From an uncultured Methanoregulaceae archaeon (GTDB lineage: Archaea; Halobacteriota; Methanomicrobia; Methanomicrobiales; Methanospirillaceae), in contig OY970061.1 of NCBI GenBank assembly GCA_963705255.1, forward strand, positions 608,001 through 672,000: a DNA stretch of 64,000 nucleotides, in the 5' to 3' direction. This document shows, piece by piece, positions 1 to 64,000 of the stretch. Every line of letters starts with the position of its first letter. Position 1 is the stretch's first letter. A program made the position numbers and the translations under genes. The notes beneath the pieces were generated by a model that saw only the letters and a list, made by a program, of their open reading frames with translations, ran no database searches and was not told where the DNA came from.

Positions 1-183
1 CCGGCGGAACTCGCCTCACGGGCTTCGGAAGAGACGGGGCTGCCTTTTATCGGGAAGATTGCCGAGGACCCTGGCCTTGCCCGGCAGGTGCTGCTCGGGA
101 AATCGCTGATGGATATGCCGGAGGATTCTCCTGCGTACCGCTCGGTGGCGGGGATTATGGAAAAAGTGCTCGCGGGAGGATAG
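1..183 (+). CDS. 3' end of a probable CooC/AcsF-type Ni-insertion ATPase (partial)
   Basis: Frame 1 reads ...GLPFIGKIAEDPGLARQVLLGKSLMDMPEDSPAYRSVAGIMEKVLAGG*, resembling the CooC C-terminus; it lies upstream of the cdh operon. Confidence 0.6.
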   Translation, partial: PAELASRASEETGLPFIGKIAEDPGLARQVLLGKSLMDMPEDSPAYRSVAGIMEKVLAGG

Positions 184-390
184 GATTTTTCAGGAAAACA
201 CGGAAAGGCTGTCGGGAGAATTGTGGGCCTCTTTTACTTTAGGGGATTTGGTCCTCTCCCACTATCGATCTTTGTCAGGGGCTTGAACACTGCTATGAAA
301 ATTTTGCAAAAATCTTTTCCGGAAATTTTTTCAACATTTTCTGAACATTTTCTCCCAAAAATTGTGTGATACTCCCCTGCTTCGCAGAAC

Positions 391-583
391 CGACCATCGC
401 ATCAGCGAGGTCGATTGGAGAAGTCATCAGGCTTCGACTTGGAATCGTCGCGACGCCTCATCGGATCGCGTTAAGGCAAGATCCTTAGCGAGATCTTATC
501 AAGGTAAGTGCGTAGCGCAAAACACGAGAGGGATCGGTCGTCGCACAAGCGAGGACCGATTTGAGAAGCCATCAGGGCTTCGA
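391..583. repeat. Two degenerate copies of a hairpin + GAGAAG-catcag-CTTCGA unit
   Basis: ~396-437 catcgcatcagcgaggtcgattggagaagtcatcaggcttcga vs ~539-583 cgtcgcacaagcgaggaccgatttgagaagccatcagggcttcga. Confidence 0.7.
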
Positions 584-1340
584 ACGTTTTGCGCGTAAGG
601 CATCGCTCATCCAATCGCACGTTCAACCTCCGGAAAATGCTCACCGCAATAACGGTGCTTCTTCACGTTCACTAGGCCTTCGTCCCAGACCACGGGGCAG
701 CCACCGTTTCTCAAAGGAAACTAGCTCTAAACAGGCCGGTTTTTCTCCAAGGAAAATTGCCTGTTGAACGATCGGGCTCTGAACAAAGGTTATTCCGGAG
801 ACTCACTTCAAAAACTGCCGAAACAGGCCGGTCGAACCGGTTCCGGAAGTGGCGGTCCGGGCCTGCTACGGGCCCGGATGGGTCAAGACGAGGGTGCAGG
901 TCTCTCATACTGGTCATGCATCACATTCCATCGCCAGCAGACCGGGGCAGCGATCAGACCTGGGTTACGCCTATCCAGGGATAGGTCGCCCCGGAAAACA
1001 AACTGCCCGCAAAATGCCCCGTTTTGCAAATGGAACCCGATTTGAAAAACCGATTTTTCGATAGTCGCATTTTTTGGCGAATTACAGCACACCGGTTTTG
1101 CAATATGCCCGTAGGGCCGTCATTTCGCCCGGTTGAGGGTCATTTCAGCCTCTGAAAAACGTCTAATTGTTGCCTTTTGGATGAGCGAGTGCTGCCCGAT
1201 GGGTAGCAGGAGCTTGAAAAGAAGGCTGGAGGTCTTCTTCGAACGATGATTGAAACGATGATTTTCCCTGCTGGAGGCCACCCGGGGAAATGGCAGGGGG
1301 GGATCCGGGGCCCGAAATCTGCAAGGCTACGCTGGGAATT

Positions 1341-1509
1341 CTTCGATATCATGAGTCCCCGTAGGGGCTGAATGAGGAGAAGACGAATCTTCGAGACTGC
1401 TGAATGAAGAGAAGGAACTACAGGCTCGCCGATGGGATCTTCGATATCGTGAAGCCCGAAGGGCTGAACGAGGAGAAGGAGACGCGGGTTTTTCCCGTGT
1501 CTCCTTCGA
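1341..1509 (+). repeat. Cluster of GNA-triloop and GAGAAG...CTTCGA hairpins (degenerate direct repeat)
   Basis: cttcgatatcatgagtcccc-gta-ggggctgaatgaggagaag (1341-1382) vs cttcgatatcgtgaagccc-gaa-gggctgaacgaggagaag (1439-1478); long hairpin at 1473-1509. Confidence 0.75.
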
Positions 1510-1564
1510 TAACCTTATCTGACTCATCCCTCAATGTATAAATGAATCTGCCGTGGTGAATCAT

Positions 1565-3913
1565 TTGAGCAGGAAAGGAGTCAACGTCCAGATAAAGGAA
1601 TTACATTCCGATCTTGCACACTTCCGGGATCTCAGTATCACCATCGGGGCCATTTCCCGCGAGAAATGGGATGAACCGATGGGCCCGACCCCGTTTCCCT
1701 CTCTCACCACCCTCCGCCCCTGGGACCAGATCCTGCTCCGGAAGTACAAACCTTTCTATCTCCCGTTCTGCGACCTCTGCTGTCTCTGCACGTATGGCAA
1801 GTGCGATCTCACCGGCACAAAACGCGGGGCATGCGGTATCTCCATGCCGTCCCAGCAGTCCCGGATGGTCCTGATCGCTGCCTGTATCGGGGCCGCAACC
1901 CACGTAAGCCATTCACGCGACATCCTCTCCCATGTCATCGAATACTACGGCCGGGACTGTCCGATCAACGTCGGCGACACCGGTGTGGAAGTCGAAGCGC
2001 CGGTCGTCCGGCTCGTCTGCGGGATCAAGCCCGAGACACTGGGAGACCTTGAACCGGTGCTGGACTATTGTGAGAACCAGGTCACCCAGCTCCTGGCCGT
2101 CACCCACACCGGGCAGGAAGGAAACAACCTTGACTTTGAATCCAAAGTCCTCCATGCCGGCATGATCGACCAGCTCGGCATGGAAGTAGCCGACATTGCC
2201 CAGATCTCGGCACTCGGTTTCCCGAAGGCTGATCCGGAGGCCGGTCTTGCAGAACTCGGCATGGGGACCGTTGACATCAGAAAACCGGTGATCCTCGTCA
2301 TCGGGCACAATGTTACGCCGGCGACCGGGATCATCGATTACCTGAAAACCAACGACCTCACATCGGACGTGGAAGTGACTGGCATCTGCTGCACTGCGAT
2401 CGACGTAACGCGGTACTCCCCGAAGGCAAAGATCATCGGGCCGATTTCATGGCAGCTGAGATATATCCGGAGCGGAGTTCCTGATGTCATCGTAATTGAC
2501 GAACAGTGTGTCCGAACGGACACGCTGACTGAATCCGCACATATCCGGGCCGCCCTGATAGCAACCAGTGAGAAGAACTGTCTCGGGCTTCCCGACCGCA
2601 CAAACGATCCCCTTGATGACATTGTTGCCGGATTCGTGAGCGGTGAAGTACCGGGCGCTCTCATCCTCGATCCGGAAAAAGTCGGCGAGATTGCCGTGAA
2701 GACTGCCCGCGCAATCGCACCGCGGCGCAAAAAACAGAAGTCCCTTCCCTCACGGGAGACCCTCGTGGAAATGGCAAAGAAATGCACCCTGTGCATGCTC
2801 TGCCGGAGGGCCTGTCCCAACGACCTGCCGGTTGCGCAGGCCGTGAAGGCAGCGGCCGGGGGCAATCTGTCCCTCCTGGACGAGCTGTACGATGACTGTC
2901 TCGGGTGCGGAAGGTGCGAGCCTGCCTGCACGCAGAAGATACCGGTACACAGCCTGATTGTGGCCGCTGCAGAACAGAAGACCCTGAAAGAGACCTACTG
3001 CATCCGGACCGGGAGGGGCGCAATCCGGGATGTCGAGATCCGCAAGGTCGGCGGTCCTATCGTTCTTGGCGAAATTCCCGGCGTGGTTGCATTTGTCGGG
3101 TGCGCCAACTACCCGAAAGGTTCCCGGGAAGTTGCGGAGATGTGCATGGAATTTGCAAAACGCCGGTACATTGTCTGCACATCCGGTTGTTCCGCAATGT
3201 CGGCGGGAATGTACCGGGACGAGGAAGGAAAGACTGCGTACGAGCGGTATTCCGGATCGTTCGAGGCCGGAGGGATCGTAAACGTAGGTTCGTGCGTTGC
3301 AAACGCCCATATTGCCGGTGCGGCTATCAAGATCGCGAGCATCTTTGCAAAACGCCCGCTGCGGGGGAATTACGAAGAGATCGCCGATTACGTCCACAAC
3401 CGTGTCGGGGCTGTCGGGGTTGCCTGGGGTGCCATGTCGCAGAAAGCAGCGGCGATCGCTGCAGGGTTCTGGCGGCTGGGAATTCCCGTGGTCGTCGGGC
3501 CCCATGGTACGAAGTACCGCCGCATGCTCCTTGGGCGTGCAGACAAGGAATCCGACTGGTACGTGTACGATGCCCGCAGCGGGAAGAAGGTGTATGGCGG
3601 CCCGGTACCCGAACACCTCTTCTTTGCCGCCGAGACCAAGGAAGAGGCGATGGTGATGATCGCAAAACTGACCATGCGCCCGAATGACACCAGCAGGGGG
3701 CGGGCCAACAAGCTGGCCAACTACGTCGACCTCCACAAGCGTCTTGTCGGCGGCATCCCGCCTGACATCTCCCTGTATGTCCGGACACCGGCCGATATCC
3801 CCCTTACCATGAAAGATGAGGTACTGAACCACCTCCACCGGCACGGATGGAAGGAGCACACGATCCCCGACCCGACGCTCCTTCCCCGTATGATCCATAC
3901 AAGGAAGGAGTGA
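1565..3913 (+). CDS. cdhA: CO dehydrogenase/acetyl-CoA synthase complex alpha subunit
   Basis: CDLCCLCTYGKC, GICCT, two CxxCxxCxxxC ferredoxin motifs, NVGSCVAN, WGAMSQKA; likely TTG start after GGTGA (the ORF track starts at 1553). Confidence 0.97.
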   Translation: MSRKGVNVQIKELHSDLAHFRDLSITIGAISREKWDEPMGPTPFPSLTTLRPWDQILLRKYKPFYLPFCDLCCLCTYGKCDLTGTKRGACGISMPSQQSRMVLIAACIGAATHVSHSRDILSHVIEYYGRDCPINVGDTGVEVEAPVVRLVCGIKPETLGDLEPVLDYCENQVTQLLAVTHTGQEGNNLDFESKVLHAGMIDQLGMEVADIAQISALGFPKADPEAGLAELGMGTVDIRKPVILVIGHNVTPATGIIDYLKTNDLTSDVEVTGICCTAIDVTRYSPKAKIIGPISWQLRYIRSGVPDVIVIDEQCVRTDTLTESAHIRAALIATSEKNCLGLPDRTNDPLDDIVAGFVSGEVPGALILDPEKVGEIAVKTARAIAPRRKKQKSLPSRETLVEMAKKCTLCMLCRRACPNDLPVAQAVKAAAGGNLSLLDELYDDCLGCGRCEPACTQKIPVHSLIVAAAEQKTLKETYCIRTGRGAIRDVEIRKVGGPIVLGEIPGVVAFVGCANYPKGSREVAEMCMEFAKRRYIVCTSGCSAMSAGMYRDEEGKTAYERYSGSFEAGGIVNVGSCVANAHIAGAAIKIASIFAKRPLRGNYEEIADYVHNRVGAVGVAWGAMSQKAAAIAAGFWRLGIPVVVGPHGTKYRRMLLGRADKESDWYVYDARSGKKVYGGPVPEHLFFAAETKEEAMVMIAKLTMRPNDTSRGRANKLANYVDLHKRLVGGIPPDISLYVRTPADIPLTMKDEVLNHLHRHGWKEHTIPDPTLLPRMIHTRKE

Positions 3914-3918
3914 TAACG

Positions 3919-4459
3919 ATGCCGATGAACGAATCCTGGCAGACCGCAGAGATCCCCGGACCGAAAAAGGCATCTCTTATCATCAAGCCCGATATCGCAG
4001 ACGCAATAATCCGGCGGGCAAAACGCCCAATCATGATTGTGGGTCACGGGATCATCGAATATGAAGTCGAAGGAAAAAAACTGATCGACTGCCTCATCCA
4101 GCTTGCACGAAAAGCGAAGATGCCCGTTGTCGTCACTGCCAGTACGAGCAGGGAGTTCACTGCACGCGGGTTTGAACCTGCGGCCCTCATGCCTGCTGTG
4201 GATATCGCCAACCGTCTCACGGACCCGGAATGGAAAGGGTTTGACGGGAGAGAGACCTATGACCTTGCAATTTTTGTCGGGCTTCCCTATTCCATGGAAT
4301 GGACGATCCTCTCCGGCCTGAAACACTTTGCTCCCGGTGTAAAGACCATGACCCTTGACTGCGTTTACCAGCCGAATGCGAGCTGGTCATTCCCGAACAG
4401 TACCGATAAAAGACTGGGCCGCAAACCTCAAAGGGATCGTGGCAAACCTCGGTGACTGA
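3919..4459 (+). CDS. cdhB: ACDS epsilon subunit (frameshift near 3' end)
   Basis: WQTAEIPGPKKA, AKRPIMIVG, YQPNASWSFPN; a shifted frame continues KDWAANLKGIVANLGD*. Confidence 0.9.
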
Positions 4460-4473
4460 CCGGAGAACAGATC

Positions 4474-5877
4474 ATGTTTGAAACGATCCCTGTTGAAGTG
4501 GGCCTGATCCATGAAGGTGAGCGTGTCAGGAAAAATGATCTGCAGGTCGAGCTGGGCGGCCCGTCGGAGAAAGAGAAGTTCGAGATAGTCCGGGTACGCC
4601 AGCCGGAAGAGATCGAGGATGGCGCAATCCGTATCATCGGCCCCGATATCAGCGGGATGGAAGAAGGTAAGCACTACCCGATCGGTATCCTCGTCGAGAT
4701 TGCCGGAAAAAAGGTCGAGCCCGACCTGGAAGGCGTGGTTGAACGCAGGATCCACGAATACGCTAACTATATCGAAGGGTTCATGCACCTCAACCAGCGG
4801 TACGATATCTGGATCCGGCTCTCGAAAAAATCCTTTAAGAAAGGACTTGACTCGTTCCGGTTTATCGGGCAGGTCATGCACGAGCTCTTCAGGAACGAGC
4901 TTCCCATCATCGAAAAAATCCAGATCAGCTTCATCACGGACCCGGAGAAGATCAAACCACTCTACGAGGAAGCACTCAGGACCTACGAAGCCCGGGACGC
5001 CCGTGCACGGGGACTCTCGGATCAGGACGTGGACACTTTTTATGGGTGTGCACTCTGCCAGTCGTTTGCCCCGACTCATGTCTGTGTCATCACCCCCCAG
5101 CGGTACGCGAACTGCGGGGCAATCAGCTGGTTCGACGGGAGGGCTGCTGCCGGCATTGACCCGAAAGGGCCGATCTATGCCATCGAGAAAGGAGAATGCC
5201 TGGACCCGGACAAAGGCGAATATACCGGTGTCAATGAGAGTGCCCGGAAGCGGTCGATGGGAGAAGTGAGCCGGGTCTATCTCTACTCGGCGTTCGGGTA
5301 CCCGCATACATCCTGCGGGTGTTTTGAAGGGATCGCTTTTTACATCCCGGAGGTCGACGGTTTTGGCATCGTCCTCCGCGGTTTTGGCGCGCTGACGGTA
5401 AACGGGCTTGCGTTCTCAACGATGGCGGACTCCACGGCCGGGGGGCGGCAGGTCGAGGGTTTCCACGGTATTTCGATAGAGTATATGCGATCAAAAAAGT
5501 TCATGCACGCAGACGGCGGTTACGACCGCGTGGTCTGGATGCCGCACGAGACCCGCGAACGGCTCAAAGAGTTCATTCCCGAAGAGGTGTATGAGGCCAT
5601 TGCCACGGAGAAAGATGTGGCAACCGTCGCAGAACTGAAGATATTCCTGCAGGAACACTACCACCCGGTCGTACAACGATGGGTTGCCGTCCCGGAACCT
5701 GAGAGCGGCCCTGTCCGCCAGATGACGGTCATTTCCGGAGCGGACATTCCCCTTGCTTTTGGGGGTTTCAGGATCATCCTCAAGAATGCCAGGATCACCG
5801 CAGAGAGCGTAATCATCCAGCCGATCAGGCCGCCACATCCATCTGGAGGCGAGCACAGTGCCGAAAAAAAATACTAG
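4474..5877 (+). CDS. cdhC: ACDS beta subunit (acetyl-CoA synthase)
   Basis: FYGCALCQSFAPTHVC and PHTSCGCFE A-cluster motifs. Confidence 0.97.
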   Translation: MFETIPVEVGLIHEGERVRKNDLQVELGGPSEKEKFEIVRVRQPEEIEDGAIRIIGPDISGMEEGKHYPIGILVEIAGKKVEPDLEGVVERRIHEYANYIEGFMHLNQRYDIWIRLSKKSFKKGLDSFRFIGQVMHELFRNELPIIEKIQISFITDPEKIKPLYEEALRTYEARDARARGLSDQDVDTFYGCALCQSFAPTHVCVITPQRYANCGAISWFDGRAAAGIDPKGPIYAIEKGECLDPDKGEYTGVNESARKRSMGEVSRVYLYSAFGYPHTSCGCFEGIAFYIPEVDGFGIVLRGFGALTVNGLAFSTMADSTAGGRQVEGFHGISIEYMRSKKFMHADGGYDRVVWMPHETRERLKEFIPEEVYEAIATEKDVATVAELKIFLQEHYHPVVQRWVAVPEPESGPVRQMTVISGADIPLAFGGFRIILKNARITAESVIIQPIRPPHPSGGEHSAEKKY

Positions 5878-7100
5878 ACCTGCCCTTGATGCAGAGCAGC
5901 TCCTCTCACTTGCCCCTCAGCTCCGGGACCTGCTGAAAGGCGTGCACCAGGTGGAACTGAAAAATTTTTCCATGGAGATCGGGAATCTTGAACTCTTCAT
6001 CCCCACCTCAGGTTCTGCATCCCCGGCCAACCCTGTCCATTCCGCCGGCCTGTACATACCGGAAAAACCCTCCGAACTGATCCGGGAGTCCTATGCTCCG
6101 GCCAGTTTTGAATTTCCCGGCAGGATCCGTGAAGTGACCCTCGGCGCGACACGGTCCGGGGGAGGGACCCGGGGGAGGTCAATTACCATCGGGGGCGCAC
6201 AGGCACCTGCCTATTCTGATCGTATCCACCTCCCGGTCCACCCGCCGGCGATCTCACTTGATGTCTTTGACATGAACGTCTCCCTGCCAAAGGTCCTGCG
6301 CGAGAATATCTCGGAGGTCATGGAAGACCCCGCTGAATGGGCACGTATGAACGTCAAAAAGTACGGCGCCGACGTGGTGACTATTCACCTCATGAGTACG
6401 GATCCCCTGTTCCGCGATGCGTCCCCCCGTTCGGCAGCAAAGACCGTAGAGGAAGTGCTCCAGGCCGTTGACGTGCCTGTCATCGTCGGGGGTTGCGGTG
6501 ACCCGAAAAAAGATGCCGAGGTCTTTCTGGAGGTAGCCGAGATGGCTGCTGGCGAGCGCCTCCTCCTCAACTCGGTGACGCTCGACATGGTGGAATCAAA
6601 GACACTGGACCGGGTCGCCACTGCAGCACGGGACCACGGGCATCTCCTCCTTGCATTCACGGGCCTTGACCTGAACAATGCCAAGGAACTCAACCGCCGC
6701 CTGTACGAGTATATTCCTCCCGAACAGATTGTCATGGACCTGACGACCGTGGCGCTGGGCTACGGCCTCGAGTACTCGTTCACTATTCATGAACGTGCGC
6801 GGTATGCCGCACTTATGGGAGATCCGGAACTGGCACACCCGGTGATATCGGCCGCGACCAATGCATGGGCGGCACGGGAAGCCTGGATGAAGATGCCGCC
6901 GGTGTACGGGCCACGGGAACTGAGGGGGCCGGTCTGGGAAACGATCAATGCCCTGACCCTGCTGCTGGCGGGGACCGACCTGTTCATGATGATGCACCCC
7001 GCAGCAGTACCTGACGCTCAGGGATGTTATTCACCGTCTGGGCACTCCGGGGACCGGGCATGCCGAACAGATAGCCGGCTGGGCCGGGGTGCGGCTATGA
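5858..7100 (+). CDS. cdhD: ACDS delta subunit (corrinoid Fe-S protein small subunit); a frameshift near 7010 joins it to cdhE in the ORF track
   Basis: VMEDPAEWA, ALGYGLEYSF, NAWAAREAW, MMMHPAAV; the alternative frame ends ...AGWAGVRL* in an ATGA overlap with cdhE. Confidence 0.9.
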
Positions 7101-8545
7101 ACGTGACGGATCCTGCCCCGGAAAAGAAGCAGAGAAAGGGGATCAAGGAGATCAGCCCGATCGACGTCTACAAGCTCCTCCCGAAGACAAACTGCGGGGA
7201 ATGCGGGGAAGCCAACTGCATGGCTTTTGCCACCCGGCTTGTCAATGGCGAACTGGTCCTTTCCGACTGCCCGCCCCTCCATTCTGTTGAGTATCACGGA
7301 GCTTTCGGGGAACTTTCCCGTCTCCTGGCACCCCCGGTCCGTACGGTCACCCTGGGTACCGGTGACCATAGCATCAGCATCGGCGGGAAATATGTGCTCC
7401 AGCGCCATGATTTCACGTACCATAACCCTGCACCGATCGCCATCGATGTCAACGATCTCATGCCCGAGGCGGAACTTCTCGAGCGGGTCAGGCAGATCGA
7501 AGCCTTCTCCTACAATTACATAGGCAGGACACTGGTACTGAACGCGATTGCCATCCGTTCGGTCTCCGGGGATCCCGTGATTTTCGGGGCTGCAGTAAAA
7601 AAAGTGGCTGCAGCCAGTCACCTGCCGTTCATACTCTGCTCGCTCGATCCAGCAGTGATGGAGGCCGGCCTCCGGGAGGCTGGGAACCGCCGCCCGCTCA
7701 TCTACGCTGCCACTGACAAGAACTGGAAACTGATGGCTGATCTGGCCCTTGCTCACCATGCTCCCCTTGCGGTCTTTGCGCCGGGCGATCTCGGTCTCCT
7801 CCGGACGCTCGCCAGAACCCTCATGGCCTGTGGTGTCCATGACCTGGTCCTTGACCCCGGAACATTTACCGAAGACGGGCTGTCCGACACCATCGCGAAT
7901 TTTACTACAATCAGGGCAGCTGCCACAAAAAATTTTGATGAGCTGTTCGGCTTTCCGATCCTTGGCGTCCCGCTCACGGTCTGGACCGGTGAAGAGCTCT
8001 CAGAGGACGTGCTCAAATGGCGTGAGGCGACCACCGCGTCCATGCTCCTCTCCCGGTATGCGGACCTGCTCATCATGCACAGCCTTGACGGATGGGTCCT
8101 CCTCCCCCAGCTGATCTGGCGTTTCAGCCTTTACACGGATCCGCGGAAGCCGGTCTCGGTCGAAGCGGGTGTGAAGACGTTCGGCAGGCCCGACCATACC
8201 TCGCCGGTCCTGATCACGACGAATTATGCGCTTACGTATTTCACCGTCGAATCCGATATCAAGGCCGCCAACCTGGACTGTTATCTCATTGTCGCGGATA
8301 CCGGGGGGCTCAGTGTCGAGAGTGCCGTTGCAGGGAGGTATTTTACTGCAGATTCAGTTGCGAATGCCCTGAAGACCAACAATATAGCGGCTCTCGTCAG
8401 CCACAATACTCTCATCATACCCGGTCTTGCAGCCCGGCTGAGCGGGGAGACGGAAGAATCGACCGGCTGGAGGATCCTTGTCGGCCCCAAGGACTCGTCG
8501 GGGATCTCCCAGTTCCTCAGGGACCACTGGCCTCCTGCAGAGTAG
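7097..8545 (+). CDS. cdhE: ACDS gamma subunit (corrinoid Fe-S protein large subunit)
   Basis: LPKTNCGECGEANCMAFA, YTDPRKPVSVE, TTNYALTYFTVESDI. Confidence 0.93.
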   Translation: MNVTDPAPEKKQRKGIKEISPIDVYKLLPKTNCGECGEANCMAFATRLVNGELVLSDCPPLHSVEYHGAFGELSRLLAPPVRTVTLGTGDHSISIGGKYVLQRHDFTYHNPAPIAIDVNDLMPEAELLERVRQIEAFSYNYIGRTLVLNAIAIRSVSGDPVIFGAAVKKVAAASHLPFILCSLDPAVMEAGLREAGNRRPLIYAATDKNWKLMADLALAHHAPLAVFAPGDLGLLRTLARTLMACGVHDLVLDPGTFTEDGLSDTIANFTTIRAAATKNFDELFGFPILGVPLTVWTGEELSEDVLKWREATTASMLLSRYADLLIMHSLDGWVLLPQLIWRFSLYTDPRKPVSVEAGVKTFGRPDHTSPVLITTNYALTYFTVESDIKAANLDCYLIVADTGGLSVESAVAGRYFTADSVANALKTNNIAALVSHNTLIIPGLAARLSGETEESTGWRILVGPKDSSGISQFLRDHWPPAE

Positions 8546-8638
8546 CATGAATTTTCGCGGCAAAAAAGATGTCTGCATCCGGTTCTGCATCCGGGACCTG
8601 CCAGTACGGCTGACGACAATTCAAGGTAGGGCAATCCA

Positions 8639-10471
8639 ATGGCTGAAATGTACAGCGTCGTTTTCCACCCCATGAGCAGGATCGTATCTGTACCTTCTGG
8701 TTCGACGGTCCTCGAAGCCATCCGGAACGCTGAGATCCAGTTCGAGAGTATCTGCGGCGGAAAAGGAGAATGCAACAAGTGCAAAGTCATTCTCCTGCAG
8801 GGCTCGTGTGATGCCGGCTCGCCGGAGAGTACCCGGGGCCTGACTGCTGATGAGATAGCCCGGAACTACTGTCGGGCCTGCCGGACTCATATCACCGGAA
8901 ACTGCGAGTTTATCATCCCGGTGGAGAGCCGGATCGATGCCCCAAAAATACTCCAGAACCATGCTGAAATCACTACCTGGCTGTATCCCCTGGTAACAAA
9001 ACACCGGCTTGCAGCGCCCGGGAATCATCACCATCCGCACGGGTCCCGTTCCCTGAGACTCGAAGGGTATTCCGGCACCCGCCCTCACATGACCCGCGAA
9101 CAGATGGGCCGGCTGACAGCTGCGGAGGGCGGGCAGGTCACGGTTGCTGTCACCCGGTCGAACGGGTACCCGGAAGTTCTGGGAATCGAGGCGGGAGACA
9201 CCACGGCGGAGAACTACGGTATCGCCCTTGACCTCGGGACTACAACCGTTGTCGGGGTGCTTGTTGATTGTGCGACCGGCCGGACCTGCAGCCAGTCCTC
9301 TTCCCTGAACCGGCAGATAACCTATGGCGAGGAGTTGCTCACCCGGATCGCTTTTGCAAAAAAACCCGGCGGGAAAGAAAAACTCCGGGCTGCGGCCGTT
9401 GAGAGTATCAATGCGGTCATCGGACAGCTCCTCTCGTCTGCCGGGGTGAGCGGGGATTCTGTCTATGACCTCTGCATAGGCAGCAATACGGTTATGAACT
9501 ACCTCCTCTTTGGCCGCGATACAGCAATCCTTGAGATTGCGAATGCTGATATCTCCCGGAGCCCTTTCCTTGCCCGGGCACTGGACCTCGGGCTTCTGGC
9601 AAATCCACAGGCGTACGTGTACTGTCTTCCCAACGTCAGCCGGTTTGTTGGTGGGGATGCCGTGGGAGATGTCATTGCATCGGGGATGCACCTGTCTCCC
9701 GACCTCTCCCTGATGATAGACCTTGGTACAAACGGCGAAGTTGTTCTCGGCAACAGGGACTGGCTGGCTTCTGTCTCATGTGCATCCGGGCCTGCTTTCG
9801 AAGGTGCCGGGATCACCTCGGGTATGCGGGCGATGCGGGGAGCGATCGATCATATCGGTATCGACCCCGCCACGTTCAGGGTTTCATGGACAACGATCGG
9901 AAATGAGCTTCCCCGGGGGATCTGCGGATCGGGAATCATCGATGCAGCGGCTGCGATGGTGACCTCGGGTATCGTGGATTTCACCGGCAGGCTTGTGGAG
10001 GAGAAGCCCGGCGTGCGCCGTGGTAAGGAAGGTCTCGAATATGTCCTCGTTCCCTGCAAGGAGACAGCAACCGGCCGGGATATCGTGATCACGAAGCAGG
10101 ACCTTGCCTACCTTATGGACTCAAAAGCCGCAGCATGCGGGGCGATCGGGGTCCTCTTAAAAAAATACCGTATCCCGGTGAGGAGTGTCCGCAATGTGTA
10201 CTTTGCCGGGGCATTCGGTGCCTATGCAGATCGGAACAAAATTGTGACCTTCGGGATAACCCCCGATTTTCCCGATGCAGAATTCCATGCTATCGGGAAT
10301 GGTTCCCTCACGGGTGCACGTGCCGCCCTGCTGTCCGGGAAAAAACGGCAGGAAGCGCTGGATGTTGCGAAGAAGATGGTGTATATCGACCTGCTGGTAG
10401 ATGCGGATTTTATTGAGGAGTACGCGTCGGCGATCTACATTCCCGGCAAACCTGAATATTTCCCCCGCTGA
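8639..10471 (+). CDS. ASKHA-type reductive activator of corrinoid protein (RACo/AcsV-like) with N-terminal 2Fe-2S domain
   Basis: CGGKGECNKC...C, DLGTTTV, DLGTNGE, SCASGPAFEG, GICGSG. Confidence 0.9.
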   Translation: MAEMYSVVFHPMSRIVSVPSGSTVLEAIRNAEIQFESICGGKGECNKCKVILLQGSCDAGSPESTRGLTADEIARNYCRACRTHITGNCEFIIPVESRIDAPKILQNHAEITTWLYPLVTKHRLAAPGNHHHPHGSRSLRLEGYSGTRPHMTREQMGRLTAAEGGQVTVAVTRSNGYPEVLGIEAGDTTAENYGIALDLGTTTVVGVLVDCATGRTCSQSSSLNRQITYGEELLTRIAFAKKPGGKEKLRAAAVESINAVIGQLLSSAGVSGDSVYDLCIGSNTVMNYLLFGRDTAILEIANADISRSPFLARALDLGLLANPQAYVYCLPNVSRFVGGDAVGDVIASGMHLSPDLSLMIDLGTNGEVVLGNRDWLASVSCASGPAFEGAGITSGMRAMRGAIDHIGIDPATFRVSWTTIGNELPRGICGSGIIDAAAAMVTSGIVDFTGRLVEEKPGVRRGKEGLEYVLVPCKETATGRDIVITKQDLAYLMDSKAAACGAIGVLLKKYRIPVRSVRNVYFAGAFGAYADRNKIVTFGITPDFPDAEFHAIGNGSLTGARAALLSGKKRQEALDVAKKMVYIDLLVDADFIEEYASAIYIPGKPEYFPR

Positions 10472-10474
10472 CGG

Positions 10475-11269
10475 TCATTCGAAGAGCCAGCCGAGGTCCT
10501 GGAGCTCTTCAATCTGCGCCAGCTGGACGTTGATATCGGTTTTTTTTGGGATCTCCAGTTTTGCGACGATCTTGTTCGAACCGCCGAACGTATCCAGCGT
10601 CGCGCCAAGTGCGACGAGGTCCCGGAGGATCTCGTCCTGCATCTTCTTGCGGTCCCCTTCACCCAGTTCCGCTATGAGCTGGAACTCCGGGTGCTTCAGT
10701 ATTGCCGTCTTGTTGATGGTGACACCGCTCTGGCTTTCGAGAACGGCATCGAATGCCTCGCGCCGCATCCGCTGGTTCTCCATGTGGGAATAGATGCGGT
10801 ACCCGCTCTTGATGGAAGAGGCGATCCCGTCGATCTTGGCAACCACCTGCTCCACGATGGTCTCGAGCTGGTCCTGCGCATGGGTGATGGCAAAGAGGTG
10901 GAAGTCATCAGAATAGATCCACTGGATCTCGGTCGTGTTCGCCTTTTTGTAGATCTGTTCGGTGATGACCCAGTCCCCCCGCCGGAGCGTGAATCCCAGG
11001 ATCCGGAAGTCCGGTCTCTTTTTTGCGATCACCGGGTAGACCTGGAGATCATCGATAAGGGATACGTCCTTGTCCCGGTATTCGGTGATGACGAGTTCGA
11101 AATAGCGGGTCTTCGGGTGAGGGGGTTTGAGGATAACACTGTCGTAGACCTTCCATTTGTATTCCATGACCTGCTGGATCTCGATCTCATCCCCGATATC
11201 GATAAGGTACGAATGGCCGATGTGGTGCCTGTCAACCTTCTGGTATTCATGATACACCACATCGGTCAT
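10475..11269 (-). CDS. Hypothetical protein (264 aa)
   Basis: Long ORF with host-like codon usage, convergent with the RACo gene; no motif recognised. Confidence 0.75.
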   Translation of the reverse strand: MTDVVYHEYQKVDRHHIGHSYLIDIGDEIEIQQVMEYKWKVYDSVILKPPHPKTRYFELVITEYRDKDVSLIDDLQVYPVIAKKRPDFRILGFTLRRGDWVITEQIYKKANTTEIQWIYSDDFHLFAITHAQDQLETIVEQVVAKIDGIASSIKSGYRIYSHMENQRMRREAFDAVLESQSGVTINKTAILKHPEFQLIAELGEGDRKKMQDEILRDLVALGATLDTFGGSNKIVAKLEIPKKTDINVQLAQIEELQDLGWLFE

Positions 11270-11488
11270 GGTTTGTCTCGTTAATGCCGTTGTTTCGTAA
11301 AAGAACCCTTACGATGATAAATTTCCGGGAAAATTTTCCTTTTCGGGGCTGCTTAATATCTATTTTCCTATGCATTTATTTGAGTTCTTTGGTCTGGGTT
11401 TCCTCCGTTGGCCGGTATACATGAACCGGAGTGGCTGGCAGGTCCTGCCACACCTGTCAACAAGCTGTATCTTGTCGAACGTGTAAAC

Positions 11489-12130
11489 ATGACCGGCAGG
11501 ACTGATACACCGGTGCGGGTAAATCCTGATGCATGGGATGAAGAATATTCCCGGAAGGGCAGGCTCTTCGGTGGTTCCGTGTTCACCTTACCGGGTCTCC
11601 TCCCGGGCCCGGACGTGCTCGAACTCGGGTGTGGCGATGGCAAGACCCTGTCGGCAATGGTACACCGGGACTGGAAGGTGACCACCCTGGATTTCTCCTC
11701 CCGGGCAGTTATCCTTGCCCGGGATGCAGCCGGATTATCGGCGAATCTTGTCATCGGGGACGCCCGGGCTATACCGTTCAGGCAGGAAACTTTCGACGCA
11801 GTCTTTGCTCACCACATCTTCGGGCATATGACACAGGGTGACCGTGAAGAGATCTCCCGTGAGATATTCCGGGTCATCAGGCCGGGCGGGAATCTCTATT
11901 TCAACGATTTCTCTACCCGTGATTTCAGGTTCGGGAAAGGGTCTGAAACGGAACCAGGAACGTTCAGGCGGGGAAACGGGATCTGCACGCATTATTTTAC
12001 CCCCGGTGAAGTGGCCGATCTTTTTTCCCGCCTTGCCGTGGTTTCCGTGGACTACCGGGACTGGAATATGCGTATACGCGGAAGGGACCTGCCGCGATCC
12101 GAGGTGACCGCAGTGTTCAGGAAATGTTGA
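11489..12130 (+). CDS. Class I SAM-dependent methyltransferase
   Basis: VLELGCGDGK, LDFS, GDARAIPF, RVIRPGG. Confidence 0.9.
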   Translation: MTGRTDTPVRVNPDAWDEEYSRKGRLFGGSVFTLPGLLPGPDVLELGCGDGKTLSAMVHRDWKVTTLDFSSRAVILARDAAGLSANLVIGDARAIPFRQETFDAVFAHHIFGHMTQGDREEISREIFRVIRPGGNLYFNDFSTRDFRFGKGSETEPGTFRRGNGICTHYFTPGEVADLFSRLAVVSVDYRDWNMRIRGRDLPRSEVTAVFRKC

Positions 12131-12140
12131 ATCCCGAAGT

Positions 12141-12426
12141 GGTGAGGCAGGAGAAGAACCCGAAGAATTCAAATAAATTCTTCGGCTCTTCGAGGTTCTG
12201 ATGAACCTCTCAGAACCCGGAGGGTTCTTCGATTTGCCGAATCCCGCTGGACCCTATGAATGATTCGGAGGAAGTATCGGAGGGGGTTCTTCGATTTGCC
12301 GGATATGACATGCCGAACCCCGGAGGGGTGAGGCAGGAGAAGAACTCGAAGAATTCAAATAAATTCTTCGGCTCTTCGAGGTTCTGATGAACCTCTCAGA
12401 ACCCGGAGGGTTCTTCGACTTGCCGA
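12141..12426. repeat. Two 100-bp direct repeats with nested hairpins, between convergent genes
   Basis: 12141-12240 and 12327-12426 differ at two positions; internal stems cgaagaatt/aattcttcg, gaggttc/gaacctc, aaccc-gga-gggtt. Confidence 0.95.
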
Positions 12427-12429
12427 GGT

Positions 12430-13283
12430 TCAGCGCCGGGATACCCACAGGACTGCGTAACAGGCAAGTGCGATCAGCGCAGGCGCCCCGTCAAAACCGG
12501 GGAGGGGCTTGTCCCGGTTGCCGTGGTCCCGGGAATATACCCGAGAATGGCCGATACCTGAACAGTGCTTCCCGTTGTGACATTGACGGTCTTTGTGACC
12601 GGTTCGAAATTATCTTTCTCGAACCGGAATGTATGTATGCCGGCCGGGATCTCGTCCAGTGTTACAGGTGCATCACCGGCATAGGAGCCATCGATATACA
12701 CCTGAACTCCAGAGGGTGACGATATCACCCTGGCTGCACCGGTAGCTGGCTGTGTGGATGCAGAAGCTGACTTTGTGGGATCAATTACCGTGTGTGAAAA
12801 AGCAGGAAGTACATCAACGTTGGTGAATTGCCGGGAGTATGCGTCCGGGAAGGTCACGGTTATCGTTGCCGGAGAAAAGTCGGCGGTGATGACACTGCTG
12901 AGTGCGGAATTCTTCAGGGCGATCTCTGCCTTTTTGAAGTTCATAGAAGCGGTTCGGTATTCAGTGCCTTCAGGAACATCGCCGGTATCCGCAAATTTGC
13001 TCATGAGGAGAGTTGCAGCTGACTTGTTCATGGAAATGATCTCCGGGGGATCGGAACTGCTGGCAAGTCCTTTTTTGAGCTCGTCCTCCAGAATGGATTG
13101 CGGGATGGCATTCTCAAGGATCCCTTCCAGTGTGAAGCGGAAGATTGCCGTGGCATCCCCGTTTTTGCTGATGGTGATATCAAGCGAGTTGGCAGTGAAT
13201 GCCTGGACCGGCACAGCAACAAGAAATGCAGTACAGAATACGAGCAGCATGGAACAAAGGAAACGTGATGATTCCAGCGACAA
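12430..13283 (-). CDS. Secreted PEGA-domain protein with a PGF-CTERM-like tail (frameshift near 3' end)
   Basis: Signal peptide; SSPSGVQVYIDG PEGA motif; the shifted frame gives LPGFDGAPALIALACYAVLWVSRR*. Confidence 0.8.
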
Positions 13284-13466
13284 GATTATTTCCCCTCCAG
13301 GGAACCGGGAATTGTGATGTGCTGTATCCGGATCTGTTGTTATTGCCGATAAGCGTATCATCGCCAGCCCGGAACCCCGTATTTGATCATCTGACCCGGT
13401 TTTACCGGCACGATTTTTTCGCTCAAATTAATTAATATAGCGTTGAGGCGCATATTTCAGGCAGCT

Positions 13467-14135
13467 ATGATAGACTCGGTCATAACAGTCCTTCTTCATC
13501 TTGACCAGAACATGACAGCAGTTGTCCATCAATATGGCATGTGGACGTATCTTATCCTGTTCTGTATCATCTTCTTCGAAACCGGGTTTGTCATCATGCC
13601 ATTTCTTCCCGGGGACTCGATCCTGTTCGTCGCGGGGGCTGCAGCGGCGAGTGGTATTCTCGATCTCCAGTGGCTGCTTATTGCAATTGTCCTTGGTGCG
13701 GTCCTCGGCGACACCGTGAACTACTGGATCGGAAATTACATCGGGCTCCACGTATTTCTCGAACGGTTTCCGAACCTTGTCAAAAAGGAATACGTTGACC
13801 GGACCTATGGGTTTTACGAAAAATATGGCGGTACTACCATCTTTGTGGCACGGTTCTTTCCCATTATCCGGACGTTTGCACCCTTTCTTGCCGGGGTCGG
13901 GTCCATGCAGTACCGGCGGTTCCTGTTCTATAATGTCCTGGGAGGAACCGCATGGACCTTCTTTGTCGTCCTTGCCGGTTATTACCTTGGTGCATTTTCC
14001 ATCGTGAAAGAAAACATGAGCCTCCTGATTATCGCCGTTCTTGTCGTGACGGCTGCTACGGTTATTGTTATTGCAGCCGGTATCCTGTCTGCCTACCTCC
14101 GGAAGGAACCTGCAGTTCAGGAAAAAAACCAATAA
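13467..14135 (+). CDS. DedA family membrane protein
   Basis: ETGFVIMPFLPGDS, GDTVNYWIG, ARFFPIIRTFAPFLAG. Confidence 0.95.
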   Translation: MIDSVITVLLHLDQNMTAVVHQYGMWTYLILFCIIFFETGFVIMPFLPGDSILFVAGAAAASGILDLQWLLIAIVLGAVLGDTVNYWIGNYIGLHVFLERFPNLVKKEYVDRTYGFYEKYGGTTIFVARFFPIIRTFAPFLAGVGSMQYRRFLFYNVLGGTAWTFFVVLAGYYLGAFSIVKENMSLLIIAVLVVTAATVIVIAAGILSAYLRKEPAVQEKNQ

Positions 14136-14426
14136 CCTTTCGGGCGTTGCTGAAAAAATAATTACGTTTGTTTTTCCACTCTCTGCCGGCTACTATTTTT
14201 GAAATGTTTCCAGGACGGTTTCCGATCGCGGCTGCAAGGCTGATGGAACGTAACGAAAGGAATTTTCCAGGCATTATTCTTTGTCCGCCCGGTAAATGAA
14301 AGAAATACCGGCTCTGGAGAACCGGACATGAACCTATAACGTTCACCCCGGAACCATGAAAATCGTAGTATTCAGATATCACGGAAGGTGGTTCCTCTTT
14401 TACGATTGCGATGAACGCCGCCGCAC

Positions 14427-14987
14427 TCGAAGAACTCTGACGAGTTCTTCTCATCCTAGAGGTCCTGATGAACCTCTTCGGTGTCGAAGATTGATCTCTT
14501 CTCCACAGTTATCGGCATCCCCAACGGGGAGCCAGCCGTGACCTGATGAACAGGGCCGGCTGGAGAAAATTCTCCGCAAGAGAATTTTCAACTCGCCCCG
14601 CAGTGGGATCAACCTCCTTGCCCCGCCGTGCCTCATCTTTCACAAGATTCGGCAAGAGGAAGTTTTTCAGACTTCCTCTGCTTCATCCGTACAGGATGAA
14701 GCAAGTCGAAGAATCCTTGCGGATTCTTCTCCAGTCGATCCTCGCTGACGCGACGATTGACTCCCCGGAGAGGCCCTGAGGCGGGGAGTTCTCGTACCTG
14801 AACGATTTTTAGGGGAATTCCCAGTATATCCTGTGATTCGCTTACATTTTTCAACGATTATGAGGGTGATCCCCTCACTCATGTCGAAGAACTCTGATGA
14901 GTTCTTCTCCAGCCTGCTCTTCCCTTCGGGAATCTGAAAGGTTCATCAGAACCTTGAAGGAGAGAAGAATTCGAAAGAATTCTTCGA
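14427..14987. repeat. Cluster of TCGAAG...CTTCTC / GAGAAG...CTTCGA hairpins in both orientations
   Basis: Hairpins at 14427-14452, 14706-14731, 14884-14909, 14918-14934 and 14962-14987. Confidence 0.8.
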
Positions 14988-15050
14988 ACAGCAGTCTTCC
15001 CCAAGAGCGTCTGGAATGAAAGCCATGATTTCTGCAGAGCCAAAAAAAGA

Positions 15051-16130
15051 TTACTTTTTCTGCCGGACAACAAGTCCCCTGTTATCAATTTTTGTGGCTA
15101 TCGCGATCTTCAGTCCCAGAGGGCGGATGAGTTTTTCAACTGCCTTTTTGTCCAGTTCTGTCACGACAGCGATGGAAGGGCCGACAGAGCTCATGCCGAT
15201 AAATTCCAGTCTCTTTTCCCGGAGCATGCTCATGTAATGATAGATCTCAAAACTGTGGTGCTCCACTTCCGCACGTTTTGACCCACGGAACTCAATCTCC
15301 CAGATCACGTCCCCCGCCTTCCTGACGTCCCCCTTCTCGAGTGCAGGGATGAGGTCCATCAGGAAAAGGTACGCCTTGAGTTCCCGGTCACGGTAATCGA
15401 GGGTTCTGGCCTTGTTCATCAGGAGGTCGAATTCCTGGGTGCCGGCAGAGGAGATGTCCGTGGGCGGGATGATGATATAGACATTCATGCCTTCAGCAAA
15501 GGGGTGGTGGTACACAAGCGAGAGCTCGTCTCCCATCACGGCCATTCCGCCATACGTGCTCACCGCGGGGCCGACCCCGGTCTCAAATCCGAATGCGATG
15601 TTACCATCGGCAGTCTCCTCGACATAGTTGTGCCCGATAAGGTGCCGCAACTGGGTGTTTGCCAGGGGCGAGCCGACCGCCTGGTTCAGGGCAGTTGCGA
15701 CCGCAATCATGACCGTGCTGGTGGAGCCAAGGCCCACATGCTTGTGCTCGTGGTCCGTGACTTTGATCCGGAACCCGCCCTTGTACCCCGTGACGTTCCG
15801 GAAGACCTCGACAAAGTTCCGGACGATGGGTGCCCGGTTGTAATCGATGACCACCTCCTTTTTCGTGCAGCTGACTTCGGCGGAACAGTAGCACTGTATC
15901 GCAAACCCGATTCCTCCCCCTCCCGGGTGGTCCGGAGCAAACCGGTTCATGTCCAGCACGGTCAGGTGGATTCGCGCCGGGGCCTGCACAAAAACCGTTC
16001 CTTTCACGGGTTTCAGTAAGTATCTTTTTTTCTCGAGGCCAAGCGTCTTGAGGTTTTTCCCCGGTAGGAACCCCTTGAACTCGTATTCCACGAGGTCGAG
16101 GTCGCCGCCGCGTATCTTCATGATCGCCAT
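15051..16130 (-). CDS. GHMP-kinase superfamily protein, beta-RFAP synthase-like
   Basis: PARIHLTVLD, GGGGIGF, HVGLGSTS, GMSSVGP. Confidence 0.8.
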   Translation of the reverse strand: MAIMKIRGGDLDLVEYEFKGFLPGKNLKTLGLEKKRYLLKPVKGTVFVQAPARIHLTVLDMNRFAPDHPGGGGIGFAIQCYCSAEVSCTKKEVVIDYNRAPIVRNFVEVFRNVTGYKGGFRIKVTDHEHKHVGLGSTSTVMIAVATALNQAVGSPLANTQLRHLIGHNYVEETADGNIAFGFETGVGPAVSTYGGMAVMGDELSLVYHHPFAEGMNVYIIIPPTDISSAGTQEFDLLMNKARTLDYRDRELKAYLFLMDLIPALEKGDVRKAGDVIWEIEFRGSKRAEVEHHSFEIYHYMSMLREKRLEFIGMSSVGPSIAVVTELDKKAVEKLIRPLGLKIAIATKIDNRGLVVRQKK

Positions 16131-16509
16131 AGAGAACAAATCCTGTTAGGTGCGGTCACGGGAAAATGGTTCCGTTTAATCCGTGCGCAGCGTTCCGGAA
16201 CCAGATGCACCTCCGCGGTCTCCATGACCAGAATACTTCCGCGAACCTCATTCTCATTTTTTATCTTCCTTTAGATGTGAATCAGGCAGGATTCAATTCT
16301 TTACGGATCTGAAAATCGGCAAAAAATAAAAATGCCCGTAGTCTTATTTCTGCCTGTCATGAACAAAGAAAATGTCTGGCTTCATTTGTAAAATGACCTG
16401 GTAAAATTGACTATCGATGCACGCGGGCATTGAAATATCGCAATCCTCCGAAAAGCCAGCCAAACCATGCCTTGTAAATTTTATATATCTTGACGGGAGA
16501 TGGATGACT

Positions 16510-17562
16510 ATGACATTCAGACTGGCGAATATGTATGCAATTCTGCTGTTTTTCCTGCTGGTATCAGTCAGTTATGCAAGTGCGGCGCCGTCAATTCCTA
16601 CGATCTCCCAGGGAAATACGATCTTCATCGGGGAGCAGGGACTGGATATTACGAGGGCATTAGGAGGTTCAACACAGATCGGGTGGTGGGCATCCGCCGC
16701 TGACATCGCCACCAGTTCTCCGAACCAGGTCGTCCCGATCAGCAGTCCGACCAGTTTTTATGTGGATCCCACATCATTCGGATCGTATACCGGTGGCTGG
16801 TACCGTCTGGATAGTACCTCGAAGGCAGCAGGACCTGCATTCACGGTTGCGGATCCCAACCTTGCCGTAAAGGTGAGGGATACCACGGCTTCGATCGATG
16901 CAACCAACAGCTGGGTACCACGGGGAGATCTGGTCCAGTTTGAGATAGACACCAACCTGATCGCAATTTCCCAGCGGTCCGTCTCGCCAACCATGCAGCT
17001 GTATGTTCAGGCTCCCAATGGTGCCCAGTATAGTGCTCTGGTTAATGGAGGTACTACGACTCCGATAGACAATATTCAGGTCACAACGAGTCCTTTCTTG
17101 ACGGGTTCGATATGGGATACCGGTAATTCTCTCTATCCTTCCGGTACATATACGGTCTGGGTAGAATGCGATGTCAACGGCATGAAGGACAACTACGGCG
17201 TGGCTGGAAAGACCATCAGCAGCCAGGTCACCGTTCTGGATCAGGATCAGAACCCCCGGATTGCAAACAGCGCATATATAACAAATCCCACCACTCAGAT
17301 CACGATTTTGCCCGCTCAGATAACCACAACAATTCCACCTGCAACCGAACCGATCACCCAGCCTTCAGTTTCCCGGACTGCTATCCCGCAACCGACTACT
17401 CTTCCGGCTACCGTAAGCACGCTCACTCCGCAGACTTCCGTAATACCCTCAATAACGGAACAACCAACCCTGCCTCAGCCGACACGGAGTCCGGGGTTCG
17501 GCTTCGTTGTCGCCGTCGGTGCGGCGATCATCTGTTTTGCGGTATATTCACGGAAAAAATAA
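16510..17562 (+). CDS. DUF3821-like cell-surface protein with Thr/Pro linker and PGF-CTERM
   Basis: Signal peptide, GNTIFIGEQGLDIT, C-terminal SPGF-TM-RKK. Confidence 0.85.
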   Translation: MTFRLANMYAILLFFLLVSVSYASAAPSIPTISQGNTIFIGEQGLDITRALGGSTQIGWWASAADIATSSPNQVVPISSPTSFYVDPTSFGSYTGGWYRLDSTSKAAGPAFTVADPNLAVKVRDTTASIDATNSWVPRGDLVQFEIDTNLIAISQRSVSPTMQLYVQAPNGAQYSALVNGGTTTPIDNIQVTTSPFLTGSIWDTGNSLYPSGTYTVWVECDVNGMKDNYGVAGKTISSQVTVLDQDQNPRIANSAYITNPTTQITILPAQITTTIPPATEPITQPSVSRTAIPQPTTLPATVSTLTPQTSVIPSITEQPTLPQPTRSPGFGFVVAVGAAIICFAVYSRKK

Positions 17563-17634
17563 TTTTTCCGGAGAAACAGGCATAAACCAATCGGGATTAC
17601 TCCGCTACCATAACCCAAAAAATCTTAATGATCA

Positions 17635-18196
17635 TTATTTGGCAATATCACGGTCAAAGAAGATGTTTTTTCCTGTAGCCGAGAGGGGAACAGCATACGC
17701 GACCGTGCATTCCTTATCGAAGAGGCCGAGGTCGAGCGCTGCGGCACCGCCGGAATACATGATCCGGTTATCAACATTATGGATCTGGGCGGTTTTTACC
17801 GCAGAACCGATCGCTATCCCAAGATCGGCCATCCTTACTGCACAGTTCGGGCCCGAGAAGAATGTGCCCTGCTCTTTTAGCGTGGCGTACGCTTCTGCCA
17901 TATCGGCGCATGTCAGGAAACCGCACGCCCCGCAGTTGATGCCGGCGGTCAGGTTTCCTTTTCCTCCGATGAGGACACACCCGTCGCATGCGGCAAAATT
18001 TTTTGAGTCGCGCAGGAAGAAACCGATGTTTTTTGCCTCGCCCAGTTCAGCGAGACGTTTTGCAACAGCCTTGATCTCCTTTCCGGTCAGCACTCTGCAC
18101 AGGATGGTGTCCACCCCTCTGCCTTTCGGGGCGGTCCTGGCGGCAAGCACCATCAGCTCTGCGACAGTGGCAACGGCATTCTTTTCAGTACCTCAT
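17635..18196 (-). CDS. DUF2148 ferredoxin-like protein (indel near start)
   Basis: AARTAPKGRGVD, NCGACGFLTC, DLGIAIGSA, VDNRIMYSGG. Confidence 0.85.
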
Positions 18197-18283
18197 AAAG
18201 GAGTATGTGCGATGACGACAGGATAAAAGGTGCGTAACTGCACCCGGTCGCGGGAAACGATGTTCCGGAATTATTAAAAAAGC

Positions 18284-18565
18284 TCAGGACTGGTCGGCAC
18301 CGGCGACCTCTTCCTCAGTCGGGGGTGTCGTCCAGACCTTCCAGCAGAAATAGATGATCGAGGCTACAATCAGCACGATGAGGAGTACCGCACTCCAGAT
18401 ATCTTCTGCAAAGAGCAGGTTTACCGGGATATTCATCCCCATGCGGTCATTCACAAAACCGATGCCCAGCGCAATGATAAAAAAGAGGATGAACCCGACG
18501 ACACACCCGAGGAGAATTGCCGCCGCAACGCGCAACGGGCTGGGTTTTATGGCATTTTCTGTCAT
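18284..18565 (-). CDS. Small two-TM membrane protein
   Basis: Two hydrophobic stretches; lies in tandem with its neighbours. Confidence 0.7.
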   Translation of the reverse strand: MTENAIKPSPLRVAAAILLGCVVGFILFFIIALGIGFVNDRMGMNIPVNLLFAEDIWSAVLLIVLIVASIIYFCWKVWTTPPTEEEVAGADQS

Positions 18566-18643
18566 GTAATGACAGTTTTCCATCCCGAAATAAAAACCAA
18601 TCGGTTGGGTGATACGTCCCTGCGGGAAAGAGAAAAGGGCGCA

Positions 18644-19069
18644 TCATTCTGTGCCGGGAGAGACCCGGAAGGCGACACCGTCGAACTGTGCGATGGTCCG
18701 CTCACCTTCGTAGACCATGACCCGGAATGTTGAGCACCGCCCGTTATCAGCGACCCGTTGTGCAATGGCGACAAGGTCGCCGGTCGCCGGAGCGATGTAC
18801 TGGATGTGCACCGAGACGGCTACACGGCCGGTCCCTGCGCAGTTTGCGGCGATCCCGAATGCCTGGTCAGCCAGGGCAAAGATTGCACCGCCGTGGGCAA
18901 CCCCATGGGGATTTTTCTTTTGCCTGCAGTTCATAATGACGCGTGCGTACCCGTCATCCGCCTCCGTAATTTCCATCCCCAGGAGCTGCGCGAACTCGCT
19001 CTCGTTAAATGCGGTTATCCGGTCAGCGATGGCAGCGGGATCGTGAGCGGGATGGGGATTCGGTATCAT
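18644..19069 (-). CDS. PaaI-family hotdog thioesterase
   Basis: NPHGVAHGGAIFALAD. Confidence 0.92.
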   Translation of the reverse strand: MIPNPHPAHDPAAIADRITAFNESEFAQLLGMEITEADDGYARVIMNCRQKKNPHGVAHGGAIFALADQAFGIAANCAGTGRVAVSVHIQYIAPATGDLVAIAQRVADNGRCSTFRVMVYEGERTIAQFDGVAFRVSPGTE

Positions 19070-19107
19070 GGTGCGCACCGGAGAAATTCTTTCATGATCC
19101 GGGAAGC

Positions 19108-19806
19108 TCATTTGTATTTTTTCTGCGAGTACGAATATTTCTGGGTCTCTCCGCCATCGGCAACGATATACATCCACTCGTACAAGGATTTCACGGTCCC
19201 GAATTTTTTGTAGCGCCGCATGGAGAACCCGACTTTGAGCCTGCCATCAAAACGGATAGACCCCTGGTCTTTCATCCGCATGGCGATCTCGAGGTCATCA
19301 CCGGCATCGATGCAGCGGTACCTGCCGGCTTTTTCGAATGCCTCCTTGCGGAACGCGGTATTGCACCCGAGCGTATAATAAAACGTCCTGCTGTAATAGC
19401 CGATCCGGGAGAACGTGTTCGCAAGCAGGAGGGAGAACCGGTTGCCGAAGCTCTCCTCGATGGGGTAGATCGGGCCATAGACCTGGACAACCGAGGGGTT
19501 TGAAAAATTCTCGCCAATCCGTTGTATCCAGTAGGGCGGAAGGATGCAGTCCGCATCGGTGGTGGCAATGATATCCCCTTTTCCAACGCGAGCTCCGTCG
19601 TTGCGGGCGCCGCCCACCTTTCTGCTGGTCTGGATGAAGACCCTGTCAGCGTATTTTTCTGCGATCTCGCACGTCCTGTCCTTTGAACCGCCGTCGACGA
19701 CAATGATCTCGTACCCGTTGCGGGGGACAGTCTGGTGGCAGAGAGAGACAAGACACTGCGCGATATTCTCCTCTTCATTAAAAGTCGGGATGATAACCGA
19801 TATCAT
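19108..19806 (-). CDS. Glycosyltransferase family 2
   Basis: ISVIIPTFNEE, VVDGGSKD, DAD motif. Confidence 0.93.
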   Translation of the reverse strand: MISVIIPTFNEEENIAQCLVSLCHQTVPRNGYEIIVVDGGSKDRTCEIAEKYADRVFIQTSRKVGGARNDGARVGKGDIIATTDADCILPPYWIQRIGENFSNPSVVQVYGPIYPIEESFGNRFSLLLANTFSRIGYYSRTFYYTLGCNTAFRKEAFEKAGRYRCIDAGDDLEIAMRMKDQGSIRFDGRLKVGFSMRRYKKFGTVKSLYEWMYIVADGGETQKYSYSQKKYK

Positions 19807-19870
19807 TCGGGTAAAAACTCCTGTAGAAATGTGTGTTTTTCTGATGATAAGCGTGATGCAGAAAACCGGT

Positions 19871-21187
19871 TCAGGGCTTTTTATCCTGTTCAACAAAATC
19901 GAAGACAGAGCGGATGACCCCGTCCATGTTCAGGTACTCAAACTGGGCGAAGCGGCCGAGAAGCGGGATGCCGGACCGCGAGCAGAACTCCCGGATAGTG
20001 GCGATGTTCTTCTGGTACGCGAGGTCATAGACAACGTACGCGAACGGCTGGCGTTCCACGGAAGTGAAGACGATCTTCTCCGGGGTGCAGACCTGCATCG
20101 ATGTGAGCATGGCCGTCACTTCCCGGACAAGTTCATCATCCGGAAGACTGGCGATTTCGTCGCCCGGCTGGCAGGTGATCTCGGCGAGAACGGAACTGTA
20201 GCCCTCAGGGGCCGCGTGCCGGCTGAAGTTTGACGGGAACGAGACCCGGTTGGTCTTCCCGAGGTTTTTGTCCGGGATATACATCCAGGAAATCCCCGGG
20301 ATTGTGCCTCTGATGCCGATATTGACGCAGATGAGTGCGTTGTATACCAGTGCCCGGCAGGCATCGGCGACCGGTGCCGGGAGATCCTCAAGGCAGGGCA
20401 GCAGGTTCTGGACTGGTATCGTGCAGATGACCCGGTCAGCTTTGACCGTCTCCTTACCATTGCTGATAAGCCAGGCGTTGCCGGCCTTTCTGACTGAGGT
20501 CACCAAGAACCCGGTGCGGACAAATTTTTCTACCGGCCGTGCGATTGCCCGGACGAGAGCTTCGATCCCGCCGTCCAGCGGGTACGAGAAGACGGCCTGG
20601 TGCGTGTAGCCCTCGGTATCAATCCCGATTGCGGACCTGATGATGTCTTCAACCGGTGGGCGGGGAATCCGTCCGTCCACCCAGTGGAGTGACATCCTTT
20701 CCGTGGGATATTTCCAGATCTTCTCGTTGTAGGGCACCATGTAGCACTCAGCGATACCCTGGCCGAAGGTGTAATGGATCCATTCCCGGAAATTTTCCGG
20801 CTTCTTTGCCTCCCCTTTCTCAACGGCAATCAGGTTCCGGACAAAGCCGTTGATGCAGGCAAACCGGTCCCCCGGTGGCAGCTCGTGCAGCCCGTTTTCG
20901 AACGGGTACTTGACATGCCGCCCTTTGTAGAAGATCTTCGTGTTCCGGTGGTTCCGCTGCTCGTTCCCTTCGATCATACGGCGCATGAACGCGAGGACTT
21001 CGGCGTCTCTCGAGAAGATGATATGGGATCCGCCAGTATCGAACGTGAACCCGTCCTTCGTTCTCGATCGGCAGAGTCCGCCATATTCCGGCTCCGCTTC
21101 AAGGACGATGATCTCCTCCCCTTTTTCGTGCAGGAGCCGGGCAAGCGTCAGGCCGGAGAGGCCACCCCCGAGAATTGCTGTCGTCAC
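19871..21187 (-). CDS. FAD-dependent oxidoreductase (HemY-like / UDP-galactopyranose mutase-like)
   Basis: GGGLSG, GGLCRS, DTGGSHIIFS, YPFEN, PYNEKIW, GRFAQFEYLNMD. Confidence 0.85.
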   Translation of the reverse strand: MTTAILGGGLSGLTLARLLHEKGEEIIVLEAEPEYGGLCRSRTKDGFTFDTGGSHIIFSRDAEVLAFMRRMIEGNEQRNHRNTKIFYKGRHVKYPFENGLHELPPGDRFACINGFVRNLIAVEKGEAKKPENFREWIHYTFGQGIAECYMVPYNEKIWKYPTERMSLHWVDGRIPRPPVEDIIRSAIGIDTEGYTHQAVFSYPLDGGIEALVRAIARPVEKFVRTGFLVTSVRKAGNAWLISNGKETVKADRVICTIPVQNLLPCLEDLPAPVADACRALVYNALICVNIGIRGTIPGISWMYIPDKNLGKTNRVSFPSNFSRHAAPEGYSSVLAEITCQPGDEIASLPDDELVREVTAMLTSMQVCTPEKIVFTSVERQPFAYVVYDLAYQKNIATIREFCSRSGIPLLGRFAQFEYLNMDGVIRSVFDFVEQDKKP

Positions 21188-21419
21188 TGCACATACGTGC
21201 GTCGTTTGGGCATATATGATTGAGCGTACCAGGGTCGGACTGTCTGTGGCATGGGTGCAGATCCGGGCATCGGTATCCGATTCTGGAAAGTTCCGGACCC
21301 GGAGAACGGTCCGGGAACATTACGGTCTTTTTATACAGCAGCCTTCTATACCGGAAATAAAACGATACTGTTATGTCAGAACATGGCAGAGTTTTTTGAT
21401 TCCCGGAGGGTAGATCAAA

Positions 21420-22991
21420 ACGGATCTCGTTGTTCAGTTCATTCTTGCAATCCTGCCCATTCTCCTGATCTTTATCGGACTCGTTTTCCTGAAGCAGTCG
21501 GGAACACTCATGGGCATTCTCGGCTGGCTGCTGACCGTCATCCTGGCGATCCTGTTCTTCCAGACCTCGCCGGACATCGCGCTGTATGCATCCTGGAGCG
21601 GCGTACTCTCATCGTTTGGCATATCGCTGATGGTACTTTTTACTATCCTGCAGGTGACCATGATGGATGTGACCGGCGCGATTGCCCGGATCACCACGTA
21701 CATCAAGTCAATCGCGGCCGAGCGGTATGAACAGATCATGATCCTGAACGTAGGGTTCGGGTCGTTCCTGGTCTCGATCGGTGCAACGCCGGTCACGATG
21801 CTGCCGCCAATCATGCTCGCACTCGGGTTCTCCCCTCTAGCTGCGGTTGCCCTGCCCTGTCTCGGGTACGACCCGCTCACCTCCTTCTCGCTCCTCGCAG
21901 TCCCGATCACGATCCCAGCCTCGGTCTTCAACTTCGACCCCAAGCTCCTCGGCTGCACGATCGCCCTCTTCCTGCCAGTCATCTCGACCGGTATTGCGCT
22001 GGGCATGCTCTGGGTCGCGGACGGGTTCGAAGGCGTAAAGAAAGGATTCTCCACGGCACTGGTTGCGGGCCTGACACTCGGTTTCTCTGCAATCGTCTTT
22101 GTCAATCTCCTCCCGGGGTCTGCCATAGGACTCGTCGGTGTCTTCTCGGGTCTTGTAACGATTGCGGTCCTCTTCCTCCTGAGGGCCATCCGGGGAAAGC
22201 CGATCGATACAGCCACTCCTGCCGACACTTCTGCAACGGATACCGGCATGCCGCTCTGGAGGGCAGCCTTCCCCTGGATATTACTCGTAACGTTTGCAAT
22301 CATCATCAGCATCCCCGTCATCCAGACCGGCCTCTACACCTTCCTCGGGCCGATCCAGAAGATCCCCGTCGTGGCCAATAAATTCGTTGACCTGAAGCTC
22401 CTGAACCAGGCCTACTTCTGGGTGCTCGTCAGCACCATCATCGCCGCACCGCTCCTTGTCCGGGGCGGCAAAGAGGCAAAGCATATCCTCACCCTCTGGG
22501 TAAAGCGTGCCTGGAGCCCGACCCTTGCCGCGATGGTCTTCTTTGCGATCGCCTATGTCATGGACTGGTCCGGCCAGTCGGTGATCAACGGGGCCGTGAC
22601 TTTTGCCCCCGGGGCGAATGCCTTCAACATGAACGTGGTGATCGGGCTGTCGCTTGCCCTCGCCTTCGGCATTGCGTTCCCGCTGTTCAGCCCGACACTG
22701 GGCCTCTTTGGAGCCTTCGTCTCCGGAAGCGAGTCGTCCTCAAACGTCATGTTCTACGGCATCCTCAAGAAGTCAACCGATGTCCTGAACCTTAACTTTA
22801 TCCAGGTCTATGCCGCGCACGCGGTTGCCGGTGGTATTGCTTCGGGAGTGGCCGTGGCGAAGATCATCAACGCGGCAGCGGTCGTAGACAAGCTGGGTAT
22901 TGAAGGGGAAGTGGTCCGCAAGGTTGCACCGGTTGCGATCGTGCTGACGATCCTGACCGGCGTGATGCTCGTTGTGATGCTGGTCCTCTGA
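21420..22991 (+). CDS. L-lactate permease (LctP) family transporter
   Basis: Many TM helices, GAFVSGSESSSNVMF; the frame extends upstream to an ACG after GGAGG. Confidence 0.8.
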   Translation, partial: TDLVVQFILAILPILLIFIGLVFLKQSGTLMGILGWLLTVILAILFFQTSPDIALYASWSGVLSSFGISLMVLFTILQVTMMDVTGAIARITTYIKSIAAERYEQIMILNVGFGSFLVSIGATPVTMLPPIMLALGFSPLAAVALPCLGYDPLTSFSLLAVPITIPASVFNFDPKLLGCTIALFLPVISTGIALGMLWVADGFEGVKKGFSTALVAGLTLGFSAIVFVNLLPGSAIGLVGVFSGLVTIAVLFLLRAIRGKPIDTATPADTSATDTGMPLWRAAFPWILLVTFAIIISIPVIQTGLYTFLGPIQKIPVVANKFVDLKLLNQAYFWVLVSTIIAAPLLVRGGKEAKHILTLWVKRAWSPTLAAMVFFAIAYVMDWSGQSVINGAVTFAPGANAFNMNVVIGLSLALAFGIAFPLFSPTLGLFGAFVSGSESSSNVMFYGILKKSTDVLNLNFIQVYAAHAVAGGIASGVAVAKIINAAAVVDKLGIEGEVVRKVAPVAIVLTILTGVMLVVMLVL

Positions 22992-23229
22992 TCCCTTTTT
23001 CGGTGCATCCTGCAAACACTATCCACCAATTCTGCTTTTTTTAATGGCATTTCAGTACCGTCTTTGGATAGCGTGGTCCGGCCGCCGGAGAGGATCGATC
23101 CGGATCCTGCCGGAAAAATTACCAACACCTCATGGTTTGACAAATGTCAATTTCCGGATGGGCACCCGTGCCCTTTGATGGACGAGTCTTTTTATTATTC
23201 GTGGATCAATCTCCTTTCAAGGTACCGGC

Positions 23230-23743
23230 ATGCCCAGGATCTGCCCGCACTGCGGGAAGGAATCAGACGAGGAGTCTCCGCGGTTCTGCAGCGGATGCGG
23301 TGCCCGGATGGACGGGAGCACCCCGCCGGGTACCGGGATACTTCACCCCATCCCGGGATCAGAAGAACCCGCTGATCGCGGGAGTCTGCTCATCCGTGCT
23401 TCCCGGTCTCGGGCAGGTATACAACGGTGAGACCGCAAAAGGGGTTGTCGTCTTTCTCCTCGCCCTCGCGGGACTGGCCTTCTTCCTGATCCCCGGCCTC
23501 ATCGCGTGGTTCTACGGGATGTACAATGCGTATTCCGTGGCGGGAAAGATGAACACCGGGGAGATCGCGTTCCGCGAGACCAGGACGCTTCACATGGTCT
23601 TGTTCATCGTCTTCGCCCTCGTCGTGATCGCTGTCGCGCTCCTGATACTCATCACGATGGTGATAGCGCCCCTGATGAACCAGTTTGGTTCGCTCGATAC
23701 CGGTGATTACCGTACACTGCTCGATACCAACGGATTGGTATGA
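23230..23743 (+). CDS. Zinc-ribbon + TM2-like membrane protein (frameshifted)
   Basis: CPHCG...FCSGCG then, in another frame, KNPLIAGVCSSVLPGLGQVYNG. Confidence 0.75.
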
Positions 23744-23985
23744 TCGGATGGACCGGTTGATCGGAAGTTACTGAAAATCAGAGTATACAGGAGAGATGCA
23801 CTGCCCTCATGCCGGATTGATCCGGGAACGTTTATGATATGCGATGCATCGGCAGCTTCCCGAATGTAAAAAACCAGGCCATCGGGGAGGGCGGAGAATT
23901 TAAAATCAGACAGGCAGACCTGTCATGGTCTTCTGAATATCTCGTCTGGATAGAACCGGCACGGTGAAGTTATGCAGTCGTACGG

Positions 23986-24400
23986 TTACTCCACCTCTCC
24001 TTCAATCGTTACGGTCTTCTCTTCGACCGGAATCGTGACCCCGGCCCTTGCAAGCGCCTTATCCACAACGTACCGCACTCCACTGCAGCAGGGTACTTCC
24101 CTATGGAGGGGCGTGATCGACTGGATCGTGCGCTGAACAAAATCTCCGCGAGTTTTTTAATATAACCTTCAATGTCCGAATCGAGTTTTTGACAGAAGAT
24201 GATCAGGTCCTGCTCTGCAGGAACTCCGCGTGAAACCCGGGGTAGGCGAACGGGACGCAGTCCGCGGAGGTGAGGATGTCTGCGTTGTCGAAGTACGGGG
24301 CCGCGGGGTTCAGGAGCGCGAGCTGGACCGGCCACTGCCGGAGTTCGGATGCGGTCGTCCCGCCCATCTCGGTGAGTCCGTCAGCGCTCACCCGGAAGAC
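23986..24400 (-). pseudogene. Decayed C-terminal half of an Fe-S cluster-binding oxidoreductase
   Basis: SELRQWPVQL...ADCVPFAY, then IIFCQKLD and EVPCCSG in other frames; N-terminus absent. Confidence 0.7.
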
Positions 24401-24604
24401 CCTCCAGGTGCCGTACCGGAGCGGAGCCGGATCTCGCGGGAGATGACGGCTTCCTGCGAGACCGACCGCGGCTGGAGAATTTCACGCCGGAATTCTGTTG
24501 TAATCTTCGGCAGTTGCGCAAGGATCCGTGCCGCAAATTTCACGCGGACGATTTTTTATCACAACTGGTGCAAACACCACACCGACGGTAAATGCTACTT
24601 CTCG

Positions 24605-25579
24605 TTACCGGTGCTGTATCAGGTATACGACCAATACAAGTAATGCTGAAACTACCAGAAAAGCGATAAAGATCAGAATGCTTCGCAGCCATATCTGGCG
24701 GTTGGTGAGCAATCCTCCGGCCGCCGGTTCCAGTTCAAGTCGGAATTGCGATAAATCGAGCTCTGCAAAATGCTGTAAATCGTACCGGAACGCGTTAGCG
24801 GATTGATAGCGCTCGTCTGAATTGCGGCGTATCGACTTGAGCACCACGGCCTCTATGCCCGGTGGAATTGATGGCTGGAACATGCGTGGCGAGGCAGGAA
24901 TTGCCGTGAGGTGCTGGTTCATGACAGAAAGGGCATTATCCCCGTGAAATGGGAGGGTGCCCGTAAACATTTCATAGACAATCATTCCCAGTGCGTACAC
25001 ATCAGTACGGGAATCCCCGCGTTTTCCCTGGATCTGTTCAGGTGCCATATAATCCGGTGTTCCAAAGGTATTTGATGCCCACCGCCACGTTACACGCCTG
25101 GAACCTTCAAGCAATGCGCTCCCAAAGTCGAGGATGTGAATTTTACCATCAGGTCCGACAACAACATTTTCTGGTTTCAGGTCACGATGATAAACCCCGT
25201 GAGCATGAAGATAATCTATTGTATCAGCGAGCTGGTCTGCAAGAGAGAGAACTTCGTTGAGGGGTAAAGGTGCATTTTCGCTTATATAGGTGCGGAGTGA
25301 TGTGCCTTCGATATATTCCAGGACAAGGACGACGCAGTCAGTTCCTTCCTTAAAGGTGATCGCTTTTGGGATTGCGGGATGGTTTAACTTCTGCCCGATA
25401 GAAACCTCCCGACGAAAACGCTCATACGTTGCCAGATCGCCAAGCAGGGATGCCTCAGGAAATTTAAGTATTACCAGCTTACCATCGGGAGCGCTTGCCT
25501 TGTAGATCTGGCTGAATCCTCCTTGGGCGAGTAATCCTATTATTTTATAATCGCAGACCACGTCGCCAGTTTTATACAT
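24605..25579 (-). CDS. Hanks-type Ser/Thr protein kinase with a C-terminal TM anchor
   Basis: AQGGFSQIY, VILK, RFRRE, HRDLKPEN, DFG, GTPDYMAPEQ, DVYALG; hydrophobic C-terminus. Confidence 0.96.
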   Translation of the reverse strand: MYKTGDVVCDYKIIGLLAQGGFSQIYKASAPDGKLVILKFPEASLLGDLATYERFRREVSIGQKLNHPAIPKAITFKEGTDCVVLVLEYIEGTSLRTYISENAPLPLNEVLSLADQLADTIDYLHAHGVYHRDLKPENVVVGPDGKIHILDFGSALLEGSRRVTWRWASNTFGTPDYMAPEQIQGKRGDSRTDVYALGMIVYEMFTGTLPFHGDNALSVMNQHLTAIPASPRMFQPSIPPGIEAVVLKSIRRNSDERYQSANAFRYDLQHFAELDLSQFRLELEPAAGGLLTNRQIWLRSILIFIAFLVVSALLVLVVYLIQHR

Positions 25580-25713
25580 TACGGTACCTCACTTCCCCGT
25601 TGCAGAGATTAATCCATGGAGTCTGGGGAAACCAAAGCAGATAATTCTATCAGAAATTATTTTTATTCCTTTATTATCTTAGGTAACGATGCTGGTACAT
25701 GATATAGTATGAG

Positions 25714-26559
25714 TTACTGTCTTCCCAGGATTCTCTTCCAGGAAAACCGCGGTGCAGCTTGGGGGCCTATCGTTTCTATCCGAAACATAATGGCGGTTAT
25801 ATTATCCGGTGCTCCACCCCTTAACGCAAACCGGACCAGTTTTTCACACGCTGAACTGATATCATTTTCCTGTATTGTGACCAGAATTTCCTCCTCGGTG
25901 AGTTCTGACCACAATCCGTCACTGCAGAGGAGATAGATGTCACCGGGTAGCGGTCGTTCGCGTATTATATCTGCATTCATGAATGGCTCGCCGCCAACAG
26001 AACGGGTAAGCTGGTGGCGCCCCGGATGCTGAGACGCCTGTTCTGTGGAGATCAAGTGCAGGGTAAGCAGATCATTTGCCATCGTATGATCCCGGGTCAA
26101 TAACCCGATGCGGCCATCTCTCACCCGGTAAAGCCGGCAGTCCCCTACATGGCCAATGGTTAACGAATCCTGATCTAATGCGACAACCGTTAATGTTGTC
26201 TGCATTTTATGGAATAATTCAGGATCCAGTTGAGCCTTGCTGAATACGTTCTGGTTTGCCTGCTGCAAAGCACGGCCAACCAGACGGTCCGCCTCCCCAC
26301 CCTGCCATGTATGAAATTCATCTTTAACAGATTTCAGGGCCATTCTGCTGGCAATGGCTCCGCCGCGGTGCCCGCCGAGCCCATCGGCAACTGCGAAGAG
26401 ATACCGCGAGGTCGACTCAGTCTCTGTTTTTACTTCGACCGAATGGGCGACCCAATGGGCATCCTCGTTCTGCGATCGCATCAAACCCTGGTGGGTGATC
26501 GCCCGCCACTTCACAATCACTCCGACCAGGTTTGGCGTCTTCTCTTTCAGTTGCGTCAT
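25714..26559 (-). CDS. PP2C/PPM-family Ser/Thr phosphatase
   Basis: RSQNED, VADGLGGH, HVGDCR, LTRDH, LLCSDGL, DNIT. Confidence 0.96.
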   Translation of the reverse strand: MTQLKEKTPNLVGVIVKWRAITHQGLMRSQNEDAHWVAHSVEVKTETESTSRYLFAVADGLGGHRGGAIASRMALKSVKDEFHTWQGGEADRLVGRALQQANQNVFSKAQLDPELFHKMQTTLTVVALDQDSLTIGHVGDCRLYRVRDGRIGLLTRDHTMANDLLTLHLISTEQASQHPGRHQLTRSVGGEPFMNADIIRERPLPGDIYLLCSDGLWSELTEEEILVTIQENDISSACEKLVRFALRGGAPDNITAIMFRIETIGPQAAPRFSWKRILGRQ

Positions 26560-26703
26560 GGAATTTTCTTTCATTAATGACCACACGTTCCTGTCAACAA
26601 TTAAAAGTGAGAGGGCCCGGATCCGGGCGCTTTTTCATCACTTGCTCACCTCTGGCATTTTTGTTTCATGTTTATCTCTATCAAGGGGGTCAATCTTCTG
26701 CCA

Positions 26704-28284
26704 TTACTCTTTATCCAATCCATTTGCCTGGGGCACATTCGTGGTCAGTACCGGGAGACCCTCTTTCTTCGAGTTATGAATGAACCAGGTCTGACCCGGC
26801 CACCAGCCAGACGGCAACCATTGCGAGCGCAATAATTGCATCGTTTGCTGTGTTTCCCCCGGCACTGATACCGAGCCAGATAACTGCCCCGAACATAACA
26901 AAATTCGCCAGGAAACCCAGTAAGGGGACCAGCTTGTGTTTCAGGATACTGGAATCAGGACGGTGGAAGAACGCCCACAGGGCAATCAGATTGGTCAAGC
27001 CATAGAGAAGGAAGGTGCCTGTGTTGGATGCCAGCGTGATCTGGGTCAGGTTATCCACATTCAGTACCCTGTACGCGCCGAGTGCGGCAGATACCGCCAC
27101 GAGAATCCAAATGCCATAGTGCGGTGTGTCGTACTTTCCATGCAGAACGCCCAGCAGGGTGGGTACCTCTTTTTCCTTGCCCATAGCATAGGTGATGCGG
27201 ACGCCGGTGTTCAGGCAGGCAAGGGTAGTACCAATCAGTGCCAGCACTACCGTCGCAGCAAATATAATCACAAGAATGAACCCGGTACCACCGAGCATCT
27301 GGTCACCGATAACCCGCATCATATCCCCGATGGGAGCCCCGGATGCCGCAACTGCCCCCCAGCCCGAAACTGCAGCTCCTGTTGAATCGGTGCCAGTCAA
27401 TTGAGGGCCGACAAAATAAATGGCAGCGAAGTATTCGAATAAATAGGCAAACGCGCCCTGGATGATAAGAGAGAGAAGGATTGCTCGTTTGATATCCTTC
27501 TTTGGCTGGAGCGCTTCGGAACCTAAGGAGGTCACCGACTCGAAGCCCACCAGTAACAGAATTGCGATGGTCGATTGGAAGAGCAGGTTGGTGAAGTTGT
27601 GCGGAATAAGAATGGAAGAAGCGGTTTGTACATACGCCAGTTCCGGATGTGCGTGCCGGTACAGGATGGCCAGGATCGAAAAGGCAATGAGTGCCGCCAG
27701 CTGGATTGCATTAATAACTATCGCGGTCATGGTCGAACCGGTTATCCCGCGATACGCGATATAGCCGTTCAGGACCGCAAACAGGATGGCTACGAGAATC
27801 TGCTGCCACACTGCTAGGGTGATGCCAAACAAGCCGAAGATGTAGACGATCAGAATGGCCGAGAAGGCCACCATGATCCCCGGATAAATCCAATAATAGA
27901 GATGCGATATCCAGCCCACCAAAAATTTGGCAATACGCGCCCATTTACGGTGCCCGGCCTTTTCTTTTTCAAGAAATGAGGCTTCGGCATAATAATAGGT
28001 AGAGCCGGAACCGGCTTTGGGATATATATTCGCCAGCTCGGCATAGGAAATTGCTGTTAGGAATGCCAGGATGAGCGCGGCCAACAGGCCGGTCCACATC
28101 TCGCCTGCAGTTGTTACACCACCGTTCGTCTGCGCTGCCTGTATCTGGAAGGTGGTCCAGAGAAAGGCTCCCGGAGCAATAAGCGCCATGGCATTCACCA
28201 GAAGCGAGGTCAGGTTCAGCGTGCGTTTCATTGTTCCTGTGGTCTGGCCCCGGTCGTCTGGTTATTACTTTGTGCTTGATCCAT
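26704..28284 (-). CDS. APC-superfamily amino acid/amine permease (indels at both ends)
   Basis: About 12 TM helices, ALIAPGAF, SYAELA, GFES; the SD (AAGGAGG)-preceded ATG at 28284 and the C-terminal tail (...NGLDKE*) each need a small indel. Confidence 0.88.
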
Positions 28285-28323
28285 CAATCAAATCCTCCTT
28301 AACCAAATCATGAACGTGTACAT

Positions 28324-28360
28324 GGAAGGATATTTCCTTCTATATATTATAAATATTCCT
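28324..28360 (-). promoter_or_regulatory. TATA box + perfect NrpR-type operator GGAA-N6-TTCC upstream of the permease
   Basis: Minus strand reads TTTATAATATATAGAA-GGAAATATCCTTCC; operator at 28324-28337. Confidence 0.8.
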
Positions 28361-28545
28361 ATTTAATCAAAATAAAAACACAAAGCATACCGAATTAATG
28401 ATACTGCTAGTAAAAATCAGCTTGATAATTGTGTGAACATTTCAAATTTCCTGATAAAAACTTAAGAACATACTAGGGAGAAGAAAATTCTGGAGTACTG
28501 AAAAAGGAAGGATAGTCCTTTGTTGAAGATTCCTTCATCCAAATT

Positions 28546-28875
28546 TCATCTCCAAGTTTCATCAGTACGCACTTTGGCCATCATCTCAACCGGCAGGATA
28601 AATATTTTTCCATCACCGAACTTTCCTGTCCTGCCGGTGGCACGGATGATCGAGATGATTGTATCGACATCCTGGTCATTTACGACCATCATAAGCATGA
28701 TCTTGGGCAAGGTATCAACTTCAACCATTTCTCCCCGGTATTCAAGTGTAATACCTTTTTGTTCTCCTCTGCCAGTTATCTCAAGAATGCTCATGGCAAC
28801 AAAACCCTTCTCCTCAAGGGCTTTTTTTATCGTATCGAGTTTGTCAGGCCGTATAATTGCATGAACCATTTTCAT
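28546..28875 (-). CDS. P-II family nitrogen regulatory protein (GlnK-like)
   Basis: MKMVHAIIRP, GRGEQKG, RTGKFGDGKIFILPV; SD GAGGTG upstream. Confidence 0.95.
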   Translation of the reverse strand: MKMVHAIIRPDKLDTIKKALEEKGFVAMSILEITGRGEQKGITLEYRGEMVEVDTLPKIMLMMVVNDQDVDTIISIIRATGRTGKFGDGKIFILPVEMMAKVRTDETWR

Positions 28876-29007
28876 AAACTTTTCACCTCTCTCTTTGTCA
28901 AGATTGTTTGCTATTTGCATTTGATGCATTTTTGTTATCGGAATGAATAGCATAAGAACCATTCTTAAACTATACCAATAATATCTGTATATTCTGATAT
29001 TGTAATT

Positions 29008-29044
29008 AGAAATATTTATATTATATAGAAGGAAACATCCTTCT
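29008..29044 (+). promoter_or_regulatory. TATA box + NrpR-type operator with one mismatch (GGAA-N6-TTCT), directly before the GNAT start
   Basis: TTTATATTATATAGAA-GGAAACATCCTTCT; 33/37 identical to the reverse complement of 28324-28360. Confidence 0.7.
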
Positions 29045-29045
29045 A

Positions 29046-29600
29046 ATGCAACAAGAAATCCGATTATATATCGAAAAACTTAGCAAAGAAAATTTTGATA
29101 ATTTAATTTATCTTCGTACAAAATTTATTGGATCAGAGACTTGGCATCTTGACATTACAGTAATAAATAGACTGAAAGAGGATGCATTTTCAAAAAATCC
29201 TAAATACGAAGCGTATTTAGGGAAAATTGGAGTGGATTGGGTGGCTTATGTAATAATTACAATGTCTTATTCGACTTTTATGGCATTGCCCAGCATTTTT
29301 GTAAATGAAATATTTGTTTTAGATAAGTTTAGGGGTCTTGGAATTGGGCGGGCAATGTTTGAATTTTGCCTAAGAAAAGCAAAAAAAAGAGGTTGCGGAA
29401 AAATTGAGATACCAGTTCGTAACCGAAATAAAAAAGCAAAAAGTTTTTTTGAATTTAACGGAGCTGTTCCGAATGATATGACCTATTATCAGATGGATCC
29501 CTTTGACAAAATAATAGGAAAACCTTCGGGAAAGATGACGTATGCGGATTTCATCAGAAAGAAAAGAACAAATAAACTTTTCCGAGTATATTTCAGTTAG
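29046..29600 (+). CDS. GNAT acetyltransferase, SSAT/diamine N-acetyltransferase-like
   Basis: YSTF...IFVNEIFV, RGLGIG acetyl-CoA motif, AKKRGCGK; very AT-rich. Confidence 0.8.
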   Translation: MQQEIRLYIEKLSKENFDNLIYLRTKFIGSETWHLDITVINRLKEDAFSKNPKYEAYLGKIGVDWVAYVIITMSYSTFMALPSIFVNEIFVLDKFRGLGIGRAMFEFCLRKAKKRGCGKIEIPVRNRNKKAKSFFEFNGAVPNDMTYYQMDPFDKIIGKPSGKMTYADFIRKKRTNKLFRVYFS

Positions 29601-30255
29601 ATGACAATCGTTCAGCATTTTACATAACTCAAAAAAATTCGGTTTCAAAATTTGCAAATCGCACAAAATGAAGTTGTCATATATATTGCGGATTCAAGTC
29701 TGTTGTAAAATATATGAATGAATCATTTGTGTAGCAAGAACATAATGGTGAATTTACCTGCAATCTCCGAGAAATGCAAACACAACAAAACTCAGCCATA
29801 TGCTGTGTATATAATCCTACAAAATTTACTTTCTGTAAGGTGGGGATGATTCATAAAACATGTGCAAAATTGTACCGATTAACGCATATGCATCTTCTTT
29901 TCATCAGCCAGATCCGTGTGAGGTACCCATCCATTGATGTCACAAGTACGCCCCCGTACGGTTTCGGCCCTGGTCTCGACATGAAACCCGTATTCATACC
30001 CGATCGGTCGCCCATTAGCGTCCCACCTCCGGCCACCTGTGATCCGCGGGGATCGGACCGAATTTGTCCCCCGTTTTGGCGAATTTGTCCTCCAGATACC
30101 CACGGAGAGGTCAAACGGAGCCCTGCAAGGCCTTGTTTTCGGTCTGATATATATTGTTCTGTGATGTATCCTTGCGGTTATATGATATATTTTCAAAATG
30201 TCAGCATTCAGGTTCGCATGCGCCGGCCCGCCGCTGCATAGCCAAAATAAAAAAA

Positions 30256-30759
30256 TTACTTCCCGCTTGTCACCGTCTTTGACCCGCGGAGGATCCCGAT
30301 CGTCCCGGTCCGGACGAACTCCTTGATCCCGTACTGGCGCAGCAGTTTCTCTAGTGCATCGATCTTATCCTTGTCCCCTATCACTTGGAGGATCAAGGTC
30401 TTTGTCCCGACATCGACAATGGATGCCCGGAAGATGGAGGCGATCTGCATGATCTCGGCCCGGGATGTCCCGAGTTCTGCCGTTACCTTGATGAGCGCCA
30501 GCTCCCGCTCCACCCGCTCGCTGTCCGTCAGGTCGGAGACCTTGATCACGTCGATGAGCTTGTTGAGCTGCTTCATCACCTGCTCGATCTTTTCGTCGTC
30601 ACCGATGACCACGATGGTGATCCGGCTCATGTCCGGTTCCTCGCACGGCCCGACCGCAAGGCTCTCGATATTGAACCCGCGCCGGGAGAAGAGCCCGGTG
30701 ACCCGGGAGAGCACACCGGCCCGGTTCTCGACAAGGATGGATAAGGTATGCGGTTTCAT
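30256..30759 (-). CDS. ilvH: Acetolactate synthase small subunit
   Basis: ENRAGVLSRVTGLFSRRGFNIESL. Confidence 0.96.
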   Translation of the reverse strand: MKPHTLSILVENRAGVLSRVTGLFSRRGFNIESLAVGPCEEPDMSRITIVVIGDDEKIEQVMKQLNKLIDVIKVSDLTDSERVERELALIKVTAELGTSRAEIMQIASIFRASIVDVGTKTLILQVIGDKDKIDALEKLLRQYGIKEFVRTGTIGILRGSKTVTSGK

Positions 30760-32432
30760 GATCGGGGGTGCCCTCCTATCATCTCGTTGATCGCAGCACC
30801 GGCCGGGACCATCGGGAAGACATTCTCTTCGCGCTCGATCCTGAAGTCCATCACAAACGGCCCGTCACAGTCAAGGGAGACCTGCAGTGCCGGGAGTACC
30901 TCGTCCGGAGATTCGACCCTTGTCCCTTCGATACCGTAGGCGTTGGCGATCTTCACGAAGTCGACCGGCGGGAGCTCGGTGAACGAATACCGGTGGTCAT
31001 AGAAGAGCTCCTGCCACTGCCGGACCATGCCAAGGTACATGTTGTTCAGGATGAGGACCTTCACTGGGATCCTGTTGGATGCAATGGTACCAAACTCTTG
31101 GATATTCATCTGGATACTGCCATCGCCGGCAATATCAAAGACCGGTACATCCGGGCGGGCAAAATGCGCCCCCATCGCGGCAGGGAGCCCGTAGCCCATG
31201 GTGCCAAGACCTCCCGAGGTTATCCAGGTGCGGGGGTTGTGGAAACAGAAGTGCTGTGCAGTCCACATCTGGTTCTGCCCGACTTCAGAGACGATCACGG
31301 CCTTGTCCCGGACAAGGTCGCTCAGTGTCCTGATAATATACTGCGGGTGCAGTGCCCCGTTCTCCGGGCATTTGAGCGGGTGGTGCTGTTTCCAGTGCTT
31401 AATCTTTTTCAACCAGATCTCGTGGGCATCACGCTTCTTTATAAGCGACAGCAGGTCTTTTAATACCGCTTTGACATCGCCGACAATAGGTACATCGATG
31501 CGCTTGTTCTTGCCGATCTCGGCCGGGTCGATATCGATATGGATGATCTTCGCATGGGGAGCGAAGGTCTCGATCTTCCCGGTCACCCGGTCGTCGAACC
31601 GTGCCCCGATCGCGATCATGAGATCGCATTCCGTCACCGCGAAATTTGCATATTCTGTACCGTGCATCCCCAGCATGCCGAGATTGAGCGGGTGATGGCA
31701 GGGAATGCACCCGATCCCCATCAGCGTTGTCGTGACCGGAATGGATGCAAGCGTAGCAAATTCCACCAGTTCGGGCGAGGCATTGGACGAGATGATGCCC
31801 CCGCCGGCATAGATGAGCGGGCGCTCTGCATGCCCGAGCAGATCAAGAGCTTTTTCTATCTGGCGCTTGTGGCCCTTGTAGGTGGGATTGTAGCCGCGGA
31901 GAGTGACTTTCTCCGGTAACTTCACATCGTCGGACAGACCGGTACTCACGTCCTTTGGGATATCGATCAGGACCGGTCCCTGCCTGCCGGTCCCTGCGAT
32001 ATAGAACGCTTCTTGGACAACCCGGCTGAGCTCACCGGCATTCTTCACGAGGTAGTTGTGCTTCGTGACCGGCATCGTGATGCCCGTGATGTCCGATTCC
32101 TGGAAGGCGTCATTGCCCAGGAGGTTGGTCGGGACCTGCCCGGTCAGCGCTACGACAGGGATCGAGTCCATGTAGGCCGTGGCGATCCCGGTAACAAGGT
32201 TACATGCACCGGGCCCGGAGGTGGCGAGGCATACGCCTACACGACCGCTTGCCCTCGCATAGCCATCCGCGGCATGCGCTGCAGCCTGTTCGTGCCGTAC
32301 AAGGATGTGCCGCAATGACGAGTCGTAGAGTTCATCATAGATCGGCAGCACCACTCCGCCCGGATAACCGAAGATGATCTCGGTTCCCTCGCGCTGGAGT
32401 GATTCTACGAGGATTTTTGCCCCGGTTTTCAT
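30756..32432 (-). CDS. ilvB: Acetolactate synthase large subunit
   Basis: [24 protein letters not shown]. Confidence 0.97.
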
Positions 32433-33918
32433 GTCCTGTCCCTCAATAGTCTGTTCATGCCGGCGATCATCGCCTCGACACTTGCCATGATGATGTCGGT
32501 GCGGGCGCCGCGTGAAGTAATTATCTTCCCGTCTTTACTTAATCTTACTGTCACTTCGACAAGGGCGTCGGTGCCGCCCTGGATTGCGTCAACGTGGTAT
32601 CCTCCAGCCGGATGTCGGCAACGTCGCCAACGCACTTGCGCAGGACTTCCATTGCCGCATCCACGGGCCCATCACCCGTTGCAGCCCCGGTCATCTCCAC
32701 ACCGTTCACGACCAGCGTGACGGAAGCAGTCGGGATCATGTGGCTGCCTGAAGTAGCAGTGAACTGGCGCATCTTGATGACCGGTTTGCACTCAATCGCA
32801 AGCACGGCATCGGCAACCGCCATCAGGTCCGCATCGGTAACCCGTTTTCCGTCATCGCCAAGCTGCTTGATCCTTTTGACAATCTCTTTGATCTGGTTCT
32901 GGTCCGCCTTGTAGTTCATTTCGTTAAGGGCAGCCTCGACCGATGCGGAACCGGAATGTTTTCCGAGTACGATCCGTCGCTTGCGGCCCACCATTTCGGG
33001 CTTTACCGATTCATAGGTGGACGGTTCGCGGATCACGCCGTGGGCATGGATGCCGCTTTCATGGGTGAAGGCCATCTCGCCCACGATTGCCTTGTTCACC
33101 GCGAGCGGGACACCTGTATGCCGGGAGACGAGACTTGAGAGCGGGTAGATCAGCTCCTTCCGGATCCGGGTAGGGTAACCATAGAGCACTTCAAGCGCCA
33201 TCACAACTTCCTCGAACGGTGTATTGCCTGCCCGCTCGCCAAGGCCGTTGACGGTCACATGGGCGCAGGAGGCACCGCACTTCAGGGCGGCCATGGTATT
33301 GGTCACAGCAAAGCCGAGGTCGTCGTGACAGTGGATCGAGAGCGGGGCAATCCTTGCCAGCGGAGGGATAAATTCCGCCACCTTCTCCGGGGTCAGCAGC
33401 CCGACCGTATCGCAGAAGCAGAGCCGGTCGGCCCCGCGCTCCACGCCCGACGAAAAGATTGAGTAGAGGAACTGCTGGTCTGCCCTGGACGCGTCCTCAC
33501 CGGAAAGTTCAACAATGAGCCCGCGGTCTTTTGCATACTCCACGGCATCCATCGCCATTGCGACGACCTCACCGCGGGTCTTGCGCATCTTCTTGGCGAT
33601 GTGCAGGTCGCTGACCGGGACGACGAGGTGGATCGAGTCCGCACCGCAGTCCGCAGCATAATCGATGTCCCCGTGCAGAGCCCGGACAAACGTGCAGATC
33701 TCCGATTTAAGCCCGGCATTGGCGATCCGCCGGATTGCTTCACGCTCCCCGTCGGATGCAGCTGCAGAACCGGCCTCGATGACGTCGACACCAATGTCGG
33801 AGAGCCTCGTTGCGATCTCAAATTTCTGGTCCGGGTTCAACGAGACACCGGGAGTCTGTTCCCCGTCCCGTAACGTGGTATCTAAAAAGCGCAGGTTTTC
33901 AACGAATAAAACACTCAC
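32429..33918 (-). CDS. cimA: (R)-citramalate synthase (LeuA/CimA family), frameshift near 32600
   Basis: [16 protein letters not shown] (CimA-like), HCHDD, HESGIH; the C-terminus [12 protein letters not shown]...* is in a second frame. Confidence 0.75.
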
Positions 33919-34471
33919 TCATGGCAGATCACCATGAATATTCGTTGGAATGGAGAATATAAAAAGATTCGGGCAGTTTTTTCCGGCCGCTTCCATGCCG
34001 GTTTTATCAAATGGCGCTGGTTCCGGGGAATCTGGTTGGTAATAAAAAATTGTGGAAATCTCCCTCATGCGCCACCGGTATTAACAACTGACGGGGCGTT
34101 TAAAGTGAAGGATCAGTAACTCCCGGCAACACTCATTGCGCCACCATACCCGCGAGAGATCCCGATGCGGGGAGCTCCAGTAAAAGAATTTCATGGTTCC
34201 GGAACAAACCTCTGGTTCATGCCTGGCTTTCTGAAATTTTATTTTGACCGGGTCATAAAAATATTATTTTTTCACGTCCCACAATTTAAGAGAATGCACA
34301 GATATCTGGTTCATATCAGAGAGCCGGCACGGGCCGGTCTGTACCTGGAGGAGCCTCTGCCATGGACTTAACGATCCTTTTCACCGAAAATCCATGGCCT
34401 GCCGCATGGTTACAAAAGATTTTCCGGTTGCCCGCCGCAAGTCTCATCCGCATAATCTCAGGGGCGATCGC

Positions 34472-34846
34472 CTGACCCGCGGGCGCCCGCCGTCCCGGGC
34501 ACTGGAGTACACCGGTGCAATCACGAAGGACCGCGGGCTGGTCCAGCGCTGCCTCCGCGGTCCCGAATCGGTCTGCGATCTCACCATCTATGTCAAGGGC
34601 CGGTACGTTGCGCACGTCCGGATCAAATGCGTGCGCCGGCTCCGTGGAACGGTGCGGGAGATCGAACGCGAGCGTGCACAGGAAGTTGCCGTGCTTCGGT
34701 TCATTGTATCATCGCGGGAGATCTCCCGCGAGATCTGGCTCTGCTCGCCTCGGTACGCATGGCGGTTCTTCCGGGATCTGGATGAAGGCATTGTCGAGAT
34801 CGGCAGGGATGGCGCACCGCTGCTGATGACAAGCCCCGGCAATTAG
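34472..34846 (+). CDS. Small basic protein with a possible Hjc-like/PD-(D/E)xK fold
   Basis: (L/M)TRGRPP...CDLTIY...AHVRIK...SREIWL...WRFF; start uncertain (CTG, or upstream ATG at 34394). Confidence 0.55.
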   Translation: MTRGRPPSRALEYTGAITKDRGLVQRCLRGPESVCDLTIYVKGRYVAHVRIKCVRRLRGTVREIERERAQEVAVLRFIVSSREISREIWLCSPRYAWRFFRDLDEGIVEIGRDGAPLLMTSPGN

Positions 34847-35479
34847 CGGAAAATAATCTCCGGAGAAATTAGTTACCGGAGAGATTTTAACGGGAACCCC
34901 ATGTTATAATGGGCGAAGGACAGAGTGATAAAACCGGGTGAATGGCATCATCCCTCCTGGCACCTCTCCCCCTTTACCATTCACTGTCGGAGAACAGATC
35001 CCCCGGACCATCGATCCCGGGGGATCCCTCTCATTTCCAAATCGGGCTCCTTTTGACAAACGGGGGTTATTTCAGGCGATTTCATCCGGTTCCGAATTTG
35101 GCCGGGCACCGAAAAAGTACCTATTTCGGCGAAAGTGGATGCAGATTCATATTTTTCTACCAGTTATGAGCCCGGTTTTAAAATCTAACGCCGGACATTA
35201 AAAGTGCGCAAATAGCACTATTTGGTGACAGAATCGCCTTTTCTCCCTGCAGGGGTAAAGGAAACGAAAGAAAACCCTGTTTTCCGGGATCTGTCTTACG
35301 TCGGAGATCTGGATATTTCCGATGGAGAAACGGGAGTGTCTGGCAAGAAAACATGATTAGTTTTAATGATCACACAACACTTTCGCACTTTGAAGCATCA
35401 GGTTTATCGTGGGTTGAGATTAAAGCCGTATCGATGAAAAAACGAATGATCTTCTGGATATAAAAAAATTGAGAATAAC

Positions 35480-35727
35480 ATGTATTACGCACACTCAACA
35501 AAAAACCCGGACAAATCGGACGGCAGTTGCTCAAAGTTCATCTGACAAATGTCGCGAAGAGGTCAGCAGACTTCGCGAACAAATTCAATGGAGGCGGACT
35601 TGCATGTGCCGGGGTCCTGCTTCACGATCTCAGGAAATATCCCAGCGATTTTTAGAGACGACTCGAAGGTTCAGGTATTCATGTAGATCATGGCACAGCC
35701 GGTGCGCAGGAGGCTGCAAAATTATAT
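35480..35727 (+). pseudogene. cas3: Decayed 5' fragment of a type I-C-like cas3 (HD nuclease domain)
   Basis: MYYAHS...D/QLLKVHLTNVA...LLHDLRKY..F*RRLEG...VDHGTAGA; contains a frameshift and an internal stop. Confidence 0.8.
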
Positions 35728-35733
35728 CTGGCC

Positions 35734-35754
35734 GTCTCGTCCCGTGCGGGTGTG
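35734..35754 (+). CRISPR. Possible single degenerate type I-C CRISPR repeat remnant (no array)
   Basis: GTCTCGTCCCGTGCGGGTGTG resembles the 5' part of I-C repeats of the GTCGCGCCCCGTGCGGGCGCG... type; directly follows the cas3 fragment. Confidence 0.45.
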
Positions 35755-35830
35755 CCCCCTACCCGATAACCAATCCCTGAACCAAGAGACTATATTTTAC
35801 CGGTCCAAACTATCCGGCAGAAACCGGGAT

Positions 35831-36514
35831 ATGCATATGCCACTCTCCAGAAAACCCGATCCGTCATCCGCCCCCGCGTCCTGCGAGGAGATTGCCTGGC
35901 AGTGCCGGAAGCTGAATGTGGCAGCGACCCGTGGCGAGCTCGGCGAGCAGATAGCACGCCTCGTCCTGCAGCACCCGCCGGTCGAGATCCAGCGGATGAA
36001 GCGGAACTTTGCCACAAAGATCAAGGACCTCGCACCGGACTACCGCGACCTGCTGACAGGGAAGATCACCGAACACCTGCTCGGGACCTTCCAGCGGATA
36101 CGGCTCATGCACCAGCAGGGGAGTTTCAGGGCCATGCAGGAACCGGTCGATGACAACCAGAGGAAGTACTGGGAGATGGTGGCGGAACAGTGCCGGGACG
36201 AGGACGGTGGAGATGCCCCGGCAATCCGGTTCCTGAAGTACCTTCTTGCCGGCTTCTGCATGCTGGTACTGGACGAGCCCGGCCACCCGCCCGGCACGCC
36301 GTTTCCGGGCGGCGACATGGTCGAGTTCACGGACGGCGTCTACCACTGCCCGGTCCGGGAGAAAGCAAACGATGTAGACGCAGCCCTCTGCACGTTCTGC
36401 CCTGCCTGCCAGACTCCGGAGATCGGCTATCTCCGGCCTCCGACGAACCCAAGCGAGCACCGGAAACAGGAGTTTATCGAACACTGCCACCGGTTCCACA
36501 ACTTCAACGGGTAG
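35831..36514 (+). CDS. DUF2115 (UPF0305) family methanogen protein
   Basis: EPGHPPGTPFPGG, YHCPVREK, LCTFCPA. Confidence 0.88.
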   Translation: MHMPLSRKPDPSSAPASCEEIAWQCRKLNVAATRGELGEQIARLVLQHPPVEIQRMKRNFATKIKDLAPDYRDLLTGKITEHLLGTFQRIRLMHQQGSFRAMQEPVDDNQRKYWEMVAEQCRDEDGGDAPAIRFLKYLLAGFCMLVLDEPGHPPGTPFPGGDMVEFTDGVYHCPVREKANDVDAALCTFCPACQTPEIGYLRPPTNPSEHRKQEFIEHCHRFHNFNG

Positions 36515-36675
36515 TAGTCCGTGGTATAATTCTCAATACTTCTATAGAGACACATTTCCTGCCATTATCAGGAAAAAAACGTGAAAATGGCGGAGAATTT
36601 ATTTTATACCGTGTCCATGAATAGTATTGGAACGTAAGGGGTAAACCCTGTTTCGGGTGTTTTCACCGGGGTAAA

Positions 36676-38782
36676 ATGATGAACACTACGCAGCTGCTTG
36701 CTGATAACCCTTCCCTTTATATCAACCGTGAACTGAGCTGGATACGGTTCAACCGGCACGTGCTTGACGAGGCCCGGGATGAAAGCCACCCTTTACTGGA
36801 ACGTGTGAAGTTTCTCGCTATATTCGCAAACAATCTCGATGAATATTTCATGATCCGTGTCTCTGGTCTCCAGCGCCAGCTGGCAAAAGGTGTCCTGAAA
36901 TCCCCCCCGGACGGGATGACTCCTTCACAACAACTGGATGCCATCCGGCAGATGCTCATTCCCGAACTTGAGGCCCAGTATGCTACCTGGCATACCGAGA
37001 TCCTGCCCAGGCTCGATGCTACCGGCATCCATATCCACATGTATGCCGATCTTTCGGACGTGCAGAAAGCGTCCATGCACACCTTCTTTGTCAATGAGGT
37101 CTTTCCTGTCCTGACTCCTCTTGCCTTCGACAGCTCCCACCCGTTTCCCTTCATCTCCAACCTCTCCCTCAACCTCGCAATCGTCATCCGCGATACGGCA
37201 AAAAAAGAGTATTTCGCCAGGGTCAAGGTCCCGACCAACCTGTTCTCCCGGCTGGTCCGGATTCCTGATGCTGACACCGGCATACGTACCAAGGATACCG
37301 ACGTCCACCTGATCTACATAGAGGAGATTATTGCGGCCCATCTCGACATGCTCTTTCCCGGGCTTGATGTTGTCGCCGCCTTCCCGTTCAGGATCACCCG
37401 GGACGCGGATCTCGAAATCGAGGTGGACGAGGCCTCTGATCTCCTGACCACGGTTGAGGAGATCATGGAACAGCGTGCAAGGGGTAAACCTGTCCGTATA
37501 GAAATGGAATGTTCCATGCACGAGAATATCTGCCATATGCTCGAGAAGAAACTGGGGGTTCTGCCCGATATGATCTACCGAGTCGACCACCCTGTCGGTA
37601 TGGCAGATCTGATGGAGCTCCTTGCCCTGGATCGCGCCGACCTGAAAGATATCCCCTTCCCCCCTTCAGTACCTGATGAGATTGGCGAGGGGAAAGATAT
37701 CTTCGCGGCAATCCGCCAGCACGACGTCCTGCTCTATCATCCCTATGACAGCTTCACACCTGTCGTAAACCTCCTCAGGCAGGCAGCCCATGACCCGGAT
37801 GTTCTTGCCATCAAGATCACCCTTTACCGTGTGGGTTCCAACTCGCCGATTGTCAATGCCCTCATGGAAGCACGTGAGAACGGGAAGGCAGTCGCTGCGT
37901 TGATCGAACTCAAGGCACGGTTTGACGAGGAGAACAATATCGGCTGGGCCCGTGCGCTTGAACATGAAGGGGTACATGTCGTCTACGGTGTTGTCGGCCT
38001 CAAGGTTCATGCCAAACTCTGCATGATTGTCCGGAGAGAGAAAGACGGGATCCGCAGGTACGTGCACCTCGGCACCGGCAATTACAATGCCACGACCTCC
38101 CGCATCTATACGGATTTCGGGTTTCTGACTGCGGACCGGGCCATTGGCGAAGATGTCGCCAATCTCTTCAATTTCCTTACCGGCTATGCGCGGATTGAGA
38201 AATACCAGAAATTGCTTGTGGCACCAATAAGTTTGCGGAACGGGGTCGTCGATCGCATTAACCGGGAGGTTGAACGGCATCGCGAACATGGGGACGGTCA
38301 TCTCATCTTCAAGATGAATGCACTTGTCGACCCGCTCTGCATTGTTGCATTGTACAGGGCATCCCAGGCTGGCGTGAAGGTGGAGTTGCAGGTGCGTGGG
38401 ATCTGCTGTCTCCGCCCGGATATCCCTGGATTCAGCGAGAATATCACGGTTAGTGCGATTGTCGGCAGGTTCCTTGAACATGCACGGATCTATTATTTCC
38501 ATAATGGAGGAAATGAAGAGATATTCCTTGGAAGTGCCGATCTGATGCCGCGTAACCTTGACCGCCGCGTCGAAGTCCTCTTCCCGGTGGAAAACCCGGT
38601 AATCCGGGATGCCATCGTGACTACGATCCTGCCGGCACAATTCCATGATACCGTCAAGACTCCGGTATCTGCAGGCTGACGGAACCTATAACCGCGCCTT
38701 TCCCGCACCGGGTACAGTTCCGCTGAATGTCCAGTCATGGCTGGTGGATCACCAGGGATCATGGTATGACAGGCATACCTGA
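36676..38782 (+). CDS. ppk1: Polyphosphate kinase 1 (frameshift near 3' end)
   Basis: NRELSW, HPFPFISNLS, ELKARFDEENN, LKVHAK, GRFLEHAR, SADLMPRNLDRRVE. Confidence 0.95.
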
Positions 38783-40382
38783 ACTGGTCCCCCCCAAGAC
38801 CGGGCTCTGCTGGTTCGGTATACGGAGTCTCCCCCCGCTCCTCGAAGCCTTTGAAAAGGAGATCGAAGGGGTAAAAGCTTCCGAGGATATCGAGTATATC
38901 CACCGCATGCGAGTCGCTTCCCGCCGCCTCCGGGCCGCCCTGCCCCTCTTCCGGCGCTGTTTTCCGCAGAAGCAATATGCCCGCTGGATGCACGAGATCG
39001 CTGGTATTACCCAGGCACTCGGCATGGCCCGGGACATGGATGTGCAGATCGCATTTCTGCTCAGGTTCCGGAAAAAGCGTTCTGCTTCTCTAGGTGTCCG
39101 GAACCATACAGGACCCGGTACCGCAAACCCGATGGAACCGGCAATCGCATACCTCCTGAAAGATCTCAGGAGGAAGCGGCGAGAGCTCCAGGTCCGCATC
39201 CTCTCAGCCCTTGAGGCGCTGCAGAAGAGCGGAGTCGTCGGCGAAATTCGTACGACATGTTTTTCGCAGATCGCTGCCGCAGGCGGACGCCCGTGCAATC
39301 CCTTGCCTATGGAGTACCGACCGTGGCGGCCCACCGTATCGTGTCGCGCCTTGAAGCCATGCGATCCTATGAGCCCTGGGTAACGCATCCCGACGCGGTA
39401 GCAGAACACCACGCAATGCGGATAGCGGCAAAAAAACTCCGGTATACAATGGAGGTGTACGGGCCCGTATACCGCCTCGGCCTGAAAAAACCCCACGCGC
39501 GGGTGAAGAGGGTGCAGGAGATCCTCGGGGATCTCCATGACTGCGATGTCTGGATCGACCATGTCACCCGGCTGCTCTTACGGGAGCGGAGCCGCATGAG
39601 GTCAGAGAAAAAAGAGAAGCGCCCGGACACCGCAACGCTTGCAAGTCTGCGTATTTTCCTGCACAACCGCGAACGGGAACGGATCCTGGTGCACCGCCAT
39701 TTTGTACGCTACTGGCAGACCCTCACCAGGGTAAAGATATGGAACGATCTCCGGCAGACTCTCACGAAGGGGCGGAGGAAGCGGTTCATCCCTGTACAGG
39801 AATTCCGGGAACTGGAGGTCCATATGGCGTGTGAAGCTTTCGCGGCGGCCTATCCTGACTGGCTTGCACACCACCGGACCGTGACCCGGCTCGCGATCAT
39901 GCTCTTTGACAGCCTGCAGTCCCTGCACCGGATGTCCCGGCACGACCGTGCTCTTCTCGAAAGTGCCGCCCTGCTCCATGACATTGGCTGGGTCGGTGGC
40001 CAGAAGCGGCATAATGCCCGTACCGCCCGCATGATCTTCGCTGAAGAATCACTGCCGCTCGATATATCCGACCGCATCGTGGTCGGCCTTGTCGCCGGCG
40101 CCCACCGCGGTCAGGTCCGCACCGGATCCCACCCCCTCTTCGCCCTGCTCGGCCCCGAACACCAGAAGAGAGTACTTCAGACTCGCAGCAATCCTCCGTG
40201 TTGCGGACGGTCTTGACTTCCTCCATACGGGGTCAGTCCAGGAGATACACTGCATCATCGGCACCGGAGAAATTACGTGCGATGTCATATCTGCCGTTGA
40301 TGTCATGTCTGAAAAAGAGCGGGCGCGCTCGAAGTCCGGACTCTTTGTCAGCATGTTTGAACGGGAACTGGTGATCCGGTGA
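38766..40382 (+). CDS. CHAD-domain protein fused to an HD (Ppx C-terminal-like) domain; two frameshifts
   Basis: HRMRVASRRLR, RDMDV, HAMRIAAKKLRY, LGDLHDCDV, ALLHDIG, LRVADGLD across three frames. Confidence 0.85.
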
Positions 40383-41965
40383 CGGATGAGGGCATCGGCC
40401 CTGACGGGCGGGTCGTCACGTTCATCGACATGGGGACCAACTCGATCCGGGTGCTGGTCGTCCGCCTCAATCCGAACCATTCCTATACGATCCTGACACG
40501 GCAGAAACAGCAGGTGCGGCTGGGTGAAGGGGAGTTCGAGGACGATGAGATCCTGCCGGAGGCGATGGAACGCGCCGTAATGGTGGCAAAAAAATTCTCG
40601 GACCTGGCACGGACCTTCCATTCCGACGAATTCGTTGCCGTCGCCACCTCTGCCACCCGCGAGGCATCGAACCAGAACGAGCTGTTGCACAGGATACGTC
40701 AGGAGGCGCAGCTCGACGTCCGCGTCATCTCCGGCCGTGAGGAAGCGCGGCTGATCTATCTCGGGGTTGCGAGCGGTATCCATCTCGGGGACCGTACGGC
40801 CCTGTTCATCGATATCGGCGGGGGCAGTACCGAGATCGCGATCGGGGGGTCGAAGGACTACCAGTACCTCGACAGTTTCAGGCTCGGGGCGATCCGGCTC
40901 ACGAACCACTGTTTCCCGGCAGGGGAGGCCGGCCCGGTAACTCCGGAGGAGTACCAGAAACTCCGGCAGCATATCCAGAATGCCATCATCCATTCGGTGC
41001 GCGAGATACGGAAGTATGGACCGGACTGTGTTGTTGGCAGTTCCGGTACCATCATGAACCTTGCCGAGATTGCGGCCAAAGCCCTGCACCCGTCAGAAGG
41101 GAGTCCTGACCAGATCCTGACCTACCGGGATCTCAAAAAAGTCATCGATCTCCTCTGCTCACTTCCCCTTGAACAGCGCAGGAAGGTGCCGGGAATCAAC
41201 CCGGAGCGGGCCGATATCATCATCGCGGGAGCTGCCATTCTCGAGACCCTGATGAAGGAACTATCCCTCGATTCGGTCATCACGACCAACCGCGGACTGC
41301 AGGATGGTCTCCTCGCCGATTATCTTTCGCGGCTGGATGACTTCCCTCTGCTGGGAGAGCTCACCCCGCGGCAACGGAGCGTGCTCCAGCTGGGGAGGTC
41401 GTGCGGGATCAATGAAGTGCACGCCCGTACTGTCACAAGCCTCGTGCTCTCGCTTTTCGATTCGGCCAAGGATCTCCGGCTCCACACCTTCGGGGATACG
41501 GAACGCGAACTGCTGGAATATGCGACCTTCCTCCACGACATCGGGTCGTTCATCTCGTACACCAACCACCACGCGCATTCCTATTACATCATAAAAAATT
41601 CCGAGCTTCTCGGTTTTGACCAGAAGGAAGTGACGTTCATGGCAAACCTTGCCCGTTTCCACCGGAAAAAAACACCCCGAAAAAAAGATCCCGGCATTTC
41701 CGAGCTCGACTCCCGGGAACGGGACGCCCTCATGATCCTTGCCACGTTCATCCGGCTCGGGGAAAGCCTTGACCGGAGCCATGCCGCGCTGATCCAGCAC
41801 GTGCGATTTTCCCGTGCGGACAGGGAGTCAGTATGGCTCGAAGTCCTCGGGAGGGGAGACTGTCAGCTGGAGATCTGGGGGATAGAGGCCGAGAAGAGAG
41901 GGTTTGAAAAGACATTCGGCAGGAAACTCATCATCCAAGTCCTGAGTGCTGATGACTCCTATTAA
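40379..41965 (+). CDS. ppx: Exopolyphosphatase Ppx/GppA with HD domain
   Basis: IDMGTNS, ATSATREA, EEARL, DIGGGSTE, LHDIG. Confidence 0.95.
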   Translation: MTDEGIGPDGRVVTFIDMGTNSIRVLVVRLNPNHSYTILTRQKQQVRLGEGEFEDDEILPEAMERAVMVAKKFSDLARTFHSDEFVAVATSATREASNQNELLHRIRQEAQLDVRVISGREEARLIYLGVASGIHLGDRTALFIDIGGGSTEIAIGGSKDYQYLDSFRLGAIRLTNHCFPAGEAGPVTPEEYQKLRQHIQNAIIHSVREIRKYGPDCVVGSSGTIMNLAEIAAKALHPSEGSPDQILTYRDLKKVIDLLCSLPLEQRRKVPGINPERADIIIAGAAILETLMKELSLDSVITTNRGLQDGLLADYLSRLDDFPLLGELTPRQRSVLQLGRSCGINEVHARTVTSLVLSLFDSAKDLRLHTFGDTERELLEYATFLHDIGSFISYTNHHAHSYYIIKNSELLGFDQKEVTFMANLARFHRKKTPRKKDPGISELDSRERDALMILATFIRLGESLDRSHAALIQHVRFSRADRESVWLEVLGRGDCQLEIWGIEAEKRGFEKTFGRKLIIQVLSADDSY

Positions 41966-42185
41966 GAGACAGGACACAGTACCACCGTTTTTTATAAGTT
42001 TTTTATAATATATGCACCGGTATCTGGTACATCCTGTCCCGCCGGGATCCGGATGGCTGCATAAGCAATTATATGATTTGTCCCGTAAGTTCAGGAGGTC
42101 GGTTTTTCTGATCACGTACAAACAGGCAGTGATATCAGAAGGAGGGGTCTCCATCCGAAGAAAAAATGAGAACAGGTCTCCCCGG

Positions 42186-42425
42186 TTATTTCGGGAGAGC
42201 AGCAAGGATCATGTCTTTTACACCCGGCGGGAGGTTGATCCCGTCGAGAATAACCGGGACAACGCTCATGAGCGCTTTCTGTCCTTCCTGCGTTGCTGCA
42301 AAACTTTTCAGCATATCTGTACCTTGAGGGGATGCGAGAAACTTCTTTGCTGCGTCCTGTCCATCAGGGCTGGCAAGGAAGCTTCCGATCGCCCCGCCCA
42401 TTCCACCTAGACTTCCAAAATCCAT
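42186..42425 (-). CDS. Small hypothetical protein with internal F-x-A-S/T-x-x-G repeats
   Basis: FLASPDGQ / FLASPQGT / FAATQEGQ. Confidence 0.7.
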   Translation of the reverse strand: MDFGSLGGMGGAIGSFLASPDGQDAAKKFLASPQGTDMLKSFAATQEGQKALMSVVPVILDGINLPPGVKDMILAALPK

Positions 42426-42738
42426 GTCTGGTCACTTCACGTTATTGCTTATACCCGTTGATCACGGATTAATTTAAACATAACCTCCCGATCGTTCCGA
42501 TACTCACTTGCATGCCGAACTGGGTGAATGCTGAAAATTGTTACCCTGAACATGAAAACGAACGCGTATTCCCGCCAACTCTGCCCGAAGTTCGCCGTCC
42601 AGGGGGCGGGTTCATGCCGCCGCCCCTATCCCGAAAGTTTTCTCTGGGTATGCCAGGTTATATTCCGTCGCGTGGTTCGATCTCTTTACGGCGCAGTTTT
42701 CCGGGAGTCCGTCAGGATCTAACATCGGCCCGGGATCC

Positions 42739-44133
42739 TCACGGATCCTCGAGCTTCTTGAGAGCCTGCACGAGCTTCCCGACAGACTCCTGCGCGTCGC
42801 CGTAGAGCATCCGCGTATTGTCCCGGTAGAACAGGTCGTTCTCGATCCCGGCGAAGCCCTTCCCCTGGCCGCGCTTGAGGACGATGACGTTCTTCGCCTG
42901 ATCTACATCGAGGATTGGCATGCCGAAGAGCGGGCTGCCCTGACGGTGCGCCGCCGGGTTGACGACGTCGTTGGCCCCAATGACGAGGACGAGATCGGTG
43001 CCCGGGAACTCCGGGTTCACCTCGTCCCGGTCGAAAAGATGGTCGTAGGAGACTCCTGCCTCGGCGAGCAGGACGTTCATGTGCCCGGGCATCCGCCCGG
43101 CAACCGGGTGGATCGCGAACTTCACCCGGATGTCCTTGCTCTCGAGCAGGTCGGTCAGCTCCTTGACTTTCTGCTGGGCCTGGGCGACCGCCATGCCGTA
43201 ACCGGGAGCAATGATCACTTTGTTCGCGTAGGCGAGCATGACCGCGACGTCGTCGGCCTCGATCGACTTCATACTGCCTTGGATCTGCATCCATTTCTCC
43301 TCCGTCGCGCCGAACGCGCCGAAGAAGACATTCGGGAGCGAGCGGTTCATCGCCCGCGCCATATTGAGCGTGAGCAGCGAACCCGCGGCGCCGACAATGA
43401 TGCCCGCGACGACCATCGCATAGTTTGGGGTAGCAAACGAAAACCCGTCGAGTGCGACGGCGAGCCCGGTGAAAGCATTGTACATCGAGATCACGACGGG
43501 CATGTCCGCCCCGCCGATCGGAAGCGTCATCAGGAGCCCGAACCCGAGCGAGAGGACGAAGAACAGCGGGAGATACATGGCGACGGTGAGCGGGATCCAC
43601 GACGGCTGAAAGAGGACGAGCACACCGGACACTATGGCGAGGGCCAGGATTGCCATGTTGACGGGCTGCTGACCCGGGAAGGTGATCGGCCGCGGCCGCA
43701 TCCAGCCCTGGAGCTTCAGGAACGCGATGAGGCTCCCTGCAAACGAAACGGCTCCGATGAGGCCGCCAACGACAGCGAGAGAACCGGTTGTGGCGGTGGT
43801 GGTGCCGAGGAGTGCAACAGCCGAGATCCCGGCCGCCGCGCCGCCGCCCATGCCATTGTAGAGCGCGACCATCTGGGGCATGCCCGTCATTGCGACGCGC
43901 TTCGCCACGATATAGCCGAAGCCCCCGCCGATGACAATCGCGATAGCCATCAGGGTAAAGTTGGTGAGGCCCGGGGTAAGGAACGTGACGAGGGTCGCGA
44001 TCAGCATTGCGGCGCCTGCCCAGACGATCCCGCTCCGGGCAGTGAGCGGGTGGCTCATCCTCTGCAGGCCCACGATGAAGAAGAAGATCGTCGCAATATA
44101 AATCGGGTCGATCATCCAGGAGAGGTCCACCAT
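42739..44133 (-). CDS. pntB: NAD(P) transhydrogenase beta subunit
   Basis: MPQMVALYNG, IGGADMPVVIS, HPVAGRMPGHMNVLLAEA, GANDVVNP. Confidence 0.97.
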   Translation of the reverse strand: MVDLSWMIDPIYIATIFFFIVGLQRMSHPLTARSGIVWAGAAMLIATLVTFLTPGLTNFTLMAIAIVIGGGFGYIVAKRVAMTGMPQMVALYNGMGGGAAAGISAVALLGTTTATTGSLAVVGGLIGAVSFAGSLIAFLKLQGWMRPRPITFPGQQPVNMAILALAIVSGVLVLFQPSWIPLTVAMYLPLFFVLSLGFGLLMTLPIGGADMPVVISMYNAFTGLAVALDGFSFATPNYAMVVAGIIVGAAGSLLTLNMARAMNRSLPNVFFGAFGATEEKWMQIQGSMKSIEADDVAVMLAYANKVIIAPGYGMAVAQAQQKVKELTDLLESKDIRVKFAIHPVAGRMPGHMNVLLAEAGVSYDHLFDRDEVNPEFPGTDLVLVIGANDVVNPAAHRQGSPLFGMPILDVDQAKNVIVLKRGQGKGFAGIENDLFYRDNTRMLYGDAQESVGKLVQALKKLEDP

Positions 44134-44134
44134 C

Positions 44135-44446
44135 TCAGGCCCCCTTGCCGGGCTTCTTCCCGCTGCGGTCGAACATCTGGAGGATCCGCTCCGTGACTAC
44201 GTAGCCGCCGATGACGTTCGCCGCGCCGAGGATGACCGCGACAAAGCCGATAGCCTGCTCCAGGGGCGTTGCAGCGAGACCGAGCGCGACCATTGCTCCG
44301 ACCAGCACGATCCCGTGGATAAAATTCGAGCCGCTCATCAGTGGCGTGTGGAGGATGACGGGGACCCGGCTGATGACTACGTAGCCGGTGAACGCGGCCA
44401 GCATCGCGATGTAGACCGCGGTCCAGAGTGTGGTCATGCCACTCAT
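44135..44446 (-). CDS. pntA: NAD(P) transhydrogenase alpha subunit, membrane part
   Basis: LHTPLMSGSNFIHG, NVIGGYVVTER. Confidence 0.95.
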   Translation of the reverse strand: MSGMTTLWTAVYIAMLAAFTGYVVISRVPVILHTPLMSGSNFIHGIVLVGAMVALGLAATPLEQAIGFVAVILGAANVIGGYVVTERILQMFDRSGKKPGKGA

Positions 44447-45586
44447 GGCTTCACTCCGCTCAGCAGTTCGCGTGTCGGCTTATGAAGCACCTCGCCCGCG
44501 TGGACCAGGAGGCTCGCGGCAAGGATCTCGTCGGTGAACTCCTCCGTGATCGCTCCTTCCTTGTCGAGGAGGAGTGCAAGGAACGACTGGAGGTTCTTTG
44601 CGTACATCTGGCTCGCGTGGAACGGTACCCGAGACGGCAGGTTCTGCGGGCCCAAGATCGTGATGCCGTGCACATGGACGGTCTTCCCTGCCTGAGTCAG
44701 CTCGCAGTTGCCACCCGATTCGGCGGCCAGATCGACGATGACGGCACCCGGCCTCATCGTCGCGACAGTCTCCCTGGTAATAAGGAGGGGGGCCTTCCGG
44801 CCGGGGATGGCCGCTGTCGTGATGACGATGTCGGCCCTCGCGACGGCGGCGGAGACCATCTGCTGCTCCTTCTCCTTCTCCTCGGGTGTGAGCTCGCGGG
44901 CGTAGCCACCCTGGCTTTCTGCATCGATCTCGAGCTCGAGGAACTTCGCTCCAAGGCTCCTGACCTGCTCCCCCGCGGCGCGCCGGACGTCGTAGGCCTC
45001 GACGATGGCACCGAGCCGCTTTGCCGTGGCGATCGCCATGAGGCCGGCAACACCCGCACCCAGGATGAGCACGGTTGCCGGTCGTATCGTGCCCGCGGCC
45101 GTCGTCAGCATCGGGAGGAACTTCGGGCAGTTCCCGGCGCCCAGGATGGCTGCCGTGTACCCGGCAGCCGTTGCCTGGGAACTGAGTGCATCCATGCTCT
45201 GGGCGCGGGTGATCCGCGGGACGAGTTCAAGGGCAAAGGCGGTGATCCTCCGGTCGCGCATCCGGGCGACGGCTTCAAGGTTGTTCGTCGCGTTCATGAA
45301 CCCGATGACGATCGTACCCCCGGCGAGCTGATCGACCTCGGCGACGGTCGGGGGCTGGACACGCAGCATGATCCGGGCGCCGTCCAGCAGGTCTGTCCGG
45401 CTGGTTACGATCTTCGCACCGGCAGCCGTGAAGAGTTCGTCAGGGTAGTACGCGCCTGTTCCCGCGTCATGCTCGACCCGGACCTCGAGACCTGACTTCG
45501 TGAGATTCTGGACAACCTCCGGTACCTGTCGCCACGCGCTGTTCCCCCAGGGCCAGCTCTTTTGGAACGGCGACCACGACCGGCAT
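44443..45586 (-). CDS. pntA: NAD(P) transhydrogenase alpha subunit, soluble dI part (frameshift near start)
   Basis: MPVVVAVPKE...EQRVA, PRITRAQSMDALSSQ, GAGVAGL, DLAAESGGNC. Confidence 0.93.
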
Positions 45587-45742
45587 TGCGGTCGGGCCTT
45601 TCGGACCTGTCGGGATTGTACCCTTTTCATCCTGTGCGGCGATGGGGGTACTCACAATTCCCACCTCGCTTGATCGGTTTTTTCGATACGGGACAACCTT
45701 TTCACTCCATGGATAATCTGCAATGTATCGTACCAGTTGAAC

Positions 45743-47372
45743 CTAGACCCTTTTTATTTTACGCACGCGTACGGCTACACCGCGGCGGGACCGGGCCATC
45801 TCCTCCGTCGGGAGGGCAGCACGACCGGTAGCAACGGCCCGCGCGCCCGTGACCAGCACTTCGTCACCGACCCGTATGCCCGGGTCAGCCCGGGTGACGC
45901 CCGGGACGAGTACGTCCCCTTCCGGGATGAAGTCGTCAATGTATACCCGGTATCCTTCCGGGATGAGGTCCCACCCGTCAAAGGTGGGGCGGAGCAGGCC
46001 TGTGCCGGTGTCGATAGAGAAGAGCTGGGTCAAGCCCCTGCTGTAGAACAATTCCGGGAAATGCCCCCTGAGGGATATCCCTCTCGTATCAATGTCGCAG
46101 TTAAACTGGTACAAAACCATGCCGTGCAGCCGGTCATCCTTGATCCTGTGTTCTCCCGCAAGTGCTGAATCGAGAGCATTGAGAGCCTTCGCACCGGTAA
46201 GGTGTTCAGTACCCGGAATATTCAAGGGTTATCCCACACGCAACGGCGGCTGCCCTCACGACCGCGAGCGCCCCGCCGTCGAGATGGGCAATGATGCGCC
46301 GGTTATGGTGACGTTCGAAGTACCGGGCGAGGATACCGGCGATTACTGCCCGTTCTTCCGCGTCCCAGTAACCGGTGACCGGAACATCGTAATGCCCCGC
46401 CGGGTAGACACATTCCAGTTCCCGCGGCACGAGCCCGAGCGGGGAGGTGACGATCAGCTCGTGGGCACGGCCCCCGACAGCCTGCTGGAATTTCCGGTGG
46501 CTCTGCGAAAGGGAATAGGGTTTTTTTGCCGAACAGGGGAGGAGAACTGCGACATCCGTCTTCGGGGGGATGTACCGGGTCAGTACCCGTTCCGCAAACC
46601 GGCGGACTTCGGCCCGCTGGATGGACTCTCCCGAGTTGGCCCGCATGACCCCGCTGCGAGCGATGGGGAGGTGCTGCTCCATGAACGGGTAGTGATTATC
46701 GAGATGGCGCAGAATGGCGACCTGATTGGCATCGAGCCGGCAGCGGGACTCGACAAGGTCCCTCAACATTCCGGCCTCGATAAACCGGGCTGCGAGAGCG
46801 ACTTCCCTGCAGAGGGCCTCGCGATTGTGTTCCCGGAGATCACCGTTCCGGCACCCGGCACACGAACAGGTCCCGCTTTTCTGCATACCGGCAGGGAATT
46901 CACCTTCGGGAATACAGAAGAGATCCTGTGCGGATCTCAGGTCAACCGCCCGGTAGTCGAACAGGTCAAACCCCGAATAACAGAGGGTGGCCACGTTTGA
47001 CGGGAGCGCAGCGGCCGGGGCATACCATGCCGTGTCGGCAGGTGTCTTCTCCTTGAGCCCGACAAGCCAGTCGACATAACTCCGGGGGTTGGCAAATGCG
47101 ATATGCCAGCCTGCGACCATGACACAGTCGCCGCTCTGCGCCCGGTTGTCAAGGAAGGGGTGGACCTGCACTGGCTGTCCTGATCCAAGCGGAGGATACG
47201 CCTGAACAAGGTGTGCCGGGGCACAGAGCGGGAGGTTTGTCCCCGAAAGGGAACGAAGGGCCGGGAACAGGTCCTCACAGTCGGCTGCAGCAGGAAGAGG
47301 TTGTCTGGCCCCGTCCAGTTCAAGGGTGGCGGTACGGGCGAGCCCGTCCCGTTTCCGGATGTTATACCGCAT
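45743..47372 (-). CDS. arcS: Archaeosine synthase alpha subunit with C-terminal PUA domain (frameshift near 46210)
   Basis: [43 protein letters not shown]; the PUA domain is in a second frame. Confidence 0.9.
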
Positions 47373-48816
47373 TATACAGCACCTCGATCTCTCCCAGTTC
47401 CTTACGGACTACGGGTTCCCATCTCGCGCTGCAGGAGACTGCAATCCTGCTGCCGGGATGGGTTGAGCAGAGCAAACGAACCCCTTGGCATCCCTGGCGA
47501 ACCATCGGTTCATCCCATTCCGGGACCTCGCTTGGCCCGATCGGGAATGTCTCCCCGAGCTCGCGGGGGTAGGGGCCGAACGGGGGACGGAAGAGCAGGG
47601 TATCTTTGAACCCTTCAATCTCATTGCCGTCGAACGAGACCAGGACGGTGTCTTCAAGTCTCAGGCGGGAAAGCATCTGCTGGTAGTGCAGCACTTCGGT
47701 TCTCGCGCAACTCTCGTCGCCCCGGTAGAAGAACCGGCGCTTGGTGACCCGGTCGTGCAGTTCAAGGGACGGCACATGCCCGAGCAGGGCCCGGTAACCG
47801 GAGAGCAGCTGCGGGTGACCGCGGCAGCGCTCGTCCACCAGCTCCCAGAGCGTGCCGTCAACGATGGCCTGCCGGATCCGGGAGATCTCGGCGAGGGTCA
47901 CGTACAGGTTATGGAGTGCGAGCAGGCGTTCCCGGTCCGGGGCGGTGCGGAGCTTTTCGGCAGTATACGTACGACATACTGAACAGGCGCAGGGGAGATC
48001 GGCCAGTTCGTCCAGCCGGAAGCTCCCGTGAACGGTCAGGTACCGCCCGGCTTTCGCGTAAATGGCATAGGCCGCCGAATCGAACAGGTCGCAACCCATC
48101 GCGGTGGCAAGCGCGAACATCGACGGGTGGCCGGCGCCAAACAGGTGGGTGCAGGCAGCCGGGGAGAGGGTTCGTTTGGCTGCCATGACCACGCTGACAA
48201 GGTCGCGGTAGCGGTACGATTCCATGAGCGGGACCACGGCCCCGATCGGGCAGAACCAAAACCCCATGCCGGACACATCCCGCCCCGCCTGTTCCCGAAG
48301 GTCTTCAAAGATACCGCCCTGTACCGGTCCGGCGATCGGGGCATCCCTGCCGAAGACCTCCCGTGCCTCGGCCAGCCGCCGCAGGGTAACTGCCAGTTCC
48401 TGTTCCGCTGTCTCCCGGTCGGAGGCCGGCGATGTGGGAATATCGAGCGGCACCCAGATGTCGCTTCCGATATCCCGCTGGAATGCCAGGGTCCCGGTGC
48501 TGGTGATGGAAACCTGCCCGTAGACCGAGAGCTGGAACGAACCGGAATCGGTCATGATCACGCCGTCGAACCCAAGGACCTTATGCAACCCCTCGGTCAG
48601 GGCACGTTCGCGGAACTGCCTGCTCTGGGAGATGATGTAGGCGTTGGTGATGATCGCCTCAACGCCCATCTCCTGAATCTCATGCGGGGTTACCAGCTGG
48701 AGGTGGGGGTTGATCACCGGGAGGAGCGCAGGAGTCCTGACCGTCTTTTTCCCTATTGTCAGTTTCCCGCAGCGCCCTCCGATATCGCTGTACAGGCTTT
48801 CAAATGCAATTGCCAT
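47362..48816 (-). CDS. tgtA: Archaeal tRNA-guanine(15) transglycosylase
   Basis: [41 protein letters not shown]. Confidence 0.96.
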
Positions 48817-48871
48817 GCCGCACCGTAGTGTCCCTTTCTATGTGCTGTGTTCAGGTTAAACGGTTGCGCCT

Positions 48872-49435
48872 TCAGATATGCTCGGTAAAGATCTGGCCTT
48901 CGAACGTGAGCACTTCGACATGCGGGGATTTCCAGCAGCCGGTGGAGAGTCCTGCTTTCGTACAGGTATGATCGAGGAATGTTTTTGCGTCCCAGGAGTA
49001 TTCAGTTGCTACCTGAGGGAGCAGGAGGTCGCTCGTACCCATGCCCCGGATGATAAGCCCGTGTTTTCCCACGACCACCCGGCCCGGACGCTGCTCCGGC
49101 GTTCCTTCGAGGCATTCCGGGACGCTCAGGATGGTCACTTCAATCCGTATCCCCGGCAGTTCTTCTTTCCGCACCGGTGGGAAGCGGGGGTCTTCGAGCG
49201 CAGCTGCCGCCCCGGCATGTTCGATGGCATCACCCAGCGGCATCACCGGGTAGGGGAGCCCGATGCAGCCGCGGAGACAGCTATTCTCGGTCAGGGTGAC
49301 GAACACTCCTCGTTTTTCACCAAAGACCGGTGCGGAATCCCGTGCCGGTCTGGGTTTTTTTGCAACTGCATGTTCAACAGCACCGCGTGCCAGACGCAGT
49401 GCAGCCATCCCCTCGTCACTGGATAACATGGCCAT
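48872..49435 (-). CDS. AMMECR1-domain protein (TIGR00296-like)
   Basis: GVFVTL, LRGCIG, DPRFPPV, LLLPQV. Confidence 0.93.
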   Translation of the reverse strand: MAMLSSDEGMAALRLARGAVEHAVAKKPRPARDSAPVFGEKRGVFVTLTENSCLRGCIGLPYPVMPLGDAIEHAGAAAALEDPRFPPVRKEELPGIRIEVTILSVPECLEGTPEQRPGRVVVGKHGLIIRGMGTSDLLLPQVATEYSWDAKTFLDHTCTKAGLSTGCWKSPHVEVLTFEGQIFTEHI

Positions 49436-49560
49436 TACCCTTTGCCTGTCACTGTCTATAGTGCACCTTGTTTAACAATCTATCGAACCCGTACATCCGG
49501 CTCATCCCCCCCCCCCGCACCAGCGCTGGCCTTATCTTCTTACCGAACCCATGATTACAG

Positions 49561-49899
49561 GAGAGGGAGAGAGCGGCCGACGGTGACTTGCAGAGTCGCT
49601 GAGGAAAGTCCTCCCACCCACCGGTCACGCAGCCGTACGCAAGTACGGGTGGCGAGAGTCACGGCAATGGCACAGAAACGACACGGCCTGTTTTCAGTGA
49701 TGATGCGGAGAAAGCCCCCAAGGCATGAAGCAGGGTTCCCCTGCGAGTAACCCGTTGAGCGCTCACAGACAGGAATCGGTGAAACGGCGAACCCCTGCGG
49801 GTGCAAGCCAGAACAGGACTATGGATCGTCCGGTATCCGTCCGGGTATGGCGCATAGCTGAATGCCGCTGGAACAGAAGGAGGCTTACTCCTCCCACTC
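49561..49899 (+). ncRNA. rnpB: RNase P RNA (archaeal)
   Basis: GAGGAAAGTCC, ACAGAAA, GGTGAAACGGC, GTGCAAG, AACAGAAGGAGGCTTA; complementary ends form P1. Confidence 0.95.
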
Positions 49900-50079
49900 G
49901 TTTACCCGAATGCTCTTGTACAGCCTTTCGGATCTTTCTTGAAACATGCGTAAACGAACGCTTTCCCCTAGGTCTGCTATTCTCACCGTGGTGATTGGTG
50001 GTAACAGGACACTCTCACGTTCAGGAAGCTACATCTATTCGCGGATCATCAGGTACCGGATAACTGCAGGAAGATTCCC

Positions 50080-51126
50080 ATGAAACCGTCAGTATATTTA
50101 CCCGATGGCAGGGTCCGGGCACTCGCCCTTGTGGCGGGTATCGCCTTCCTCCTGATCGTGCCATCAACCGCCCTGGATCTCTCCCCGGGTTCACCCCAGA
50201 CATCACTTCCGACGATATCCCAGGGGGATCCCGTGTATATCCATGGGATTGCCACCGGGCACCCGTCCAACGGGCTTCAGATCTGGCTGATAGGTACGAA
50301 CTACGTAAAAATTGACAATGTCATGGTGAATGACGACAATACTTACACGTACGAACTGAAATCTGCGGACACCCGGAACCTGGCTTCCGGCCAGTATGTT
50401 ATGCTCATCCAGCACCCGATGATGAACGGGCAGTTCGATATAACCTACGATCCGGCAACCGGTAAGGTGATCAACCGGCAGACCGGGATCGCAATCTTCC
50501 AGCTCACCGGGGCCGGAAGCCTCCAGAGCCCCTATTCAGCCGCTGCCCTCATGCAGGCCATAAACAGCCAGAATGTTGACGATACATTTGCATCGGTCAC
50601 CTTCAGTATCGGGAACCCCAGCACGTTTATCAACCCTGTCGGAGAACACATGACCGGCGACCAGTTCACGATTGGCGGTTCCACGAATCTCGCCGCAGGT
50701 GACAACCTCCTGGTTCAGGTCACTTCGTCCTCGTTCTACCCGACAAAAAAAACCCGGCCGTCCGGTGTCAGCGGAGCTTCCGGCATGGTCACGGTGATCC
50801 AGGGATCGGAGGGGTATAATCAGTGGTCGTTCAAGGTGAATACTACCGGCTGGACTCCGGATGAATACCTTGTGCAGGTCTCGGGTATAACCGTGGCTGT
50901 CACCGGGTCGGCAACATTCAACCTCCTTCCTCAGATACCGGTAGCCAATGTCTCTGTCACTCCTGCAGTCCCTGCAACACCGATAACAGTGACCACAATC
51001 CCGGCTGTTGTGAATCTCACGACCGCGAACTATCCCCCCGCGACAAAAAAGGCACCCGTTTCCGCTTTGGCCTGCATCGGTGCATGTGCAGGTGCGGCAA
51101 TCGTTCTGCGGATGAAAAAGAGATAA
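50080..51126 (+). CDS. Secreted cell-surface protein with Thr/Pro linker and C-terminal TM anchor
   Basis: Signal peptide, QHPMMNGQFD, GSTNLAAGDNL, C-terminal TM + KKR. Confidence 0.8.
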   Translation: MKPSVYLPDGRVRALALVAGIAFLLIVPSTALDLSPGSPQTSLPTISQGDPVYIHGIATGHPSNGLQIWLIGTNYVKIDNVMVNDDNTYTYELKSADTRNLASGQYVMLIQHPMMNGQFDITYDPATGKVINRQTGIAIFQLTGAGSLQSPYSAAALMQAINSQNVDDTFASVTFSIGNPSTFINPVGEHMTGDQFTIGGSTNLAAGDNLLVQVTSSSFYPTKKTRPSGVSGASGMVTVIQGSEGYNQWSFKVNTTGWTPDEYLVQVSGITVAVTGSATFNLLPQIPVANVSVTPAVPATPITVTTIPAVVNLTTANYPPATKKAPVSALACIGACAGAAIVLRMKKR

Positions 51127-51136
51127 ATCCCGTCTT

Positions 51137-52567
51137 TTACCAGCCCAAGAACAAGGTCTTGGTCCGGGAATACTGCTCGAGCGCGTGGCTTCCGTTCTCC
51201 CTGCCAATGCCGCTTTCGCTCACGCCCCCGAACGGAATCTCCGGGGGAACCGTGAGGTGGCGGTTGACCCAGATGATCCCGGCATGCACATTGTCAAATA
51301 CTTTCCGGACGGTATGGATATTGGCAGTCCAGACTGAGGCCCCGAGGCCGAACCGGGTGGTATTGGCTTCCTGAATAGCGGCGTCGAGGTCCGGTACCGT
51401 CATGACCGGCAGGACCGGGCCGAATACTTCCTCCGTCAGCAGCCGTGAACGCCCGGAGACATCAGAAACCAGGGTCGGGCGGTAAAAAAATCCCGCTTCA
51501 TACGCTTTTCCCGTGAGTGGGCAGCCACCGGAAAGGACGGTGCCGTCATTATTCTCATGGGTTTCTTCAACCAGCCGGGCGATGCGTTCCCGCTGGACCG
51601 CACTGTTCAGGGGCCCCATCTCCGTTTTCGGGCCAAGGCCGTTTCCGACATTCAATGCATCGATGCGAGATTTCAGTTTCCGGAGAAACGTCCCGGCAAC
51701 CTTTTCGTGGACGTACAGGCGCTTGACTGCAGTACAGGTTTGCCCGGCGTTGTAGAATCTGCCCCTGATCGCTCCTTCTACTGCCTTGTCAATATGGGCA
51801 TCGTCCATAACGATCATGGGATCCGAACCCCCCAGTTCGAGTGTCAGCTCTTTTGGGTGGGCCGCGGCGAGTGCCCGTATCTTCCCACCGGTCTCGCTGT
51901 TGCCGGTAAACGAGATCTTCCGCACAAGCGGGTGCCGGACGAGGGCTTCCCCGACCGTCTCTCCCCTCCCGGTAACGACGTTGAGTACTCCCGGCGGAAG
52001 ACCGCTTTCCTCAAGGATCCCTGCCAGGGTGAGGTTTGCGAGGGGGGTTGACGATGCCGGTTTGAGCACGAGGGTATTTCCGGCAAGCAGGGCAGGCCCC
52101 ACTTTCCAGCCCATGATTATCACCGGCATATTCCAGGGGATGATGGCCCCGCAGACACCGAGTGGTTCCCGGGTGACGAGGCAGTCCCCCGCCGGGCCAA
52201 GACGGGACAGCTCTCCGGTCTGGTGGGCAGATATACCTGCATAGAATTCAAGGATGCCGGCAAACCCCCGCACTTCATCGATCGATTCTTTCAGCGGTTT
52301 TCCCTGTTCGGTTGTAAGGAGACGGGCGACATCGCGGTGCCGCTCGCGCACGATCCCTGCGGCACGGAAGAGGATCATCCCCCGTTCCCTGGCGGTTTTC
52401 TGCTTCCAGCCGGCAAATGCTGCCTCTGCTGCCTCAACCGCCCGGTTCACGTCTTCGGAAGACCCGGAGGGAACCCGGTCGACCAGTTCACCGGTCGCCG
52501 GATTTATTACTTCTATCGATGTCCCGTCAAGCGAGCCCGTTCCAGTTCCGCCAATCCTCATCTGCAT
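51137..52567 (-). CDS. NAD(P)-dependent aldehyde dehydrogenase
   Basis: IIPWN, KISFTG, LELGG, NAGQTC, EEVFGP, PFGG. Confidence 0.95.
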   Translation of the reverse strand: MQMRIGGTGTGSLDGTSIEVINPATGELVDRVPSGSSEDVNRAVEAAEAAFAGWKQKTARERGMILFRAAGIVRERHRDVARLLTTEQGKPLKESIDEVRGFAGILEFYAGISAHQTGELSRLGPAGDCLVTREPLGVCGAIIPWNMPVIIMGWKVGPALLAGNTLVLKPASSTPLANLTLAGILEESGLPPGVLNVVTGRGETVGEALVRHPLVRKISFTGNSETGGKIRALAAAHPKELTLELGGSDPMIVMDDAHIDKAVEGAIRGRFYNAGQTCTAVKRLYVHEKVAGTFLRKLKSRIDALNVGNGLGPKTEMGPLNSAVQRERIARLVEETHENNDGTVLSGGCPLTGKAYEAGFFYRPTLVSDVSGRSRLLTEEVFGPVLPVMTVPDLDAAIQEANTTRFGLGASVWTANIHTVRKVFDNVHAGIIWVNRHLTVPPEIPFGGVSESGIGRENGSHALEQYSRTKTLFLGW

Positions 52568-52739
52568 ATGTCCGTCACCCTTTCCCACCTGTATTTTCAT
52601 ATTGACCTGAACGTTAAAAAACATACAATAGCACTATTCCGGAACGGTTTCCCGGGCCATTCCTCCGGTATTGCCGTCGTGGAATCATTCCTTACGCAAA
52701 GCTATTTCTTGGCAGACTCTGATGTCTGCCTGAGAAGCG

Positions 52740-53207
52740 ATGCCAGATAATCCTGAGGAGTCCCCGGCAATACCCGGGCCGTTGCCACTGATACCGGCTG
52801 TCCCGGCAGAACAATCTCCACCGGAATTACTTCCTGAAGCTTCAGATCTTACTTGGGAGAAGTCCGTTGAGAAATCTGCAAAACCCGTTGCCGTGATGTT
52901 CTATTCCCCCAGCTGCGCGTTCTGTCGCCAGATAGAACCGTATTTCAGGAATTATGCTGCCGAATACCGCGACACCGTTGTCTTTATCCGCCTGAACGTC
53001 ATGACCAGCCCGTGGACTGCCGAACGGTACGGCGTGCGAAGCACCCCCACGTTCAAGTTCTTCTGTGACGGCAAGCCCGTGCAGGAGATGGTCGGCGCCG
53101 TTTATCCGGCGCTTCTGAAAAAGATGGTGGATGAAGTGCTGGTGCATGGCAAGGAATGCGCGAAGAGATCAACATCCATCGATTACGAGATCACCGGATA
53201 TGGATGA
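52740..53207 (+). CDS. Thioredoxin-family protein
   Basis: FYSPSCAFC, YGVRSTPTF. Confidence 0.88.
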   Translation: MPDNPEESPAIPGPLPLIPAVPAEQSPPELLPEASDLTWEKSVEKSAKPVAVMFYSPSCAFCRQIEPYFRNYAAEYRDTVVFIRLNVMTSPWTAERYGVRSTPTFKFFCDGKPVQEMVGAVYPALLKKMVDEVLVHGKECAKRSTSIDYEITGYG

Positions 53208-53539
53208 ATGCGTTCAGGGTGGCGGGCATCCCGGATGCATTTCAGCAGTGGCCTGAATCCGTCCGGGAGAAGACGGGGGAAGAACGTATCCGGGCGCAAC
53301 CGATGATGAAGGTATCCACTGTACCTGTCCGCAATGTCCTTTGTACACCCTGCCTGCAAAAGGAAAATGGCGAACTCTTCTTTGTATCTCCGGTAAAACC
53401 GGCCTTGTCTTTCGGAGGACCGGGGATGTTCCTGCGGGAATTGCCCGGTTGCGAAGGACTCTGGATGATGTACCACGATCTCTGTCAGAAAGGAAGTGAG
53501 GCAGCCCGCGGTACGAGATGGGGGTCTTGCTGACCTTTT

Positions 53540-54740
53540 TCAATCGAGGTTCCGGCTGCAGCCGCACAGTATTGCCGCTTCTGACACGGCTTTTGCAACG
53601 GCCTGCGTCACACCCTTGTCAAGGATGTTGGGAAGGATCCGGTCATGGCGGGGTTTTTGTACATACTCCGCAATTGCATGCGCTGCTGCGATCTTCATCT
53701 CATCCGTGATACGGGTCGCGCGGGCATCGAGGGCACCGCGGAAGATCCCCGGGAAAGCGAGAACGTTGTTGATCTGGTTGGGGAAATCGCTTCTCCCGGT
53801 CCCTACGACGACAGCCCCTGCGTGCCTGGCAGCGTCCGGCCAGATTTCAGGGACCGGATTTGCCATGGCGAATACGATGGCATCCCTGTTCATCGACCTG
53901 ACCATCTCTTCAGAGAGGACGTCCGGGGCAGAGACGCCGATAAAAACGTCTGCGCCTCTCACCGCGTCAGCGAGAGACCCGCAGAGTGCCGGCTTGTTGG
54001 TCTCTTCGGCAATGATAAACTTGTACTTGTTCTTGTAGAGTCCTTCACGTCCCCGGAAGATGGTCCCCTTGGTGTCGCAGACAATGATCTCATTGACCGT
54101 TGTACAGACGTCCGGGTTATACCCGATGCATTTCAGCAGCCGGGTGATTGCAAAACCTGCTGCTCCGGCACCACAGATCACGATATTCAGGTCAGGGTAT
54201 TTTTTGCCGGTGACTTTGCAGGCATTCAGAAGTGCTGCGAGAACAACAACCGCAGTTCCGTGCTGGTCGTCGTGCATAACCGGTATCCCGATGTCCTGAA
54301 GCGCGTCCTCGACCTCAAAACATTTCGGGGCTGCAATATCCTCTAGGTTGATGCCCCCGAAGACTGGTGCAATATTTTTTACCTGGTCAGTAAAATCGGT
54401 CTCATAGCTCTCGAAACAGATCGGGAATGCATCGACACCGGCAAACTCCTTGAAAAGGATCGCTTTTCCCTCCATGACCGGGATCGCTGCGTATCCCCCG
54501 ATGTTCCCAAGACCGAGAACGGCAGAGCCGTCGGTGACTATCGCAATGGTATTCGCTTTAAGCGTATACTTATAGGCGAGGTTCCTGTCTTTTATGATCT
54601 CACGGCACACTTCGGCAACGCCCGGCGTATACGCCCGGGAAAGGTCGGCCTTATCCCTCAACGGTACTTTCGGTCGGATCTCAAGTTTCCCGTGGTGCTT
54701 TGCATGCAGGGCAAGCGCTTCGGCGTAGATCTCGTCACTT
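53540..54740 (-). CDS. NAD(P)-dependent malic enzyme (start uncertain)
   Basis: AYTPGVA, VTDGSAVLGLG, MEGK, NLEDI, HDDQHGTA, NQINNVLAFPG. Confidence 0.93.
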
Positions 54741-54986
54741 CCTGGTGAAAACTGCAACCGGATCCTTCCTGTACGAGAAAATGTCGGGACAGGTAAAGAA
54801 GTTAGTGGTAGGACAGGAGTAATGCCAAAGGGCAATGGTCCCGGCACTGTACCAATGTCTGCGATTATCTGCCGGGTCGTTAAGAAGATTATAAGGCAAG
54901 GATGAACAACTATATACGTTAAGGTATAACTTAGTCAATCGGCCTGCTGAAAACTCAGGTACTCTACTATTACGGATGTATCTGTC

Positions 54987-55085
54987 ATGAAGTCAAAAGA
55001 TATTGCAATTGTCGGGATCCTGCTTGCCGTCGGTGCGATTGTCAGCTGCGTCTACGCATCCCTTTATGTCAACCAGATCCTCTGA
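54987..55085 (+). pseudogene. 32-aa remnant resembling the N-terminus of TrpP-like transporter proteins
   Basis: MKSKDIAIVGILLAVGAIV followed by a short tail and stop. Confidence 0.45.
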
Positions 55086-55141
55086 AGATTCAGAAGTTTA
55101 AAAAGGGGACAGATACGGTTCCGGAAGTTTTTAAAACAAGA

Positions 55142-55213
55142 CGCCCCGGCCGGGACTTGAACCCGGGTCAAAAGCTCCGCAGGCTTCTAGGATGTCCACT
55201 ACCCCACCGGGAC
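55142..55213 (-). tRNA. tRNA-Arg(GCG)
   Basis: Cloverleaf GTCCCGG/CCGGGGC acceptor stem, anticodon arm GAAGC-CT-GCG-GA-GCTTT, GTTCAAGTC T-loop. Confidence 0.95.
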
Positions 55214-55308
55214 GCAATTACTGCCTGCCTTACTTTAAACGTTTTCATCGCTTAAATAATTGACCATAAAAGAATTATTTTCATGGTTTTGATCCATTGC
55301 CGGGAACA

Positions 55309-56079
55309 TTACGTTAAAAAAATTGGTCCAATCTGGTTTAATCTTTTGACATATGCCTGAGTCTCGCACTCGGTGGTAGAGAGATCGACACTCTCGTTGA
55401 GATTCTGTGAGGGTTTAACCCAGAAACCGACGGTGGGCGTCACGTTGAATCCCTTCATTTCAATCAGCAGTTGGCCGGGAGTATTTATCTGGATCGTCTT
55501 GTTCAGGTTTTGGTCATACTTGGTGCCAAACCCGTCCTGGGTATAAATTTCACCGGTTGTTGCGTTTCTGACCGTGACCTCAAAATAGGAATACGGCGCG
55601 TAATACGAGTATGGAATCGTGCTTCCTGCTTGATTGTTGTATTGTGATTGTGATATCTTCGTGCCGGTAACATTGAAAGGATTGGTGAGAGTGTAGTTGA
55701 TATACATGGGCGGATTCTTGAGATCAAAACTCTTTGCGATCGTCTTGACTTGAAAGGTCATGTTAAAGCTATCCTTGTAGATCAGGCAGACTTGGTCTTC
55801 AGGAACCGGGGTAAAAACCGGCTGCGTCTGGTACAGGGTGGGAGTGCTGGTCTGGGTCGGGTAAACTGTTGCCTGGGCAACTAACGCCGGTGTCGTCATT
55901 CCCGGGTTTGCCTGACCCGCATTACTATTTGTGGTGCCGGAAGAGGACCCTCCTTCACCTCCTGTCACGGTCTCTGCTGGAGGAACTACATCCTTTGGCG
56001 GCGCCACGCATCCGGAAAACAGCGCAATGGATAGCATGAGGATTGCAAAAGCCACGGGCAGGAATTTTATGTTCATCAT
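55309..56079 (-). CDS. Putative lipoprotein
   Basis: Signal peptide with SGC lipobox, Thr/Pro-rich linker, LKNPPMYINY. Confidence 0.8.
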   Translation of the reverse strand: MMNIKFLPVAFAILMLSIALFSGCVAPPKDVVPPAETVTGGEGGSSSGTTNSNAGQANPGMTTPALVAQATVYPTQTSTPTLYQTQPVFTPVPEDQVCLIYKDSFNMTFQVKTIAKSFDLKNPPMYINYTLTNPFNVTGTKISQSQYNNQAGSTIPYSYYAPYSYFEVTVRNATTGEIYTQDGFGTKYDQNLNKTIQINTPGQLLIEMKGFNVTPTVGFWVKPSQNLNESVDLSTTECETQAYVKRLNQIGPIFLT

Positions 56080-56509
56080 CCACAGTACAGGTTTTCATGG
56101 ATATTAAGTATTTCAAAAAATGCGATCAGAGTCGTCTTTGATGGTTATTTCTCGATCATGAATTATAGGGTCGAGTAATGACTTGATGCTGGTAAAAATT
56201 GAGTGGTACGCCGGTTTTGCAGGATATATGATTACCTGAAACACCAATCCGGGTCCTGCCGATAAAATTGAGATACCGGTCATTTATCCGTATGACCCTG
56301 TTATCGCTATCGAGTACAGAATACGATCATGGACCTATCCGGACATCGAGTCCAGAAGAACCCGCAATAATAATAAAAAACCAAATTAATAATAATACGA
56401 CATCGTTATATCAGTTCATTCAATAAAAAATAATTATGTCATGTCGACAAATAAACAATCATACCTTCAGAGCACTGAGTAATATCAACATCTTACGGAG
56501 AAATTGCTG

Positions 56510-57805
56510 ATGGCAGACATAAAAAAATGCGCATTTCTTTTATTGATCCTATGTATAGGATTGATTGCCCCGGTTACGGCCGGAACGAAATATATGGCAG
56601 GGAGTCCGGAACTGTCTGCTTATATCTCGGGGACAAATCAATTTGAAGCGGGAGACACGGTTCAGCTGGCTATCGTAATTCAGAACACCGGTCTCAACGA
56701 ATTTAAATTTGTTGATTCAGGAATTGTTGACCGCACTGACCTCCCGAACACGGCAAAATTTCTTACTGCTGCCATCCAGCCGAGCTATGCGCCTATTATA
56801 ATAAAATCTGATGCGCAGATGCTGGGAGATCTTGACGGAGGCAGCACCGTCAATGCGGTCTTCTCAACAAAAATCAATTCTGATGCTGCTGCCGGCATTT
56901 ACAATATCCCCCTGTGGCTGAATTATACATATCTGTATACAGCAGACCAATACGGTGAAGATACCATCAGGTATACCTATAAAACCGAAAACGTGACGGT
57001 AAATGTCCCGATCAACATAACACCGGATGTCTCTGTCGCTGTACTTTCAGCAACACCCGAAGACCTGAATGTCGGCACTGAAGGTTACATCAATATGACG
57101 ATCAAAAATACCGGTTATGAGGATGGAAGCAAATCAATTGTCAGGATTCTTCAGAACGGTCAGAGCCCTATTGTACCGGTTGACAGCAGTGTCTACATCG
57201 GGGATTTTCCCGCAGGAAGCGTTGTCAACTGCACGTACAAGGTGGCAGTCACCAGCGATGCACAGAAACAAACGTATCCTGTCGATGTTGTGGTAGTCTA
57301 CCAGAATACCGAGGGCGACTATGTTACTTCCCGGAGCGATACCTTTGGTATACCGGTCGGAGGCAAAGTTGATTTTGATGTCATCTCCCCGCCGTCTGTG
57401 CTCAATCCCGGAGAGAAAAATGCCATAACGGTTGGATTTAAAAACACCGGTGATGCCACGGTCTACAGTGCCCAGGCCCTTATCAGCGCTGTAGATCCAT
57501 TTACCAGCGATGATGATATTGCCTTCCTTGGAGACCTGAGTCCTGGTCAATCGGCAACTGCTTCATATATTGTCAGTGTCGACCGTACAGCCAACATCAA
57601 AGAGTACGGACTGGACTCACAGATTCAATACCGTGACGCGCTGGACAATGCCTATACATCAGATACTATGAAAGTCACGGTAGATGTAACTCGACCGGCG
57701 GGGGTTAACGCTATAGTTTCAAATCCCATCTATCTGGTCATAATTATCGCGGCGATAATCGGGATCGTTTATTTGGTAAACAGATACCGGAAGAAAAATA
57801 AATAA
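56510..57805 (+). CDS. COG1361 S-layer-domain protein
   Basis: Signal peptide, repeated NTG/IGD Ig-like modules, C-terminal TM + basic tail. Confidence 0.85.
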   Translation: MADIKKCAFLLLILCIGLIAPVTAGTKYMAGSPELSAYISGTNQFEAGDTVQLAIVIQNTGLNEFKFVDSGIVDRTDLPNTAKFLTAAIQPSYAPIIIKSDAQMLGDLDGGSTVNAVFSTKINSDAAAGIYNIPLWLNYTYLYTADQYGEDTIRYTYKTENVTVNVPINITPDVSVAVLSATPEDLNVGTEGYINMTIKNTGYEDGSKSIVRILQNGQSPIVPVDSSVYIGDFPAGSVVNCTYKVAVTSDAQKQTYPVDVVVVYQNTEGDYVTSRSDTFGIPVGGKVDFDVISPPSVLNPGEKNAITVGFKNTGDATVYSAQALISAVDPFTSDDDIAFLGDLSPGQSATASYIVSVDRTANIKEYGLDSQIQYRDALDNAYTSDTMKVTVDVTRPAGVNAIVSNPIYLVIIIAAIIGIVYLVNRYRKKNK

Positions 57806-58181
57806 TCCGCGAATGAGGGGTTTTACAATCCACATTCTTGTTATATCCTCTGAAAAACTTCCCGGGAAAGAGTAATTAGGTGAGCACTTCAACTCTCTTG
57901 GTAAAATTCCGAACCTTTTTCGGTAATGTAACAGAGTACATGAGATCGGGTAAAGGATAAATCCAGATCCTAAATTTTTTTATTTTACGACGATATTTTC
58001 GAAAAAAATTTTGTAACCAAAATGGAAAGAGAAAAAGTTTCAATGAATCACGGTATAGCTTTTCGCGTTATGGAATCTGTATACAAGTCTATCGCTTTGT
58101 GGGAGTCGCAACAGCGGTGGGGTCAACCGAAGGCTGTAAAGAAGATTTCCATGGGAAAATCTCTGGCTGCGGAGCCTTTGT

Positions 58182-58206
58182 TCGAAGAATCCTGCGGGTT
58201 CTTTTC
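58182..58206. repeat. Isolated copy of the TCGAAG...CTT(C/T)TC hairpin family
   Basis: tcgaagaatcc-tgc-gggttcttttc; the opposite strand has a c-GCA-g loop. Confidence 0.6.
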
Positions 58207-58843
58207 GTGTCTCCACTCTTCGTGATTCAACATGCCGCAGCCCCCAGGAGCGTGAGAATTACTGATAGGAGTGCTGTTTACAAAAGATTTTATGTAAAAA
58301 TCAGGAACTAAAATAGCACTTTATCCTACCCGTTTACTTCGATCATTTTGAGTAAAGCCATCATACTTTATCCTATCGTATCAACGGAACTCTTTATCGG
58401 AGCCGAAACATCGGGTGAAAAGTCAGAATATATATATACCGTCGTGATTAACCATTAATCCAAACAAAACAGAGTTAAATCAAGTAATTTTTAATTAATA
58501 CCAACGGGGTGATAACATGGATATCACGGAAGGTTTTCTTCTTCTTCACGGAGGTATTTCCCGGACTGCGGTCTCTCTCTGTTTGCAGAGAAGGAATTTA
58601 CCGGTTGGACCGTCGGTTGGTGAGAGCAGCGACAGGCTGTCCCTCCCCGCGGTGGCAGGGGCCTTCATTTTTCTTCTCTCGTCACTCAGGATGTGCTCCG
58701 TGACGGGAAGGTGCTCCTATCAGACCGGGACCGGGTTTGGTGCGGACATTTCTGGTCTCAGTATCGGTACTTATTCTCAGTGCTATCGCTCTCGATGGAA
58801 GCACTATCCGGATCAAGACACCCATTCTGGCCGGCGATGATGC

Positions 58844-60169
58844 ATGACCATCCCGCGTATTCTCATTGCCGGGACTCATAGCGGGTGCGGAAAGACGACT
58901 GTCGCAAGCGGGATCATGGCAGCTCTTGTTGCCCGCGGGCTGACGGTTCAGCCGTTCAAGGTCGGCCCTGACTTTATCGACCCCTCGCACCATACTTCCA
59001 TCTGCGGCCGGTCTTCAAGAAACGTGGACCCTTTTATGATGGGCGAAGACGGGTGCGCCAGTACATTCTCGCGGGCAACGGCAGACGCTGATATTGCGGT
59101 CATCGAAGGCGTCATGGGAATGTTTGACGGGGTCGACGGATCGGATCTTTCAAGCACTGCGCATGTCGCACGGATCCTCCATGCACCTGTCATCCTTGTC
59201 GTAGATGCCAAAGGAATGTCGCGGAGTGTCCATGCTCTGGTGAAAGGATTCCGTGAATATGATCCATCCCTGGACATTGCAGGGATAATCGTGAACAGGA
59301 TCGGGAGCCCGCGTCACCGGGATATGATAGGATCTTTCCTGCAGGTACCGGTATTCGGATGGATCCCGAAGAGGGAGGATATCACCGTCGGGAGCCGTCA
59401 TCTCGGCCTCGTCATGGCCCATGAGTCCGGAGTACTGAATGAAACAGGCCGTCTCATCGAAGAGTTTTGCAACCTGGACGCGATCACTGCTGCTGCCGGA
59501 ACTGCCCCCCCCCTTGTCTCAGTTTCCCGCAAGGAACACGGGGAACCGATCCGTGCCCGTATCGGTGTGGCTATAGACTCTGCATTCTGTTTTTATTACC
59601 AGGACAATTTCGATCGCCTCCTGACCATGGGTGCAGATCTTGTATTTTTCAGCCCGTTGTCGGACCGGCTTCCCGATGTCGATGGGGTGTATCTTGGCGG
59701 CGGGTATCCGGAACTCCACCTCAGGTCTCTGGAAACATGCAGGTGCAGGGACGACATCAGGTGCCTGGTGGATAAGGGGATGCCGCTCTATGCAGAATGT
59801 GGCGGGCTCATGTATCTCACCCGCGAGATCACAGCAGAAAAAACGTACCGGATGGCAGGTGTACTTCCGGCAGTCTCGGAAATGACCGGCCGTATCCAGG
59901 CGCTGGGGTATGTCAAAGGCGAAGCAATCGGGAACTGTTCATTTATCTCCGGAAAACAGGAAATTCTCGGCCATGAATTCCATTACTCGCGGATCGTTCC
60001 GGATACTGATGCTCGATATGCCTTCAGTCTTTCCCGCGGAAAGGGAATAGCCGGCGGGCAGGACGGGCTCATCGCACACAATGCCCTTGGCTCATATACC
60101 CATTCATATTTCTCTCCTGCCTTTGCGAAAGACTTCATCGGTGCTGCTGCCAGGTTCTCCAGCGAATAA
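58844..60169 (+). CDS. cbiA: Cobyrinate a,c-diamide synthase (CbiA/CobB; the CfbB paralog is not excluded)
   Basis: GTHSGCGKTT, FKVGPDFID, EGVMG, AFCFYY, GGGYPE, AECGG, GHEFHYS. Confidence 0.85.
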   Translation: MTIPRILIAGTHSGCGKTTVASGIMAALVARGLTVQPFKVGPDFIDPSHHTSICGRSSRNVDPFMMGEDGCASTFSRATADADIAVIEGVMGMFDGVDGSDLSSTAHVARILHAPVILVVDAKGMSRSVHALVKGFREYDPSLDIAGIIVNRIGSPRHRDMIGSFLQVPVFGWIPKREDITVGSRHLGLVMAHESGVLNETGRLIEEFCNLDAITAAAGTAPPLVSVSRKEHGEPIRARIGVAIDSAFCFYYQDNFDRLLTMGADLVFFSPLSDRLPDVDGVYLGGGYPELHLRSLETCRCRDDIRCLVDKGMPLYAECGGLMYLTREITAEKTYRMAGVLPAVSEMTGRIQALGYVKGEAIGNCSFISGKQEILGHEFHYSRIVPDTDARYAFSLSRGKGIAGGQDGLIAHNALGSYTHSYFSPAFAKDFIGAAARFSSE

Positions 60170-60416
60170 ACCTGATAGCTGTTGCCTGTCAGACAGGATT
60201 TTCACTTTCCTGTCCATGAGATAAATGACAGAATCGCCGCCGCAGAGGGAGCGATGAGAGCCCCTTACTGATTGCGAATAATTTTTTTTTTGACTTTTTC
60301 ATTCAGTACCTAATCCGGCTGGTTGTTTTTTCGGCCCGGACAAACGTTGTAAAACCGGAAATAAATATGTACTCAACAAGAACCGGACCACGAGGTTCTG
60401 TAAAAAAATTTGGTGA

Positions 60417-61067
60417 TTATGCTGTTCCTGCACTGTCATAGAGCAGGGCCAGGTAGCGGGAATAGAAGAGAACCAGGAATGGCAAGATGATGAGCAGGAT
60501 GACGATCCCGACTTTCGGGATGAGCATACAGATGCCTTCGATAATTCCCAGGATAATGACCATGATGATCAGTGCGATGATGTAGGGAACCCACCCGATC
60601 TTGCCAATATGGGCGAAGATTGCATCGAAGTTGAACGCTTCCCCGAAACTGCCGGTGCGGGCAAAACGGACATACGCAGTCGCTGTGATCAGGCCGATTA
60701 CGACTGCCACAATGACGAGGAGGATCGCGATGGCTCCAGCACCTGCCAGGCCGGTCATCATGGCAGATGTATTCCCGGTCATCATGGCCGATGCCATGAC
60801 CGTCCCCAGTGCAAGGAATTCCAGGATGAGGATCGGTATGGCATAGATTAGCGCCACGACAAACAATTTGACCCCGTCGATAAATAACCCTCCCCAGTCC
60901 CCGAGTTCCGGCGAAGGGGCAGCACCCTTGAAGATCCGCATCATGTATCCCAGAATGAACGGGAAGATAATACAGCTGATGATCAGCAGGATCCACTTCA
61001 CCCACTTTCCAACGAGACCCTCCTTGGCATACGCAAAAGAGTCACCTACCATTTTTCCGTAATCCAT
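60417..61067 (-). CDS. DUF4013-like membrane protein
   Basis: DSFAYAKE, ILGYMMRI, LFIDGVK, FARTGSFGEAFNF. Confidence 0.85.
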   Translation of the reverse strand: MDYGKMVGDSFAYAKEGLVGKWVKWILLIISCIIFPFILGYMMRIFKGAAPSPELGDWGGLFIDGVKLFVVALIYAIPILILEFLALGTVMASAMMTGNTSAMMTGLAGAGAIAILLVIVAVVIGLITATAYVRFARTGSFGEAFNFDAIFAHIGKIGWVPYIIALIIMVIILGIIEGICMLIPKVGIVILLIILPFLVLFYSRYLALLYDSAGTA

Positions 61068-61199
61068 ACAATTCACCACAGTAATTATTCTGAACCATCC
61101 GTGACTTTCCATGCCACAAACGATTTAAAGAACTGACAACTTCGCAAAATATAAATTTATCGCAAAATTTGCGTCTGAATCGAAAAATATTGATAAAAT

Positions 61200-62685
61200 T
61201 CAGTGCCTGAAGTACCGGACGCCCGTAAAAACCATTGCCATGTGGAGACGGTTCGCTGCTTCGATCACTTCCTTGTCGCGGATGGAGCCGCCCGGCTGGA
61301 CGAGGGCAGTTGCCCCTGCTGCAGCCGCAACTTCAAGGGTATCCGGGAACGGGAGGAACGCATCTGAGGCTACGGAAGATCCTTTCAGCGAGGCACATGC
61401 CTTCGCAATGGCAATCTTTGCGGAATCCACCCTGCTCATCTGGCCGGCGCCGATTCCCAGGGTGCGGTTCCGGTCCGCAAAGATGATAGTATTGCTTTTT
61501 GTGTGCCTGCACACTTTCCAGGCCAGCTGAAGAGCCTTCATCTCATCGGCGGACGGGTCACGATCAGTAATAACCTGCCAGTGCTCCTGGTACAGGGGGA
61601 GTCCGCTGGGTCAGGACCCCACCGTCAATGGTCCGGATTTCATCAGATTCGGATCTTTGGGGAAGGGGGAGCACCCGCATGGTCTCTTTCTTTTTCATGA
61701 CTTCAAGGGAATCATGAGAGAACGAAGGGGCAACAATGACTTCGACATACGTTTTGCAGATCTCTTCTGCTGTCTTCCGGGTTATTTCCCGGTTCAGGCA
61801 GGCAACCGAGCCATACGCCGAGACCGGATCAACTTCCCGTGCCGTAAGATACGCATCAAGAATATCCGGGCTGGTCGCAACACCGCAGGGGTTATTGTGC
61901 TTGACAATAACGGCGGCCGGCTCGTCAAATTCGCGGAGGAGTGCCGCACCGGCATTGACATCCAGGTAATTATTGTAGGACATCTGTTTTCCCTGAAGGG
62001 GTTCCGTCCCCGCGATCCCCCGGCTGCCATACACTGCTGCCAGCTGATGGGGGTTCTCGCCGTACCGCAATGCACGGCCGTGACTGAACTGGACGGTAAA
62101 TGTCTCCGGGAACGGGGAGTCAAGCCTGTACAGGTAATTACTGATCGCTGCGTCATAGGCCGCTGTCCGTGCAAATGCTTTCTTCGCAAGCCGGAAACGC
62201 TCTTCAGCAGAAATGCCATCACTCCGTATAGCATGGATAATTTCCGGGTAGTCCTCAGGATCAACGACGACAGCGACATCCTTGTAATTTTTTGCTGCTG
62301 CCCTGATCATGGCAGGGCCGCCGACATCGATATACTCGATCATTGATTCGAGGTTCAGCTCTTTCTGCAACATTGCCTCGAAAGGATACAGGTTCACGAC
62401 CAGCAGGTCGATACGACTAATGCCATGTTTTGCCATGACCGCATCATCTATCTGCCTGCGGCCGAGAAGTCCCCCGTGGACCTTGGGGTGAAGTGTCTTG
62501 ACCCGACCGTCCATCATCTCGGGAAAACCGGTGTAACTTGACACTTCCGTAAATTTCACCCCGGCTCCGGCAAGGGCCTTTCCCGTGCCCCCGGAACTCA
62601 TGATATTGTACTTCAGTTCGGCCAGCACCTGCGCAAACTCAATAATACCCTTCTTGTCCCAGACTGAGAGCAATGCCCACTTCAT
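61200..62685 (-). CDS. purH: Bifunctional AICAR transformylase/IMP cyclohydrolase (frameshift near 61595)
   Basis: [30 protein letters not shown]; second frame [24 protein letters not shown]. Confidence 0.95.
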
Positions 62686-62963
62686 GGTCTAGTGTATGCT
62701 GGACAGGAAAGAAAAAGGTATGGAGATACAATCCCCGTATGCTGATTATTGTCCAAAAGGAAATTTTCACCGGAAATTTTTTAAATTAAATTACTATTCA
62801 ACTGCAATTAAAGCGCTTGCCATGCTCGGTTGTTTAATCATAAGATTAATTCAGCCCTGTTCTCCAAAACAACCTCATTTCATCGAATCCTGAACGGAGA
62901 AGATGTCAATATTTATATAGAACTACAATACAATAGTTATTTGAACATCGAACGGGATGTACT

Positions 62964-63506
62964 ATGGACGATGCAGAACGCAAGTCAGAACAGGACGAAG
63001 AGCAGGAATTTCCTTCACCGGAAACCCTGCTCCCCGAATCCCCCTCTAGTGCACAGGAACTGGAGAAGCAGAAAAAAGCTCTGAGTGATCTGAATGATCA
63101 GTTCCTGAGACTTGCTGCTGATTTTGAAAATTTTAAAAAACGTACTGCACGTGAACGGGAATCGGTTGCGGCTCTCGCGAACGAACGGTTCGCAGTCGAT
63201 CTCCTCGAGGTTCTTGACAATTTTGAACGGGCTCTCAGGGCGGACGACCTGCACCTGCGTGAAGGCGTCACGCAGATCCGGCAACTCCTCGCGGAACAGC
63301 TGGGGCGTCACGGCATCACACCCATAGAATCACTGAAAAGACCATTCAATCCCGCGGAACATGAAGCGATAGTTCACGTCCCCTCGGATGAGACCGAAGG
63401 GACAGTTATCGATGAAATATCCCGCGGGTACCGGATGAATGACAAAGTGATCAGGTACGCAAAAGTGGCTGTATCAAAAGGAAATCAGAGAGATCAGGAG
63501 GCATAA
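62964..63506 (+). CDS. grpE: Nucleotide exchange factor GrpE
   Basis: RLAADFENFKKR, LDNFERA, FNPAEHEA, GYRMNDKVIR. Confidence 0.96.
   Translation: MDDAERKSEQDEEQEFPSPETLLPESPSSAQELEKQKKALSDLNDQFLRLAADFENFKKRTARERESVAALANERFAVDLLEVLDNFERALRADDLHLREGVTQIRQLLAEQLGRHGITPIESLKRPFNPAEHEAIVHVPSDETEGTVIDEISRGYRMNDKVIRYAKVAVSKGNQRDQEA

Positions 63507-64000
<494 letters not shown>

Follow-up and report, generated by a model that had tools for sequence, protein, structure and literature searches.

Interspersed palindromic repeats have been well studied in bacteria and are barely characterised in archaea. The REP elements and BIME clusters of Escherichia coli and Pseudomonas are mobilised by RAYT (TnpA-REP) enzymes, and REP palindromes carry a conserved GTAG or CGTC tetranucleotide at their 5' foot. 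The subterminal hairpins of IS200/IS605 elements and of their gene-less derivatives (PATEs) are read as single-stranded DNA by Y1 transposases. For archaeal 'REPs', Table 3 of one survey comprises six archaeal genomes, none of which belongs to the Methanomicrobiales (PMC12306157).

The window analysed here, the whole stretch of 64 kb, contains hairpins that are true members of an abundant family of short folded DNA repeats of Methanoregula-type methanogens, a hairpin family apparently without prior description. It seems on balance somewhat probable that the clusters are lineage-wide interspersed palindromic repeats of the Methanoregulaceae, REP/BIME-like and propagated via a folded single strand. 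The first-pass annotation had proposed a dispersed intergenic, REP/BIME-like hairpin family with compensatory stems, and the copy census and the covariation presented below bear out a family of dispersed, extragenic and mosaic palindromic repeats of this kind. The annotation had also called the family undescribed, in agreement with the literature on archaeal repeats, where no description was found, and with the lack of a matching Rfam family. At the gathering score, Rfam 15 recognised only RNase P RNA and one tRNA in the whole window, and at E<=5 no relevant family was found in positions 1-16000, including no IS605-derived RNA, snoRNA or sRNA. A blastn search of 14330-15010 against plasmids and phages gave no match.

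The basic building block is a hairpin clamped at its base by 5'-GA...GA-3' on one strand, with lengths ranging from 17 to 43 nt, and the most frequent unit joins two such hairpins in a composite of ~57 nt. The first part of this composite (hairpin 2, H2) consists of a 3-bp outer helix, a tandem G·A clamp, a stem of 5-8 bp and a loop of the form R-U-(C/A)-A or GNA, mostly AUCA or GNA; the second part (module B), GA-GAAG-variable stem-loop-CTTC-GA, starts 1-2 nt after the first. H2 is found upstream of 78 of the 153 copies of module B, and in 70 of these 78 the spacing is 4-5 nt. In the window, every coordinate given by the first-pass annotation holds upon reading of the sequence and with a GA-clamp hairpin finder (Table 1), as does its observation that module A (GA-stem-GNA-stem-GA) lies just before module B, with gaps of 5 nt (1451/1473), 5 nt (12315/12337) and 8 nt (14934/14909).

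Table 1. Hairpins and composites of the repeat family in the window (positions of the window; modules named as in the text).
Feature	Position	Strand	Remarks
Composite	384..437	+	nested hairpin CGACC/GGTCG around TCGC-ATCA-GCGA, then module B
Module B GA-GAAGTC-ATCA-GGCTTC-GA	418-437	+	second half of the 384..437 composite
Second copy of 384..437-type composite	530..583	+	module B at 563-583
Dispersed non-coding composite, ~320 nt	989..1310	.	upstream of cdhA
Degenerate module B, GAAAAG...CTTCGA	1216-1242	+	inside the 989-1310 composite
Tandem duplication, ~98 nt	1340..1511	+	module B at 1377-1394 and 1409-1444; full A+B composite 1446-1511
Module A GA-agccc-GAA-gggct-GA	1451-1467	+	within 3-4 bp outer helix tcgt/acga
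Module B, 14-bp stem, GA-gaaggagacgcggg-TTTTT-cccgtgtctccttc-GA	1473..1509	+	
Cluster 2, 186-bp tandem duplication	12121..12426	.	copies 93% alike over 120 nt
Module B around nested GAAGAATTC...AAATTCTTC hairpin	12151..12193	+	duplicate at 12337-12379
Two-hairpin composite	12158..12214	-	covariance model 57.5 bits
Module A GA-acccc-GGA-ggggt-GA	12315-12331	+	outer helix gcc/ggc; module B (12337) follows after 5 nt
Duplicate of 12158..12214 composite	12344..12400	-	covariance model 62.3 bits; z -5.3
Dispersed composite of chained hairpins, ~460 nt	14356..14814	.	+ strand ends at T5 run
Composite, H2 + module B (14427-14452)	14425..14482	-	covariance model 57.2 bits
Short module B GA-gaaga-GATCAA-tcttc-GA	14484..14503	-	
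Module B 14706-14731 (loop GCAA) after nested TCGC/GCGA hairpin	14704..14761	-	27.5 bits
Module A 14918-14934, then module B 14884-14909 (loop AUCA)	14882..14939	-	covariance model
Module A GA-ttccc-GAA-gggaa-GA	14918-14934	-	GA-clamp hairpin finder and sequence reading
Best composite of the window	14933..14989	+	covariance model 76.4 bits; z -4.3
Solitary degenerate module B, GAAAAG...CTTCGA	58182-58206	-	mismatches are G·U pairs on + strand
Module B GAGAAG...CTTCGA, all on + strand	418, 563, 1377, 1409, 1473, 12151, 12337, 14962	+	
Module B GAGAAG...CTTCGA, all on - strand	14427, 14484, 14706, 14884	-	

Several features absent from the first-pass annotation were also observed, namely a third module, GAGGTYC-ATCA-GRACCTC, at 12190, 12376, 14459 and 14936, a 3-bp outer helix beyond the GA clamp of module A (cgt/acg, gcc/ggc), two tandem duplications, one of 186 bp and the other of 98 bp, and the embedding of the hairpins in longer dispersed composites of 320-480 nt. 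The arrangement of 384..437 has a third copy on the minus strand (14704-14770), and the outer stem of 530..583 differs from that of 384..437 by a compensatory swap, CGGTC/GACCG versus CGACC/GGTCG. The 1340..1511 duplication scored 22.5 bits with the covariance model (E=0.0068), with an MFE of -41.3 and a z of -7.4, and cluster 2 sits between convergent methyltransferase and PEGA-domain genes. H2 reads GA-gaggttc-ATCA-gaacctc-GA in the 12158..12214 composite (12190-12211) and GAGGTTC-ATCA-GGACCTC, with one G·U, in the 14425..14482 composite, while the best composite consists of tct-GA-aaggttc-ATCA-gaacctt-GA-agg followed by GA-gaagaattc-GAAA-gaattcttc-GA.

The motif is more frequent than chance, GAGAAG N0-30 CTTCGA being found 11 times in the window versus 0.40 expected, the expectation being the mean of 100 dinucleotide-preserving shuffles of the window (largest count 2). 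Ten of the 11 matches and all true copies are intergenic; the eleventh, at 7497-7509 inside cdhD, was rejected, as its spacer is 1 nt and it forms no hairpin. With spacers of up to 45 nt, 12 of 13 matches fall in the intergenic 17% of the window. A pattern scan of 185,579 species genomes returned at least 113 loci, the calculated chance expectation for the scan pattern being roughly 35 in the whole 596-Gb collection, and MAGs of Methanoregula, Methanoregulaceae or Methanomicrobiales account for 90 of 113 among the matches listed. The comparison loci come from genomes other than the window's own, were chosen via one sub-pattern of the hairpin and carry crude gene calls. Away from the seeds, TCGAAG..CTTCTC had 112 further matches in 990 kb of Methanoregulaceae-type loci versus 2 in 281 kb of other loci, both from one bacterial MAG. 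The covariance model gave 202 matches in 1.33 Mb of loci at E<=0.01, and the 7 outside the Methanoregulaceae comprise 4 in that one bacterial MAG and 3 at seeds. Clamped perfect hairpins more than 3 kb from any seed number 42 in 608 kb, equivalent to about 170 per 2.5 Mb, and the copy number per genome would, by extrapolation, be in the hundreds.

The compensatory character of the stems was confirmed, with strong covariation in the helices and constant GA clamps. Of the 114 Methanoregulaceae seeds, 99 have a Watson-Crick pair at the position that the search pattern does not constrain, versus 11 of 23 seeds elsewhere, and seven fully complementary types occur among the inner stems. The outer helix played no part in the selection of composites, and its three positions are paired in 65, 70 and 67 of the 77 (shuffles: means of 29-34, maxima of 41-45), with 16 distinct outer helices among them and a fourth position paired in only 28 of the 77. 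In the model alignment, which is itself fitted to the model, 95.7% of cells pair versus 75.3% in shuffled alignments, 499 cells versus 123 are changed on both sides and 16 of 19 pairs covary, and the GA clamp columns hold G or A in 128-138 of 141 rows. The proposal that structure rather than sequence is conserved is too strong: only the inner and outer helices vary, and conservation of sequence is seen in the GA clamps, at the GAAG/CTTC base of the stem and in the R-U-(C/A)-A loop. Stems closed by GA/GA are real and general, since GA/GA or TC/TC flanks are present on 136 of 822 perfect intergenic hairpins and the runner-up flank combination on 13. The c-GNA-g triloops are present but in the minority (23 of the 136 clamped hairpins), the commonest loop being AUCA (25 of 136).

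All stabilising non-Watson-Crick features are borne by the purine ("GA") strand. On this strand, 90 of the 136 clamped hairpins have a loop with R as its first and A as its last base, 115 of 136 have a C-G closing pair, and the strand is more stable than the TC strand in 70 of 78 composites when folded as RNA and in 72 of 78 when folded as DNA. The single-stranded DNA signature that had first been suggested is therefore not singled out, the GA strand being favoured under both RNA and DNA parameters. Tandem G·A pairs and GNRA-like loops characterise RNA no less than DNA.

The same strand features bear on the idea that the hairpins are cis-acting RNA modules in UTRs (protein-binding platforms, stability or termination elements) whose clamp is read by an L7Ae-like RNA-binding protein, an explanation that we hold to be unlikely. 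Classic RNA motifs include tandem sheared G·A pairs within a helix and loops of the R...A type with a C-G closing pair; the outer helix is exactly 3 bp and covaries, the RNA fold z-scores range from -3.2 to -7.6, and on the GA strand G·U pairs prevail over A·C pairs (67 versus 35). However, G·U reaches only 2.7% of the alignment cells (67/2443), which is low for a functional RNA, the copies of the window, read by eye, have neither the 3-nt bulge nor the flanking C-helix of a K-turn, and Rfam was silent even at the relaxed threshold. The genomic setting speaks on both sides as well. In four loci, an orthologous 167-aa gene has kept a composite in its leader, which hints at a local function, and convergent intergenic regions are the most occupied (23 of 138, compared with 37 of 356 for tandem and 12 of 150 for divergent regions), but copies are also found in divergent promoter regions, the GA strand between co-directional genes has the sense orientation 22 times and the antisense orientation 29 times (p=0.40), single clusters hold both orientations, and copies are present or absent at orthologous sites. 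A scan for intrinsic terminators was not informative (20 found versus 15.7 expected), and a T-run lies beside only 15 of the 78 composites.

The behaviour of the copies in the genome was considered next to the reading as interspersed palindromic repeats. Copies are intergenic in 115 of 123 cases (~93%), and the intergenic regions that carry them are 2-5 times longer than those that do not. Loci with at least three copies have mixed orientations in 14 of 21 cases; a strict replication-strand bias was rejected because orientations are mixed inside single 20-kb loci. Tandem arrays repeat every 186 or 98 nt in the window, every 55 nt in locus L062 and every 44 nt in locus L034, and mosaics of 300-500 nt recur at non-syntenic sites. 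Presence or absence was seen at two orthologous sites, with length differences of about 375 and 420 nt between the filled and the empty state. Divergence of the flanks at both filled sites prevents the definition of an exact insertion junction, a target-site rule or a terminal signature, and these orthologous-site indels could be deletions or local expansions and not transposition.

Blocks of 375-420 nt that are present or absent would also be expected if the family were MITEs derived from a cut-and-paste (DDE) insertion sequence, the hairpins being its terminal and internal inverted repeats. A 49-nt inverted repeat of 80% identity, pairing 14939-14987 with 14427-14475 around 463 nt, fits this origin, together with a possible direct duplication of ~11 nt around one insert (L014 and L005; a single case, judged by eye). 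We nevertheless consider it very improbable: ends and target duplications are inconsistent across copies, with no duplication at the two filled sites, and units of 20-57 nt stand alone, in tandem and in any order, neighbours having the same orientation in 31 cases and the opposite in 12. Moreover, the inner stems vary between copies while remaining complementary, which is unlike the product of MITE decay, and none of the 835 predicted proteins comes from a transposase-like multi-copy gene.

The long composites invite another explanation, namely that those of 320 and 460 nt are multi-copy structured ncRNA genes of which the short hairpins are fragments. Two copies of the 989..1310 composite, 78% and 75% identical, are located 5.5 kb apart in L035 beside genes unrelated to cdh, and the 14356..14814 composite is 84% identical to L038 over 470 nt, with partial matches in L080 (89%) and L037 (92%) and no flanking gene in common. 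Such identity of 75-92% between species, at non-syntenic sites and beside unrelated genes, is comparable with the 69-93% of orthologous genes between other pairs of these genomes, and a T5 run on the + strand closes the 460-nt element both in the window and in L038. That run, however, is on the TC strand and not on the better-folding GA strand, the copies are variously truncated (~200 nt kept in L080, ~130 nt in L037), no conserved promoter-like block was seen by eye upstream of the aligned start, and no Rfam model matched, so that ncRNA genes appear a very improbable source of the family. A cdh leader or riboswitch was rejected because the 320-nt element, located upstream of cdhA in the window, has other copies beside unrelated genes, and the ORF starting at 14356 was rejected as coding, as it is not conserved in L038.

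A link to an HUH/Y1 enzyme (RAYT or TnpA), which the first-pass annotation had named as worth looking for, was not supported, the motif scan giving 0 matches in ~1.05 Mb of Methanoregulaceae DNA and the window, a fraction of each genome, such that a single-copy gene elsewhere is possible. The one match of the Y1 motif regex was in an unrelated bacterial locus. Neither tnpA nor tnpB was found in the sampled loci, and no multi-copy or transposase-like protein family was found near copies among the predicted proteins. Recurrent neighbour proteins were rejected as partners, being ordinary ABC, kinase and reductase families. The 167-aa gene was rejected too: inverted composites flank it in L014 and L028 and are absent in L005 and L007, and its protein has no Pfam or NCBIfam match, with look-alikes that are only 'hypothetical'. 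In its part on Archaea, a phylogenomic survey gives only the IS200-type subclass of Y1 enzymes (PMC6006769).

For interspersed palindromic repeats propagated through a folded strand, the following mechanism may be proposed. The GA strand would fold in a single-stranded intermediate, either ssDNA or RNA, by way of which copies arise or are selected, and a trans-acting protein would read the clamped hairpin base. The copies would then land either way round wherever intergenic DNA tolerates insertion, and effects on neighbouring transcripts (3' hairpins, UTR structure) would be by-products. An unrelated low-GC bacterium carries the same GA-GAAGAA...TTCTTC-GA hairpin, and it is possible, if rather speculative, that the Methanoregulaceae and at least one unrelated low-GC bacterium host a REP-like system in which a G·A-clamped hairpin is read single-stranded by a non-RAYT enzyme. 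If so, archaea would have a first counterpart of the REP/RAYT partnership with a mechanism of its own, and a new nuclease, transposase or binding protein specific for hairpins would act as the partner.

The family is clean, abundant and lineage-wide in these archaea, its structural grammar is explicit (a clamp, helices that covary, loops under constraint), and its covariance model works. It makes testable what spreads such repeats where RAYTs are not known and whether the folded strand is DNA or RNA. The elements inflate intergenic regions 2-5-fold, will mislead predictors of RNA genes and terminators and probably break MAG assemblies. They also provide a marker for the Methanoregulaceae, which are key peatland methane producers.

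Among known systems, a CRISPR array was rejected, as the spacing in the window is irregular and tandem arrays elsewhere repeat the 'spacer' too. Box C/D sRNAs combine RUGAUGA and CUGA boxes with 12-nt guides in about 50-60 nt. Interpretation of CUGAUGA as part of a box C/D, hammerhead or K-turn RNA was likewise rejected, because this motif appears only as the complement of the AUCA loop and its closing pairs, inspection by eye showed neither a bulge nor guide spacing, and Rfam gave no match. With the kink-turn or K-loop bound by archaeal L7Ae, the family shares tandem sheared G·A (5'-GA/3'-AG) adjoining a regular helix, but the clamp of hairpin 2 lies between regular helices, the outer one being 3 bp and covarying, without a 3-nt bulge, and module B has no C-helix. 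Integron attC sites, which are recognised as a folded single strand, similarly combine conserved outer motifs with a variable complementary centre, whereas the archaeal repeats are much shorter, occur several per intergenic region beside housekeeping genes and come without integrase or cassette array.

The IS200/IS605 family occurs in Archaea, and its hairpins and PATEs resemble the present repeats in a predicted dependence on a hairpin in one strand and in an orientation independent of host genes. In contrast to these, the archaeal repeat has no definable pair of left and right ends, no tnpA/tnpB in the sampled loci and no Rfam match to IS605-derived RNAs, and its copy number and modular chaining far exceed those of IS ends. 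Pseudomonas REPINs (REP doublets) are matched by inverted doublets (e.g. 10001-10059 and 10295-10354 of L028) and by conservation of sequence at the element level across species, although archaeal units are mostly single or direct pairs and not symmetric doublets, and their inner stems diversify compensatorily without clustering round one master sequence. The likeness to REP/BIME elements comprises imperfect palindromes of 20-40 nt, extragenic, lineage-specific and in both orientations, probably hundreds of copies per genome (a figure extrapolated for the archaeal family), mosaic arrays with linker modules, and a conserved tag at the hairpin foot with variable sequence above. The differences are the archaeal host, the absence of a RAYT in about 1 Mb of Methanoregulaceae DNA, neighbours that are mostly co-oriented (31 versus 12) without regular alternation, a second clamped hairpin with its 3-bp outer helix and fixed spacing of 4-5 nt, and a tag that is a GA...GA clamp with a GAAG/CTTC stem base, not GTAG or CGTC. 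Taken together, the organisation resembles that of REP/BIME elements, but the family has a signature of its own.

The first-pass annotation had placed hairpin modules A (GA-stem-GNA-stem-GA) and B (GAGAAG-variable stem-loop-CTTCGA) in three intergenic clusters of the window, and all of its coordinates for the two modules were confirmed, with A preceding B exactly as described. The motif is far more frequent than in shuffled DNA, with 11 matches to GAGAAG N0-30 CTTCGA against 0.40 expected (maximum of 2 in 100 shuffles); ten of these are intergenic hairpins and the eleventh, with a 1-nt spacer, lies inside cdhD. Admitting longer spacers raises the count to 13, of which 12 fall in the 17% of the window called intergenic, and two degenerate module B copies carry GAAAAG instead of GAGAAG. 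A further 3-4 bp helix encloses the GA clamp of module A (tcgt/acga at 1447-1471, gcc/ggc at 12312-12334), and additional hairpins and duplications were found in the same clusters (see table). A recurrent module, TCCCCG-GAGAGGCCCTGAGG-CGGGGA, accompanies module B at 14737-14800 and in loci L037, L064, L076 and L098.

Genes (by Pfam) around the hairpin clusters, and repeats absent from the first-pass annotation
Feature	Position in window	Strand
cdhA	1553-3913	+
cdhB	3847-4455	+
cdhC	4474-5877	+
Fused cdhD-type gene	5858-8545	+
RACo	8639-10471	+
Methyltransferase	11408-12130	+
PEGA-domain protein	12474-13361	-
VTT/DedA protein	13443-14135	+
GHMP kinase	15051-16139	-
Hairpin GAGGTYC-ATCA-GRACCTC	12190, 12376, 14459, 14936	
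Nested hairpin TCGC-ATCA-GCGA, upstream of module B	384, 530, 14770 (last on minus strand)	
Tandem duplication, 186 bp	12121/12307	
Tandem duplication, 98 bp	1340/1438	
Inverted repeat, 49 nt	14427-14475 vs 14939-14987	

The window is archaeal; its RNase P RNA, at 49561-49899, is of the archaeal type, and its first genes form a CO dehydrogenase/acetyl-CoA synthase operon (Pfam). Cluster 1 fills the 1.37-kb gap upstream of cdhA, clusters 2 and 3 fill the convergent gaps 12131-12473 and 14136-15050, and the extra copy at 58182 is flanked by two plus-strand genes. The fused cdhD-type gene is one 895-aa ORF with two CdhD-family stretches and an Fe-S domain, and resembles a fusion of the gamma subunit of the acetyl-CoA synthase complex with its delta subunit. 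Elsewhere, a purH-type gene (AICARFT/IMPCHase, 61200-62685, minus) is split into ORFs 61564-62685 (profile positions 1-241) and 61200-61541 (265-311), a split that a frameshift, stop codon or sequencing error could explain. The minus-strand ORF 63474-63998, just downstream of grpE, matches Pfam NAD-GH (PF10712), a family whose members are mostly shadow frames on the strand facing dnaK; the true gene there is probably dnaK, on the plus strand. A low-GC island at 28000-30000 (0.34-0.41 vs about 0.55 elsewhere) has genes for a P-II protein and a GNAT acetyltransferase, and at 24605-26586 (minus) a PP2C phosphatase gene adjoins a Ser/Thr protein kinase gene.

A search of 596 Gb of genomes with the pattern TCGAAGAAYNCN{3,6}GNRTTCTTYTC, which has 5 matches in the window against 0.00 expected and for which about 35 chance matches were calculated in the whole collection, yielded at least 113 loci; among the matches listed, 90 are labelled Methanoregula, Methanoregulaceae or Methanomicrobiales and 23 otherwise. 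These loci were all ascertained on this one sub-pattern, come from genomes other than the window's own and bear their records' own taxon labels, and supplied 990 kb of non-overlapping Methanoregulaceae-type DNA and 281 kb from other loci. Outside the seeds, a less strict pattern, TCGAAG N4-45 CTTCTC, gave 112 matches in the former and 2 in the latter, both in L003. Composites, units of about 57 nt with a GA-clamped upstream hairpin followed by module B, were modelled by covariance from 13 copies without gaps, and the model scored 202 matches in 1.33 Mb at E<=0.01, including a few counted twice because L030 and L031 overlap. All 7 matches in the window lie within the three clusters, and the 7 outside Methanoregulaceae comprise 4 in L003 and 3 at seeds. 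Extrapolation from stretches that lie over 3 kb from every seed suggests about 170 clamped perfect hairpins per 2.5 Mb, which we take as a lower bound because only perfect stems were counted. L003 is truly bacterial (peptidoglycan genes for MurG, FtsW and a Mur ligase; 38% GC) and comes from a MAG labelled only 'bacterium', and L085 from the same MAG likewise has similar hairpins of its own. Their foot reads TC-GAAGAA...TTCTTC-TC (L003 130-345, 2039-2083, 6613-6669 and 7102-7123; L085 290-330), and they adjoin other clamped hairpins, an inverted doublet of about 215 nt included; they could have arisen by convergence or be a case of this recognition system in a second domain of life.

Read on the GA strand, a second GA-clamped hairpin lies directly upstream of module B in 78 of 153 cases, and 70 of these 78 pairs are 4-5 nt apart. 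The three nucleotides outside its clamp, which played no part in any selection, pair in 65, 70 and 67 of 77 copies (shuffles: means 29-34, maxima 41-45), in 16 different fully paired versions, and the fourth position pairs in only 28. This spacing and outer-helix pairing define the unit as [3 bp]-[GA]-[5-8 bp]-[loop]-[5-8 bp]-[GA]-[3 bp], separated by 1-2 nt from module B, which is [GA]-[GAAG + variable stem]-[loop]-[stem + CTTC]-[GA]. The stem covariation claimed in the first-pass annotation stands above controls in this outer helix, in the base pair left free by the scan pattern (Watson-Crick in 99/114 Methanoregulaceae seeds vs 11/23 other seeds) and in double changes on a model-fitted alignment; the first two tests are free of the bias toward the model that the alignment carries. 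Its 141 distinct rows have 95.7% of cells paired against 75.3% when shuffled (0 of 500 shuffles attained the observed value), and 499 cells changed on both sides against 123 shuffled and at most 70 with partners slid, over 16 of 19 pairs. Inner stems come in seven fully complementary types (CGC, CTC, TCC, CCC, TTC, TGC, CAC), the clamp columns are G and A in 128-138 rows, and the loops of both hairpins read R-U-(C/A)-A.

The family is markedly strand-biased. GA/GA or TC/TC flanks occur on 136 of 822 perfect intergenic hairpins with stems of at least 6 bp (next flank combination, 13) and on 57 of 724 when module B is left out; GA/GA flanks occur on 15 of 1252 hairpins in coding DNA. On the clamp strand, the loop begins with a purine and ends with A in 90/136 and is closed by C-G in 115/136, the commonest loops being AUCA (25), GAA (15) and GUCA, GCA and GCCA (5 each). 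The GNA triloops emphasised previously are real but a minority (23/136). Folding does not favour the ssDNA proposed there over RNA: the GA strand is more stable than its complement under both parameter sets alike, in 70 of 78 composites when folded as RNA (mean difference 3.35 kcal/mol), in 72 when folded as DNA (1.27 kcal/mol), and in 4 of 5 window composites with either (z-scores -3.2 to -7.6). On this strand G·U pairs exceed A·C pairs, 67 to 35. The asymmetry of flanks, loops and folding therefore indicates that one strand, DNA or RNA, is under constraint.

Of 154 well-paired module B hairpins, 31 are in short loci without gene calls; 115 of the remaining 123 are intergenic according to a simple codon-bias caller that assigned 75% of the DNA to coding sequence. 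Where both neighbouring genes run the same way, the GA strand is the sense strand 22 times and the antisense strand 29 times (p=0.40). The main rival explanation, that the hairpins form a cis-acting RNA module, draws support from their RNA-like motifs and from a composite retained in the leader of an orthologous gene, encoding a hypothetical protein of 167 aa without Pfam or NCBIfam match, at four loci (L014 9297-10028, L028 9331-10028, L005 2216-2857, L007 4437-5019); these orientation data and the low G·U share (67 of 2443 cells, 2.7%) speak against it, and we consider it rather unlikely. Inverted composites bracket that gene in L014 and L028, not in L005 and L007. With no Rfam match to the hairpins, multi-copy RNA genes are an improbable identity for them.

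Orientation is mixed in 14 of 21 loci holding at least three copies, and neighbours within 150 nt are in the same orientation 31 times and opposed 12 times. Copies occupy 23 of 138 convergent intergenic regions (median 625 nt with copies, 232 nt without), 37 of 356 tandem ones (639 and 138 nt) and 12 of 150 divergent ones (454 and 222 nt). Whole units form head-to-tail arrays of three copies with a 55-nt period (L062 13745-13880) and at least five with a 44-nt period (L034 1-218), and the window's arrays have periods of 186 and 98 nt. Among long composites, that at window 989-1303 has two copies in L035 (78% and 75% identity), whose neighbours bear no relation to cdh, and that at 14356-14814 is 84% identical to L038 over 470 nt, parts matching L080 (89%) and L037 (92%). 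These identities are as high as those of orthologous genes between other pairs of these genomes (69-93%), and none of the four loci has orthologues of the window's flanking genes. Presence/absence between species was borne out at two orthologous intergenic regions, filled in L061 (about 375 nt of chained hairpins) and empty in L037, and filled in L065 (about 420 nt) and empty in L058. Neither ends nor target duplications were definable at these diverged junctions; that the hairpins are MITEs of a DDE element is hardly to be expected.

Taken together, we somewhat favour a family of interspersed repeats whose copies multiply, or are filtered, by way of a folded single strand, because one strand is structurally constrained, clamp and foot are fixed while the helices are free but complementary, host gene orientation is irrelevant, copies show clustering, tandem expansion and mosaicism, and conservation is non-syntenic with presence/absence differences. 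The data establish dispersal, structure and strand bias; we infer the intermediate, the protein and true transposition: copies would be multiplied or filtered as single-stranded folded intermediates whose clamped hairpin foot some protein would read.

Other identities were rejected. A CRISPR array is excluded by irregular spacing and by tandem arrays that repeat the spacer as well, box C/D or hammerhead because CUGAUGA is just what the AUCA loop and its closing pairs give on the complementary strand, and a kink-turn because the upstream hairpin's clamp sits between two regular helices with no bulge. A terminator scan gave no enrichment of terminator-like sites, T-runs adjoin only 15 of 78 composites, and plasmid and phage records gave no match. 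The linked Y1 HUH enzyme suggested by the first-pass annotation did not appear in a motif scan of the Methanoregulaceae loci and the window, nor did any multi-copy protein family near the repeats among 835 predicted proteins, their recurrent neighbours being ordinary families.

Full-text literature searches found no published description of Methanoregula repeats. A Methanomicrobiales genome paper, in its consulted portion, mentions only CRISPR and transposable-element counts (PMC2686161), and the excerpted text of a 2025 survey calls generic intergenic palindromes 'REPs' in six archaeal genomes, with no Methanomicrobiales and without this motif (PMC12306157). A phylogenomic study reported only the IS200-type subclass of Y1 proteins in Archaea (PMC6006769). 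Of the earlier description as undescribed and REP/BIME-like, the first agrees with these searches and the second holds for the organisation of the repeats. Membership of the RAYT-type REPs fails on their GTAG/CGTC tag. The proposed reading of a folded hairpin foot by a protein would work as it does for REP/BIME/REPIN elements with RAYTs and for the ends of IS200/IS605.

Follow-up and report, generated by a model that had tools for sequence, protein, structure and literature searches.

The DNA analysed in this study, a stretch of 64,000 nucleotides referred to as the window, is part of a 2.6 Mb genome of Methanoregula, a peat methanogen. An earlier note on this sequence had described co-oriented genes for a P-II protein, an APC permease, a PP2C phosphatase and a membrane-bound Hanks kinase next to a divergent GNAT gene, and all five are found where it had placed them, together with two promoters:

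24605..25579, minus strand: Hanks-type Ser/Thr kinase of 324 amino acids (Pfam Pkinase, E 7e-47, and catalytic motifs)
25714..26574, minus strand: PP2C-type Ser/Thr phosphatase (open reading frame called to 26586; Pfam PP2C_2, PP2C)
26704..28284, minus strand: APC-superfamily permease, full gene (assembled open reading frame 26774-28231, 485 amino acids; Pfam AA_permease_2, AA_permease)
28324..28353, minus strand: permease promoter, with a TATA box at 28341-28353, the bases GAA and the putative operator GGAAATATCCTTCC at 28324-28337
28546..28875, minus strand: GlnK-type P-II protein of 109 amino acids (Pfam P-II, E 5e-26)
29003..29044, plus strand: GNAT promoter, with a TATA box at 29015-29027 and the putative operator GGAAACATCCTTCT at 29031-29044; second copy of a 41-nt module
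29046..29600, plus strand: GNAT N-acetyltransferase of 184 amino acids, GC 0.32 (Pfam Acetyltransf_1)

The real start of the phosphatase is the ATG at 26574, as defined by comparison with the homologous locus L023, and that of the P-II protein corresponds to MKMVHAII. Corrected for two 1-nt indels in the assembly, near 26790 and 28247, the full permease encompasses about 526 residues as in L023; the alignment with this locus attributes the loss of both tails from the assembled reading frame to these indels, which are absent from short-read contigs of other runs (X1 and X3). None of the sequencing runs listed is recorded as RNA. The previously described enrichment in AT is evident in a GC content of 0.41 between 28 and 29 kb and 0.34 between 29 and 30 kb, compared to about 0.55-0.59 in the flanks, and in GC3 values of 0.27-0.62 for the cassette genes versus 0.68-0.83 for their neighbours. 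The four co-oriented genes had been regarded as one unit, which does not agree with their arrangement: they probably do not form a single operon, since a T-run is located 3' of the P-II gene and the permease is preceded by its own promoter. Our search of the literature found no published description of this gene combination.

The permease and the adjacent kinase and phosphatase

The assignment of the permease to the APC superfamily is founded on its Pfam score (AA_permease, 77.9 bits at a cut-off of 27) and on an AF2 model (pLDDT 70, pTM 0.75) with an APC/LeuT fold, which matches BasC, GkApcT, AdiC, LAT1 and KimA with a Foldseek probability of 1.00. Its 73 homologues share a mean column identity of 65%, with very strong conservation over the entire length and retention of the usual APC signature in TM6 (VGFES). 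The protein has no close characterised relative; an assignment to the APA subfamily is not supported by its TIGR00909 score (87 bits, cut-off 557), and the names of its homologues are generic, with those that refer to APA originating from automatic annotation. Searched against the PDB, the single sequence found no match and the family profile found four, all weak and belonging to CAT and LAT carriers. The permease would import a nitrogenous solute, with an amine, a polyamine or a basic amino acid as our best guess.

In the kinase, the motifs VILK, HRDLKPEN, DFG and APE are all intact, and the catalytic domain is followed by a juxtamembrane DLDLSQF motif and a single C-terminal TM helix. The protein ends three residues beyond this helix, which confirms the proposed lack of an extracellular sensor domain. 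This architecture of 322-327 residues with a C-terminal TM segment is found in 67 of 68 kinase homologues that adjoin a permease gene. Kinase/phosphatase pairs of bacterial type had been considered uncommon in methanogens; kinases of this kind are not uncommon in this genome, which encodes four full-length Hanks kinases. The phosphatase contains the motifs DGLGGH, SDGLW and DN and scores above the Pfam cut-offs for PP2C_2 and PP2C. Both proteins find their best NCBIfam matches in Stk1/Stp1 and PknB/PstP of Gram-positive bacteria, where genes of a Hanks kinase with a single TM helix and a PP2C phosphatase are likewise adjacent. Both remain under the equivalog cut-offs, the kinase as Stk1/PknB with 245.9 bits at a cut-off of 450 (NF033483) and the phosphatase as Stp1/IreP with 206 bits at a cut-off of 230. 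In contrast to the described pairs, the cassette kinase contains neither PASTA nor other extracellular domains and the pair is tied to a permease gene.

Distribution and origin of the cassette

The permease, phosphatase and kinase genes are conserved as a set beyond this genome, as had been anticipated. Among the bacterial loci with enough sequence, which are mostly from peat Chloroflexota, the three follow each other in tandem in 50 of 55, and 54 of 55 contain the kinase gene at some position. The phosphatase gene is located directly 3' of the permease at 54/56 bacterial, 11/11 Methanoregula and 6/6 Methanosarcina loci. A gene for glutamine synthetase (GS), which retains the motifs FDGS, GSGMH and PGYEAP, is the next gene after the kinase in 29 of 53 bacterial loci and is linked to the trio in 36 of 61. 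At the methanogen loci, Amt is linked in all six from Methanosarcina; three of the 11 from Methanoregula adjoin nif, and one locus adjoins a GS gene.

The earlier proposal of a cassette that combines these three genes with P-II holds for methanogens; P-II is outside the bacterial core, and its GlnK-type gene was added in the methanogen copies only. The protein is a confident member of its family (Pfam 91.5 bits, cut-off 25) with conserved GRGEQKG, GDGKIF and RT(D/G)E motifs. It shares 57% identity with the two native GlnKs, and 76-97% with the P-II proteins of other cassettes, among them those of Methanosarcina with 80-82%, and it is part of a cassette-specific clade with a distinct C-terminus (VRTDETWR). 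Members of this clade are present at 13/13 Methanoregula loci, across two gene orders, and, within 11 kb, in both Methanosarcina regions, where Amt adjoins the permease at no more than 8 kb from the orthologous P-II gene; the linkage is maintained in either gene order and in both archaeal orders. The window locus contains no amt gene.

The GNAT gene is found in the window and at five of 11 Methanoregula loci, among them L032 (equivalent to L022). The nearest solved relatives of its product in a phmmer search of the PDB are 2fe7 (5.5e-11), a thialysine acetyltransferase (7e-11) and the diamine acetyltransferases 1 and 2. Matches to thialysine and diamine acetyltransferases span E values from 7e-11 to 2e-6, and ornithine N-acetyltransferases are likewise among the nearest relatives. 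Its score against PaiA is 22 bits at a cut-off of 250.

The cassette had been regarded as imported, and several properties agree with this view. Besides being a compositional outlier, it is an accessory element: two of 24 genomes of the genus contain the permease, all 16 genomes examined in other families of the order lack it, and its site is empty in the relative G019. A midpoint-rooted quick tree places the methanogen permeases in a single clade (SH-aLRT 98) that is nested in a radiation of bacterial sequences. In silico, import from bacteria is thus supported, with the probable direction of transfer deduced from distribution, composition and a quick tree that is in essence unrooted.

Promoters and their relation to the nitrogen regulon

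The sequence upstream of the permease contains, as had been recognised, a perfect GGAA-N6-TTCC repeat at 28324-28337, which starts 3 nt past the TATA box TTTATAATATATA and would thereby cover the expected start of transcription; the copy at the GNAT gene reads GGAA-N6-TTCT. Both are embedded in a 41-nt module that occurs twice in inverted orientation 5' of the two genes (28325-28365 and 29003-29043, 90% complementary) and that is conserved at the GNAT promoter in 5/5 loci of arrangement A. Within the module, the palindrome GAAGGA-N4-TCCTTC is found at only these two places in 2.6 Mb. The GNAT mRNA is probably leaderless, since its ATG is located 2 nt past the operator.

The sequence GGAAN6TTCC corresponds to the published operator of NrpR (PMC2723118; PMC4335013). 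By itself the bare motif is weak evidence: it is found 71 times in the genome and five times in the window, where 1.75 copies are expected and one of 100 shuffles reached five. Among 96 half-sites of equal GC content, GGAA ties for the top in copies adjacent to a TATA box (3 versus a mean of 0.5). The weight of the argument instead comes from conservation and from the identity of the genes that carry the site. A TATA box with GGAA-N6-TTCC precedes the permease in 13/13 Methanoregula cassette loci, and the same layout is found 5' of amt in 22 of 26 loci of the genus versus about 0.02 expected per 430 nt; L125, which is the intact amt in this genome, and three other amt loci have no forward site. 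In the entire genome, TATA boxes combined with the operator are found at only six genes, namely the permease, GNAT, amtB, a GS gene, kdpCA and a histidine kinase, the last two of which are not classically related to nitrogen. Since the operator starts 16 nt from the start of the TATA box at the permease versus 12 nt at amt promoters, the geometry of the two is similar but not identical.

The genome also encodes two NRD1_2 proteins, one resembling NrpRI (HTH_12 and NRD) and the other NrpRII (NRD only). Together with the same site at amt and GS genes of the genus, these homologues provide a setting that matches the NrpR regulon of methanogens, where the repeat is likewise located just after the TATA box and which includes nif, glnA, glnK-amtB, mod and a Na+-alanine symporter. 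The latter, MMP1511 of M. maripaludis, carries GGAAN6TTCC in its upstream region according to PMC2723118 and offers a precedent for a solute carrier as member of the regulon. In contrast, neither a permease/PP2C/kinase set of bacterial type nor a GNAT gene is part of a described NrpR regulon. The TATA box followed by GGAA-N6-TTC(C/T) at both promoters makes control of permease and GNAT by NrpRI/NrpRII in Methanoregula most likely. With the conserved operators, the sites at amtB and GS and the presence of both regulator-like genes, the claim that an imported cassette would have been wired into the nitrogen regulon appears well supported in silico.

A potential phosphorylation-gated route for nitrogen uptake

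We consider it rather probable that the locus constitutes an accessory, horizontally moving module for nitrogen acquisition. Its core, a divergent permease of the APC family together with its dedicated, membrane-anchored Hanks kinase and a PP2C phosphatase, would be a bacterial invention, common in Chloroflexota and Dormibacterota of peat and soil and usually followed by a GS gene. Methanoregula and Methanosarcina would have acquired this core and added a GlnK-type P-II protein, and one Methanoregula lineage would have further added a GNAT resembling SSAT. At plentiful nitrogen, NrpRI/NrpRII would repress the permease and GNAT, with release from repression as 2-oxoglutarate rises. At the membrane, reversible phosphorylation by kinase and phosphatase may set the activity of the permease or signal its occupancy, and P-II may contribute input on energy and 2-oxoglutarate, in analogy to GlnK at AmtB.

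The individual elements of this mechanism resemble known systems. GlnK is a P-II protein that plugs the ammonium channel AmtB, and in both GlnK-AmtB and SbtB-SbtA, as in the cassette, the gene of a small P-II signal protein is located next to that of a nitrogen-controlled membrane transporter and the two are inherited together. The cassette P-II is of GlnK type with the T-loop GRGEQKGITLEYRG, although its partner would be an APC carrier instead of a trimeric Amt channel; unlike in both systems, it belongs to a separate clade and the set includes a kinase/phosphatase pair. In cyanobacteria, P-II, which is phosphorylated at Ser49, and the PP2C phosphatase PphA belong to one nitrogen-signalling circuit with an implied kinase acting on P-II, and the cassette likewise pairs P-II with a PP2C. 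In contrast to its cyanobacterial counterpart, the cassette P-II carries Glu at position 49 and Val at position 51, and known sites of P-II modification are thus absent. A third parallel concerns SPAK/OSR1-NKCC1, Npr1-Mep2/Gap1 and CIPK23-AMT1, where the nutrient or ion status determines the activity of a carrier through phosphorylation of Ser/Thr residues in its cytoplasmic tail. Of these carriers, NKCC1 shares the APC fold and its structures are among the fold matches of the permease. Unlike the cassette, these systems are eukaryotic, their genes are unlinked and their kinase families unrelated.

In an alternative that we regard as unlikely, the permease would mainly be a sensor, whose occupancy is relayed to the tail-anchored kinase and from there to soluble targets such as GS, P-II or a regulator of PucR or OmpR type instead of the permease itself, a situation that would resemble GlnH-GlnX-PknG of actinobacteria. 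Such a transceptor would account for the conserved anchor of a kinase that contains no sensor domain, for the GS gene so often found directly behind it, for regulators of PucR type at 12/81 and small winged-helix regulators at 5/81 loci, and for the P-II genes located between phosphatase and kinase in arrangement B. However, the conserved TM6 signature and the strong conservation along the entire permease fit an active carrier, and in the ten loci annotated, neither an FHA protein nor another kinase substrate was seen.

It appears highly improbable that the permease is instead a KimA-like importer of K+, or of NH4+ and K+, that serves cation homeostasis and is co-regulated with kdp. The K+ importer KimA ranks third and seventh in the fold search, where amino-acid carriers also match, in this genome the promoter of kdpCA likewise has a perfect TATA box with GGAA-N6-TTCC, and kdp adjoins the cassette at seven of 11 Methanoregula loci. 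Yet a consistent association with kdp, which the earlier note had named as evidence against a role in nitrogen metabolism, is not found: only a single lineage of closely related Methanoregula shows the linkage, none of the 61 bacterial and six Methanosarcina loci does, the widespread neighbours are GS, Amt and nif, and KimA is not among the four PDB matches of the family profile. Even more remote is the idea that the operator serves another regulator, linked to the cassette or not, with its resemblance to NrpR sites and the vicinity of P-II and GNAT being functionally meaningless: the longer palindrome shared by the window and L023, unique to the locus within the genome, and the 4-nt shift in TATA spacing relative to amt would be compatible with it, but only GGAA and TTCC, not the longer palindrome, are conserved over 13 loci, no regulator gene accompanies the cassette in Methanoregula, motif and layout recur at amt promoters across the genus, and P-II remains linked through both gene orders and both archaeal orders.

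Returning to the nitrogen-acquisition module, we tentatively propose a more specific version, which we hold to be possible rather than probable. The cassette would encode a prokaryotic nutrient carrier gated by phosphorylation, which moves between bacteria and archaea together with a tail-anchored Hanks kinase and a PP2C phosphatase of its own and which, in methanogens, would have come under three stacked nitrogen signals: the 2-oxoglutarate-responsive repressor NrpR, a dedicated GlnK-type P-II protein and reversible phosphorylation. It would scavenge organic nitrogen, probably as amines or polyamines that are acetylated by the co-regulated GNAT, and its kinase may also act on P-II or GS. If correct, this would be the first known kinase wired into archaeal P-II signalling, and peat methanogens could employ the permease to scavenge organic nitrogen.

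A conserved unit of permease, phosphatase and kinase

The five genes described in the earlier note were all identified by profile matches in the window:

24605-25579, minus strand, Hanks-type kinase (Pkinase, E 7e-47)
25714-26586 as called, minus strand, PP2C phosphatase (true start ATG at 26574)
26774-28231 as assembled, minus strand, APC-type permease
28546-28875, minus strand, P-II protein
29046-29600, plus strand, GNAT acetyltransferase, divergent from the other four

Inspection of the kinase sequence revealed its VILK, HRDLKPEN, DFG and APE motifs, and the motifs of the PP2C phosphatase are intact. Since the kinase ends three residues after a single hydrophobic C-terminal helix, it is devoid of a sensor on the outside of the cell, as stated in the earlier note. 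The described AT-richness of the region is evident in a GC content of 0.41 and 0.34 across 28-30 kb, compared to about 0.55-0.59 in the surroundings, and at third codon positions, where values of 0.49 (kinase), 0.56 (PP2C), 0.62 (permease), 0.46 (P-II) and 0.27 (GNAT) are found next to flanking genes with 0.68-0.83. At a distance of 3.4 kb from the cassette, the window encodes a protein of the flavin amine-oxidoreductase family (19871-21187; Amino_oxidase, E 6e-30), which is of native composition (GC3 0.75) and probably has no link to the cassette.

As assembled, the open reading frame of the permease lacks both tails. Compared to a 96%-identical homologue (locus L023), the window is one base short in the 5' extension of the gene, so that an upstream ATG equipped with a good ribosome-binding site falls out of frame, and close to the 3' end it contains one base too many. 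Both indels are absent from matching contigs of other public sequencing runs, where one base is inserted at 28247 (run X1, possibly the sample of origin) and one base is missing at 26790 (X1 and X3). None of the 14 runs in which this stretch is contained is catalogued as RNA, which carries no weight for or against expression. In the same genome, amtB (G000:C1:896827-898045) and kdpA (G000:C1 near 1404600) are also split by 1-nt indels. In light of the contigs from other runs and of these two split genes we read the permease indels as assembly errors, and the gene-splitting 1-nt indels of this single-contig genome are probably errors of long-read assembly, which agrees with a completeness of 89.5% for a closed genome. 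The true permease would comprise about 526 residues, as found in L023:5947-7527.

The core of the cassette extends far beyond the archaea. When 185,579 species, each represented by a single genome, were scanned, 201 relatives of the permease were obtained, and the best 79 loci were examined, comprising 61 from bacteria (Chloroflexota including Dehalococcoidia and Limnocylindrales, Dormibacterota and one Actinomycetota), 11 from Methanoregulaceae, 6 from Methanosarcinaceae and 1 from Bathyarchaeota, many of which originate from bog, fen, palsa or peat samples as judged by their record titles. Among the bacterial loci of these best 79 of 201 that contain enough downstream sequence, the phosphatase gene is located directly 3' of the permease in 54/56, and permease, PP2C and kinase are arranged in tandem in 50/55, thus bearing out the expectation that the three genes would be conserved together elsewhere. 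Within the same set, a glutamine synthetase (GS) gene lies directly 3' of the kinase in 29 of 53 bacterial loci and anywhere in the locus in 36/61, and Amt is found in 2/61; PucR-type regulators are present in 12 of the 81 loci scanned. The kinases are uniform in length (322-327 residues) and contain a C-terminal transmembrane segment in 67/68 cases, and an alignment of 73 permeases, in which the columns are on average 65% identical, attests to the strong conservation of these proteins. From locus to locus, the identities of the three core proteins drop jointly, as expected for a co-inherited unit.

The GS encoded in the bacterial operons scores 281-466 bits against a GlnA cut-off of 429 and retains the motifs FDGS, GSGMH and PGYEAP. 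D50, H269 and the flap motifs of E327 are preserved and S53 is replaced by Ala in 13 of the 16 proteins examined, all four being positions that we take to have functional roles. By its sequence, the protein looks like an active GS-type ligase and, in a reading that we have weighed, it may be a gamma-glutamyl-amine ligase.

A probable transfer to methanogens and archaeal additions

The proposed import of the cassette is supported by several lines of evidence. With a permease query at E <= 1e-30, the permease was detected in 2/24 further genomes of the genus and in 0/16 from other families of the order, and at least one complete genome (G020) carries the module. In the related genome G019, which offers an empty site, the conserved left neighbour (window 23999-24362) is separated from ilvN by 663 nt, compared to 5.9 kb in the window. 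The genes next to the cassette vary, with ilvN in the window, the orthologue of a GS gene located at 1.285 Mb of the window's genome in locus L022, and, among the Methanoregula loci, kdp in 7 and nif in 3. Neither flanking direct repeats nor a tRNA gene were found as integration marks at the cassette, and there is no second cassette in the genome. In a quick, midpoint-rooted tree, the permeases of Methanoregula and Methanosarcina form a single clade (SH-aLRT 98) that adjoins copies from Dehalococcoidia within the bacterial radiation. This placement, together with the patchy distribution and the odd composition, favours a transfer from bacteria to methanogens.

In the archaea, the core is accompanied by additional genes. 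All 13 distinct Methanoregula loci (the window, L021, L022, which equals L032, L023-L031 and L033) encode a P-II protein of one clade that is 76-97% identical to the one in the window. This protein is of the archaeal GlnK type, with the T-loop GRGEQKGITLEYRG, yet it differs from the two native GlnKs in its C-terminus and is only 57% identical to them. The genes are found in two arrangements, either with a divergent GNAT followed by P-II, permease, PP2C and kinase (arrangement A), or in the order permease, PP2C, NifI1-like, NifI2-like, P-II and kinase (arrangement B). The 6-kb flanks of the Methanosarcina loci contain of the cassette only permease and PP2C, with Amt located upstream in 6/6; in both of the two wider regions, an orthologous P-II (80-82%) and kinase (67-70%) are located at most 11 kb away, with Amt and another P-II-like open reading frame in between.

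A NifI1-like and a NifI2-like P-II gene are located 3' of amtB-glnK in the window's genome (G000:C1:895475-898045), where NifD was not found, and in arrangement B such a pair is placed together with a GlnK-like P-II between PP2C and kinase (L025 8680-9995). In these organisms, P-II proteins of the NifI type may have targets besides nitrogenase.

Promoters and the proposed link to nitrogen control

The GGAA-N6-TTCC motif noticed near the TATA box of the permease is located at 28324-28337, starting 3 nt past TTTATAATATATA. On either side of the P-II gene, an inverted repeat of 41 nt (28325-28365 versus 29003-29043, 90% complementary) forms a promoter module, each copy of which combines a TATA box with a downstream GAAGGAA-N6-TTC(C/T). 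The first is directed at the permease and the second at the GNAT, whose ATG lies 2 nt past the operator. A T-run 3' of the P-II gene and the separate promoter of the permease imply that the four co-oriented genes probably do not constitute a single operon. A search of 23500-30500 for riboswitches or known RNAs in the leaders gave 0 Rfam matches at E <= 1. The cassette holds the only two copies of the longer palindrome GAAGGA-N4-TCCTTC in the 2.6-Mb genome, but among the 13 loci compared this palindrome is confined to the window and L023; its role as a true locus-specific operator was rejected, as conservation across the 13 permease promoters is restricted to GGAA and TTCC, plus a 5' GAA.

GGAAN6TTCC has been published as the consensus of the repressor NrpR (PMC2723118; also PMC4335013 and a bioRxiv preprint). 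In M. maripaludis it is located in front of nif, glnK-amtB and glnA, of two mod operons and of a gene for a Na+-alanine symporter (PMC2723118). In Methanoregula, a TATA box with GGAA-N6-TTCC precedes the permease in 13/13 loci, irrespective of gene order, and GGAA-N6-TTCT is found at the GNAT promoter in 5/5. The genome encodes an NrpRI-like protein (HTH_12 and NRD) and an NrpRII-like protein (NRD only). An AT-rich TATA context combined with GGAA-N6-TTC(C/T) occurs at only 6 sites in the genome, which precede the permease, the GNAT, amtB, a 513-aa GS, kdpCA and a histidine kinase. Upstream of amt, the motif directly follows the TATA box in 22 of 26 loci of the genus (19 TTCC, 3 TTCT), compared to a chance expectation of about 0.02 per 430 nt. 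The proposed wiring into the nitrogen regulon thus gains support from the conserved operator, the NrpR-like genes and the shared site at amtB and GS and at amt loci of the genus. Conversely, 16 nt separate the starts of TATA box and operator here, as opposed to 12 nt in front of amt. No forward site is present at four amt loci, among them the intact one of this genome (L125), two of the genome's six sites precede genes other than classical nitrogen genes, and the number of bare GGAA-N6-TTCC motifs is unremarkable. On balance, we consider it likely, from the sequence evidence, that NrpR would control the promoters of the cassette.

Related sites were observed elsewhere. The 513-aa GS gene is preceded by two operator-like sites (G000:C1:1284771 and about 1284950), the distal being GGAAGGATGTTTCT and the proximal AGAA-N6-TTCC straight after a TATA box, the latter also found in the L022 orthologue (about 6760). 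The space separating the cassette from the neighbouring nif operon contains a doubled operator, GGAAGGAATATTCCTTCC (L023 9916-9955; L029 2866-2905), whose TATA box is directed away from nifH and which may drive a divergent nitrogen-regulated small transcript. In Methanosarcina, the TATA boxes upstream of the permease are each followed by TCACC-N8-ACCGG in place of GGAA-N6-TTCC, which may be an operator specific to that genus; the element is repeated in tandem in L143 (positions 14182 and 14250 of the reverse complement), and L134 contains one match (11809, reverse complement). Remnants of amtB, consisting of N-terminal coding sequence followed by decay, are located upstream of the second glnK, beside glnA (G000:C1:1055590-1056160).

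A consistent linkage to the potassium transport genes kdp rather than to nitrogen genes had been named in the earlier note as an observation that would contradict its proposal. kdp does adjoin the cassette in 7 of 11 scanned Methanoregula loci, and also in L021, all belonging to a closely related lineage with arrangement B, but it does so in 0/61 bacterial and 0/6 Methanosarcina loci of the best 79 of 201. With GS, Amt, nif and P-II as recurrent neighbours, the assignment to nitrogen stands. Outside the window, the promoter of kdpCA (kdpC-kdpA; G000:C1:1402489) combines a TATA box with a perfect GGAA-N6-TTCC, suggesting that the control of K+ uptake and nitrogen may overlap in this Methanoregula and its genus.

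Substrate, mechanism and implications

The AF2 model of the permease (pLDDT 70, pTM 0.75) displays an APC/LeuT fold, and a fold search with this model has retrieved BasC, GkApcT, AdiC and LAT1, but also KimA and NKCC1, thus not separating carriers of amino acids from those of K+. A single-sequence search of the PDB gave no match and a profile search 4 weak ones, to CAT and LAT; homologues in a search of 5.8 billion proteins bear generic names (APC, APA), and sequence searches revealed no characterised close relative. The annotation 'dimethylamine permease' (ESM Atlas, rank 3, 0.98) was discarded as unsupported: at E <= 0.001, the orthologue was the sole match in two Methanosarcina genomes. Weak pointers towards an amine or a basic amino acid as substrate come from the co-regulated GNAT, which most resembles thialysine, diamine and ornithine N-acetyltransferases, and from the GS-type ligase that follows the bacterial trio.

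Without a sensor domain but anchored in the membrane, the kinase would most likely either act on the permease or be controlled by it. The N-terminal tail of the archaeal permeases is short and rich in Ser, Thr and Gln, and frequently includes a Thr that lies a few positions ahead of the conserved MKRTL. We regard this residue as a candidate phosphosite and nothing more; Thr at similar positions is common in APC carriers.

Collectively, the evidence supports the proposals that the cassette was imported, that its genes are conserved together and that it is wired into the nitrogen regulon, and a full-text literature search found no paper describing this combination of permease, PP2C, kinase and P-II. 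Prokaryotes are known to regulate the uptake of nitrogen through the plugging of Amt by P-II and at the level of transcription, and the phosphorylation of carrier tails is, to our knowledge, considered a solution of eukaryotes. The permease described here nearly always adjoins GS, Amt, nif or P-II genes, and it has retained a kinase/phosphatase pair of its own in two orders of methanogens and in no fewer than three phyla of bacteria. The archaeal copies illustrate how a foreign module is adopted, with a native-type operator placed in front and even duplicated for a second gene, and with the recruitment of a native-type P-II. A search for a kinase that acts on P-II or GS would find a well-defined starting point in this module. 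Its carriers are abundant methanogens and Chloroflexota of peat and wetland, and the substrate of the permease thus bears on the nitrogen limitation of methane production.
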